63,375 bases of DNA from Ancylonema sp. (Eukaryota). Made by a program: the position numbers and the translations under genes. The stretch spans positions 62,001 through 125,375 of the forward strand of contig JBFLGF010000020.1 of NCBI GenBank assembly GCA_050230475.1. Reading direction: 5' to 3'. Positions 1-63,375 of this stretch are shown here, one piece after another (within the stretch, counting starts at the first letter, position 1; every line of letters begins with the position of its first letter). The notes below the pieces were generated by a model. It saw nothing but the letters and a program-made list of their open reading frames with translations. It was not told where the DNA came from and ran no database searches.

Positions 1-1
1 A

Positions 2-330
2 TTTGATTCAGGTGCGGAGAATGTTACCATCGGTACCAAATTTGCCAAACAACTCAAGCTCACACCACATGACCTTGATCTTGGAGAGGAATACGTAACT
101 TGAGATGGCAAATACCAACAATTTTTGGGCACCACCAAGAAAGAATATACCATCACCATTGGACATGGTAAAAACCAAACGTCGGTTAACGCAAAACTTC
201 ATTTGACACCTTCAGACAAATACGATGTTTTGTTTGGTAGTACTTTTCTAGGACCAATAGGAGGTATTACAGACCTATGGAGTCAACACTTTCATTATCA
301 CGTCGACTCACCGTGCATCAATTCCTGTCA
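2..330 (+). mobile_element. Ty3/Gypsy aspartic protease fragment (degenerate), same family as the DNMT-bearing element at 49991
   Basis: Frame 2 reads FDSGAENVTIGTKFAKQLKL...(TGA)...LGTTKKEYTITIG...KYDVLFGSTFL, with the retropepsin DSG and DVLxG motifs. Colinear with IWDRGANNVMIG...SYDVLIGAHF at ~50110-50360. Confidence 0.75.
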
Positions 331-939
331 AATACACCTTGCCACACGTAGTATCGGTGCACTGTCAGTACATGGAAGAAGGTATTACTCACACTTTTAC
401 TGACACATTTATGCAAATTCCAAACGAAGATTTGTTATATTCAACAGAAGAAGAAGACAATTTGAGAGAATTTGAGTTCCGTATTATGGAAGATGGTGTG
501 TACCATGAACCACAACATTTCCCGGATGGACCCATTGACAATGAGTACCAACCTCAGATGCATGAATGGGAAACCAATACCATGGTCTACCTTGCTGCAA
601 CCAAACATACCGACATTCGACAAGCGCATCGACCACAACTCAATGCCGCAGCCAGAACAATGGCACAAATTAATGAACACCACGCATTCAACAGTGTCAT
701 GCCTGTATGAATCGTCAGCTAGAAACCCCTTTGATTTAATCGGAATATTACAATAGTCGCACCGCTATGTTTTTCCGCCTTGTCACGACTCCGCTCCCGC
801 TTATTTTATTCCGAGCTTCGTCGGTGACCGGCGCCCTTTTATTAAAATTTCGAGTAGTCAACCTTTGACTAGCTCCCCTTTGTATTTGAATTTATTATAC
901 TACGTGTCAGACTTGTCACCAATAGCAATCGTGACCGNA

Positions 940-1040
940 TCCTTCTTCTCCTTCTTCTCCTTCTTCTCCTTCTTCTCCTTCTTCTCCTTCTTCTCCTTCT
1001 TCTCCTTCTTCTCCTTCTTCTCCTTCTTCTCCTTCTTCCC
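940..1040. repeat. (TTCTTCTCC)n 9-bp minisatellite immediately after the N at 938
   Basis: About 11 perfect copies; reverse complement of the GAAGGAGAA unit in 3160-6840. Confidence 0.95.
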
Positions 1041-1956
1041 CTTCTTTTTCAGGTTTTTGAATTTGTTTGTAGTGGGTGCACGGGTTGGGTCAAGTGGTGG
1101 TTTCTTGGCTAAAATAACTCATTTTATAAAACCCGGGTCCTTATGTATGGCCACTACGGTATGTTCGGGGCGTAGTGCCTGGAGTATAGGGAAGTAGAAA
1201 CTACCTGCTTGGTAGAGAAGGATTTGTACTTCATCGCATTTTGATATTTCGTTTTTGCCAGGCGGGTCGCGGAAACGCGCCAGCTCGGAGCCGGGCTTGC
1301 ATATTCCGTAAGCGAAGCGGGACCCACTATGCCAACCATGATATATACACCACCACAAAAGAGTCATTGCCGAGGTGAATTTATGAATGATTTCTTTTGT
1401 TCTTATTGGAAATATTGTTTTCGCAATTATGAGTGACTCTACAAACGTTTTTGCAAATTTTCCCTTATTGCGAACTTCGGCTCTATTCTCGACTTATTTT
1501 TATGAATATGTGATTGGTGTGTTGGATAGTGCGGTGATTTTTTGTACGATAGTATTTCCATCTATCAGTCAATGATCAATATGATCAATAACAAGAATCG
1601 TGTTTGTAGAATGAGAAGTAAACATTCGTTGGCATTGAGTAGGTATTACCCTGATGCGCACTACTACGAGCAAACAACAATTGTGCCAAAAATTGGATCT
1701 GATCCGAAAATTGTTGAACTATCAAATCACCTAAGCAAACATGTCAACGACTTGTGCCGGACATTTGAACATAAGTGCATACCACAAATAGCTCGATAAC
1801 GATGACATCGGATATGTGGCAACAATAGACGATCCGGTGCCCAAACGGAAAATCACGCGTGGCCCCGCATACAAACACATTTAGAGTAAGTAACCAGATA
1901 CACAAACTAGGTTTAAGTCCGGATTATCATCCGACCCCTATTCTTTGTAATTTTGT

Positions 1957-3085
1957 TTATTTTTTCTTTGGCGAAACATCATCAAGGCGAAGTTTCAAAA
2001 GGCGAAGTTCCTCTTCTAGCTTCAACTGGTTATCTCGCGCTGCATCTTTAACAAGCTGCGCGTCTTTCACTGCATTCTGGATCGCGTCTTGTGCCGCGTC
2101 CTTTACGATTTGTGCATCCCTGCGCTCGTTCACGAGCATATCTTGCGCAGAGTCCTTCACGATTTGTGCATCCCTGCGCTCGTTCAGGAGCATATCTTGC
2201 GCAGAGTCCTTCACAAGCTGGGCTTCTTTTATAGAATTGATTTTAGTATCTGCATATCCAGTAAGCAGACTCCCAAGAGCTACCAAAGTTCCAGTTGCAG
2301 CGAAGACGTATAAACTTGCCTCAATATACGGTTGAGAATTAAAACTCTTTCCGATATCGACCTCTTTCTCCCCTTTCACCTTCTCACTTTCCGCCCCCCT
2401 ATTCAAAATGAATGGGAAGGCTACCAATGCGCCGATAGCAACCACCAAGGGTACCACAACGCCTCCGAAGAAATCGACGGTTGGAACAGAAAGCGGAACA
2501 GGGATATCGACTGTTGAAACAAAAAAAAAACAATGTTGTCAGATATACCACCCTCCTAAAATATATATTGTAATGGCCGTAAATAATAACCCAGGTTTTT
2601 TAGAACGAATTAATTTACCTAACAAACCACCACAAGACCCGCGCACCCAAATTCCCCAGAATCCTAAATAATATTTCTTTTCTCGTAATCCACCTAATAC
2701 TATCACCCGTTTTTTCTTTTTTAATCGAATTATTTAATTTGACCCGACTTACCCTTATCCTAATTATTTGAGGGTCATTACATGTGGCGAGTACAGTAAG
2801 TCAACTCACAATACAACACAAAGAAAAATACGAAACAAAATAATTAGAAAGAAGAATTGCAAGAAAGTCCATACCTGAAAAAGAATGCAATCGGAATGGC
2901 ATGCCCTCAAACATCTTGCGCCTCACAAACTCTTCTCCTCCGCCAGCAGCGTTTGTTTTGAAAGATAGAAACCGCGTCCTACTTTTCGCTCTGTTTTGGA
3001 AACAACCAGTCAAAGGACGACACTTAAATGTCCAGAAGAACTGTTGTCCAACGACGGTAGTTCCAAGGTGAAATGCACACGCCAT
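1957..3085 (-). CDS. Two-exon orphan membrane protein (254 aa) with predicted plastid transit peptide, two hydrophobic helices and four 18-aa repeats
   Basis: Exon 1 3085-2875 (ATG; donor CAG|GTATGG); exon 2 2510-1957 (acceptor TTTTTTGTTTCAACAG). The phase-1 junction joins in frame (211+554=765 nt). N-terminus MACAFHLGTT...RAKSRTRFLSFKTNA is S/T/R/K-rich and lacks acidic residues. C-terminal repeats resemble DAQIVKDSAQDMLLNERR. Confidence 0.7.
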
Positions 3086-3159
3086 CGTTTGCCTATGTCA
3101 GCAACACAACGACTCCCCTTGGTTAGACACGTGCTCTCAAACAACAAGAGAAAGAGGAA

Positions 3160-6100
3160 AGCAAGACACACCCGAGGAAAAAAAAAAGAGAAAAAAAAAG
3201 GGGGAGAATTCACAAAAAGGAAAAGCAGGAGAAGCAAGAAAACAGGTGAAGAAGGGCAGCACGGGAAACACGAAAAATAATGGGAGCAGGAGAACCACGA
3301 GAACCAAGAAAATAAGGACAAACAAAACAAGCAAGAGAAAAAGGAGAAGAAGGAGAAGAGGGAGAAGATGGAGAAGAGAGAGGGAAAAAAAAAAAACAAG
3401 AACGAGAAGGAGAAGCAGAAGGAGAAAAAGGAGGGGAAAAAAAGAAAGAGACGGGGAGAAGAGGACAAAGGGAGAAAACGAGAAAGTGAAAAGAAGGAGA
3501 GGAAGGAGAAGAAGGAGAAGCAGGACAAGAAAGAGAAGCAGGAAAAACAAAAAAAACATAGAGAAGAAGGAGAAGAGAAGGAAGATGGAAAAGAAAGAGA
3601 TAAAGGAGTAGAAGGAGAAGAAGGAGAAAAGGAAAGAAAAAAAGAGGTGAAAGGTTAAATGGGAAAAAAGGAGAAGTAGGAGAAAAGGGAGAAGAAGGAG
3701 AGCAAGGAGAAAAGGAGAAGAAGGAGAAGGAGGAGACACAAGAGAACAAGAGAAGTGGTTGAAGAAGTAGAAGCATGAGAAGCAAGATACGGAAAAAAAC
3801 GCTCGAGAAACATGAGAAGTACAAGGAGGGAAAAAAGGAGGTTAACAAAAAGAAGAAGGAGAAGAGGGACAAGATAGGGAAGAGAGAGAAAGATAGAAGA
3901 AGAAGAAGGACAAGAAACAAAAGAAGTAGAAGAGGGAGAAGAAGAATGAGCACGAGAAGCAGGAGAAGCAAGAGAAGGAGGAGAAGAGGGATAAGAAGGA
4001 AAAGAAGGAGAAGCACAAGAAGGAGAAGAAGAAGGAGAAGAAGGAGAAGAAGGAGAAGAAAGAGAACGCGAAGAAGGAGAAGAAGGAGAAGAAGGAGAAG
4101 CACAAGACGCAAAAGAAGCATTAGAAGCACGAGGAGGAGGAGAAGTGGGAGAAGTAGGAGAAGTGTGAATAGCACGAGAAGCAAGATAAACAAAACAAAA
4201 CAAAAAAAACAAAAAAAAAACAAAAAAAACAAAAAAAACAAAAAGTTGCAGAAACACGAGAAGTTGGAATAAACAGAGAAGAAGGAGAAGAAGGAGAAGA
4301 AGGAGAGGCAAAAGAAACACGAGAAAGAGGTGAAGCAAGAGAAGCATGACACGAGAAGAAGGAGAGGCACAAGCGGGAGAAGCAAGAGAAAAAGGAGAAG
4401 AAGAAAAAGAGAAGGAGTAAAAGAAAAACAAGGAGCACAAGGAGCAAAAGGAGCAGAAGGAGGAGATGACGAGAAGGATGAAGAAGGAGAAAAAGAAGAA
4501 GGAGAAGAAGGGGGAGAAGAAAGAGAAGAAGGAGAAGAAGATGAAGAAAGAGAAGGAGAAGAAGGAGAAGAAGGAAAAGAAGAAGAAGCAAAAGAAACTC
4601 GAAAAACACGTGAAGCAAGTGAAGTAGGAGAAGCATGACAAAAGAAGGAGTTGCACGAGAAGCAGTTGAAGTATGAGAAGCACAAGAAGAAGAAAAAGGA
4701 GAAGAAGGAAAAAGAGGAGAAGAACCAGAAGAAGGAGAAGCACAAGAAGCAAGAGAAGCAGGAGAGGCAGGACGGCACGAGAAGAAAATGAAGTATGAGA
4801 AGCACAAGAAGATGGAGAGGAAGGAAGAGTAGCAAGGAAGCAAGCGAAGATACAAAAGCACGAGAAGCACGAAAAGTAGGAGAAGAACGAGAAGCACAAG
4901 AAGCACGAGAAGCACGAAAAGCAAGAGAAGCGAGAGAAGCAAGATAAGACTGTAAGAAGAAGAGAAGGTGAATAAGGAATGAAAGAGGAAAAAGGAGCAT
5001 GAGGAGCAAAAAGAAAAGGAGGAGATGAGTTGAAGGATGAGGAGGAAGAGGAGGTGGAGGAGATGGAGGAGTAGGAGGAGGAGGAGGAGGAGGATGAGAA
5101 GGAGGAGGAGGAGGAGGAGGAGAAACGGCTGGAGAAGGAGAAGAAGGAGAAGAAAACGAAGCAGGAGAAGCTCGAGCACCACAAGACGAAGGGAAAGCCG
5201 GAGAAGCAAGAGAATCATGTGAATAAGGAGAAGCACGAGTGGCAAGAGAAGTAACAGAAGCAAGAAAAGCTAGAGGAGAAGGAAGAAAAGGAGAAAGGAG
5301 GAGAAGAAGAAGGAAAGAAGGAGAAGAAGGAGAAGAGGAGAGTAGGAGGGAAGGAGAGAAGGAAAAGAAGGAGAAGAAGAAGCAAAAGGAGAAGAAGGAG
5401 AAGATGGAGAAGAAGGAGAAGAAGGAAATGGAGAGAAGAAGGAGGGGAAGGAGAAGAGGGAGAAGAAGGAAAAGTAAGAGAAGCAATCGAAGCAGGAAAA
5501 GCACGAGAAGCAGGAGAAGCAAGAGAAGCACCACGAGAAAAAGGAGAAGAAGGAGAAGATGGAGAAGAAGGAGAAGAAGGAGAAGAAGGAAAAGAAGGAA
5601 AATGAGGGAAAGCACAAGAGTAGGGAAAAAAAAGCAAGAGAAGGAGCACTAGCAAGAGGGGCCACGAAGACAAGGAGAAGAAGAACGCAAAGCACGAGAA
5701 GCCGAAGAAGCAAGAGAAGCAAGTGAACCAGCCAAAGTACGAGAAGCAAGAGAAGCTCGAGAAGTATGACAAGGGGGAAAAGCAAAAGAAGGAGGAGAAG
5801 AACGAGAGAAAGGAGGAAAAGGATAAGAAGGAGAAGATGGAGAAAAAGGAGAAGCACGTGAACGAGGAGAAGTAGGAGTAGCAAGAGAAGTAGGAGAAGG
5901 AGGAGAAGGAGGGGAGAATGAAAAGAAGGAGAAGAAGGAGAAGAAGGGGAAGAAGGGAAGAAGGAGAAGAAGGAATAAAGGAGAGGAATGAGAAGAAGGA
6001 GAGATGCACGTGAAGCAAGAGAAGCGGGAGAAGCCGGAGAAGGAGGAAAAGAAGAGAAAAGGAGAGAAGGAGAGAACAAGAAGAAGGAGAAGGAGGAGAA

Positions 6101-6840
6101 GAAGAAGGAGAGGAAGGAGAAGAAGAAGAGAAGGAGAGAAGGAGGAGGAGAAGAAGGAGAAGAAGGAGAAGAAGGAGAAGCAAGAGGAGCACGAGAAGCA
6201 AGAGAAGCAGGAGAAGAAGGGGAAGAAGGAGAAGCAAGAGAAGAAGGAGGAAAAAGAGGAACGGGAGGAGTGGGAGAAGTGGGAGAAGCGGGAGAAGCAC
6301 GAGGAGCAAGAGACAGGAGAATAAGGAGAAGAAGGAGAAGAAGAAGAGGAAGGAGAAGAAGGGGAGAAGAAGGAGAAGAAGGAGAAGAAGGAGAAGAAGG
6401 GGAAGAAGGGGAAGAAGGGGAAGAAGGAGAAGAAGGAGAAGAAGGAGAAGAAGGAGAAGAAGGAAAAGAAGGAGAAGAAGGAGAAGAAGGAGAAGAAGGA
6501 GAAGCAGGAGAAGCAGGAGAAGGGGGGAAGGGGAGAAGGGGAGAAGGGGATAAGAAGGAGAAGAAGGAGAAGAAGGAGAAGAAGAAGGAGAAGAAGGAGA
6601 GAAGAAGGAGAAGAAGAAGAAGAACGAGAAGAAGGGGAAGAAGGGGAAGAAGGGGAAGAAGGAGAAGAAGGAGGAGAAGGAGAAGAAGGAGAAGTAGGAG
6701 AAGAAGGAGAAGAAAGAGAAGAAGGAGAAGAAAGAGAAGAAAGAGAATAGGGAAGGGGAGAAGGGGAGAAGGGAAGAAGGGGAGAAGGGGAGAAGAAGGA
6801 GAAGAAGGAGAAGAAGGAGAAGAAGGAGAAGAAAGAAGAA
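3160..6840. repeat. ~3.7 kb polypurine low-complexity array based on (GAAGGAGAA)n / (GAAGCACGA)n
   Basis: The + strand is almost all G/A with a degenerate 9-bp period. The long ORFs here are low-complexity artefacts. Confidence 0.95.
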
Positions 6841-7995
6841 ACTAATATAATAGATGGAGATGCATCACTAAATAATTATAAAAATGGATGGCGCAAAAAA
6901 GTGGCGCGATGGTCATAATTATATGTGGGCAACTTTGCTGGAAAATAATTACCCGATTAAATTCTACTTTTGGTTTTTATAAAGTAACCAGAATCAAATC
7001 TATGTGGGATTTGGGGATGAATGGGGAAGAATGGGTTTGCCCGCAATGAGTTGTCTATTTCTTTCTGAAGTGCAGATCCGGTTATTCACCTTGACTGTTT
7101 ATACCGGGATGTTCTCTCTTTGCGTCTCTTCGTCTCTTTGCTGACCACGGAACAGTAATCACAAAGCGATCACTGTGTGTTTTGAATCTGTCAAAAGAGA
7201 AATCAATTATGTATTCAGATGGTCGTACAAGGAAGAAAGCGATAAAAGAGAACATCGTACCTGCATCAGGAAATGTATTTTTAGCCAAGGCATGGTGTTG
7301 ACAAATCAATCATTACATTACAGACTGAGGTTCATGTATGAATATTGGTTTAGAAAAATCTGCCCCTCAAGGCTGGAGCCGGGAAATACCCGGGAAAATT
7401 TTAGACCACAGGTACGACTTGTCAGCTTATTCGTTTACACCGCCACTCTCTCTTCTTGCGTCTCTGCGTCAACAATCGCTAACCACAATTTTCGTCGCGT
7501 CTACATCCACTCTCCAGTCTCCTCTTGGTCTGAGTCTGTCAGTCGAGAGGTGAAAGATGTGTTTAAATTTCCGTACCAGGGGCCAGAACGTTCGAAGGAA
7601 CCCGAATCAGACGTTTTCTGACATTCAATCTTTTTTATATTAGTATGAAGATGAGCAGGTGCACAGTCTGAATTGACGTAAAAGTAAACACGCAGGTCAA
7701 ATATTGGTTAAGAGTAGTATGCCTCTGAAATGTCCAATATCGAACGGAAATGTCAAGGAAACCTGACAGATGTCAAATTACCCACGCGGTAGACTTTACG
7801 GCATACCCTGCCTACCAGCCCCTGGGCCCGCCAGTGCCTACTTAGCGGCCAGGAGCACTATCTGTTCAGCTCATATTTTTGCAAAAACTAGAATGATTAT
7901 GCGGATAAATAGTTATTCTTCCCCCAAACTTGTAGTGCAATATGCAACATATTCAACTATGTGGCATCCAGAATGAAATGGGATGGTGAAGAAGG
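6841..7995. repeat. Copy A of a diverged local duplication (paralogue of 8553-9860)
   Basis: Shared blocks such as 'gggatgaatggggaagaatgggtttgcc', 'gatggtcgtacaaggaagaaagcgat' and 'cccccaaacttgtagtgcaata'. Copy A lacks about 200 bp present at ~9395-9595. Confidence 0.9.
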
Positions 7996-8229
7996 ACCGC
8001 GGCCACTTTTATCGAAACCGGTTCCATCTAATATCCGGTACGGAAACGGTTCGGAGTTCGTGCAACTATGCAAATTGTCCATTTGCGATAGCAATCGCAC
8101 ATGTGACTTGTGGTAACCTCCATTGGCATTCCGTAAAACTATTGTGAACTCGATAATCGTGGAAAAATCTAAGAGCATCCAGAGATTATACAAAATTTCC
8201 GTTAGCGTACAAAAGTGCAAAATAATCCG

Positions 8230-8552
8230 AGAAGGAGGAGAAGGAGGAGAAGCATGAGAAGAAGGAGAAGAAGGAGAAGCAAGGGAAGCAGGAGAAGAAG
8301 GAAAAGAAGGAGAGGAAGGAGAAGAACGAGAAGGAGAAGATGGAGAAGAAAAAGAAGAAGAAGAAGAAGAAGAAGAAGGGGAGAAGGGGAGAAGAAGGAG
8401 AAGAAGGAGACGAAGGAGAAGAAGGAGAAGAAGGAGAAGAAAGAGAAGAAGGAGAAGAATGAGAAGAAGGAGAAGAAGGAGAAGAAGGAGAAGAAGGAGA
8501 AGGAGTAGAAGGAGAAGGAGTAGAAGGAGAAGAAGGAAAAGAAGAAAGAAGA
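8230..8552. repeat. (GAAGGAGAA)n array
   Basis: Same 9-mer as 3160-6840; precedes duplicated copy B. Confidence 0.95.
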
Positions 8553-9930
8553 AACTAATGCAGTTGTTGGAGATGCACCACAAAATAATTATAATGGATG
8601 GCGCAAGAAATTAACATGGAATAATTATTTGGGCTATTTTGGGAAGTTTTGACGCAATTAAATAATTACCCGATTAAATTTCACCTTGGTTTTTTGTAAA
8701 GTAATCATAATCAAATCCACGTGGGGTTTTGGGATGAATGGGGAAGAATGGGTTTGCCGGCAGCAGTCTATTTCTTTCTGAAGTGCAGATCCGGTAACTT
8801 ACCTTGTCCGTTTATACCGGGATGTTCTCTCTTTGCGAATCTTCGTCTCTTCGCTGACCACGGGAACAGTATTCACGACGTGATCACTGTCTGTTTTGAA
8901 TCTTTCGAAAGAGAAATCAATGATGTATTCAGATGGTCGTACAAGGAAGAAAGCGATGAAAGAGAACATCGTACCTACATCAGAAAATGTATCTTTTAGC
9001 CATGTTATGGTGTTGACAAATAAACCATTACATTACAGATTGAGGTTTATGTATGAATATTTGTTTAGAAAAGTCAGCCTCTCAATGCTGGTCCCGGGAA
9101 AGTTTTCCTTATTTTTAGACCACAGGTACGAGTTGTCACCTTATTCGTTTACACCACCATTCTCTCTTCTTGCGTCTCTGCGTCACTGACCTCAAATTTC
9201 GTCGCGTCTGTATCCACTGAGAGGTGAAAGATGTGTTTAAATTTCCGTACCAGGGGCCAGAACGTTTGAAGGAACCCGTATCAGACGTTTTCTGACATTC
9301 ATTCTTTTTTATATTAATATGAAGATGAGCAGGCGCACACTCTGAATTGACGTAAAAGTAAACACGCAGGTCAAATATTGGTTAAGAATAGTCTGCCTCG
9401 TAGGTTCTTTCGCACGCTACCCATGCGTAAAGGATTTGTTCACAATGAGGTCCTCCACATCTTCCGCAATATGAAGGATGCGGGAAAGGTTTTCACCTTT
9501 CACATCTGTAGGGGGAAAAAAAAAAGTAAAAAAAAGTGGCGAATTCAAAACACGAAACCACAAACAGGACCTACGAGGACAAAGATTTCCAAACAAATAT
9601 CGAACGGAAATGTGAAGGAAACCTGACAGATGTCAAATTACCAACGCAGTAGACTTCACAGCATACCCTGCCTGCCAGCCCCTGGCCCCGCCATTGCCTA
9701 CTTAGCAGTCAGGGGCACTATCTTTTCAGCTCATATTTTCGAAAAAACAAGAATGATTATGCTGATAAATATTTGTTCTTCCCCCAAACTTGTAGTGCAA
9801 TATCCAACATATTCAACTGTGTGGCGTCCAGAATCACATGGGATGGTGAAGAAGGATTACCTGGCGACGACTGGTGAATAAGAGCACTTGATGGGATTTG
9901 TGCCTGCACTTCCGTTGCAGTTGCTTTGAA
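8553..9930 (-). pseudogene. Copy B of the duplication; degenerate intron-containing gene remnant of unknown family
   Basis: Minus-strand donor (CAG|GTTTCC, ~9622) and acceptor (TTTTTTCCCCCTACAG, ~9508) flank protein-like but stop-interrupted frames. Confidence 0.35.
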
Positions 9931-9934
9931 GCTA

Positions 9935-10107
9935 CAGTGAAACCTGTCTTAATTTATACTGTGCTAATTAATAACCTGTCTTAACTAATTGAAAATTTAC
10001 CGCCCGATTTCCGGTCACCACCCAAAATCTGACGCGTTAATTAATAACCTTTCTTAATTGATAATATTTTCCGGTCCCGACTGTATTAATTAAGACAGGT
10101 TTTACTG
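9935..10107. mobile_element. Tc1/mariner-pogo type MITE (173 bp)
   Basis: TIRs CAGTGAAACCTGTCTTAATT / AATTAAGACAGGTTTTACTG; TA target duplication at 9933-9934 and 10108-10109. Confidence 0.85.
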
Positions 10108-10780
10108 TAATAAGAGAGGTGAGGCACCGATGTTCGAACGGGTCAAAAGAAGTTGAAGAACGGTAGAAGCTGGTGAGCGGCAGAATGTAGGCGATCAAAA
10201 ACCCGTCCATCACGGCTTTGCCGTGTTGGCGTGTCGGTATCTAGCCGTGCCGGCAATAGTCCGACCTGGCGTGTCGGAACTGCAACCGTATCCGTCAAAT
10301 TGATTTCTGGCCAACTCGGCAGCTGTCGTTGCTTCTTTCATCACCTTCTGTATGACTACTGGACTCCTGATCGATGGCTAACGATGCGTAGTGTCACACG
10401 ATTTGCGAGAGGACAACCACTATTCTCTTCTTTGATTCTTACGCAACTTGGAGTTGTCTTCGTAGGCCACGTGGCATCGCTGCGACTGCTTGTTTACCGA
10501 CCAAGAAGTTTAGAAACCTGTGGCGCCCCACAGTAGATTTTAAATTTGCCATGTCACCAATCGGAACCATGCTACTCGCGCGGCCACATTCAGGAACCGA
10601 TAATCTTCTTGTCAGAAACTTCACTTCATCGGTTCAGCACAGGTATTCCGTGCGCACTTGCAAGCAGACATCCTCAATTTCGCCCCTGACTTCTTCAAAC
10701 TCACCTTCATTTTCGCCCCCGGTTTCCTTATCTGTCTTTTGCCGCTGCAGTCCTGAGGGACCTCCTGCCAGAGTCTCTTT

Positions 10781-12140
10781 TCCTTCTGTGAATCTTAGCC
10801 AACCCCGTTACAGCGAACACAGATCGAAGAATCGTTATCTCAAAGGAAGCTCTGGCGCGACAGATGTACCTGGGCAGTCAAATGCAGAGGAAGAAACTTC
10901 CGGGGACTTTCATGCTCCACCCAGTGCCAGCTGGCGGACTCTTGGCGTTTCAGAAAGCGTTTCATTGGCTCTAGAAGCTGCTGGTCTGAGTCACCCTTCT
11001 TCTGTCCAGGTACACCGCCTGACTTTAGGGTCCTTTGACTAAAGGGTTAATGAAAGTAGGGACTCTGCTTACGCCGGGTGAAGCATGTCTTTCTTATCAT
11101 CTGAAGGAGGGTCCAGAACCGTTTGAATATCTGGTTATGTCAATTTTACAAATGAGTACCACCTTCCCTTCACATATTCACTGATTATAAGCTTTGCACC
11201 CGAAACGTCAACGTGCAACCGAAACCTTCAATTTATTAAACCCTAAAAAAACCCAAACCTTATAGTGTACTCTTCAAACCTCCAACTCCAGCTCGAAACC
11301 ATTAACATCAAATCTCAATATCGAAACCTTAATACTTAACACTAAACCCTAACCTTGATCCTCAAACTTCAAACCTCACCTGTTCTGTCTCCGGGGCCCT
11401 GGCAGCATCCATTCCCGCCATAGCCTCCGGCAGTGACGTCATCCTCGCGGCACAAACGGGCAGCGGCAAAACTCACGCCTACCTCGTCCCCCTCCTGGAC
11501 CGCATACTGCACCTCCCAACTGCAGCTGGCCCAACTTCGCCCCCTGTCACCGAGCAGGGGGGGGTATCCCAGGGCGGATGGGGTGATGGGGGGGAATGGG
11601 GGGGAGGGGCAGCGTGGGGGGGAGAGGCAGCAGAGGGCGGAGGTTGGGGGAGAGGGTGGGGGAGGGGGGGGGGGGTGGGGCGGGGGTTTGCCCTGGTTCT
11701 GTGCCCCAACGCCCTGCTGTGTCAGCAGGTGGTGCACATGGCGGGGGCCCTGCGGTCGCCCAGGGGGGACCCCTTGGTGAAAGTGACTTCGCTGACGGGG
11801 GGGGAGGTGAGAGGGGCGGCGGGGATTCGGGGGTTCTGGGGGTTTGAGGTTTCGGGTTTCGTATGGTTGTATGGTGCAGAGTTGAGAGTTTTGTGGGGTT
11901 TAGGTCGCAGGGTTTGTAGGGATGAAAGTTTAGGAGTTGGGGAGGGAGTGAGTGGTCGGGCTGGGGTTTGTTAAGGTTCAAGTGGGGTTAACCCCATAAC
12001 CCTGATAACCCTTAATCCTCAATCTCGAGGAAAATATCCTGATTGAACCCTGATCCCGAAAACAGGGTTAAAACCCTAGGGATATGGGTTAACCCTGATT
12101 TAATCCGATAACCCTAGGGTTATCGGGGTTAACCAGGGTT
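10781..12140. repeat. Copy 1 of a ~1.4 kb duplication (copy 2 at 13891-15260)
   Basis: Appears identical to 13891-14890 for ~1 kb (offset 3110), then diverges. Confidence 0.95.
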
Positions 12141-12560
12141 AATCAGGGTCAATCAGGGTTAAAATAGGGTTAATCAGGGTTATCTAAGGGCTAATTTTGC
12201 CGCTACTGCCGCCGCCGCTGCTGGGACGGGTACTTCCGGGTAAATATAAACTTGTCTGCACTTGTTTGTATATGTTGCGCCTATTAATAACTTGTCTGAA
12301 TTTATAGAAAATATTCCACCCGATCTTCCACCCAATTTCGGGTGGTGAATTCCTGAAATCTGACGTGTTAATATATAACTTGTCCGGTTTTTTTTGTTTT
12401 GGTTTCGTCATATCAATTCTGACAGGTATTTCAGGGTTAGTAACTCTAGGGTTAATCAGGGATATGAGGATCATTCAAGCTATTCCGGGTTGATCAGGGT
12501 TAATAACGGTCAATCAGGGTTAATCAGGATTTTTCAGGGTTGAATGGGTTTCTCAGGGTT
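11980..12560. repeat. Degenerate CAGGGTTAAT/AACCCTGAT repeat field (telomere-like or transposon subterminal motifs)
   Basis: Many AGGGTT/AACCCT motifs in both orientations, e.g. 'cagggttaatcagggtcaatcagggttaaaatagggttaatcagggt'. Confidence 0.6.
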
Positions 12561-13224
12561 ACGAATATGAGTATGTTACATTATATGCAAGATCACAAAA
12601 ATGATTAACATTCTGCATAATCAATACACATTTGGCATTTGTGGAAACAAATGCGCCTCGAGTGCGTACGAATATCACGCGTATGTGTATACATATACAT
12701 ATACAGAAGTACACTAATAATATACAGAGTGTATATATCTCCAAGTAGGGATGCAAGATCTTTTCTGTAAGTAACCACAATGAGTTTTGAATTCTTACAT
12801 CCCTCATCCGACTGAGAGGTTTTTCTGTACACCTGGGTCGAAGTCTGGACTTGGGTCTTGGTTTTCTTCTGGAACCTCGATAAAGGCACACTTACTTTCA
12901 GAACTCATATACACGTGGTTTCGAAACTGAATCCCTTTTCACCACCGTCTTAACATCTTTCCAAGGGGGCGTAAGGAAGGATAGAGGACGCGGAGGTCCC
13001 ATATTCAATATTTGAACACGTGTCTGGTTTTTATGGGGGTTTCGCCTTCATCCCTGGGTCACCTACTCGCTTGTATGCTACTCCACTCAATTCCTTTGTG
13101 ACTTTTTGCCATTTTGCCTAGTAGCCTTTTTGACATTTTTGACACTGTGCCTTTTGCCATTTTGCGAAGTAGCCTTCTTGACATTTTTGCCATTCTGCCT
13201 TTTGCCATTTTGCCTTTTTGCCAG

Positions 13225-13888
13225 GCCTGGCCACGGAGCCCACCTGAAATTGTGGTGGCTACGGCTGCAGCACTGTTGAATAATTTGTTTGCGTTTGATC
13301 CGAAACGGAGACGGAGGACGGCATTCGTGCGAGACTGCCAATTTGTCGTAAGGCTCGCTGCACTGAAATCTAGCACGATGAATAATATCGGGACCGGAAA
13401 ACAAAAAAAACAAAAAAAAAACACACACCAAAAACACAACAAAAAAAGAAACAAAAAAAACAAAAGTGTTATTTTATTCCGGTTCCAGTGGGGGCTTGGA
13501 GGCTTGATCCCCCCCCCCCCCTTCCGAATAAAAAAACGGGGGGGGGGGCGGTAATGTTCGGTGTTAGCTCCTGGGAGGGGCTTGTGTGTGTGGCGAAAAA
13601 TCGGAAGAACAAAAAAAAAATAAAAAAATGGTGTCACACCTCAAGAAATCCACCTTTTTTTTTTCATGTCCCCCCAACATCATCATTCCTTCTCTTGACT
13701 TTCTCCCCTCTCTCTCTTTCTCTCTTCGTTCTTTTCTTCGTCTTTCTCTCGACTATCTCCCCTCTCTCTTTCTCTTCTTCTTTCTTTTATTGACAATCCC
13801 CCCTCTCTCTTTCTTTATTTCTTTCTTTTTTTCTTTTCTTCCCCCTCTCTCCCCTCCAAGGTGGTGGACGAAGCCGACATGCTGCTCG
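13225..13888 (+). CDS. RH22: Two internal exons of a DEAD-box RNA helicase similar to plastid RH22 (partial, cut by the N at 13889)
   Basis: Exon 13225-13347 reads AWPRSPPEIVVATAAALLNNLFAFDPKRRRRTAFVRDCQFV (AG/GT bounded, phase 0). Exon 13861-13888 reads VVDEADMLL (motif II). Resembles RH22 PDIIVSTPAALLNN...VVFDEADMLL. Confidence 0.75.
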
Positions 13889-13890
13889 NA

Positions 13891-15260
13891 TCCTTCTGTG
13901 AATCTTAGCCAACCCCGTTACAGCGAACACAGATCGAAGAATCGTTATCTCAAAGGAAGCTCTGGCGCGACAGATGTACCTGGGCAGTCAAATGCAGAGG
14001 AAGAAACTTCCGGGGACTTTCATGCTCCACCCAGTGCCAGCTGGCGGACTCTTGGCGTTTCAGAAAGCGTTTCATTGGCTCTAGAAGCTGCTGGTCTGAG
14101 TCACCCTTCTTCTGTCCAGGTACACCGCCTGACTTTAGGGTCCTTTGACTAAAGGGTTAATGAAAGTAGGGACTCTGCTTACGCCGGGTGAAGCATGTCT
14201 TTCTTATCATCTGAAGGAGGGTCCAGAACCGTTTGAATATCTGGTTATGTCAATTTTACAAATGAGTACCACCTTCCCTTCACATATTCACTGATTATAA
14301 GCTTTGCACCCGAAACGTCAACGTGCAACCGAAACCTTCAATTTATTAAACCCTAAAAAAACCCAAACCTTATAGTGTACTCTTCAAACCTCCAACTCCA
14401 GCTCGAAACCATTAACATCAAATCTCAATATCGAAACCTTAATACTTAACACTAAACCCTAACCTTGATCCTCAAACTTCAAACCTCACCTGTTCTGTCT
14501 CCGGGGCCCTGGCAGCATCCATTCCCGCCATAGCCTCCGGCAGTGACGTCATCCTCGCGGCACAAACGGGCAGCGGCAAAACTCACGCCTACCTCGTCCC
14601 CCTCCTGGACCGCATACTGCACCTCCCAACTGCAGCTGGCCCAACTTCGCCCCCTGTCACCGAGCAGGGGGGGGTATCCCAGGGCGGATGGGGTGATGGG
14701 GGGGAATGGGGGGGAGGGGCAGCGTGGGGGGGAGAGGCAGCAGAGGGCGGAGGTTGGGGGAGAGGGTGGGGGAGGGGGGGGGGGGTGGGGCGGGGGTTTG
14801 CCCTGGTTCTGTGCCCCAACGCCCTGCTGTGTCAGCAGGTGGTGCACATGGCGGGGGCCCTGCGGTCGCCCAGGGGGGACCCCTTGGTGAAAGTGGCTTC
14901 GCTGACAGGGGGGGGGAGGTTAGAGGGGCGGCGGGGGTTCGGGGGTTCTGGGGTTAGAGGTTTTGGGTTTTGTATGGTTGTATGGTGCAGAGTTGAGAGT
15001 TTTGTGGGGTTCAGATCGCAGGGTTGGTAGGGTTGGGGGTTTAGGAGTTGGGGAGGCAGTGAGTGGTCGAGCTGGGGTTTATTAAGGTTCAAGTGGGGTG
15101 TTAACTTTTAACCCTGATAACACTTAACCCTTAATCTCGAGGTTGACATCCTGATTGAACCCTGCTCCCGAAAACAGAGTTAAAACCCTAGGAATATGGG
15201 TTAACCCTGATTTATACCGATAACTCTAGGGTTATTGGGGTTATCAGGGTTATTAAAGGG
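13891..15260. repeat. Copy 2 of the 10781-12140 duplication, starting right after the N
   Basis: Direct sequence identity with copy 1. Confidence 0.95.
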
Positions 15261-18219
15261 TTAAATCACCACCTGGAACTATGACCTAGGGGGGGAAACG
15301 GGGGGAAGGGAAGGGGGGGAGGAGGGGGAGGGGGGGAGGGGATGTTTTGGGTTTTGGTTTTGTTTTTACTTTTTTTTTTTACTTTTCTATTCTCAGCATC
15401 AGTATGAAAAATCCAAGTATGCGTGTTGTTCACTAGAACCTGAAAAAGAAAAAAGAAAAATAGAATAGAAATAAAGAAAAACAAAACAAAAAAAAATAGA
15501 AAATAAAAAAATGAAAATTGAATTAAAAAAGAAAATAAAAGTACATGAATATGAAAAATTGCAAAGAAAAATCACTAATGTTACTTAAATGAAACGTACA
15601 TCATATTTTGTGAGTAATGACCCGAAATTAGTATAAAAAACGAGCATGAATTTTACTCACAGTGCAAATCATTTTGGTAATTATTCACTTCCCCCCCTTC
15701 GCTCCGCTAGTTCATTTTTTTCCGTTGTTTTCCCTTTTTTAATCCAGGTGGTTCTCCACGCCCATTCCGCCCATGAGCCCGCTACCATGACCGCCCTCAT
15801 CTTGTTGCTAGATCCCAACGGGGAGGTGATGAAGAAGAGGCCACGGGCTCTTACAGCAAATCAGAGCGCAATTTTGGAGGTGCTTTTTGGGCTCTTTCGT
15901 TTTTCTTCCTCTATGAGGCCAACTTGCTCTCATGGGAAAAGAAAATTGGGTTCTCGATGGGTGGAGGGCGAAGTGGTTATTTTATTTCTTGGGGGCAATA
16001 CAAGCCGAGGGCTTTTTATTGGGGTGGGGAGAGGGGGAGGGAGGGCAGTTGGGTCGTGTGTTTTCTTTGTCTGAGACGTGAACGGTGTATTGCACCTTCC
16101 GTTACTTCGCTGTCACCGTTTACATTCTAAACTCGCTGTGAGAAACTAAGAAATAGGAAGAAATAGAAAGAAACTTTTTGTTCAAATTCTCTATTTTTCA
16201 GCCGTCTTTGGGCTTTACCCTGCACCAAAGGCAAGAAGCATTTAATGTAAACAAAAAATAATTTCCGGGCATCACTTGGTTTCGTAGATCGTTACTACGT
16301 ACGAAATTATTCCGCGTAGCTCACATGCATTCCGAAATTGCAGGCTACTGAGTAGGCTATTGAGTCTGTGGTTTCGGGTTTTGGGCTCAGATTGCTTTGA
16401 AAAGGGGCGTCTGTTTGGAAGAGTACAAATCGTACAAGGCATTGGGAAGGATAGCGGTGAGAGAGGGCGGGAACACGTTGGCGGTCGGCATCGTGACACG
16501 TATTTTGGAGAGGAAATGAGGAATTGCGTGGCGCCATGTATTCGCCACGTATGCGCAATATTTGTGTATGACTGTGGTATGTGACATGCGCGAGTGTGGC
16601 TTTGAGTCCTTTGCGTGCTTTTGTTTTTGTAAATATTAGTCATCTCTTTATGGAGGGGAGTGTGAGTTTCATGTATTTTCCGCACCTTATTTTATCATTG
16701 TTTTTTTTCCGAAGATGGCATGCCAAAATCATTTGCGTCACGTGATTGAAGGCAATCCGGATTCTTGGGCATCAAGGAGGGCCAAATTTCCGGGCCCTTT
16801 TTTTTTCGAAAGTCGGTCACACCTTTGTGTTCATGCGCACTTGTTGGAAGAAGATTCGTTTTTATAAAAATGGGGACCTATCTAGCACACACATACTTGG
16901 CTCGCATTCGCTTTTCTTGTGAAAACGGACTTGCACTTTTTCGGGCACTTCAGGGCACATCAGGGGGAAACCTGAATAGATTTCAAGATAAGTGCACCCA
17001 CATCCGAGTTTCTGCACAACCATTCAAAAAGGCACCATAATTGGCAAACGCATTACACAAAACTCATGAATCAAACCTTGTCATGAAGGCACACTCTGTG
17101 TCGAGCCACCAAAATTTTCCCTGGAAAATACGTGCATTTGAAACGTTTTATGGTAAAATACGTCGGGAGGGAAGCACAATGCTTTGACACTATCTCACGT
17201 CTAATCTTACTAGTACGGGTACTACGGATACATGGTCGCAATCAAAGTACTTGAAAAGTATGTATGTGATGGAGAGGATGAGAGGTTACCCTTCACATGT
17301 GTTGCTCCTTGGTACCACGTGGTTTGCCACGTGGTTGTTCTCTTTCCGCATGTGTGCACTTGTGTCCTTGCCTTGCCTTTCAAGTGTAAGTGCCAGCCGC
17401 ATATGTGTCTCCGAACCCGTCCGGGACACGTCCGGAGCCGGACGAGTCCCGGACCCGACCGGCATTTTCGCGTCCGGGACGCAACTATGCCATGGAGGTT
17501 CTTAAAATTTCCCAAAACGTTTTGGAGTAAGGAATCTTTCCTAAGTCGGTAATATAAAATTAATGCTTCCCCCGTAGGTTGATTTTCTGTGTTGTGCAAT
17601 GTTTGCAAGCGAGAATGAATCATTCGTTTGGAGGGCTCATTGCCACGTACTCTAGCCCTGTGTCAAGAACAAATGCTTGTTGAACGTACAACAGTGTGTA
17701 CGATATTGGGAAGATGTGGCCAAAACACAATCATTATTCCTGATTATCGATTTTTCCCGATATTTTTTTTAATCTTTGCGAAATTCAGCCCACCTCCGTA
17801 ACACTGACTAAATAAATTTGGTTGTTTGAAAAAAAAATTACAAAACAAAAAAATGTTCAATGGTGGTTTCTTGTGGAGAAAATTTTCTAGCTAATTTGTT
17901 GCACACCAAACGCTCCTATTCTAACTCCTGAAAGTCATTCTGCCATAATTTAGACTCCTCTTCCTCGACTCGTCTTGAACATGATCCTCAAGTCATGCCC
18001 CTCCAAATCATAAAAGTGTACATTGAAGTGTAAACTTTTATGATTTGGAGGGGCCTAAATGTAGTGCCAACACATGGGTGCAAGTGCTAATACTACCTAA
18101 GCTAGCAAGTTGTACATCTATGCATTTCCTACACAACCTATCTAAGCACACAACTTAAACTCCTTGACTAACCTTCACATGTTTCCTCGGACACGAAATG
18201 AGTCCTAATCCTTTTGGCG

Positions 18220-19022
18220 CGTCTGAATTATTTTAACTGATTCTCGCATTTCGCCCATACGAACTAAGTATCTAGCAAAACAATCTCCACCAGTTTGCCA
18301 TTCTACTTTCCAGTCAAGTTCATCATAACACTCATAATAATCTACTTTACGAAGATCCCATTGAATTCCTGAAGCTCGTAGCATTTGTCCAGAAAGACCC
18401 CAGTTTATGGCCTACATTTTCTACCCTTTGTAGAAAAATAGGATTTCTAGTAATAAGTCTTTCATATTCGTCTATTTTTGGTAAAAAATAATCACAAAAG
18501 TCCAAACATTTATCTACCCAGCCATAAGGCAAGTCTACAGCAACTCCTCCGATCCGAAAATAATTATGCATCATTCTCATACCAGTTGAAGCTTCAAATA
18601 AGTCCTAAATCATCTCTCTTTCTCTTACTATATAGAAGAAAGGAGTTTGTGCTCCAATATCTGCCATAAATGGACCAAGCCACAATAAATGAGAAGCTAT
18701 ACGACTCAATTCTAGCATTATCATACGAATATAACTAGCTCTTTTTGGGACCTGAATATTGGCCAATTTTTCTGGGGCATTTACAGTAATTGCTTCTGTA
18801 AACATAGTTGCAAGATAATCCCAGCTAGTTACATACGGAAGATATTGTAAAATAGTTCTATTTTCTGCAATCTTTTCCATACCTCGATGTAAATATCCTA
18901 GCACAGGTTCACAATGAGTTACATTTTCACCATCTAAAGCAAGAATTAGTCGAAGAACACCATGCATTGATGGATGATGAGGACCCATGAATTATCATAG
19001 GATCAGTTTTTGTACTTAGCAT
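18220..19022 (-). pseudogene. ndhH: Plastid ndhH pseudogene in a NUPT (5' two-thirds)
   Basis: [21 protein letters not shown]...[15 protein letters not shown]...[11 protein letters not shown]. Frameshift after [14 protein letters not shown] at 18605-18607 and a later deletion/frameshift. Confidence 0.95.
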
Positions 19023-19139
19023 AACTCTAATTTTTCTATTATTTTATTTGATCTTATAATTTCCAATATATATTGTTTATTTTTTAAATTCGCTTTTAAT
19101 TTAATATCATTAAAAAAAAAAAAAAAACATTAAAAAACA

Positions 19140-19433
19140 ATTAAGTAATTCCTCGGATTCCAAGAAAATTGATTGACCTCTTACATCTAACTACATCTTC
19201 TCGAAATAAATAAATCAAAAGACGTTTACGTGTTCCTCATATTTTTTGGGTCCTCTTTGAGACGAATAATATTTCTTGTGTTCTTTTAAATGATAACTAA
19301 GTTGAATAACTCTGTTAGTTAAAAAAAAAAAAATCTGAGATTCAGTGGATCCTACATTTTCTTGAAATGCATATTTTGTTTTTATTTCTAAGTTTTGATT
19401 CATAAAATAACAGCTTTTTTTAATACTAATCAT
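19140..19433 (-). pseudogene. rps15: Plastid rps15 pseudogene in a NUPT
   Basis: ENVGSTESQIF..TNRVIQLSYHLKEHKKYYSSQRG; frameshifted; lies between ycf1 and ndhH. Confidence 0.9.
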
Positions 19434-19554
19434 ACCTAATTATAGTATAACATACCTAGATTTAATTTATATAAGAATAATTTGGCAGTACATTATAGGT
19501 TAGTTTAACAAATATTTTATTATATTTTGTTTTTTTTAGAGTTCTAAAATAAAA

Positions 19555-19825
19555 TTACTGTAATATAAAAAAATTGTTAAATTTGTATATTATAGTAATT
19601 CTATTTGAATGCAATTGATTCTCTTGACGATAAATAGAAGGATACATCTTAATTCTTAGTGTACTAAAACGACTTTGATTGTTAGAATCAATAGAAAATC
19701 TAGTAATACAAGCTAAGTCTTCTAAACGATGAACACGCCATAATAATCGTTTTAAAATACGATCGTATTTTAAAACGTCATTTTTGTTAAATAACAAAAG
19801 ATATTTATTGAAGAAACGAAATGAA
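19555..19825 (-). pseudogene. ycf1: Plastid ycf1 3' end in a NUPT
   Basis: [39 protein letters not shown] matches the conserved Ycf1 C-terminal motif. Confidence 0.88.
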
Positions 19826-19874
19826 AATCACTCGCTCCCTCGCGCGCCCAACACAGCGTGAGCAACGGTAACTG

Positions 19875-20515
19875 TGAGGATTCTAAAAGAGTGTGAAGCA
19901 ATACAATAACTAAGTAAGAACACTATAGCTATCGGTCGGCGATTAGCTATCTATGTGTAAGTCTTAATTGCTTGTAATCTGCAGCAAAGGACTTTGAGTC
20001 TGCAAACTGAGCGTAGCTCTGACTTGCGTCGTGTAAATCAGAACACAGGGTAATTCGCGACGGCGAAGTAAACAGACTGAAGCACGATGAGCGACAGCTC
20101 GGATGTGCAAGCAGCAATGACAGTAAAGCACACGAAGCAAGCAAGCAGATTGCAAGGCAAAGCACAGTAGACCGAGATACAGATTACACGAGAGGCAAGA
20201 TAGGATGCAAGTCTCTTCAGCGTTAGATTCAGCAAAAGCTGAATTTAGAGTTCGAAGTACACAGGTTATATTCCCACTTCTACAGATGACGCTAGACGCG
20301 TGTCGATCTACAATTCAATCTCAAGAAATATGTCTCGCGCGCAAATGTCTTATCTACAATATCTAACGTCGGGTATTCATCGACGGCTAACAATTATGAC
20401 AAGTCATCACAAGTTGATTGCATTGCTGACTAATACAAAAGTGCCACGTCGGATCGACGGATAACAAATGCTAAGCAAATCTAATTCAAATATTGAGCGG
20501 GGGCGCAGGCTGACA
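19875..20515 (-). mobile_element. Probable solo LTR
   Basis: TG...CA ends flanked by ACTG on both sides (19871-19874, 20516-20519). The minus-strand start TGTCAGCCTGCGCCCCCGCT resembles TGTCACGACTCCGCTCCCGCT at 781. Confidence 0.5.
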
Positions 20516-20629
20516 ACTGGAGCTCGGGAGCGGGCCGGCGAGCGGGACGGAAGTTGTAGTGCGGTAGGCGGAACTCTTGATTTGGCGCGGCGCAGACGTG
20601 ATTTATTATAGGGAGAGATTTAGTAGATA

Positions 20630-21312
20630 TTAGGGGGTAAAATAGCTAACGATCTCAGACGTCGTGACATACCAGCGTGGTGTGTGAACTGTAGCCAGGA
20701 GTCCCGCCAAGAATTTGATAACGTTCTCGTCCATCATGCGGCCGATGACAGCATGCCGTTGCTTCTCATTGGTGGAGTGTGCAGCTGAGTCTCCCGGGAT
20801 GATGCCCATGTAGCGTTCTTTGTACCATGTAGAGGGGATTTCCCAACGTCGTGCCGGGCTTTTCACCATGCCTGCACCAGCGGTGAGGTGGACGTACTTG
20901 TAGACTGGGTTGTCGGTAAAGGGGGAGAATGTTGGTAACGCCTTGCGTTCTTCATGACGTACGTTGAGTGTTGATTTGAAGGTGTCGGTTATGTACACAG
21001 TCTGCGGCTCGTATCTTGTGTCGAGGACTGCCGAAGTGGTAGGTAAGGCATTGTGCAAATCGGAAAGGGATAGTTAGTTTGTCCATACATGAATGGGTCC
21101 ATGGACGTTGCAGCCGAAGTTTGTACCATCGATGATGACTGAGTGTCCCAAGCAGGCGTGTGCATAAGGCATCATCTCCCTCACCTACTCTGGTGTGTCC
21201 GCGGTAATGGCCTTGGTCTAGAAGATGTAGAGGGGGTGGTAGTTTTGGATGGAGTAGAGTTTTTGGGTCATGTGGATCAAGGTAATGAACGGAATGACTC
21301 GATGATCGTAGA
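20630..21312 (-). pseudogene. C-terminal half of a C5-DNA-methyltransferase-like protein (motifs VI-X), split from its N-half by the chromovirus
   Basis: ...IIDGTNFGCNVHGPIHVWTN*...RKALPTF...EIPSTWYKERYMGIIPGDS...QRHAVIGRMMDENVIKFL aligns with 51605-52165; three in-frame stops. Confidence 0.8.
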
Positions 21313-21764
21313 TGTTAGGGACGGATGCAAAAAGGCGTCCCTAGCAAGCAAGTTGCAATCTGCACACAAGTGGAAAGGTGGCGAAATGCCGGATAGGACG
21401 AGATGGCATGAGCCGATGGACATGGTGGTGAACTAATCGGGAGTGCAAGTACATGAGTTGATAGGAATGCTCTAAAGACATTCCTATGGACTATATATAG
21501 GAACTAGCTCAAGTCTGAATCACGACTGCAAGTGGGATAACTCACTCTAAATATGATAAGGACACATCAAGTCTGGCTAACGGCACAACTGCCTTGGGTA
21601 AGGACACATCAGAATACTCCCTAGGGGCCAGGCGGCCGCTAGGGACACAACTCCCACTCTATAGGGACAGAACTCGCTATAGGGAAAACTAAGCTAGAGC
21701 GCGCTAGCGCGAAGTGTGGGGACCTCGCTAGGGAGCCCTAGTGACTGTAGCGAGGGTCCTAAGA
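21313..21764 (-). repeat. 3' LTR of the chromovirus
   Basis: Direct repeat of 26450-26892 with scattered substitutions and small indels. Confidence 0.95.
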
Positions 21765-21775
21765 GTACCCCCCCC

Positions 21776-23050
21776 TCAAGGCGCGGAACGCGATGAGGGA
21801 GGCGGTGCAGGCCGAGCGGGAAACGTGGCATGGAAATCTGCGACCGCGTCCGCAGCATTTTCCATGTTGTCGGCAGGTTCCCAAGAACGCTCTGATTCAT
21901 CGTACCCGACCCAGTCGACGAGGTAGAAGAGCTGGCCTCGCACGATCTTGGAATCCATAACTGTGGCCACCTCATGTTGTGGCGCGCCGTCCACAACGAC
22001 CGGAGGTGGAGGTGCCACGACACGACCTGGGAATGTGTTGGTATGGTACGGCTCGAGGAGGCTGACGTGGAAGACCGGATGGATTTTCACAGAGGACGGC
22101 AGCTCCAAGCGATACGACGAGGTGCCGATCTGGCGGCCAAGCACCGGGACAGGACCCAGACGACGGACATCCAGTTTCGACGAAGGACGAGTGGATCCGA
22201 CGTGGCGCCGGGACAGCCATACTTTCTGACCAGGCGAAAACATCGGAGCCGATTTGCGCTTCCGATTGGCCGAAGTTTCCATCGCCCGCTGGGATTTGCG
22301 AAGCGCTGACTGGAGGAAATCTTGGGTGCCGTGGATCGTTGTTTTAAAATAATCGTCGGCTGCGGGGTTGGGGGGATTGGGGGAGGGCGGGAGCAGCAAC
22401 ATCTGCGGGTGGAAGCCGTAGTTGGCAAAGAACGGGGAGAGGGTGGTGGCGGAGTGCTTGGAGTTGTTGTAAGCGAACTCCGCCAGCGGCAAAAGTTTGG
22501 ACCAATCGGATTGTTGGTAATCGGTGTAGATTCGCAGATATTGCTCGAGAACCGAATTCAGGCGCTCCGTCTGCCCGTCCGTCTGCGGGTGAAAAGCAGA
22601 GGAGCGGTTGGCCCGGACGCCGAGCAGCTCCAACAGCCGGCGCCAAAAGTGGCTGGTGAAGATGAGATCGCGGTCGCTGATGAGGCTGTTAGGCAACCCA
22701 TGCAGGCGCACCACTTGCTGCACGAAAAGCGCTGCGACCTCAGGAGCCGCCATGGCCTTGGTGGTAGGGGAAGTGGGCCTGCTCGTCAGCCGGTCGACGA
22801 CCACTAGAATTGCGTCGTGGTAGTCGCTAGGGGGAAGGTCAGTTATCCAGTCTAGAGAGACACTGGTCCATGGCTGGGTAGGTATTGGTAAGGGGAACAA
22901 TAGTCCATAGGGCGCATGGCGCAACGGCTTGGTCCGGGCGCACATGTCGCACGTGCGCACGTACTCCTCCACTGCCTTCGATAGGCCAGGCCAGTGGAAG
23001 TACTGCGCCACCAGCGCGTGCGTGCGGGCAGTGCCAAAGTGGCCTGCCAT
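21776..23050 (-). CDS. Integrase plus chromodomain of the chromovirus pol
   Basis: GHFG...CDMC zinc finger, SLDWITDLP, SDRD, HPQTDGQTERLN, GPF-like region, chromodomain EVATVMDSK...YLVDWVGYDESERSWEP. Confidence 0.95.
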   Translation of the reverse strand: MAGHFGTARTHALVAQYFHWPGLSKAVEEYVRTCDMCARTKPLRHAPYGLLFPLPIPTQPWTSVSLDWITDLPPSDYHDAILVVVDRLTSRPTSPTTKAMAAPEVAALFVQQVVRLHGLPNSLISDRDLIFTSHFWRRLLELLGVRANRSSAFHPQTDGQTERLNSVLEQYLRIYTDYQQSDWSKLLPLAEFAYNNSKHSATTLSPFFANYGFHPQMLLLPPSPNPPNPAADDYFKTTIHGTQDFLQSALRKSQRAMETSANRKRKSAPMFSPGQKVWLSRRHVGSTRPSSKLDVRRLGPVPVLGRQIGTSSYRLELPSSVKIHPVFHVSLLEPYHTNTFPGRVVAPPPPVVVDGAPQHEVATVMDSKIVRGQLFYLVDWVGYDESERSWEPADNMENAADAVADFHATFPARPAPPPSSRSAP

Positions 23051-23068
23051 AGTGCGTCGTGGTACGAG

Positions 23069-24700
23069 TCAGGATAGAGAGGATAAGGATAAGGGCTTAG
23101 GGGGAATAGCGAGGCGGCTGCGATGGTAGAGAAGGCCGTCTCGTAGGGTGTAGGGGAATTGGGACTCGCCTGCAGTGCGACTCGGGCTGGATTCCCGAGC
23201 GGGTCCGGGTTGTAGGGACGTAGCGATAGCGTGTAGGGTTGGGTCGGCTAGCTGAGCAGCGCAAATGGCTTCGAGGATAGGGTTGTCGTTAGGTGCAAGT
23301 AGGATAGCTGCAGCACGCACCGGGGAAACTGGTATAAAAGCTGGTGGTGGAAGGACTGGGTGGGGGGATGTGGCTGGCAGCAGATAGTCAGGTATGCGGG
23401 AAAGGACGTCCGGCTTGCCATGGCTGAACCCCTTCTTGTAGACTATAGTGAAGTCGTAGGCTGCCAGCGTCTCGGCCCACCGCGCATGCCTACGGGATGT
23501 AGTTCGAGCGGCCTGGAAGTACTCTAGGTTCTTATGGTCGGTGTGGACGACGATAGGGTGGGCCGCGCCTTTCAAGTAGACTCGCGACTGGCGAAACGCA
23601 GCCACGATGGCGAGCAGCTCTTTGTCATAGATAGGATAGTTGAGTTCGGCTGGGATGAACTTCCGGGAGTAGTATGCTACGGGGTGGAGCTCGCCGCTGG
23701 GATCTGGTTGCGACAGGACGCAGCCGAGGCCGAAGTCTGAGGCGTCTGCTTCGATGGTAAGCGGCTGCAGTGGTGGGAAATGTTGCAAGACGGGAGCTGA
23801 GGTGAAGGCCAGCTTGAGGGATTGGAAAGTTGTCTCCACCTCAGGTTTCCAGCAAAATGTTGCCCCCTTCCGAGTCAATGAGGTGAGGGGGCACGCCACC
23901 GTAGAATACCCGTTAATGAAACGTCTGTAGAAGTTAGCAACCAAGAAAGGACTGGATCTCCTTGATTGACTGGGGTTTGGGCCAGTCAAGGAGAGATGCC
24001 ACTTTCTCGGGATCCATACCCACGTCGGCTGGGGATACCCGGTAGCCGAGAAAGTCGATAGTGTCTGTGTTGAACTGACACTTCTCGATCTTAGCATAGA
24101 GGTTGGTGGTTCTTGCGTAGGATTGCGAGGATAGCACGGACGTGGGGGACATGTTCGGCAAGGGAGGGGGAGTAGATGATCATGTCATCGAGGAGGTTTG
24201 CTAGGAAGACGTCGAGAGGCTCGCGAAACACGTCGTTGATGAAGGACTGAAAGGCTGCCGGAGCATTGGTAGGCCCGAAAGGGTAGACCTAGTACTCGTA
24301 GTGGCCGTAGCGGCAGCGGAATGCAGGCTTGTACTCATCCCCCTCTTTGACGCGCAGCTGGTGATAAGCGTTGCGGAGGTCTCTTAGTGAAGATCGTGGC
24401 GGAGTTGAGGCGGTCCAGCAGCTCAGGTATGAGGGGTAAAGGGCAGCGATTCTTCACCGTGACCGCATTGAGCTCGCGGTAGTCCACGCACAACTTGAGT
24501 TTGCCATCAGCCTTTTTTATGAACATAACCGGTGCTCCACCCGGGCTAGTGGATGGCCGGATGAAGCCATTCGCCAAGTTGTCCGTGATGTACGTTTTGA
24601 GAGTTGCCAGCTGTGGCTCTGAGAAGGTATATATCGGCCCCCAGGGGGGTTCCTTGCCTGGTAAGAGAGGGATCGCTAAATCGTAGGACCTGTGGGGGGG
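23069..24700 (-). pseudogene. RT and RNase H of the chromovirus pol (frameshifted)
   Basis: [69 protein letters not shown]. Confidence 0.95.
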
Positions 24701-24806
24701 AGGGGAAGCGTGTTTGCAGCCTCCTCGGAGAACACGTCTGCGAAGTCGTGGTACTCGGGAGGGAGCTTGCCTAACAGGGCGGGGTCTGGGAGGAAGTGCA
24801 CAGCGT

Positions 24807-25319
24807 TCAAAACTGCAGGTTTTTGGGCTGGGTATAAGGCGGGGGAAGGGGGGGGGGGGGGGAAGGGGAAGTACTGGACAGCAGGCACTCAGCAGCACAG
24901 TGTGGACAGGTGAGGGACAGGGTGCCTGACCGCCAGTCTATGTTGGGGTTGTGCTTGTGCAGCCAGGGGAAACCCAAGACGACTAGGCAGTGCGCCAAGC
25001 GGGTGACGTCCAAGGTGATGGTTTCTGTGTGGTCGCTTGGGGATCGGAGTTGTGCTGAGAAGTAGCAGGTAATGGGGCCAGCAGCTGGAGGATTGCCATC
25101 AATAAGCTCGACCGGGATAGGCTGGGGATGGGGGTGGGTGGGTAGATTGTTGTCTTCCAGGATCTGGAGGTCTATGAAGTTTCCTGACGCCCCAGAGTCG
25201 ATCAGCACGCGGACAAGTACGGACAGGTATGGGTGGGAGGGGGTAACGGAGTAGCTGGCAGGCCAGCAGGAGCTAGCGGGGGTGGGGAAAGGGGGAGGGT
25301 AGGGAAAGGGGACCCCCAC
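24807..25319 (-). pseudogene. Aspartic protease of the chromovirus
   Basis: VLIDSGASGNFI ... [17 protein letters not shown]. Confidence 0.92.
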
Positions 25320-25355
25320 AGACCCCTCCTAGGACTGTGTGGGGTGGTCGTTTTT

Positions 25356-26354
25356 TTACTCTGAGTGTTGCAGATCGAGGAAGCGCACGGTGCGTCCCTT
25401 GCCCTTGTTGGGACAAGTCCTGTTGTCATGGCCTCGCAGGCCGCAGTAGTGGCACAACAGGTGGCCAGCCACACGGCGAGCCATTTCCGGTGGTTCCACT
25501 TTCAGGACCTGGCGGCGGGTTCCATCGATGTCCATGGGGACGATTTGCAGGTGAGAGGGCACCTGCTGGGGAAACTGATCCGCAGCTCTGGCTTGGGGGG
25601 AAATGTATGCAGGTTTGGAGGGTCGGTCGAGACTGCTGGCAGCCATGCTGTTCTCCACCTTCTTGACAAAGGTAACGTACGCTGAAAAGGTTTCAGGAGG
25701 TCTTGCACCTTGAAAATTTATCGACGGAGCTCCGGTTTAAGTTTCTCGAAGAAGGTATAGATGCTCGGGTGGTCAGGCCATGGGGGGAAGGTCTTAACAA
25801 TAGCCCTGAACTGGAGAGTGAAGTCTGACACTGAACCGGTTGGTCTGAGTTCGCGCAGGTGTCGTTCCTTGGTGAGTCGGGTATCGCCCTCCCCGAAACA
25901 GTCTTGGAGATCCGTCAGCAGTTGAACTGCGCCAAAACCGTCCGGGAGGTCTCCCGTTGTCGTCGAGGTAGTTAGAGAACCAGTCGTAGGCAAGGCCAGT
26001 TAGTAGAGTGGCCACGTAGTGGACAATCTGAACAGGATTGTGGAACCGCTTAGGTGCCAGCCTGAGCATAGACCGGACCCGGTGGCGGAATGTAGCGACA
26101 TCTTCGGAGGTCCCATTAAATGTAGGAGGGTCAGATGGAACCAGATCTTTGAGTGTAGGGATAGGCTGGTATTCTGAAGTGGCTGGATCGCTTGCAAAAG
26201 CCATGTAATTTGATTCATAAGCAAACTGGTCCGAAAGTTCTGTAAATTTGCCTTTGATGTCTCTATTTTCCTCCGCCAAAACTCTGAATTTTTCATATTG
26301 AGAATGTTGCATCGGACGTAAAGCCATGACTTCCTCTAAATTGGGAGAAGACAT
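25356..26354 (-). pseudogene. Gag of the chromovirus (frameshifted)
   Basis: PPTFNG, LLTGLAYDWF, QTGSV-like LRPTGSVSDF, PMDIDG, zinc knuckle CHYCGLRGHDNRTC. Confidence 0.9.
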
Positions 26355-26449
26355 AGTTGAATAGGTAGGAGATGAAAAAAAGGGAGGCGGCTGAATGAAG
26401 TTCAGATTCAGGATATCCTTAAAAAAAACTTCAAAGATTCCTATCAAAG

Positions 26450-26892
26450 TGTTAGGGACGGATGCAAAAGGCGTCCCTAGCAAGCAAGTTGCAATATGCA
26501 CACAAGCGGAAAGATGGCGAAATTCCGGATAGGACGAGATGGCATGAGCCGATGGAAATGGTGGTGATATAATCGGGAGGCAAGTACATGAGTTGATAGG
26601 AATGCTCTAAAGGCATTCCTATCGACTAGATATAGGAACTGGCTAAAGTCTGAATCACGGTGGGATAACTCACTCCGAATATGATAAAGACACATCAAGT
26701 CTGGCTAACGGCACAATTGCCGGAGCTAAGGACACATCAGAATACTCCCTAGGGGCCAGGCGGCCGCTAGGGACACACAACTCACTCTAAGGGACAGAAC
26801 TCGCTATAGGGGAATCTGAGCTAGTAGCGCGCTAGCGCTAAGTGTGGGGACCTCGCTAAGGAGCCCTAGTGACTGTAGCGAGGGTCTTAACA
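26450..26892 (-). repeat. 5' LTR of the chromovirus
   Basis: TGTTA...TAACA termini; followed by the TSD. Confidence 0.95.
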
Positions 26893-27926
26893 GTAGATGC
26901 CGCGCAGCTTGCCGTAGGTCCTCTTCATCTCTTGGTTCCAGTTGGCGACCACCAAGTCGACACCTCCTTGCTCCTCATAAAGTTTCTGTAGCATGTCTAG
27001 CTTATGATTTTGGACTTGGAAAGGGAGTTGGTTGTCGTAACCTTGGATGGCGCTCTCAGCAATTTGGTGAGGATCACGAAGGGGTAGTTTGGTAATGACC
27101 GCACGAGAGGTGGTTCTGCAGAGACCGTCGTCTTCGCTGGAGGTGAGCCATCGTAGATTTTTGTCCACGTATAGCGCGATCTTGGTGCCAAGATGGTCGG
27201 GTCCGCTGCATGGCTCGTAAATCTGCAGTCCTCTCTCCAAGTGGTTTTCCAGAAAGCGTCGTTGGATTTTTTGCATGGGTACGGCGCCCAGGATATTGAT
27301 GCCGTTCCATCGAGGTACTAGTTGAGGATGGATAATTATGGTACGGGGGGCTCGTCGAACTCTGTCGATGTTGTTTTCCCCGAAGATGCGGATCTGATGG
27401 GTGAGGTGTCGGCGAGAGGCTGGTGCTACTAGTTGTTGTTGTAGTGCGACGGCAACGATGATTTTGGCGTGTGTGGATGGGGGGATTCCATCGACACTTA
27501 TCATGTGTCGAATTGTTGTTCGCTCCACTGGCCATGAAGCTCTGATATATTTTTCCCCGGTGATGCCTCTGAACGTGGCTTTGGACCTGGCAGCGTCGTT
27601 CATGTCGTGGGAATCGTTAAGGTGCAAGAAGTGTTGGAGTCCCAAGGGTTTCTTTGACATGTCGATGTAGCGGTTGACTGCCTCTTGGTCCCGGGTGTGC
27701 TCGTTGACTTCTGTAATGGTAAGTGCAAATTTTTGGTTTAATATGTAATCTCTGAGAATGTAGCTTGCGTGTAAAGGCAAATATTTACCTCGGTTTGTAG
27801 GCACCGGTGCGTAAGAAAGTCGACTGCGAGTGTTGCGAGTTGGAGGTGATGGAGTGCGGGAGTGGCGGCGTGAAGTGGATGGGGCAGCTTCATCGATGGG
27901 GTTGAGCTGGATGTTGTCGATGTCAT
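26893..27926 (-). pseudogene. N-terminal half of the DNMT-like protein with substituted catalytic motifs
   Basis: The 305-aa open frame NHLERGLQIYEPCSG...GGVDLVVANWNQE...GKLRG aligns without gaps around motif IV to HMLTEGVHVVDFFCG...GPIDLIWAVFPCQ...GPGRG. Likely ATG at 27926 with one frameshift near 27800. Confidence 0.78.
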
Positions 27927-29695
27927 GACGCTAGAGATCGCTAAGGTGAAACCCCTCTAGATTGTTCAGGGACCCCTCTAGATTAATACTCTGCTATAAC
28001 GAGAGTATTCGATATAACGATTTTCTAGAATTAGTACTTAACTAGAAAAATAGTGAAGTACGAAATTTGTACGACCGAAAATAATGCGTGGCGTATTTTC
28101 CGAAGTCTAGAATCCAACAGTCTTCAACAAATAGCTGCGTGTCGATTTTGTTAAAATCACAAGTCCCTTTCGACTTGTCGATAAATCCCGGCGATTAAAT
28201 CCAGCCGTAGAACTAGAGTAATATCTCGCGCCGTTTTCATCGGAGCGCCGAGATATGAATAATTGTAATGTTCTAGAAGCCAGCCTGTTGCTATCTTCGA
28301 CAATTTAACTCTAGTTAACTTTGCCGGTTAGTACCGCGCAACAACTTTGTGATAAAAGACAATTTGTACTTTCAGATCTGCCAGCTTCCGCTGTCAGATT
28401 GCGCTGTTAAGAAATCCCTTCCAACAATCTTGTTATCTGAATCCTTGCAATTCTGTGAATATTGCATCCCTTCGCTTACGCGACTTCGCAACGTACGTCT
28501 TCCGACTCAGCCTGACATCCGTCAGCCAGCCAGTAAGATTGCAAATCATTCTTTGCAATCTGTGTGTGTGTGTTCAGTTATTTGATCTGATTCATCTGAA
28601 TCTACTGCTGACGCTCTTTCTGAGCCAGCTTGTTAATCGACTGTAATTTCTTACATCGATTCGCTGACTCTCTCTCTGAGCCAGCAAGCGTACGTGTGTG
28701 TGTTAAACATCTTTCGATTTTCCCACGTTCGCTCCGAGCCGGCAATTTCATTTGTGTGTGTGTGTTTGCTGTCGCTCGCTCCGAGCCAGCATTTGTTGTA
28801 AACACCTGTTGAGCCAGCATCTTTTATCGACGCGCCGTCGATACTTTGCTTTCGCACCGAAAGTAACGCTTACGGTTGTTAACCTTGATAGTCTGCTCCA
28901 GACTATCTTGTTTGCTTTATAGTATATTCACAGACTTTTGTACTATAAACCATCTGTTAGCTCGCCCTCGGCGTTAAGTAGTGAATTTCACCAGACCGCT
29001 GAGACGTGTGATAGATATAAATATCTCAGCAGAGACTCAATCTGCAATACTACTTCAATCCGACCGCGGAAGACCTTGAATTATCAACAATTTAAAGTCA
29101 GAAAAGGTAAATTGCCTCCAAAAAAAAAAAAAGACAACTTTTCTTCTACTATTTTGTATTCAATGTGCTCGCAAGAGTAGTGCATGCACTGGTCACGAGA
29201 TAGTAGAGGGAGATTGACGAAACAAGGGATAACTTAATCTGCTGAAATTGTCGATCGACCAGCTGCACCAGCTGTCGACAATAACTCTCCACGATCACCG
29301 GACATTGATATAATTAATATCGAATCACCAGCTGCACCAGCTGTTGATACTTATATTCATATTGATATTGACAATTTAGCTGGACCAGCTGTCAATATTT
29401 CGGCATTCCATTTGCCAACCACTCTTCTCGATAACGATTCTACAACCCAGGTAGAATTAAAATTTGAACCCAACAAATTGACACGTTCTACATCTGAACC
29501 AAAACATTTTTTGGAACGCCTACCTATAGGCTCTATTAACTTGAAACCTGTTTTGATTATTGACACAGACGACCACATCGTCGACACCACAAAACCTGTG
29601 GCTGGACCATCGACCACTGTTCCCACTACAACGCCACCAACGCTGCAACAACATCCATTTATCGACACAAGATAAAAGGTGGGACAGACTCTACC

Positions 29696-30815
29696 ATGGC
29701 AAACCCAACGCCATTACTAACATATACTGGAGAAATTGGTGTCAAACAAGACGAGTTCATCGATAGTTTGAGACAGTTAGACCGAACTCAACAACGCGCA
29801 CAACGTATGGGGCATGTTACAGTGGGACTCAGTACTAGCTCATCGAGAATGGCAACAGTTTTAACCGTGGTACTACTACTACGGAAGATATTCGAGATAT
29901 GTACCGTGAACATAATTCCAATGTCGCATATAAGGTAGACTGGATGGACAGCATGCACCGATCAAACCCACAGTATCGGCAGCAGAACCAACAAAACTGA
30001 AACTGTTCATCACTACCATCAAAAATCGTTTTCGAAATCCAGCTGCAGAATTTGTCACTTAGATCAAAACATTTTCAGCACGACCCAACGATAGTGTTGC
30101 AACCACACGTTTTAACGAATCCGCAACAATTGTTCAAGAGGCAGGAGCCATGACAAAAGAACAAGTGGCTAGGAGGTATCTACCACATAGTCCTCTACCA
30201 CTACAATTCTATATCGACGACTGGCATTTCCGTGAATCAGAGGAAAGGTATTACAAGAGTCCACCGGATCCTCCTATTACACGGAAGGAGATTATGGAGA
30301 AAGCCAACAAGGCTGAATTACTACGTATGGAACAAGACGCTGAGAACCGCGCAACTGGGATCACGAGATCTCCTAAACTACTTTCATACACTCCATCTAC
30401 TCCATACAATGCTCCTAAACCAACGGGCGTATTGACACCACGACAGGATAACAGCATGGACTGCTACAACTGTCATCAAACCGGACACCTTTCGCGTGAC
30501 TATCCTGCACTAAGGAAACAAAACAACTTCCAGTCATCAGGTTACCAATCTAATAAAAATTCCAAAATCAACCACTCCTCAGGATCACAGTTTAAGGGAG
30601 GTGCGTATGGTACTAAAAACAGACAATCTTTCAAACCACGACCTCGCCAGTTTGATGCAAAACAGTACACCGCTGATGCATTCTGTGAATATTGCAAAGG
30701 GAAACACCACACCCGAGACCAATGTCAGAAACTTGCCAAGGCACAAAACTTACTAACTCTCAGTACACCACCCAGTGCAGATACAACCCAAACAAATCGG
30801 GTGGAAGACTCCTGA
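29696..30815 (+). pseudogene. Retrotransposon Gag-like remnant with two zinc knuckles
   Basis: CYNCHQTGHLSRDY (last Cys mutated) and CEYCKGKHHTRDQC; frameshifted N-terminal part from MANPTPLLTYTGE. Confidence 0.75.
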
Positions 30816-30957
30816 GACGCAGACAAGTTACCTGACTATGCAAGTAGACGACTTGGCACGCGAATTAAAAAACATGTCGCACCAGACAACGGACTCTGAG
30901 GTAATTGACCATACCATTCCATGTCAATACCTTATCATGTCATCACAAGCGCATTTG

Positions 30958-31260
30958 CGCTTGCAAATTGCGCCACCCGGTCCGTAATGTGTTTAATGGC
31001 GCGAATCTAACCCTTAAGCGACAATCGGGTGGGATGTTGACCAACGGGCAACCCAACATCCCAACACACCCCCGTTCGACTCGATGGTCAACATCGGAAC
31101 CGCTTTTCAGCGGCCCCCCCTGACTTTGATACCACTGTGGGGAGAAAATGATGACCAGGCCGGGGAACGAACCCGGGACCTCTCCGTACGCGGGACTCCG
31201 CTTCCCAATTGCGCCACCCGGTCTATAATGTGATCAACGGCGCGAATCTAACCCTTAAGC
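30958..31260 (-). mobile_element. TRIM-like non-autonomous LTR element with a tRNA-like sequence in its LTR (Helenus/Cassandra-like), both ends truncated
   Basis: Partial 5' LTR 31260-31136 ends in CCCCACA; PBS TGGTATCAAAG 31134-31124; ~55 bp spacer; PPT GAACGGGGGTG; 3' LTR starts TGTTGG at 31066 and repeats the GCTTAAGGGTTAGATTCGCGCC...GACCGGGTGGCGCAATT block. Confidence 0.75.
31152..31223 (-). ncRNA. tRNA-like (pol III promoter) module inside the LTR; probably not a functional tRNA
   Basis: Acceptor stem GACCGGG/CCTGGTC+A, A-box TGGCGCAATTGG, T-arm CCGGG-TTCGTTC-CCCGG; anticodon arm non-canonical. Confidence 0.7.
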
Positions 31261-32390
31261 ACAGAATTCCTGCGCGGCATGCCCCCACCCGCCGTGACCG
31301 CTGACCGGTAAGTCAAGTACCTATGCTCGCCGCCAAGTATCCATCCAAACCCCATACGAATAACATGTAGCATAGGTACATCTATGAAAATGCCGATCGG
31401 AGGGACACAGTTAGCCGCCGACTCGTAGTCATACACTTACGCCTACACTTTTAATGTAGGCGCATAGCGTGGGTGTGCCACGTACGGTTACTAGTTGAGT
31501 AGTTCTTGAATATCCATATCCGTGAAATGAAATTTTCAATGTCAATTTTTTTCCCGAACGTATGTAGCCGAATGGACGTGCCACGTATGGCTCGCAAAAG
31601 TATGGCATACGGCGTATGTATTTCTTTTTGCCATATGGGTGCAACTATGATGTTTTCCCCGCGTACATTCTTTGGGAGGGAAAAAACATTCTACCGCGGG
31701 AAGGAGGAAAACCCTACAAATCACCCGGTTCGTCCGGTTCTGAAACGGTTCCATTTCGGAACCGGTTCCCCAAAAAAAAAAAGTAGGTTTGTGCAACTAA
31801 GACACTTTCCGACCCTAGTTTCATAAGTATATGAATGTGAGGCATTTGTTGGTAGGGCTGTAGTTGTGAGTTGTAGGGCGAAACAATAAAAAAGGATTCT
31901 GTTTTTTTGTGGTTTGAATTGATATAACAAAATCGATGGCTTAGATTGCTACATCTAAAGCTTCTAAACCATGAGTGGAACCGCTGCCAAGTGTTTGTTT
32001 AGTCATCGATGATATATAGATGTATATCGACTTTGAGAGTGATTGCCAAATTTCAATACGTATGTGACTTTGTATTGAAATTTCGATTTGAGGAAACGAT
32101 TAAGGCACTGGTGCCTCGGAAAAAAAAAAAAAAGTTGTTAAAAGGCGAAAAGGACGAAAGGTGACGAGCATTGTAGATGAAGAAGTGAATTTTGAAGTAT
32201 CTGAGAATTCGTCTGCAATCTGGGAATTCGTATGTCAAGAGAAGGGACCGAAGAAACCAAACAAAAAGAAGAAGAACGAGAACTACACAACGTAAATTTG
32301 ACTCCGTTTAGTCTCACGAGCAAGACAATCAATATCCAAAACAAAAGAAGAAATAAGAAAAAAAATAAAATGAAGGATTAAAAAGACAAC

Positions 32391-35300
32391 TTATTTTGGA
32401 GAATCGACTCGCCTCCGTCCCACGAGGTTGACCCTAAATGTGCGTATCTCCATCGGACCCAACTCTACAACAGTGCCAAAAGTCAACGGGGCGCCTCTCA
32501 AAGGTGTGGGAGGGGGAGACTTCTCCCCTTCCACCCTCCATTTGAGCGGCTTCAAATCCGATTTCCTCCGGTTGCCAGTCAAACTCAATTCCACTATCTC
32601 ACCAATCTGCCGAAACATACCGGAAAAAAACGTTCCAATAAAAGAAACGCCGGGATATCGATATTAATAATCAAGGATGTGGATAATAATAATTGAGGAT
32701 GGAATACATGAGACAAAACGGATGCGTGATATCGGAGCATCGGATTCGAACATTCGGTGATTATTTATGATTGGTGCAAATATTCGAGGAGGAATGAGAC
32801 GCCATGTTCTTCCTTTGACAAATTCTGGACATTGTATAACTTAGACAACTCACGAACTAAATGGTAAAGTGGGTGCTAAAGACTAAAAGTGATCGTAAAA
32901 TGAATCTTCAATTGTTGATTCTAGAGTTGAACCCCTTCAATCCGAAATTTATATGTAAAACTTTCCATCGTGATAAATTTCTTTTGGCTGGCTTTTTTTT
33001 TTCCTGGGATTTCCGCTAGTAAATGTGGATGGACAAGAAACATGCTTTTCTGGTGGGCTATTTCTGGTGTATTTTTTGGTCTATTCATTTGGTTTTGGAA
33101 ACTCTCTATGTGCCTCAAACCAAGGTTTAAATTTAGATGTCGACCAAAGGAGTGCGTTTCCTAATCGCGATCAATGAGATGACCGAGTCAAAGTCAAAGT
33201 CAAAGTCAAAGTCAACGTCGACTTGATCTACCAAGAAAGTCAACCAAAAAGTCAACCAAAAAGTCAACGCCAAAAAAAGTAAGGCCATGCCCAGAGTAGC
33301 AAGTTGAAATGTAGAATTCAGTTTTTGGAATTCAGAAACGAATGCCCATCTCCTCACCTCTGCAAGTCCAAAGATTTTCGCCACATCCACTTTTGCCAAC
33401 CTCGAGTACTCCTCATCCTCCCCAACCTCGTACAAATGCGCCAACCGCAACAGCACGCCACCATCCGGCAACTCCTGATCAATGGGAGGGGGGGAGGAGG
33501 GGGGATGGGGGCACGTGGATTATCGTTTATCATTTACCATCTATCACTCGTCATTTATCATTTATCATTTATCATTTATCACTTTATCGCTTATCATTTA
33601 TCACTTATCATTCATCATTCATCATTCATCATTAATAATTTTATCATTATCATGAAAAGTCAAAAGATTTGACACCCTCATCTGACCTGGAGCGTTATGA
33701 GGGCGACATTCGGCGGCAGCTCGAATCCCTCCAACACACCCGAGAATGACGTGGCATGTCCACGTTGCTGCCACGTCAGCGCATCGCCCGCGGCCTGCCA
33801 TGTCAGCAGCACCACCACCAGCCAATGAAAAACGAGCCCAACCCGCAGCGAGGATAAAAAATCCCAATTTCCCGTCCAATGAGGACCCAGACTCAAGCAT
33901 GCGAAGCACATGAGACCCAATGAGAGACCAGAATCCGTACCTCGGTCCCAAACGCCAGCTGCAGCGGGAACAGAAGCTTCTGCGCACCTTCCCTGCGCCA
34001 CCTTCCCCCCTCCCCCCTGGGCGTAACCCCCACACGATACCTCCCAGTAACCACCAAACCACGACAACCCTCCCCCTCCCCATCCCCCCCCCCCCCCACG
34101 CACACCCTCTCATTTAATGGCTCCCCCACCCCCTTATTGTCATCTGTGAGCAATCGTCGGTGAATCATCATTTCAATCTCCCCCTGGCGGAGACTGGCCG
34201 CGCCCACGGAGCGGTCAACGAGGACGGAAAGGTCAACGCGGCCGTCGGTGACGTAGATCCCGGCGTTCACCTGAGAGGAGACACACCCAACCCCCAGCCC
34301 CCAACCGCCCCCAGCTGCGTATTAGAGAGACTGGAAAGACGACCTTGGGTGCTCCAAAGACCCCCCGCCCGCCCTGCGCGGGTGCTGACGTCAGCACCCA
34401 CGCGAATGCACATGACGTCATCGTTTCCGAGTCCGTACCGGGTAGAAGTTCCCCGCCACGTCATCGGTGACGTTGAGTGACCAATCATCCCGATGATCCA
34501 CCACCTAGAAGAAAATAATCCCCCCCCCTGGGTTGGTTGGGGGGGGTTCCCTCGATACAGTAACATTTGGTGTGGGGGAAGGGGAGAGGGAGGGCAGGGG
34601 GGGTGATGAGTGTACCCTCTCGATATAGTCACGGCCATTGGAGTCCGTGTAGAACGTCCGCTGGCTGCTGACGTCAGCGGCGGTGAGGCGAGTGATGACC
34701 TCGCGGGCGATGCCGTCGGAAACGGGGATGGGGCCAACCTGAGGGGGGGGGGGGGTTAGAGGGGTTGGATTGGGGGGGGGGGGGGGGGTAGGGATGGGGG
34801 GGGTTATTTTTCCTTACTGTGAATTGTAATTCTGCGAATGGTTCCCCCTTGTAGATGCGGATGACCTGGAGGGGGGATGAACCTTATATGGTTCACGGAT
34901 TATAGAGGGGGATGCAAGGGGGGATGGGGTCGCGGATTCAACCTAATGTGTGGAAAGTCGCTGTGTGTTTGGGCAGACTGTCGAAAATGGAATGTTTTTT
35001 GCATTCGTTTTTTTCCCTTATCTAGTTTTTTTTTTTTTTTTTTTTTTTTATATTTTTTTTGTAATTATTATAACCATTTATGATCTAAATCATAAGTTTC
35101 TTTCCTTTGAAGTTTGACACATATGACTTCACTTTTATACATTTTTTCATTTTCAAATCGTGAATGTCAGATTGAGACCTGTGATACCCAATCACTCCAC
35201 TTCTGATGCACTTCCTCCACCAGCTCGCCCTTAAAAGCCTTGAATTGAACCTGGGGAGGGAAGAAGATAAGAAGGGAACCAGAAACATCAAATCCAACCT

Positions 35301-38300
35301 AATATGAGTTTGGGACTGTAGATTCCAAATTCCAGTCCTTTAATCCTTTTTCGACTTGCTTCCCGACCCCCCCTACTTGTTTTTCTTCTTTTCCGGGGTT
35401 CTATAAAGTAAAAAACTCCCCTTCAGTTATTCTTTGTCTACATATCAAATGGCAGCAGTCAGAGGTTAAGAGTAAGAGAATAGGAGCGCATGAAAAAGGA
35501 ATCGGTCCAGAAAAAAGAAGTGAAAAACGTTTCACAGAGTGGGGTTACGAAGCAACAACGGCCCCCTTCCCAATATTACCATGTGTATAATATATGTATC
35601 ATAACGTATGATACTACCGTAACATATGATACTCATCACCCCCCCACCCCCCCAAATAAAAAAATAAAACACCCCGGTGGTCCTCAACCCCATCCGTGTC
35701 GGCCCCTCTCACTTTTCCCCTCCCCACTTCGTACGCCTCGCTGCTGTTCGGACGGAAGAGATAAGCACCCGACACCTGGCATAACCACAGCCCCCAACCC
35801 CCAACCCCCAACCCCTAACCTCCACAATCTTTCCTTCCTCTTCCCTCCCACTTAGGTAGACACACTTTGTGCCATGCTGTAAATCACATCTCACTCCCAC
35901 CCTGTCGCTGTAGCGAATTCTGACGTAACTGCCGTACTGCCATTTCTGCCATTTCTGCCACTGTGCCATTTCTGCCATTTCTGCCATTTCTTCCATTTCT
36001 GCCATCTCTGCCATATCTACCATTTCTGCCATACCGGCGACGGGTCCGGGTCTGTGGCACTCGGATTGCCCGAGTACCACAGAAACTCCTGCCCCAACTC
36101 ATGCGACACCTGGCAGGCAGAAAACGACAGGGGTCAGGAGAAAGCAACAACAGAAAAAACAGCACAGCCAGGTGGGAAAAACAGAACCGGATCGATTCCC
36201 CCACCTCCTTATTCCGATCCGCGTATCGTTTCAGGTGTCCGGTCTGGGGGTCGAAACTCAGTTCCACCCCCCCCCACCCCTCTCCCAACCCCAACCCCCT
36301 ATCATTGCTGAGGGGTACCTCCACAGCCTCCCCTGCCGAACCTGATCGGGAAAACCAGAATCGTCAGACCAACATGCATCTGAACCTGAACCTGAACCTG
36401 AACCTGAACCTGAACCTGAACCTGAACCTGAACCTGAACCTGAACATGAACCTGAACATGAACCTGAACTTGAACATGAACATGAATTTGATAATGGATC
36501 GGAATGGGAACCCAAAAAGCAGCAAGCATATACTGGCAACAAGTTTTCCAAACCGAGCATGATGGGGAGAAGTGCGTCATCTGATTTTCCACATCCTAGA
36601 ACGGTTTTTGGACCCAGATTTTGAACCCCCACCTGCCTTTCCTCTTCCTATATTCGAACCCAATCGTCCCAAAAAAGCCACCCCCCCAAAAAAAACATTT
36701 CCAACACCCAGAAAAAGAAACCTGGCTCCCCCCCCCAAACCCCTCCCCCCCCCCCTCACCTGCCTCCCCCTTCCCAGCTGCCTTGATGAAGTATGTGGTC
36801 CATCCCAGGGGGGAGGTGGCAGCTTCAAACGTGAGGTCATAGATCGGGTCTGACTCTGACACCGACTCTGCCAGCTGTTCGTTGAAGGCTTGCACCTGCC
36901 ACCTCCTCTCCGCTGATGACACGTGGCCGACAGGTGTCACTTGGGAGCGCACAGGGTGGCCACTCGAATCTGTGACTGCCACGTGTGGGGTTGACACCTG
37001 GCAACAAGGGGGGGGGGTGAGCGGATGAACGAACTAGAAGGTTTTTGGTTCTATGCTTAGGTGTTCACTGGAATTCGTCTGAACCAACTGTGTTAAGAAG
37101 TTATTTTGTAGCTGTATTTGTACTCAAATGTTCGCCCGGACTTCGGATATTGCGTTAAAATCTAGCGTCTATGCTGATAATCTGTCTAAATTACAGAGCC
37201 CCTCGTCCCTAAAAAATATCGATATAGACAGTTTCTTCCATTGATGTAACAACAATCTGCCCAAGTGTGGAGTAGCATTTCAGATTTATTGAGATCGGTG
37301 TTAGGGATCAGAGTCAGTCCTGTTAGTAAAGTTACTATCGATAGGAGTACACCAATACAAATAATAATACTAATAATATAATACTAATAATACTTTGAAT
37401 ATTAATGACACCGACAATACTAATTATACTTATAATTATTACTCATACGTGTACTCTCCCTACTTCTTCTACTCTCTCTACTAGTTCTACTCGTGATTAT
37501 ATCATACACATACTAACACAACTAACATATTTGTACACATATCACTGCCTTTAATAGCATCATACTGATGCTATTATTAACATAAAAATGATTACCGGAC
37601 TTGTGACGTACTCCTTCCGACTCCGCGCTAGGGGGTTATAGGCCACCATAACCTGCAGTAACCAAGAATAAATACCCTGACTTCCCACCCCGGTTACAAG
37701 CACATCCAGGAGAGCCCACTAGCCTCATCCAGCCCATTGAGATTGAAGTCTGGGGTTCAGATTTTCGGGGTTTGGGGTTCAGGGCCATCGTGTATCGCAC
37801 CACGGACGCTCCATTCGAGAAGTCGGTTTCGAGAGGGGTACAGAAGCTGACGTTAAGAAGAGGACACTGCAAAGAGGAGCCCCCCCCAAAAAAAGACATT
37901 TAGGAGAGGACATTTGGTAAATAAATGTGTGTATATTTGTACACACATATATACATACACATGTATACAAATATACATGTTACAGATATATACACATGTA
38001 CATGTTTACATATTTACATGTGTACATATATACATGTGTATATATAATATATGTACCAAAAAACAAAGGAGCCCAAGATCTGTACACTTCTCCTTCCTAA
38101 ACATGCATTTGTGTTTGTTTCGGTTGCAGCGATAAGAGGATCAGTAACAGTGAGACTTCAATAAAAACGCCTCCATTAAGGCACAAAATTATCCCCAACC
38201 GAAAGTGTGCCCTTAAAGAGGGGTGGCCCCTACCAGGTGTCAATAAAAAGGAGACTCAGACTGTTTTGGAAAAGTACAAAGAAACGATCCCCTTACACTA

Positions 38301-41300
38301 AACAATTGTATTCAGATAACACCTGTTCTCGAACACCCCAAGATACCCCTGCCCCAGAAAACGACAAATCGGCAACACCCCACCTGCTGGAACCTGGGCA
38401 CAGCGCCTGACTCGACATCTGCGCCTGGCTTGGCATCTGCGCCTGGCTTGGCATTTGCGCCTGCCTTAAGATTTGCGCCTGCGCCTGAAATTTGCCGCTG
38501 TATGCGCCTCAGCGACCCCTCCTCCTCCCCCACCTCTCCCTTGCTGTGGGAAGCTGACGTGGCAGAACTCAAAGAAGAGATAGCTGCGCTGAAAAGAAGC
38601 TCAGACTGGGGGGGGAGAAGCAGAGGGGGGGAAGGTGGAGGGGGGAGGAGAGGGGGAGAGGGAGGAGAGGGGGAGAAGGAGGGAGAAGGGGAGGGGAGGG
38701 GGAGGTTGGAGGGGGTGGGGAGGGGGATCAAACCAGAAGAGTGATACGGAAGACACGAGTGAGTGTCCGATGGGGATGGGCAGAAAGAGGGGGAGGAGAC
38801 AAGCAGTGGAAAGAAGATGAAACGAACCCTAGAGATAAATCCACGATTCTTGATGATTTTACCCACCTCCTTCGCCCCCTTATATAATCTTTTCATGTAG
38901 TCGTTGTTCACATGTTGCTGCTCCGTACCCGTAACCGCGTCGTGGTGCTGGGAAATGGCCAGGGACTCCTCCAGGGCATCCGTGGTGGGTCCCACTGGGC
39001 TACGACCCACAAACACTTCGAGCTGACGACTCGCCTGGGGGGGGGCGAGGAGACAAGGGGGGGGGGGGAGGGGTTTGGGGGGGTGGGGGTTTTGAAGTTA
39101 GGGTTCAAGGGTTTGGGGTTGGATGAGATTAGAGTTTTTGGGACGGAGAGTGGGAGATGCATTGTGCTCTCTCTTATGTGGACTCGAAGAATTTATTGAG
39201 CGAACGATGTTTTATCGAGCGAAGTATCGATTCCGTGAATTTATGTGAAGTAGCGATGATTTGGACAAGGGGAAAGTAGCTTTTGAGATCGTTGACACGT
39301 AGACTCGATCGCAGTTTGCTCGTCTCTCCTTCACTGAAGCTTTCCGCTGTCTTTCACTCTTCGTCTTATGTCATCACAGTAGTTCGCACGTGTCTACTCT
39401 TGGTTTCCATAAGGAGATGTAGTAGCAAGAATCTATTTTGATACATAATAATGATGTGTAATGATGATGTATGATAACAATGTATAATAATAATGATGTA
39501 TGATGATGATGTGTGGTAATGATATATAACAATGATGTATGATAATGATGTATAATAACGATACATAATAATCATGATGTATGACATTGATGTGTAGTAA
39601 TGATACATAACAACGTCGTATGATAATGATGCGTAGTAGTGATACATGACAATGTCGTATGATACTGATGTGTAGTACTGATTCATAACAATGTCGTATG
39701 ATAATGATGCATAGCAACCATCCCCTGACCTGCAAGAATGGCGTGAGCGACCTCACGTATCCCTTGATCGACGGCCGGCTGGTGAAGTACCCCGTCCAAT
39801 AAGAATGAAGGCTGTCCGCGTACCTGCGTGACACGTGGCACCCGGCACCCGCCCCCACGTCACACCCGCACGTGCGTGACGTCATCGCCGGCCCAAAAAA
39901 CATGAGCGACGTACAAAAAACACACACACAAGAGGTTTTCATTCCCCCCCCACACCCTTTTTTTTTAAAAAAAAAAGTCCCCTCCCCCCCCCTCTCACGG
40001 GAAGAAGTCTTTTTCCTTCAAGGGCCATTCCTCACTAGCCGCATGTTTTTGGTCGAGGTAAATGGAGGGGGTGGAGTAAAACGCGTTCACCCGCCCGTCT
40101 TTGTTGACGTAGTGAATGAGTTTGTCCATGTTGGTGAACCACGTCTGCGCGTTGCTGAACGCGAAGTCGTCCCCCATGGCCCACATCACGTCATCCGTGC
40201 GAAATTGAGCAGCCTGGAGGGAAAGGAAGGGGACAAGGAGTGGGTGGATGGTGGGATGTGTGGGGGTAGGCATGCGTGTACGTATAGATGAATGTACGTA
40301 TGTATGTATATCTGTATGTGTACATGTATGTCTGTATAAATGCGTGAATGTATGAATGTATGCATGTATGCAATTATATGTGCATGACTATATGCATGTG
40401 TATATGCATGGGCATACTCTATGTACATTCAAATATGGATGAGTGTACGTGATCTTTTTGTAGAGAGCAATGTTGTATGCACACATTTATCTACATATGT
40501 ATGTGTACATGCATATATGAATGTATGCATGGTCATACATGAGGATGCATTCATGTGCGCATTTGTGTACATATGTCTATCTGTATGCCCGTACGTATGA
40601 CTGTCTATATGTAATTATATATAATTATATATGTAATTATATATGTCATTATATATGTCATTATATATGTCATTATATATGTAATTATATAGGTAATTAT
40701 ATATGTCATTATATATGTCATTATATATGTAATTATATATGTTGTATATCGAAGTCTGTATTAAGGTACAAGTTTGTGCATGGATTGCACGTTCATAATC
40801 CCGAATTTCCAAAGACAAATCACATTTTTTTTTATAGTTGTTTCTATTTAGTAATCCGTGTTGCATGCATGTACCCATCCATACATACATGTCCACGGGC
40901 CCCTCCCCATTCTCACAGTTCCCATGGCTGCCTCCACGAACTCATCCACACGCACGTCCACATTCATGTCGAAGAGACGGGGGTCGTCCTGAGGACCAAC
41001 CAGAACCCACGAACAGGAAAGTCAAGCCCCATGCAACAGACACTCGTTCGACCGTCACTGCCAACTCGGCCGACTTTTGCCTAACGCCGCCGACTTTTGC
41101 CAATTCATGCCCACTTTTGTCAATTTATGCCCACTTTTGCCGACTCTTTCCACTATCACGTTCTCGTTTTCGATACTGCGGACTTTTCCTCAAAAGCTTT
41201 TATAAAGTACACTTGGCATTCGCCTACTGTTGTCAAGTTCTGCCGATGTTTGTTCACTTCATCGATTTCTGCCTGCATTTGCGCCTTCGCCTCCATTTGC

Positions 41301-44028
41301 GCCTTTCTGTAATACCTGGATGGGTGCGTCCTCCGTGTTGATATCCCACCGGAACCCATCTGGGGGATCGTAGTGGTGGTGCATTGCGCCGCCGAAAATC
41401 TGAAGAAATGGCAAAATGGGGAAATGGAGAAATGGCAAAATGGGGAAATGGGGAAATGGGGAAATGGGGAAATGGGGAAAGGAGGATACGGGGACATCAG
41501 CAAATGGGAAATGGGGATATGGGGAAATGAGGAAATGGGGAAATGGCGAAATGTAAAAAAGTGACGATGTGCATACAACAAACATATAGCACAAATCGCG
41601 AGATGGCCAGATAACAATTGCACGGTTAACAATTAGCCGGTTGACCATGTGGTAAGAAAATTTATAAAGGGAAGGGAAGATCAAAAGGAGATAAAAAGGA
41701 GTAGTATTGATTAAAGGCACAAACTTCCGAGTTCAAGATTATACAGTTGATTACCTGTGCAGAGGCCCCTAGAGACCTCGACCCCCTCCAAATGAACTCC
41801 ATACTTTTATTCCTCCGCCTCACGGCAATGTCCTGGTAATCGGCTCTCGAAAAAAACAGGGCGTCGAAACCAACCTGCGCCACGCATCCCCGACCCCACC
41901 CCCACCCCCAACCCCGAGTGCAAACTGAATTCTCTCCACAAAGATCTGAATGTATTCAAATCCGGAACCCACGAATGGTTGCCTTCTCAAACATACACCA
42001 CGTGAAAAGCTCCCGAAAAGTGAACACTTCAATGTCCCTAAACTTGTAACCTACATTGTGAAGGAGAAAAAAACTTTCATACCCTTTCGTTATGAACAAA
42101 GATCGAAGTAACAAACCGAGAAAGAGCTTCAAGTACGGAAGCGAGAAAGAAGGCCCTTGATTCCCACAACCCACCCCTCCCCCACCCTCTCCCCCCTGCC
42201 CCCCCAATCCCCAATCCCCACCCCCCCCCCCCCCCCCGCCCACCCCCCAAACCTTCCTCTTCCCCCCCCCCCCCCCTTACTTCGGCCGCTAACAGATAAG
42301 CCTGCACGGCAGAATGCCCAAACGGGTCCAGCTGCCATCCTACACGTGGCGCAGCCTCCTCCCCAAACTGAGCGCGGATATAACGGTGACCCAAACTCGT
42401 TTGGTCGATCATGTCCAAGTAATGAGTGGTAGCTTCGTCGTGCATGCACCAACCGCCGTTGCTGGGGGGGGGGAAGGTGGGGGAGGGGGTGGGGGGGGGG
42501 GAGGGGGGGGAGGGGGAGGGAGGAGTACAGGAAGAAGGAAATAGTCGAAAGGCATTTCTTTTAGAGGTGCACTTTTTTGATCGGGTACTTTTTTGTGCGT
42601 TTATGGAGGGTAAGCTTTCAACATAAGATTGACTCTGAATTCAACCTTCACTACAGGCACACTTCGATTGTGGAGTACAAGGCACACGTTACAATTCTCA
42701 TAGTTAGATGCTTTCACAGAAACTGTGCTAATACAGAGGGCAGAATACGCAGGAATGATAAGTCTTATTCGCCATATCCTGGAGCCGTAGTCAAGGATGT
42801 GCCTATACAGTAGGTGCCTCTACAGAGGTTTGACTTGTACTCTGGTCCCAGTTTACACTATGTGGCCTTGGAAAGTGCAGAATATGGAAGATATTTGTAC
42901 TTCGAACCCAAGTTATAGTGAGGGATAGAGGGAGTGTGCCTATACATCGAGGTGCCTATTGGGAGGGGCGGCCATACGTGAATTCGAGCTGTTTGGTTGT
43001 GACGAGTTTTCTGACGGAGGCTCTCTTGGACTCGCACTGTTCGCTCCACCAACGCTGGAAGAATGCCTGGGAGAAGGAAAGGACAGGTGGCAGGCAATCA
43101 TTGGGGGGGGAAGGGACAGGTGGCAGGCAATTATTGGGGGGGGGAGGGGAGAGAATCGGACAGCTGGCGCACTGCAGAAACTATGGGAGGAGGACGAGTG
43201 GCCCCATACTCTTTTTTTTTTCCCAAACCGTCTAGCAACCATCCCCAACTTCTCCTGCACTAATGTGGAATCTTCCATGAGATTTCTAGGAAGCTTCCTG
43301 GACGCTCCCTCACCTGCTCCGTCCAGACAAATTTCCGGTCAGGATTCTCTTCCAGCTTCACGATCACGGAGTCCAGGATGTACTTCACGGTCGCCACCTG
43401 GCACGGCGCAATTGGGCGCTATCAGTTATCAGGGCGCAAGTGGAGAGAAATCAGGCACATGTCCTGCATTGTGCCTCGACGAAGTCCATTTGTTTTTATG
43501 TTTTTTTGCGGCTGCACACCCCTGTGTAACGGGGTTTCATGTCCTTAAATAAAAAATAATAATCCCAAAGGTAAACAAGATTTCGAAAGTGACACCCCCC
43601 CTTGACTGCAGATGCCGCTTCCAATTTACGTCAGTAAAAAGTAAGAGTTTTTGTGAAGGCTCTGTAGGCTCTTGTACTTGCATTCAGTCTTTGTATTGGC
43701 TTCATCCGTACAGCAGGGCTGTGTGCGTCACGCTCTAAGTACATTAACTGGCTTCATCCGTACAGTCTCAAGAAAATGCGGACCCTCCTTGTTGAATTTC
43801 GCCAGAATTCGCGTCTACCTGAATGGAATTATTCGTCCCAATGTAGTATTGGTCCACGGTTTTGAGCCAACCCACGTCAGCATGCGTGTGAGCCACCAGG
43901 TGCACATTCAGCTTGCCTTTCACAGGGCCCGCATCCGTGTGGTACTGGTGGCATTGCTGCGCGGAGACAGCTGTCAATGCAGTCGAAATGGTAAGCGCCA
44001 CCAGCCAGCCCATTCGAGAGAGAGCCAT
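32391..44028 (-). CDS. Alpha-mannosidase, glycoside hydrolase family 38 (vacuolar/lysosomal type), ~1084 aa, 25 exons
   Basis: Phase-consistent GT-AG exons: 44028-43819, 43397-43314, 43066-42978, 42461-42281, 41874-41755, 41399-41316, 40988-40917, 40213-39999, 39823-39730, 39034-38867, 38605-38384, 37866-37801, 37652-37596, 36997-36760, 36341-36205, 36109-36035, 35775-35713, 35250-35179, 34865-34818, 34738-34616, 34504-34439, 34270-33941, 33794-33687, 33474-33358, 32606-32391. Motifs: signal peptide, [77 protein letters not shown]. Confidence 0.95.
35938..36032. repeat. Intronic (GCCATTTCT)n minisatellite
   Basis: About 10 copies directly abutting the splice donor at 36034. Confidence 0.9.
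36379..36487. repeat. Intronic (CTGAAC)n microsatellite
   Basis: About 17 copies. Confidence 0.95.
40607..40742. repeat. Intronic 12-bp (TAATTATATATG)n minisatellite
   Basis: About 11 copies. Confidence 0.9.
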
Positions 44029-47000
44029 GCCGCAATCCAATTTACAATGAAATTCTACAAGGGGAGTAAAATGTTCTCCTACTTCAGTCTCTTACTCCAA
44101 AAATCTCTGACCGAATTATACGAAATAAATTGCGCGGATTCTCGAAGCCGATGGTATCTGCGCAAAGCTCCAAAAGTGCGCATTTGCTTCCCGCAGGAAA
44201 CAAATTGAACAACCTTGGAAGCACGCTGCTTGCCTGCTTACTGTTTTCTGAACAAAAATAACCACTTCAGGTACCCATTCTTGCCCAGGCGACGTTTGCC
44301 AACTCATGTCTGCTGCACTGTACACGTGTCACATAGAGTGAAAAGGCGTCATGACTGGACAAATCTGTACGGCTGTAGCGGTTACGACGGCAGTTTGACA
44401 AATAGGAGACCGATCCTGGACGGTCAGATCTGAATGTATCGCTGCTTCAGGTGTTGCTGACGTGTAAGGGCGCGTAGTTGGTACAATGTCCTTGCTCGGA
44501 AGACCAGGGTCCAGGATTCAAGATCCAGGGTCCCAAGTGAGGTGGACTCTGGAGCGCCGCATCCAAAATGGATGGTTGCGGCGGAACTGCGCAGCCCAAT
44601 GCCATACGAGCTTGCGGTGGCTACACTGTGAGTTTTCCGGGCTGTGGGCTGTAAACTTTCTGCGCATGTTGCGCCGGCAGCAACGATCCCAAATGCGTTG
44701 CGCCGCAATGCGTCCTCGATTCGCTTGAATCGCCCTCAAGTTTAGACTTGTCATGGCGGGGTACTGTCCCACTGAGGAAAATCTTCGTGTCTTCCGTGTC
44801 CGTGTATGGTCCGTGTCCGGTATTCTGGAATACACGGTATCCCAACCTACGCTGCACCCTGTACTCTGACGCGAATATGGCGGGCCGTGAACGAGTTTGG
44901 TACGTCAGATTACGTGTTGATTCAGAATACCGTACCGTGTTTACGTACTCGTTCTGAATCCTCGCTTGCCCCTTATAACGAGAGCCTCAAATCAAAGAGT
45001 GATTATGTGTCACATGTGCCCCACCTCCTCCCCATACCCGCACCAACCCACCCCCGACCAAGTTGAACCCTAGACCAGAAACTCTAAACCCCTACTTTGG
45101 CCATCCAGGAAACCGTACTCCAGAACCCCGGCGGTCCCTTTCGCGAAGTCCAAGCTACTGCTGCTGCGTATCTAACCAGGGTGGCATCTGCATTCCGGCG
45201 TCCTGAGTAGGGTTTCGGGTTCAGATATCAATTCCGTCCTGGCAGGGCAAGAGTATTTGCCTGTCGGGATGCCACGTGTCAGTCGTTCGGACGTTCATGG
45301 GGGGTAGATTCTGGTGGAGGATGTGAATGGGGGGAGTGGAATTTTGGGAGGTTGGAGGTAGGGGGTTGGGGGAGGTGATAGTGGAGGGGGAGGGACCATA
45401 GACCAGGGCCCGTCCTCGTAAAGGCACCCTCCGTACAGGCACACCCTCTATGAAGGCCGCACCTCCTGGCAGCCGGAGTCTACGGATTTTATAGATTCCA
45501 CCTTCTGTACAGGCACACAACTGTGTGCTTTTAGGGAGGCATGACTGTACGGCCACAAATGGGGGTGAGGTGGCAGCATAAGAATAGAAGGGGATCTCTG
45601 CCCCCACCGCTTCAATCCCCCTCCATCCCCAAGTTCACTTTCAGCAGAGGTGAAGGGGGGAGGCTCGGGAACATTGAGAAGGGTGAGGCTGGGGGGTTGG
45701 GATTAGGGTGGGGGTTGGGAGGAGAGGAGAAGGGGTGGGAGGGATACAGGTGGCAGTGGGCGGATAATGATGGAGAGGGGTTCATCATTTATGTCACTAG
45801 ATATGATAAATGGACCCCAACCCACGTGGTTGGCTAGCGGGTGGAGGTAGAGTAATTGATCCACAACTCTCTGTGTATATTTATTTATAAGAGGGAGAGT
45901 GCATCCCCCACGTCCCACTTGATACTTTGAAGGCATGACACGTGGCACAAAGACGGCCTTGCTACTCAAAGCGGGGGCTCTTGGATGGTGCCACGTGGGA
46001 TTATGTGGGGCATATATAAGATCGGACTTCTCTGGCCGTCTGCCACGTGTCAATGGCAAAGACGAGCTCGTTCCAAATCCGCAACATTTGTTCACTAAAA
46101 ACTTAGAATCTGGTTGCCTGAAAATATTGTTGAGGATACTAAAGGATATGGGTGTAGCGAAACCGATTTAGTTTTCAGCAATCCACAAATGATCCTGAAT
46201 CTTTTCTTCACTTTCCTAGAGAACCTCTTAGGGTTCCTTGAGTGAAGTTAAATAGGGTACCCTACAAAATCATAACAGTTTTCTTACGTAAAACAATCCA
46301 ACAGTTTTTTTTTTTGTTTTTTTTTTTGTTTTTTTTGTTTTTTAATAAAGATTTTTATTGTATTTTATAGTTTTTATTAGTATTGTTTATAAAATAATAA
46401 AAAAGTTTTCAAAAGTTTTATTTTTGTGGCCAGTACGTTACATGTAGTCATATAAACGGTACATTAACATGGCTCCCTAGGTAATTTCGTTGACTTATAC
46501 ACCCACATGTGCGTATATGCAGTGGTGCTTATACAACGATGCTCTGACGTCACGCACTGTTTGGCGTCGTGTTTCTTTTGTGCCCAATTGCGGCATGTTG
46601 ATTCTCATTCTCCTTATCCGCATCTGAACAGGTTCATTGTACGGAAGCACGACTAAAAATTTGCAATCAGCACAATCTGGGTGCATCAGCATCGGATCAT
46701 TTGATCGGTCCTCTCTCTACCCCGTCATGCGCATGAACTGGTTCGAACCAGAGGCGGTCCTTTTTGGCCCAGAATCCCGATTGGTTGTTTAGGGTAATAT
46801 CTTTTTTTTAGATTTCTTAGTGGTTTTCCGTGGGAAAAATATCTGGAAACTTTTTCCTTTGTGGTTAGTTTTTTCTTTTGCATTGTGCAAAAATATACAA
46901 AATTTGTTTATCACAACGAATAAGGTATGGAAACATATAATGGTGAGGAATAGGAGGGTTTTCCAGAAACTGCACTAGTGATATTTTTTTTCACAACTGA

Positions 47001-48499
47001 ATCGGATTGACATGCCTTCTATCGTTCTTCTCATGTATTCTTGTGAAATAACAAATTAAAATGTTTCACTTCCAAATCTGAACATCAATAAAATATTAGC
47101 ATGCCATTTAGACAATTGTTGATAGAAGTTTCCTTTATTCACTTTTATACCCTACCAATAATATTCGACTTACATCTAATCAACTCTTCATGCATGAAAA
47201 CATGATGCAATATCTTTCGATTCAGCCAAGTGTATTTTCTGATACACTACACAACTCTACATACTTTCTGAAACAGAAAGTAGGCATTGCATCATAGTGA
47301 GATGATGCACACGAGTATCATTATTGAACTCCGATTTAACATATGGGTGATTACCATTCCCTCTCTATTTTGTCATCATATTGTGGACCCAAATGGAGGA
47401 GGATTCACGTTCGACAGAGCAATTTTACCGGCTTATCGTAGTGACCATACCTATAATACTATTGTACCGACCAAGGAAAATAAAGTTAGGCAAGCATGAA
47501 TTCGTTCAATTGTATGCTAAATGACAATGAATATGTATGCAGTGAGCTCAAAAACGATAATGACTAAGTATTTTGTGAACCCGAAAATCAATCTCCTTGA
47601 TCATTGTGCGGTTGGACAAGTACATTATATTGGTTTCTTTTTTGTAATTTTATAAAACAGGATTCCCGCGAAAAACGTGAATGGCAAATAAACCCTAATC
47701 GATCCCCAGTCCAACCGTAGTCCGAAAATATTTTACCAGTCAGTGCAACTATGGCAATTATGTGGTGCAACTATGGCAATTATCTGACTTAGAATCGGGA
47801 ATGTTATAATAACCACCAGAAATAGTGATGTGCCTCACAATCGAGACCGTCGTATTTCCTTGTCGCTTTCATGGGTTTTTTTAATGGTTATCGTTGCGGC
47901 GCCAAACTCCCGGCCACTAGAGTTCCCCTCTTTTAAATTCAATACATGCCTTTCTCCACATGTTTACTCCAACACAAATACGTCTGTGTGTGGAAGCCTA
48001 TTTGGGTATTTAAGCACGCGTACCGTAGTGGCCAAAGATAATAACCCGTATAATAAAAATGTTGGTGGGTCCGGTGACCCAACAACTTGACCCTAGCAAA
48101 CTTCATCAACTTGACGTATAGACTGAGATCGTACACTATCACCCTATCGCATACACAACATGCTCCAATCACCTCCAGACATGCATAAGAATGCATTCTA
48201 CCCATACTTCACATCATATGCCCAAAAAAAATAACTACAAGCCAAGGCGCGGAATGACGCTTGAGTGTCACGCACGATATGAATGTTGAGCGTGCCATGG
48301 ACTAAAACATTCCTACCACTCGATCGAAATCGTCATGCAACGGTTGAAAAACGACAAATACACGGGCGAAAGTCAAAAAGAGTAAGGGGAAATGTTCCCG
48401 AAAAGACGAGTACAATAAAACGTCTAGACACCTTAAGAGAGAAATTGCTAGAGGGGAACCAACGGGGTCGCAGAATGCGGCGTCGCTTTGGCCCGGACT

Positions 48500-49275
48500 C
48501 TGTAGCCGCACGCTCTAGGAGGGACTTCCGATATCCCTGCTTCATGGTGTGCACCATGCGCTCCGCCAAGCCGTCCGCTTGCGGGTGTTCGCGAGAGGGC
48601 AGCCGATGATCGATGAAATGTTCACTTAGTAACGTCTGAAATTCACCCTTAAACTCCGAGCCCTAGTCAGTGACGACTTCGGCTGGTGCCCCATACCGAC
48701 TCAAGACGAAGTCTAGGAAGGCATGAGCCACTCCCTTAGCTGACTTGTCTGGCACGGGCACCAGCTCGACCCACTTCGTAAAGTGCTCTATCATGACCAA
48801 TACATCTATCATGACCAATACATATAGATTTCCACGCTTAGTCACAGGCATAGGCCTAGCAAAATCCACACCCCAACGATAACCTAGACCACGAATGGGT
48901 AAAGGATGAAATTCACGCTCAGGATCTCGAAAAGAAGCCTTTGCACGCACACACGAATGACGGTTTGAGATTACAGTGCGCACATCATCACCCATCTTGC
49001 GCCACCAATGGTCCTTCTGAAGCAATTATTGAACCTTGTTGATACCAAAATGACCTAACTGCTGATGCACCTTAAGAATGAGAGGAAAGCGAGCAGCTGG
49101 TTCTAGCACGACAAGCATGATGCCACCCGGGAAAACCTTGTACAACACCCCTCCCAACCACCGATATCCTAGAGCTCGCCTGTACACCCGATTGCGGGTT
49201 GTGTTAAGGGCGCCTGGTGTGTGTCGATGGTGCTTGAGGAAGGCCAGCACCGGGATGTCCTCCCAAGGAATATTT
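48500..49275 (-). pseudogene. Ty3/Gypsy integrase remnant
   Basis: HQQLGHFG, WWRKM, GLGYRWGVDF, EHFTKWVEL, VVTD, QADGLAERMV; contains stops and a short tandem duplication (VLVMIDVLVMIE). Confidence 0.9.
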
Positions 49276-49990
49276 GGATAGCCATACCTTATGCTTGCTA
49301 GTCCAGTTGTAACCGGTTACTCCAACCGGGAGCAATATTCCTAGATGTGCTTATATGCGGGGCCGGGCACGGTTGTGTCCGGGCACCTGATGTGTTGTCA
49401 CGCTTGGTTTCGACAGTTAGAGTCGTTATTATCGATTGTCATGTTTGACGTGTCTTGATTGGTTTGATCTAGTCATGTCAGGAGTGTCCGGCATGTGCCG
49501 TTGACACGTAGATGAGTTGTCACTCAGGGATAGGCCGACGGTCAATTGTACCGACCGTCGGCACACAACGACATGTAAAGCGCATCGGGTATTACCATTA
49601 TAGGGTAAGTCGCTGGAACCAGCTGCTGCAGTCTTTAGTGGAGGAGGTTGCACTCTTGTTCCAACACCCCCTCCCAGTCGAAAGGAAAGGTGTGAGGGTA
49701 AGACGCCTCCCCAAGATGCTGCAGTTTCTAGTGGAGGAAACTGTACTCATGCTAAAGCACCCCCTCCGAGTCGTAGAATGTTGTTTGATGTTAGGGATGC
49801 ATGTACTAACCCCACGTCAGCAGTCACCAACTTGGTTGCAGCATGTGTAGTACCACTGCCGCACTCTGGTGGAGGCACCGCTTCCCTTCACTTTGCCATG
49901 ATGACTACCTTTGACGACCCGTCGCGCTCTAGATCAGCGCTCCTCTCCGTTCCCAACCCAGCCTGTTAGGCAAGTGCTCAGTCCCTGGTC

Positions 49991-52900
49991 ATGAATGAAG
50001 ACTATCAACCCCCAATACCTCCACGTTTGCGTAACATCATTGAATGGAAGCATATCACAGTCCCAAACCAGGCTGGTGTGTTCACATTAGATGGGTACCA
50101 GCCAGAAATTTGCATCTGGGATAGAGGAGCCAACAATGTCATGATAGGCAAAAGGGTTGTAGAAATGATGAAAATTAAAGATGAAGACTTGCATGCTGGC
50201 ATCAATTACACCATGGCATCTACAAAAACTGCACGTTTTCGTGGTGTCACAAAACGTAAAATGAAGGTCTGTCTAAATGAAGGAACACCAGATGAGGCTT
50301 GTGTGTACCTCCACATCCTGGTAGACAATGCAACCAGCTATGATGTTCTCATTGGTGCACACTTCACTCATCGTGTCACCAACAGTATGAATTTTCGCGA
50401 AAGTTATGTGGAATACAACCCAGACTTGAGCACTACAACCAAACGCACTGCCAGGTTTGCTATTGACCCGTATGCTACACCTGATCAGCAAACGCCAGGT
50501 GGCGAGGCAGCGCGTTTCCATTGCTATGCAAGTGATGATGGGCCAGAGATCAGCAACAAAGGCAAGATAGCTGCCATCTAACGCCTGGCGGACCAGTGGT
50601 ACGCAGAAAACGCCACTCGCGAGTCCTTGAGCGATCAAGAGTAGGCTGATGCTGCCACAACCTTTGTGCGAAGCTGGCTGCTGAACACGCGTGCTCTGCA
50701 CGTGCCCAGCCGGGACATCCCCGATCTCCAGCACCAGGTGGACACCCTTCTTTACAACACCACATTGGTAAAGGACTGTGTCCACAACCAAGGCCTCGGT
50801 GGAGGTGAGGGTCCCATGTCTCAACTCTGGCATCAACGCCAACAACTGGTAAGGTTGGCTATCCCCTTTCTGGAAACAATGCACCTAGACCTGGCTGCTA
50901 AGAAAGTAGTTGTTGCTCAGGAAAATATGCGCCGTGGTCTGATTCCTGCTCCTACACGTGTCGTAGCGCCTCGTCTTTCCACCTTTGAACAAGAACTTGC
51001 TTTGCTCAGCCAACGTGCTGGTATGCCATATGCTTTCCGTCAGATGCGTGCACGTCGTCAATGGATAGCTAGGTTGGATGCAGCGCAGCCAGCCGTGATC
51101 CCTGCACTAGTGTGGACAGGTCCTGAGCGCAATCGGGCCAACCCCATTTGTCAAGACCTCCGTCGACTCACCACACACATGCTCACCGAGGGAGTGCACG
51201 TGGTCGATTTTTTTTGCGGTGTGGGTTGCCCTCTGCTCACCGTAGCCCTGAGAGCCAACCTGAAGGTCAAAACCCTGACTGTGGTCGACACCAACCCCAA
51301 GGTGCATTTGGCAGCTCGCCAGTACGTAGCCAAGAAGAAGCTGCAATACCCGCACCTCCTGTCTGCCACAACCATCCAGGGCCTCGACGCACGTCTGCCC
51401 CGAGACATCCGCCTCATCCCCAACACTCAGATGGCCAATCTGGCTGCCACGTATGGTCCCATTGACCTCATATGGGCGGTTTTTCCTTGTCAACCATTCA
51501 GTGCAAGAGGACCTGGTAGGGGAACAAATGCCACTCGTTTTGGGTCCTTCATGGATTTGGTTCGTTTAATCAACTGGTGTCAGAATGAATAGGGGGGTAG
51601 GCCAGTGATATACTTGCTAGAGAATGTGGATGTGCGTGCGGATGCTCCGACTTTTGTCAAGCGTGCACATATTCAGATCCGCAGCTTCCTCGGCGAACCA
51701 TCCATCTGCATCGACGCAGCCACGCTCGGCGGCCTGTCTCACCGCTTCCGACGTTTCTGGACCAACTTGGCGGCTCCCAATCAGCTCCAACGTTGGGTCC
51801 CGGTGGAACATCCCCTCGCTGACCTCACCATGGTGCTCGAGGATTACCACCAACCTGCGTCTGTCTTCTTCTCGGATCAACCTCCACACCGCCTCGTCAA
51901 CGTGCGCGGCCAGCCCCGCCGAGTGCTCCCCACGTTGGTCTCCTTCGACAAGAGCACCGCCTTCAAGATGTCTCCCTCTGGCTAGCCAGGACCGGGGCAG
52001 CTCTACAACACCCTCACCAAGGTCTAGGAGAGTCCCACGGTGCGTGAGGCAGTGCTTCTCCTCGGCTTCGACCACGACGACACCGACGGCGGGCCTTTGG
52101 TGTCTCCCTTGGAACGTCTTCACATGCTGGACCAGGTCATCGACGGCAGCACCCTCTAATGGTTTGTAGCCATCCTGGGTTTCCTTCATCCTCAGTAGGA
52201 CACGTGCCCTACCCTCGGCGATGCCTCCGGAGGGTGAGTCGGAAAATCTGGGGGGGGGTGAGTCGGAAAAGGAAAGCCAGGACAAGGTATTGTATGTGGG
52301 GGGGGGGGTATGTGCAATATCAGGAAGAACTGCATTATGTAGGGGGTGAGTGTAAACAAGGTGAAGATGGATCTCAATATGTGGGGGGGGGTAAATCAAA
52401 ACTTTGATGCTTCCCCACCCATGGTGTTTGATGAAGAATTTGAACGGTTAGAACAAGCAACGCATGCATTGCCTGTTGAATTCCATGCCCTCCAGTACAA
52501 TGCCGAGGAAGGGGCGTTCTTTTATGATGGTACTGACATGCAAAACTACGACAAGGAACGTGAGGAGCGGCTTCACCTCCGCAAGGCGCAGTTGCTAGTC
52601 AACGATTGGACCCGCCGGCTCGCCCATGAGCAGTTGCTGCGGGAACAGCCCTTGCGCGACATGATTGACGACTAGCAGCCCATGATGGGTGCAGCTAGTG
52701 AGAAGGATGCATGAAAGCTGGGCAACCAGCTCTTCCCAGGTGAGAAAGAAGGTATGGTTTCCTTCCTTAAGAGTCATGTGGACTCGTTTGCTTATTCGAC
52801 AACTGATTTAGGAGGATTCACAGGGGAGGCAATGGAAATCCCCCTGACCACAGACAAACCCATCTTCAGAATGGGATTTTGTGGGAGAAAACAGTGGCAA

Positions 52901-53830
52901 ACTCGAACAACAAGGTCTCATGAGACCATCTATGCAGTCAAAGTATGCTTCTGCAACAGTGGTAGTAAGAAAAAGGGATGAAACAGGGGCATATATGATC
53001 TGCGTCAATGTGGAGATTACAGACCCTTAAACTTATACACTTAGCAAACTGGATCTGAAGTCAGGCTATCATCAGATCCCAGTTGTGGAACATGATAAAT
53101 GCAAGACATCTTTTTGGAGTCAAAACCGTCATTTAAAGGAATGGAATGTCGTGTTGTTTGGACTGAAAAATGACTCGAGTGCTTGCTGGACTATCTTTCG
53201 CAAAATACTATATAGATGATATCATTGTTTGGAGTTCATCTTATGCGGAACATCTCAAGCATCTCGAGATTGTGTTTCAAAGGCTCAACGACTGGGGACT
53301 GAAAATTCATCCATGTAAGTGCTTGTTTGGGGCTGAGGAGGTAGACTTCCTAGGGCATCGGGTGAACACGTATGGCATCCGCCCTCAAAGGAAAAGACGC
53401 AAGCTATTCGAGATATGCAGGCGCCTAAGGATGTGTATGGGCTGCGTGCTTTACTAGGTCTATTTTCATACTATAGGAAGTTTGTGCCAAATTTCTCGTC
53501 CATAGCATCCCCTCTCAACAAGCTGCTCAAGAAGGATGAGCCTTGGCGCTAGGGCATCAACCACTAGCGGTTGTGCAGCAATTAAGTTTTATGCTGTGCT
53601 CAGAGCCTGTGTTGCGAAGGCCAGACTATTTCCTTCCTTTCAGGTTGCAAACAGTCTGGAGCCAAGATGGCGTCGGGGCTGTCCTCAGCTAGAAAGACGA
53701 CCAAAGGCAGGAGTTTGTGGTGGCCTACGCCAGCCGGAGCTGCAACCCGGCAGAGCGCAACTACAACGCTTACGATGGAGAGAGCCTGGCGGTCGTTTGG
53801 GCGGTGCAACACTTCCGACACTACCTCATA
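49991..53830 (+). mobile_element. Ty3/Gypsy pol remnant with domain order protease - C5 DNA methyltransferase - RT - RNase H
   Basis: ORFs at 49991, 50666, 51605, 52346 and 52754 share one frame separated by single stops. RT motifs DLKSGYHQI, YIDD (53209-53220), FLGH; RNase H VAYASRS...NYNAYDGESLAVVWAVQHFRHYL. Confidence 0.9.
51170..52165 (+). pseudogene. C5-cytosine DNA methyltransferase domain with intact catalytic motifs, interrupted by stops
   Basis: Motif I VVDFFCGVG; motif IV FPCQPFS (Cys 51488-51490); motif VI ENV (51620-51628); motif VIII HRFRRFWTN; motif IX/X region PTVREAVLLLGF...RLHMLDQVID. Confidence 0.92.
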
Positions 53831-53834
53831 GGGA

Positions 53835-56800
53835 GTCAGGAGCCATCAACATTCTTTTTTACACGGAATACCCACTTTGACTTTATCACTTTCTTGCCCT
53901 TTGGCCTCGGAACAAGACGAAACACTTCATTTTCTCTGAGACTGTTCATTTATGTATCCATTGCCTCCTCCCACTTCTTTCTTTCTGGACTGCCAAGAGC
54001 TTCTACCACCGTTTCTGGAGTTTTTGATTCGGCATCCACTCCAGCAACATATGCAGCGACGAATCTGTTTGCTAGAATACCTTTGTTTTCACGAGTCGAG
54101 CGTCGAACGTCACCTCGAGCAGCCTTGACAACTTCCTTGATTTTCTCCTTTGCAGTCGTGAGGACTGGATTCTCTGGAGTTGCTTCATCGGGATACCATT
54201 CATGCCCATCCTCCAGCAGATCCTGATCACTTGCATCCCCAAATTGCTTACAAGCTCAGGATACTTGTCATTCTGAGGAGGAGGAAGTGCCGGAAGCTGA
54301 GGCAAAGGATTACCATCAACATCAGGAACCCCTTCATCGACAGAAGGCCAATTTCCTTTTGCGAGCAAGCGCTTCGTTTGCCATAATCAGATCTGACCAC
54401 TCCATCTCAACGGCTGCATCCACTTCACAAATTTTTCCTTTCTTTCCAATATTCTGTCCTCTCCACCGTCCAACTCCTAACAGATTCGTCAAAATCAGCA
54501 TGTGCGTGACCAACGTTGTGATATTCGTGGTTGGATCCCACACTCTGTGACAGGGACTTTCTGACTTCCAGCCAACAAGCACTCCCATCCAAGCCAGCGC
54601 TGCCATCTTGCCCGTCGATCTCTTTTCTCCATGCGCACATAAACGTTGCAGCCGTAGGAGCGAAGATGATCTACATGAGGTGTGCTCCCAGTCCACATTA
54701 CTTATGGAGTCTTTGGTGAATTCGTAACTTTGCAGCGATTTCGAAGATATGATGCATGAGAGATGGCTTCAGCCCATAGACCTGAAGGAATTTGCATGTG
54801 GAAGAGCATTGATCTAGCTCGATTCTGCAGAGTTTTGTTCATCCTCTCAGTAATAGCATTTGCTTGAGGAGTGAATGGTGGAGTCGGCTCATGGTTGATG
54901 CCTTTGCTGCGAAGCCACAATCGAAAATCACCATCGAAGAATTCTCCTCCCCTGTCTGACCGCAGATTCTTGACAGCATTTCCACTTTGTCGTTGCCAGA
55001 TTGCTATCCACTCTTTCATATTGCTATCCAGTCTTTCAGACGAGGAGCAGCGTCACTTTTCGAGCGCAGAATTTATACCCATGATAATCACCATGTTGTA
55101 GACGCCTCCCCCAAGCGACGCCGGTTGAAAAGTTCCCACCAAATCCACTGAAATTCTTCCCATACAAACTTTTTCACCCGCTCCCAGTTCCCTGCTTGGA
55201 TGCGGTCGATCATGTGCTTTGCCGAGTTTGCAGCCCTCACAATTGGCAAGGATTCCAGAAACACCTCCCTCAAGTCCACGCACCAGATCTTCTTTTCCCA
55301 ATTCTCTTAGCACCCTTTCATTTGCATAACCAAGACGTCGATGCAGAACGTTCACATCGACAACTGCAACGACCGCTTCCCCTTCACTTTGTCGATGATG
55401 ACGCAATGGCGTGCAAATCAATGTATGACGACCAGAGCTGGACTCACGAATTGTGCAGATTTGTTTTCCATCTTTCCGAAAGACTGGAATTATTCCACCT
55501 GCTGGTCCCTCAAATATATACTCCCACCCCTGTGCTCTGGCTTTTCGTCCGCTGAAAAGATTGACTCTCAACCCTGGTATATACAGACAATTCTGCAGAG
55601 TAATTCCTCCACATTCGCCCTCCGTTTCAAGCTCAACAGTTCCCAACTGCTTGACACTCACACTGCCAACAAGATGATGCATGACACTTTCTTGCGGAAT
55701 GTCGATCAAAGTTTTGAAGTGTGCTTGCTGTCCACTTGAATGATGGCTGGAACCGTCATCCCACAGAAATCCTCTCTCCTCATCTCCCTCACCGACACGT
55801 CCTTCACAAATTTCACCAACCACCATTTCACCATGTCCGCAATCACCTCCCTCATCAATCTCGCTCACATGTGCAGATTTTCAACCTGTCTGCTGATTTT
55901 TGCGCTGCATTCGAGGAGCCTGATTTTTCTTGTCAAAGGAGGTAAATTCAATGTGTCCGATCGCACCACAATAGTCACAAGTATCATCTTTTCTCGGACA
56001 GTCATTGCTGAAATGACCTGTACGACCACACATATAACAAGAATGACCACCTCCTGCACCTCTTCCTCCTCCAGCACCACGATCAGATCTGCCTCCTCAA
56101 TATCCACTATAATCTCCCCTGCCAGCACCTCTGCCACCTCCTCTATCAAACCCTCAACCTCTGCCTCGATTCGAAAAAATTTGTTTCGCATTCCACTTTG
56201 CATAATTTGCTTCTGCGACAAGTGCTTCAGCATCTCTTTCACCTTGCTCTTTCTGATCGTCCAGTTCATCAACCCCCATTTGTGCCCAGATCCAGTTGAT
56301 TCTTGGTGCCTCTGCTTGACCAAAGTACAACTTTTTGAGCATTCCATACTCGGTTCTTGACATCCCTGCGAACAGTGCCATCACTTGGTCCTCCTCGTTG
56401 ACTTTATACTTTTGATGTGCGCAGGATCTGATGATCGATAAAAAGTATTTCTTGATGTCTCGGACTGGCAGCTTCTCATTTACTTTGAACGAATTCAGCT
56501 GCTGCTTGGCGAGCTGCTTCAGCTCCGGTGTAACTTTATCAAACTCTTCTTTCAGGTACTTCCACATGGCTGCTGGTTTTCTCTCATACTCCTCAAGAGT
56601 CGTAGCTATGTCTTCACTCACAAGTCCCATAAGTAGCATCACAACTTTCTTCGTTCATTTTCGAAAACTTCTGATGTCTTCTGTGTACTGATCCATCTCA
56701 TCCCGGTTTGTGATCCAGTTCTCGTCATCATATGCTTGGTAAACTTCCTCTGGTTCTGTTTCTATATTCCCTTGCAGATCTCAAGACAATCTGCGTCATC
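53835..56800 (-). mobile_element. Ty1/Copia retrotransposon fragment (gag, protease, GAG-pre-integrase, integrase; RT absent)
   Basis: Copia-type gag (PAAMWKYLKEEF), zinc knuckle CHICGRTGHFSNDC, LWDDGSSHH, NLFSG, HRRLGY..CEGC, LRSDRGGEF, TPQANAITERMNKTL, LWAEAI..ASYLRNR. Confidence 0.92.
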
Positions 56801-58034
56801 AAGTGTTGCAGATGCCTTAGATCGCCAAGCTTGGAAAGAAACTTTGTCTCCATCCGATCCAGGCCCCCTCCTAGTCAAAGATCTCTACTGATCAGAACTA
56901 ATAGTCAACTCCAATCATAATCAAGTATTGTGCCGGATCACCTAAACTTATCGACAAATTGCTAGATGGCCAGAACTAATCATCGTAATCATATCGATAT
57001 GCAAAACGACAAAATCGACAAAACTAAAAACTTAACTTCCGAACAAAGACTAAAATCGATATACCGACAAAAGTTCACAGACCCTAAAAACTAACATCAT
57101 CTTCTTCGATTGTACTCATCGGATAGGGAATGTGTATAAAAATTTCCAAACCATCTTTGTGAACCCAAGTATTATTTCAGCGGCCAATGAACGTGTAAAT
57201 AATGACACCCCCCCCTCCCCCCTCCCGAATTTATGCGGAAGTTTTGACGGGCTAATAACCCTTAAAGGTCCCCAGTCTGCCCGGGTCCCGGCTCTGCACT
57301 TGGTCTGATTGCGGTCCGAATAAAATAATATTGACAGTCCGTGCAAGTATGGGGATCGGGGCTTGACTATGGTTTTACTGCTCGTTTACGTCTTTTTAGT
57401 GATACTGTTCTTGCAAATGGAATAACAATCGAGAATCTCCGAGCACGTGGGTTGGGTCCAAGGGGTGGACGTGAACCGTAGTTGCTTCCAATAGGAGATC
57501 TGGAACGCCGAACATTGAGTATTGATATTGGTCGGGAAATGAACGACATGCACATGCATCCAATATGACGCTTAACGCCCAAAAATTGGGAAAATTGGAT
57601 GGGGTGGCCCCAATCTGGCACCGACCCGGATCGGGTCCAATCCGGATTGGGGATCATGGGGATGGGGCACAACTAGGATTTGAATGAGAGGACTAGTATG
57701 TACCCACAACCCCAAGACCCCTTAAGAGACGAACATAGGCGAACAGCGGGGTCGGCCAATACAAGATCACGACCTCGAGTTGATTTACAGAGAAGAAAAC
57801 ACTGATCTCGATATGCATTTAATAACCTATTCATTTTACCACTGCTAGTGCGCTCAATCTCGCTCTACCTGTACCCTCTAGCCTACAGTCTCCAACCCCT
57901 GATATGTACGTTGACCCGTAACGCACACATAATGCACGTACTCTATGTAGGACATTTGAGGGCACTGTTGACACATGTGTGAGAGGCAAAAAATAAGGGT
58001 CTAGGGGAGAGAAGGTAAATGCCCTTCGAATGGA

Positions 58035-60297
58035 TCAAGCAACCGGTTTCACTTCCGTATACTTGATGACACAGTCATACAACCTCCCCCCTAGAAAGTC
58101 GGCCACCTCTTGGTGCTTCACCTGCACTCAACAAGCACCATTTTACTAATACCATTTACCATTTACCATTTACCACCATAGACCACGCTTGTGAAGAAAC
58201 TTAGCTTGTGAGCTAGACACTACATATGAACAACGCATACAAGGAAAAAAGGGAGGAGATACCAACATTTGTTGTGAATGCCACAGGATGGCCACAAACT
58301 AGTGCAAGACGGTACACAAACGAAATCGGAGTTAGTTACTCTTGGTATAAGACTAGGAATAGGAAAAGGATGGACTTGTTCGGTGGAGTGTCATTCTTAT
58401 ATCCTTTCACTTGTTTTACAATTGTGTTGTTTACAATCGAAATAAGAACCTTTCTTCACAGGGGAAAAAGAATTGTTACCTGAAGCTGATTTCGCGCATT
58501 TCATTGCGTTTGCGTATGCAAATAAATGTGACACGTATTAGAAATTATTCGATTTGATAATCCATTTCCCCAACCTTTCTTGGTCTCTTATATCGAGGGA
58601 AGGGGTTGTATGGTTTGTTGCTCACCATGCCGATATAAAGAGAGTCAACGGAAAACTTTGCGTAAAGGTTGGTTTCAATGGATCGGCCCTGGAGGAGGGG
58701 GAATCAATGATTGGGCAAGAATTTTGTCAGTATATGACCTCTATCACGATATCATAAAACGTCAATATAAGAATCTTTGTTGTGAGAACCTTTGAGTTGA
58801 GTTTTTTTTTTTTTTTTTTTTTTTGTAGGGTTTTTAGGAATACATCATAGGATATGATGTGAGAAACTACTTTCCCATTTTTTTTTGGTTTCTCATACCA
58901 AGGTTTTACTTCACTACTAAGAGGACATCAATGATGGCAATAATGATAGGGGGGGGGGGGGGAATGATGAGAACTATGACAAAAAATCTGACAATAATGG
59001 TAATTATCATAATATCATCGCATCAGCAGCATACAGACATAATGTTACCATTAAACATCATATCACTTCTAAGTTCCAAACGGGGACGAAAAAATTAGTA
59101 GGACAAAGTGCTTATTGACACGGATTGAAGAATAGAGTTAGGGCGAGAAATACTGTATTAGATTATACAGCATACAAAACAAGCTCAACGATAAAGAAGG
59201 TGGGGGGGGAAGGGAGGGAAAAAAAAAAAAAAAAAAAAAAAGGAAAGAAGAAGGAAAAGAAGGAGAAGAAGAAGAGGAAGAGGAAGAGGAAGAGGAGATG
59301 CTTCAAGAGTAAACGCAATCAATCGTAAGCCCAATCGCCACTCACCATTCCTTCCATGACCACCAGGTCAGCATCTTCCGCCACATACGCCAGCTCAGCA
59401 GAGACGCAGTTCAGATCCGCCACCTGTCCACGGGAACCGGAGCACAACTTGGGTTTAAGAAAGCAAAATTACCCCAAAAACCAGAAAACGGTTTCTTACT
59501 TGGCATGTTTCTTGGATGTGTATGGCACATTTTGAGTTTGATAACCCAGAATAGAAGGCTGAACTAATGGTCTTTTAAACAGCGTGTAGCCTCATACACC
59601 GAAGTTCCTATTATTGATCAAAGATATTGCATTCAATCTCAAGTGCCTTCAAAACGGTCAGCCCTTTCATCGGCAATCGCTACTTTGTCTGTTTTTGCTG
59701 TTGTGTTATTTTGGGACCCTAAGTAAGACAAACATAACACAAGAAAAAAAAACCCTTGTATAGTAGTGACCTGTTCCGAGATAAGAAACATGTCACTAGT
59801 CACTTGGTGTGATACCGAGGTGGTTATGCACCGTGTGGTAACAAGTGGTGGGCGGAAATACAAGAATACAAAAATACAAAAATACAAAAATACAAAGAAA
59901 TAAATCCGCAAAAGTTTTGTTGTTCTACCAATCTGCAGGCTTGGATACATTTGCGGGTCGTTCTATCCGAGGGATTTGGGTGTATCGGCGAAATCTCTCC
60001 AAAGGAAAAGAAATGAATGTTTTGTTATGGGCCTTCATAATGGGTGTGTCTCCCATAACGAGGGTCGAATCCACAGGATCCACAGAACATATGCTCTCCG
60101 TTTGCCGATTTCTACTGCCTTCCTACAGAGTGTGCCTATACGGAGTGTGACTAAACAAAGGTTTGGATCCTACCGGCAGATCACTCCCTGAGTTGACCAC
60201 CACGAGGCTCCCTGAGTCCGCCCCCAGGGCCATCTCGCCCACGGATTTCTCGGGGGATTCCTGGAACTCAACCAGATTCTCCACCTGAAAGAGGCCA

Positions 60298-60330
<33 letters not shown>

Positions 60331-62796
60331 AGAGGCATGCAAGACCCAAAAAAACATATTGACGTTTGTGGAATTTGCATTACACTTTTTGTATTGTACA
60401 GAGAGGCATAGCACCTATTTTGGTTGGAATAACATGGGTTATATGAAATTCCGTTTTCGGAAATTTAGTGTACGGAGGGTGTGCCTATACAGAGGGGTAC
60501 CCACAGTGAGGTACAAATAAGAACCACCTTTTTCCGAGGATGACCAATAATAAGACAAAGTGAAGAACATCAAAATGATCCAAAATGATCCAGGTTACAT
60601 TTGGAATGTACTCCAAATGTAATCCGTACTTGTCTCCCTAGGCGAAAACATGCCCACCGTGGAATACGTACGGTTATCGCGCACGTATATCCTGTCTTCT
60701 TCTTTTAGTAATTGACCAAGCAGCAGCAGCAGCAGCAGCAACAGTTTTGGTATTGAGTGAGAGTGTAAATCAGAGTCCGGGTTGTACCTTTTCTATGATA
60801 TCCAGCATCTCAGTGTAGGTGATGTCGTTGATGGAAGGGAGGTCGTTCACTGCTAAAACCACCTGAGGAGGAAAAACAAAAAAATTATGGTCAGAATTCA
60901 GATGGCGTGTATGTGTCTGTATACAGTCAAACCCATGTGTAATCCCCCTCTGTATAGGCACACCCTCAATAAACTGGATGGCACTCTCACGCGTATCTGG
61001 ATGCAGTTGCTACCTGTCCATATTAATTTTGTGTGTATAGGTCCTCTCCCATCCCGTCAATATTGAAGTAGAGAGGTTTCCCAGAAGGAATAGAGGGAAG
61101 ACAGGTGATTTGTTTTCCATAGACACAAATTCTGATACAGGCAGATATGTCTACAGTCACACTTTTGGCAGGGCATGTTTTGGCGCCTTTCCAAAATGGG
61201 GACGCCTTCACAAAGGGTGCGATGTTTCGAAATAAACGACTTCTGTATGCCAAGATTTGGTGTCCTTTTGTCTGAATTTGCACATCTGCTCTTCAATTGG
61301 ATCTACATTCCTACCGTGATATAAGAAGCGATGAATAGAATGTCAGTTACAATTAATATCCTTTTTTTAGGGTTGTTTTCGGTCTTTCATAGAGACGACT
61401 TGAAATACAAAAAACAAACATTTGATTCCTCGTCCCCGTATGGTTCATACGTATACATGTGTTTGTGATACAGTAATACCTGATCAAAATAATACTCTCT
61501 CCAATAAAAAACCCTCTAAAGTAATAGAAAATGGCTCCCCCGACGTTGGGGAAGTGTAGTTATTTCAACTGCCTAAATAAATGACCTGCTCAAAAGAATA
61601 TTAGTTCTCCCCCCCCAAAGTATTCTTCTACACAGGCTTTACTGTTTACACATTCACATATACACATATACACATATACACATATACAAAAGACTACAAA
61701 CACATGTATACGTATACATGAGTTTATAGTATGTACATTCACAAAAATACATTTACAAAAATATGTACAAACGCAACCATGCTTCTCGTCGCCCACGCAG
61801 CGAGGTGAAGTGTTTATCCCTTCAAAACTGTAAAAATTATTACAGGATTGGTACTGGATTTGAAGCCCTGTATCGTCCGTTACCTTGGTCCCTTTCCTCA
61901 GCAGCTCTCTCGCAAATGGCAGTATCCCGAGCACCACATCCGCACCCGAATTGTCGCAGAAGATAACCGCCTGGTGGGCACAAACGGACAGACAGAGAGA
62001 GAGGGAGAAGGAGAGGGGGGGGGGGGGGGGGGGGGAAGCACACAGACGGGCAGACGGAGAGAGAGGTGGAGAGAGGGGGAGAAAGAGAGGGAAAGGGAGG
62101 GGGAAAAAAAAGAAAAAAAGAAAGAAGAAGAGCCCCACGTCAGATCTCGCACCTCCCAAGGCTCATAGATGGAGGAGGTGTAGTCAACCCTCTATAGAGG
62201 CACTAAAATCTCCCATCACCAAAAGGGTGCTTATAAGGAGGGAGGACGCGGTCCATCCCTGGCCACCAGCACCATTGCCCAACCAAAAGTGTGCCTTTCA
62301 AGAGGGATTGCTTGCATACGCTCAGACTTCAATATAAGGAACTTTGTCAAAAGAAAGTGATTACTATTAAATTCAATTCCGGAAACGTGTTGTGGAGTTC
62401 TCTAGAGCGAAATGCAATGTACAAACAACAGTGTAGGTGTACAAAAAAAAATCGCCACATTTCTAATGTTTCCCCCCCCCGTTTTTTCTTCAGACTTCCA
62501 GGATCCAAGGGTTTGTGAAAAACCAGTTTTGGGAAATCAGAACGAAATGTTGTTTAGAACGAAATGTGATGTATACAACGGAGTACGTGTAAGAAACATT
62601 CCACACATTTATTATCCCCCCCCCCCACTTTTTCTTCACATTTCTTGTACCAGGATTTCTAGTGCACCTTGTTCCATTTCTTGTTCATAAAGGCTGCCTT
62701 GAACCGATCGAAGTCGTCCACCACCCAGGGGCGAGGGTGGAGCTTCTCATAGGTGGAGTGGAAAGTCATGGTGCCGCTGGCGAACAGATCCGCGGA
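58035..62796 (-). CDS. DUF89/ARMT1-like damage-control phosphatase (At2g17340-like), 3' seven exons; 5' part lies beyond the window
   Basis: Exons 62796-62668, 61970-61884, 60862-60788, 60284-60174, 59423-59346, 58688-58626, 58121-58035 (TGA), all phase 0. Motifs RPWVVDD, FCDNSGAD, NDLPSIND, EGMGRSIETN, VKHQEVADFLGGRLYDCVIK. Confidence 0.93.
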
Positions 62797-62807
62797 CTGC
62801 ACAGGGA

Positions 62808-62900
62808 AACCCCTCTGATTTAATACCCCTCTGCTCTGATACCCCTCTGATTTAATACCCCTCTGATCTGATACCCCTCTGATTTTACACCCCTGAGATA
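62808..62900. repeat. Intronic 16-bp tandem repeat (ACCCCTCTGATTTAAT-like)
   Basis: About 6 degenerate copies beside the acceptor at 62797. Confidence 0.85.
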
Positions 62901-63375
62901 CATTACCCACTCTACTTTGGTACTGATTCGAACGGTTTCTAATGTGCGTGCTTTTCCCGCGTGACTGTGTCATATGTGTGTCACCGTTTGACTATATGTT
63001 GAGGCACCCTCGGTAGGAGCACAAGCTGTAGGAAGGCACCACATTATGTAGCTTTCATCGCATTCGGTGGCACTGCCAGATGTAGTTTGCACCAAACATG
63101 ATAATAGGGAAACCTTGTTGTTCGGAAGCTATTCAGTCGATATCCATTCATGGTCTCGCGAATGCATATAAAATTTGATCCATGTTCTTGTAAGCACAGC
63201 ATGTATCACTTCATTCATTCATACATGCCTCCACCGTCACTCTGTTGCACTTTTCATCCCTTCTTTTCAGTCTCCGCATCAATCCAAGAGAAACACAGAG
63301 ACAAAAGACATTGCAGGCCCCCTCCCCAAAAGAAAACATCTTAAAAAAAAAAACACTATGTGGACAGAATGAGGA

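Follow-up and report, generated by a model that had tools for sequence, protein, structure and literature searches.

A DNMT-like frame, broken by several insertions, lies on the minus strand of the 63,375-nucleotide stretch of Ancylonema sp. DNA analyzed here (contig JBFLGF010000020.1; hereafter the window). The frame is divided by a nested LTR retrotransposon (Table 1), whose two LTRs are 90.8% alike (K2P distance 0.074) and which is flanked on both sides by GTAGA (21308-21312 and 26893-26897). A previous reading of the sequence alone had proposed that deletion of 21313-26892 together with one GTAGA copy yields a single frame across the joint GKLRGIY/DHRVIPF, and this was confirmed. The empty-site joint (21307 to 26893) was present in contigs from all four runs compared, of which X1 and X2 represent one sample and X1 possibly derives from the same source as the window.

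The true remnant comprises 20670-21307 and 26893-27920, i.e., 555 codons. The sequence-only reading had counted ~570 codons, which do form a single frame, but the last 12 of these, before the stop at 20632, derive from an LTR-like terminus that ends at 20669. The three stops described in the rejoined frame were located at 21220, 21187 and 21076, while the supposed frameshift (about one) is not needed within it. The ATG suggested as the gene's own start (27926-27924) proved to be out of frame and inside the LTR-like terminus that begins at 27921. Nor can the gene be called stand-alone, as other insertions truncate both of its ends, including the upstream side of the 5′ piece, and sister copies extend beyond both. 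One sister copy reaches at least 103 residues farther upstream than the window frame, and the 3′ piece is about 6 codons short compared with two sister copies. The idea that the high-copy stretches on either side are the carrier element's own LTRs was rejected: these stretches have just 23 terminal bases in common, are oriented away from the gene, occur at 20 to 200 times the gene's summed depth, and are overrun on either side by the sister copies.

Table 1. Features of the locus and of the comparison domain (window coordinates).
Feature	Position	Strand	Remarks
High-copy LTR-like stretch, starting TGTCACGAC on the minus strand	19800-20669 (left limit approximate)	-	Separate; cuts the gene's 3′ end
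3′ piece of DNMT-like frame, 213 codons	20670-21307	-	Motifs V-X region; three stops
Motif X position, VIGRMMDEN	20723-20749	-	Kept; RIGRALDAN in intact relative; identical in P0028
Motif VIII position, HGPIHVWTN	21077-21103	-	Both Arg absent
Motif VI position	21215-21229	-	Stop where intact relatives carry Glu (LEN)
Second GTAGA copy (target-site duplication)	21308-21312	.	
Nested Ty3-type LTR retrotransposon	21313-26892	-	Matches to capsid, protease, RNase H, integrase, chromodomain
LTRs of nested retrotransposon	26450-26892 and 21313-about 21765		
5′ piece of DNMT-like frame, 342 codons	26893-27920	-	~200 residues, then motifs I-IV; holds one GTAGA copy
Motif IV position, NWNQEM	26926-26943	-	Gln at catalytic Cys position; same in P0001 and P0005
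Motif I position, EPCSG	27202-27216	-	ELFGG, DMFSG, DFFCG in intact relatives; EPFGG in P0006
High-copy element, starting TGTCATGAC	27921-30815	+	Separate; cuts the gene's 5′ part
Zinc-knuckle gag-like frame within the preceding element	30063-30815		
Comparison DNMT3-like domain	50582-52186	+	Motifs IV, VI and VIII present; five stops

Homology to retrotransposon-borne DNMT3-like domains

An active-type DNMT retroelement is present in the same window; its DNMT3-like domain follows a protease-like frame within a Gypsy-type fossil. The window frame matched this domain with 23% identity over 146 amino acids (E 3e-8) and with 25% over 140 amino acids (E 3e-10). When the read-through was scored with a profile built from five relatives, 141 bits were obtained, versus a best of 5.7 among 1000 shuffles, and the whole domain was colinear from motif I to motif X, thus bearing out the colinearity claimed earlier. 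One of the matching blocks cited in its favor, RKALPT with RRVLPT, was partly due to luck, since its Thr is private to the window copy and absent from P0028 and P0029.

The positions of the motifs are considered fixed, because the intact relatives match Pfam DNA_methylase as well as DNMT3B, DNMT3C and DRM structures. A C5-methyltransferase match was also sought among structures, and a mixed profile matched those of DRM and DNMT3. None of the seven family pieces matched PF00145 directly, while four of the five distinct relatives outside the clade did so (the exception being P0006). AlphaFold models of the frame were of low confidence (pLDDT 37.6 and 31.1), and fold searches with the first model returned nothing; a search of the ESM Atlas, with a best score of 0.79, was counted as no result.

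Loss of catalytic residues and selection among copies

The motif replacements were as described in the earlier reading, and that in motif IV involved no indel. The residues characteristic of an active C5-cytosine DNA methyltransferase are missing: the motif IV Cys in the window copy, P0001 and P0005, the motif VI Glu in the window copy and in P0005 (which carries YIFWT), and the motif VIII Arg in the window copy. In both of the relatives that span the latter site, P0001 and P0029, neither Arg is encodable. At the motif I position, Phe and the second Gly have given way to other residues; an acidic residue is retained where motif II lies, and motif X retains its Gly-Arg. In the target-recognition region, intact relatives have a Thr after Pro that the family does not retain, a point that speaks against DNA recognition of the canonical kind. 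As reported by Henderson et al. (2010, PMC2965745), C5 methyl transfer does not occur without the motif IV Cys.

The family forms a clade with support of 100/99 and a stem of 2.0. NWNQEM is kept in relatives at 82% and 48% identity, the distant relative being a single 103-residue fragment, and is invariant in all three family sequences that span the site, along a path of about one change per site. In a comparison of the window copy with P0005, no stretch was more invariant than the former active-site loop. As the replacements are common to diverged relatives, they predate the decay of the window copy, as had been supposed.

Selection was examined in 121 contigs aligned to 26905-27235, which displayed 45 variant places and no indel among the variants listed. 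Variants common to sister copies (below 85% share) were predominantly synonymous (22, versus 10 non-synonymous, among 40 of the 45 places), whereas those private to the window copy (85% share or more) were mainly non-synonymous (six, versus two synonymous). No variant affected the motif I position among these 40 places. For the shared variants omega was about 0.13-0.24, over a scope of 109 codons in one run, possibly the window's own sample. The expected synonymous fraction was 0.22-0.34, giving p values of 2e-8 to 7e-5, which are too small owing to linked sites. The bias was stable at thresholds of 0.7-0.95, and also when the five remaining variant places were all taken as non-synonymous. A 540-base contig with 90 differences was likewise gapless. 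The sequence-only reading had called for a dN/dS below 1 across copies; the data indicate purifying selection in the family and neutral decay of the window copy.

If a dead DNMT fragment had simply decayed or been passively amplified, the three stops and three cuts of the window copy and the neutrality of its private changes would be accounted for. This explanation is already largely refuted and is extremely improbable, in view of the identical replacements in the relative at 48% identity, the synonymous bias among copies, the lack of any listed indel in the 121 contigs, and the Cys position, which is three base changes away from any Cys codon. Taken jointly, the homology, colinearity, family-wide catalytic loss, synonymous bias and neutral decay lead us to conclude with high confidence that the frame descends from retrotransposon DNMT3-like domains, and that the window copy is a decayed member of a family kept under purifying selection.

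Alternatively, the chemistry may have changed rather than been lost, the protein serving in SAM-dependent amino-group methylation (of N4-cytosine, N6-adenine, RNA or protein). An invariant Asn, five residues past the Asp of DLVVA, occupies what we take to be the position of the NPPY Asn in amino-methyltransferases, and EPCSG presumably resembles their motif I. Pfam AviRa gave a weak match over motif I (E 0.02, below the cut-off), and the retained motif II acidic residue and motif X Gly-Arg are also consistent with this option. However, no amino-methyltransferase family was matched in Pfam or NCBIfam, motif I lacks its Phe and second Gly, and positions 2-4 of the supposed NPPY contain neither PP nor an aromatic residue, except for Trp at position 2 (NWNQ). 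We therefore consider such a change quite unlikely.

Family members and mobility

A word-indexed search with a 347-residue piece found no relative among proteins of 190-608 residues, and a family-alignment search of proteins recovered P0001 and P0005 only. Four of 11 matches (P0003, P0008, P0010 and P0011) were dropped as long multi-repeat proteins, P0003 being a Cys-rich repeat protein. Scans of metagenome contigs, viral contigs and prokaryote genomes disclosed no relative loci, and neither a full-length open copy nor a carrier element was found in the protein searches and metagenome-contig scans.

The family is likely mobile, as judged from its many intron-less sister copies, the frameshifts or deletions in several of them, and its retroelement ancestry. 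A domesticated host gene family, i.e., a plant or algal DNMT3L analogue serving the host, would likewise be under purifying selection, and no linked transposition gene was observed. Nevertheless, the many intron-less sister copies, the breakage of four of the six family proteins or pieces seen (the window copy, P0001, P0004 and P0029) and the neutrality of the window copy fit dead copies of an element, and host service is thus very unlikely.

The earlier claim that the protein is not fused to a protease holds for the roughly 300 residues upstream of the domain, in which none was found (intact relatives carry one within 140-230 residues), but the window remnant does not reach the true start. 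These upstream residues matched nothing known in Pfam or NCBIfam, and neither the N-terminal part nor the tail of P0028 matched any protease or linker region of the intact relatives. ADD/PHD or UBA domains were absent from the part spanned, the 5′ end of which is cut.

A structural or nucleic-acid-binding task in replication of the element (packaging, priming or insertion-site choice), apart from methylation, would agree with these upstream residues, which place the protein in a new context, and with the basic character of the domain (pI 8.5). A retrotransposon-borne MBD has, moreover, been proposed to direct integration (PMC6673714). A purely structural role would not require the former active-site loop to be the most invariant stretch in the comparison with P0005, and this alternative appears unlikely.

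Possible role and comparison with known systems

Since all three cytosine-methylating sites are replaced and selection was nonetheless kept, the product was likely a non-catalytic decoy or partner. A retrotransposon DNMT3-like domain gave rise to a multi-copy, likely mobile gene family, in which the Cys of motif IV, the Glu of motif VI and the two Arg of motif VIII were lost while selection retained the protein. The retained protein probably served for binding without catalysis, most likely as a decoy or partner of active DNMT3-type enzymes, and the enzymes so modulated would act on the family's own element. A non-catalytic role is probable; for modulation of methylation the chances are about even. 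The methyltransferase fold was presumably kept, with binding as its role, and the direction of the effect, i.e., shielding from host methylation or stimulation of a sibling enzyme, is a guess. The complete reading, namely a decayed copy of a mobile DNMT pseudo-enzyme family that likely acted as decoy or partner, stands at an even balance.

The closest parallel is KnitGypsy-Dnmt3 of Klebsormidium nitens, as described in de Mendoza et al. (2018, PMC5890265), also an intron-less, multi-copy, DNMT3-related domain of retroelement type under purifying selection (Ka/Ks < 0.2). In contrast to the window family, with its altered motifs IV, VI and VIII, its cut ends and its protease-free upstream residues, KnitGypsy is reported to keep the key residues and to carry the domain in the Pol frame. 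The gag-protease-DNMT proteins P0016 and P0023 and the window element at 49970-53900 show whole-domain colinearity at 23-28% identity, yet their Cys, Glu and Arg are intact and a protease precedes the domain by 140-180 residues. Dead DNMT paralogues that serve as partners are represented by DNMT3L in mammals and DRM3 in angiosperms, described (PMC2965745) as DNMT3-lineage proteins that lack the motif IV Pro-Cys and are still conserved, a combination also found in the window family. These, however, are genes of the host; they contain ADD/PHD or UBA domains and have a partner that is known or has been proposed, whereas the part of the window family spanned here showed no targeting domain. DRM3 has, in addition, lost the motif X Gly, which the window family keeps. 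The VANC anti-silencing proteins of VANDAL transposons (PMC10398659) and CopiaMBD (PMC6673714) are also element-encoded, non-catalytic and engaged with host methylation, but they belong to unrelated protein families, neither of methyltransferase descent.

The literature search, in keeping with the earlier reading, found no description of a mobile DNMT pseudo-enzyme family. That a streptophyte mobile element evolved its own DNMT3L-like pseudo-enzyme from a captured methyltransferase, to oppose active DNMT3-type enzymes or to work with them, or else rebuilt the C5 active site for a new chemistry, has somewhat less than an even chance. The role of retrotransposon-borne methyltransferases is described as still open (PMC5890265). 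With catalysis dropped and the protein kept, the domain has value beyond methylating DNA, and the dead and active versions within one genome constitute a natural pair for testing that value. After DNMT3L and DRM3, this would be the third time that a pseudo-enzyme arose independently in the DNMT3 lineage, in this case likely on the side of the parasite. Pfam and NCBIfam miss the whole family, so that more may be hidden; if the reading is true, the protein would add a novel type of element-encoded tool to the methylation arms race, one to which domain searches are blind.

Reconstructed frame and its ends

Once the nested LTR retrotransposon and one GTAGA copy are deleted, the two minus-strand pieces of the DNMT-like gene (26893-27920 and 20670-21307) remain in one reading frame, interrupted by three stops but by no frameshift. 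The LTRs of the nested element are 90.8% alike (K2P 0.074), and its frames match models of Ty3 capsid, protease, RNase H, integrase and chromodomain. The empty site also occurs elsewhere as real DNA: 5, 2, 3 and 1 contigs of the sequencing runs X1, X2, X3 and X4, respectively, carry the joint 21307->26893. These runs represent at most three samples from two studies, and X1 is a possible source of the window.

Features of the window
Feature	Position	Strand or length	Remarks
Long 9-base GGAGAAGAA-type tandem array	3200-8600		minus-strand frames open up to 812 codons
Direct duplication, 97% alike	10781-12141 and 13891-15252	1.36 kb	N at 13889; may be an assembly artefact
Plastid insertion with broken ndhH	18205-19800	-	best matches chloroplast NdhH; small frame upstream of ndhH presumably rps15
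Nested LTR element	21313-26892	5,580 bases	GTAGA flanking both sides
Alpha-mannosidase gene exons	about 33600-45000	-	Pfam Alpha-mann_mid matches
Gypsy-type fossil	49970-53900	+	a protease-like frame precedes a DNMT3-like domain that has the motifs and five stops; RT and RNase H remains come after
Copia-type fragment	54000-56700	-	follows Gypsy-type fossil

The read-through pieces matched the second DNMT of the window (50582-52186; E 3e-8 and E 3e-10) and the intact retroelement relative P0016 (E 1e-15), which itself matches Pfam DNA_methylase. A five-relative profile, aligned from the Trp-x-Gly preceding motif I to past motif X, scored 141 bits against 5.7 for the best of 1000 shuffles, a slightly circular score since two of its rows were found with the query. 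Motifs IV, VI and VIII were positioned by alignments of P0016 to M.HaeIII and DNMT3C, the motif numbers serving as labels.

The frame has lost the gene's own ends on both sides. Summed over contigs, depth is ∼5,000-7,000 across the gene and 130,000-1,100,000 across the flanks on either side, and there are contigs in which 27921 is joined to unrelated sequence. The terminus there begins TGTCATGAC, and that at 20669 begins TGTCACGAC on the opposite strand; the two have 18 of 23 terminal bases in common and nothing beyond. The match of the sister protein P0004 starts at the gene's first codons, and P0004 extends at least 103 residues further upstream; P0028 diverges from the frame downstream of HTPRWY. 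The flank depth, the foreign termini and the sister copies reaching past them thus indicate that three cuts have left a remnant of 555 codons in the window. The nested element, the GTAGA repeat, the in-frame read-through and the DNMT homology of the sequence-only reading hold; its frameshift is not needed, and its stand-alone gene with an ATG of its own is not supported, the likely ATG (27926) lying out of frame within an inserted terminus.

Remains of another DNMT-type Gypsy family (protease-like and linker; plus strand, 1-694; 54% to the N-terminus of P0006 over 543-686) are cut at 695 by a similar TGTCATG...GAAACCCC terminus. All three such termini lie in DNMT-type element sequence, by either chance nesting or target preference.

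The ∼200 residues N-terminal to the domain in the window, and ∼100 more in P0004, gave no match to a protease, linker or known family, whereas in intact relatives the protease sits 140-230 residues upstream of the domain; the architecture therefore appears to differ from gag-protease-DNMT. The carrier element was not found in scans of metagenome contigs, viral contigs and prokaryote genomes, or in protein searches. A domesticated host family appears improbable. The broken plastid ndhH and the Gypsy fossil with its DNMT domain suggest a streptophyte host, which may be an alga or a bryophyte.

Catalytic residues across the family

A search among 1.84 billion representative proteins returned 11 matches: four family pieces (P0001, 82% identity; P0002, 78%; P0004, 83%; P0005, 48%), three outside relatives (26-28%) and four repeat proteins, which were left out of the family. 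The 3'-piece query additionally retrieved P0028 and P0029. All of these family and relative sequences come from short ENA contigs, and P0001 and P0028, both from a contig of 1,569 bases, may be a single copy.

Motif IV reads NWNQEM in the window, P0001 and P0005, and at motif VI P0005 has YIFWT, versus YILEN in intact relatives. P0001 and P0029 are frame-shifted over motif VIII; the codons that they allow make Arg impossible at either Arg position in both. In a seven-row, midpoint-rooted tree the three sequences spanning motif IV form one clade (support 100/99; stem 2.0 changes per site), with ∼1.0 changes per site between the window and P0005. Judged from these alignments, catalytic loss is a trait of the family.

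Unusual forms of motif IV were also noted in the retroelement relatives P0006, P0007 and P0009/P0016: P0016 has WECQ, with Glu replacing Pro, and P0007, a single copy, has WEFQ, without the Cys.

Selection among sister copies

Across motifs I-IV (26905-27235, 109 codons), 121 X1 contigs aligned at a likeness of at least 80% gave 45 variable places at a share of at least 8%, with no indel listed; among the 40 variants shown, none changes a residue of YEPCSG or NWNQEM. Variants below 85% share, which separate sister lineages, were 22 synonymous and 10 non-synonymous, where a synonymous fraction of 0.22-0.34 would be expected (omega 0.13-0.24; p 2e-8 to 7e-5, values that are too small because sites are linked and from one run). 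The result was stable over share thresholds of 0.7-0.95, and omega was 0.28 with the other five places all taken as non-synonymous. Variants at 85% share or more, which set the window copy against nearly all others, were 2 synonymous and 6 non-synonymous (omega ∼1); the contrast between the classes is weaker (Fisher p 0.007-0.09). The three stops are consistent with roughly 4-5% neutral decay.

A mobile element whose active lineages retain the protein, while each dead copy decays, would be expected to show this pattern. The suggestion that the replacements predate the decay of the window copy is supported by their occurrence in diverged relatives (P0001, P0005) and by the synonymous bias among sister lineages; decay as their source is very improbable.

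A putative non-catalytic partner

Retrotransposon DNMTs of Klebsormidium and Symbiodinium are described, in the passages available, as conserving key residues, with Ka/Ks < 0.2 (PMC5890265); in contrast, the catalytic residues of the window family are replaced. The matching passages of a 2025 survey restate this account and make no mention of a dead form (PMC12344493). An element-borne, catalytically dead DNMT family was not found in the literature searched, which included few subscription papers.

C5 methyl transfer does not occur without the motif IV Cys (PMC2965745). In other respects the domain is full length and basic; it retains both an acidic residue at the motif II position and the Gly-Arg of motif X, and the former active-site loop is its most invariant stretch. 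A purely structural role is unlikely. Altered rather than lost catalysis is somewhat less probable still; it would draw on a sub-threshold AviRa match and on the Asn position and EPCSG, which we take to resemble amino-methyltransferases. In the target-recognition region a Thr after Pro is private to the window copy, which counts against simple DNA decoying. By analogy with DNMT3L and DRM3, the family protein is likely a non-catalytic binder that would modulate active DNMT3-type enzymes that act on its own element, in a direction at which we can only guess.
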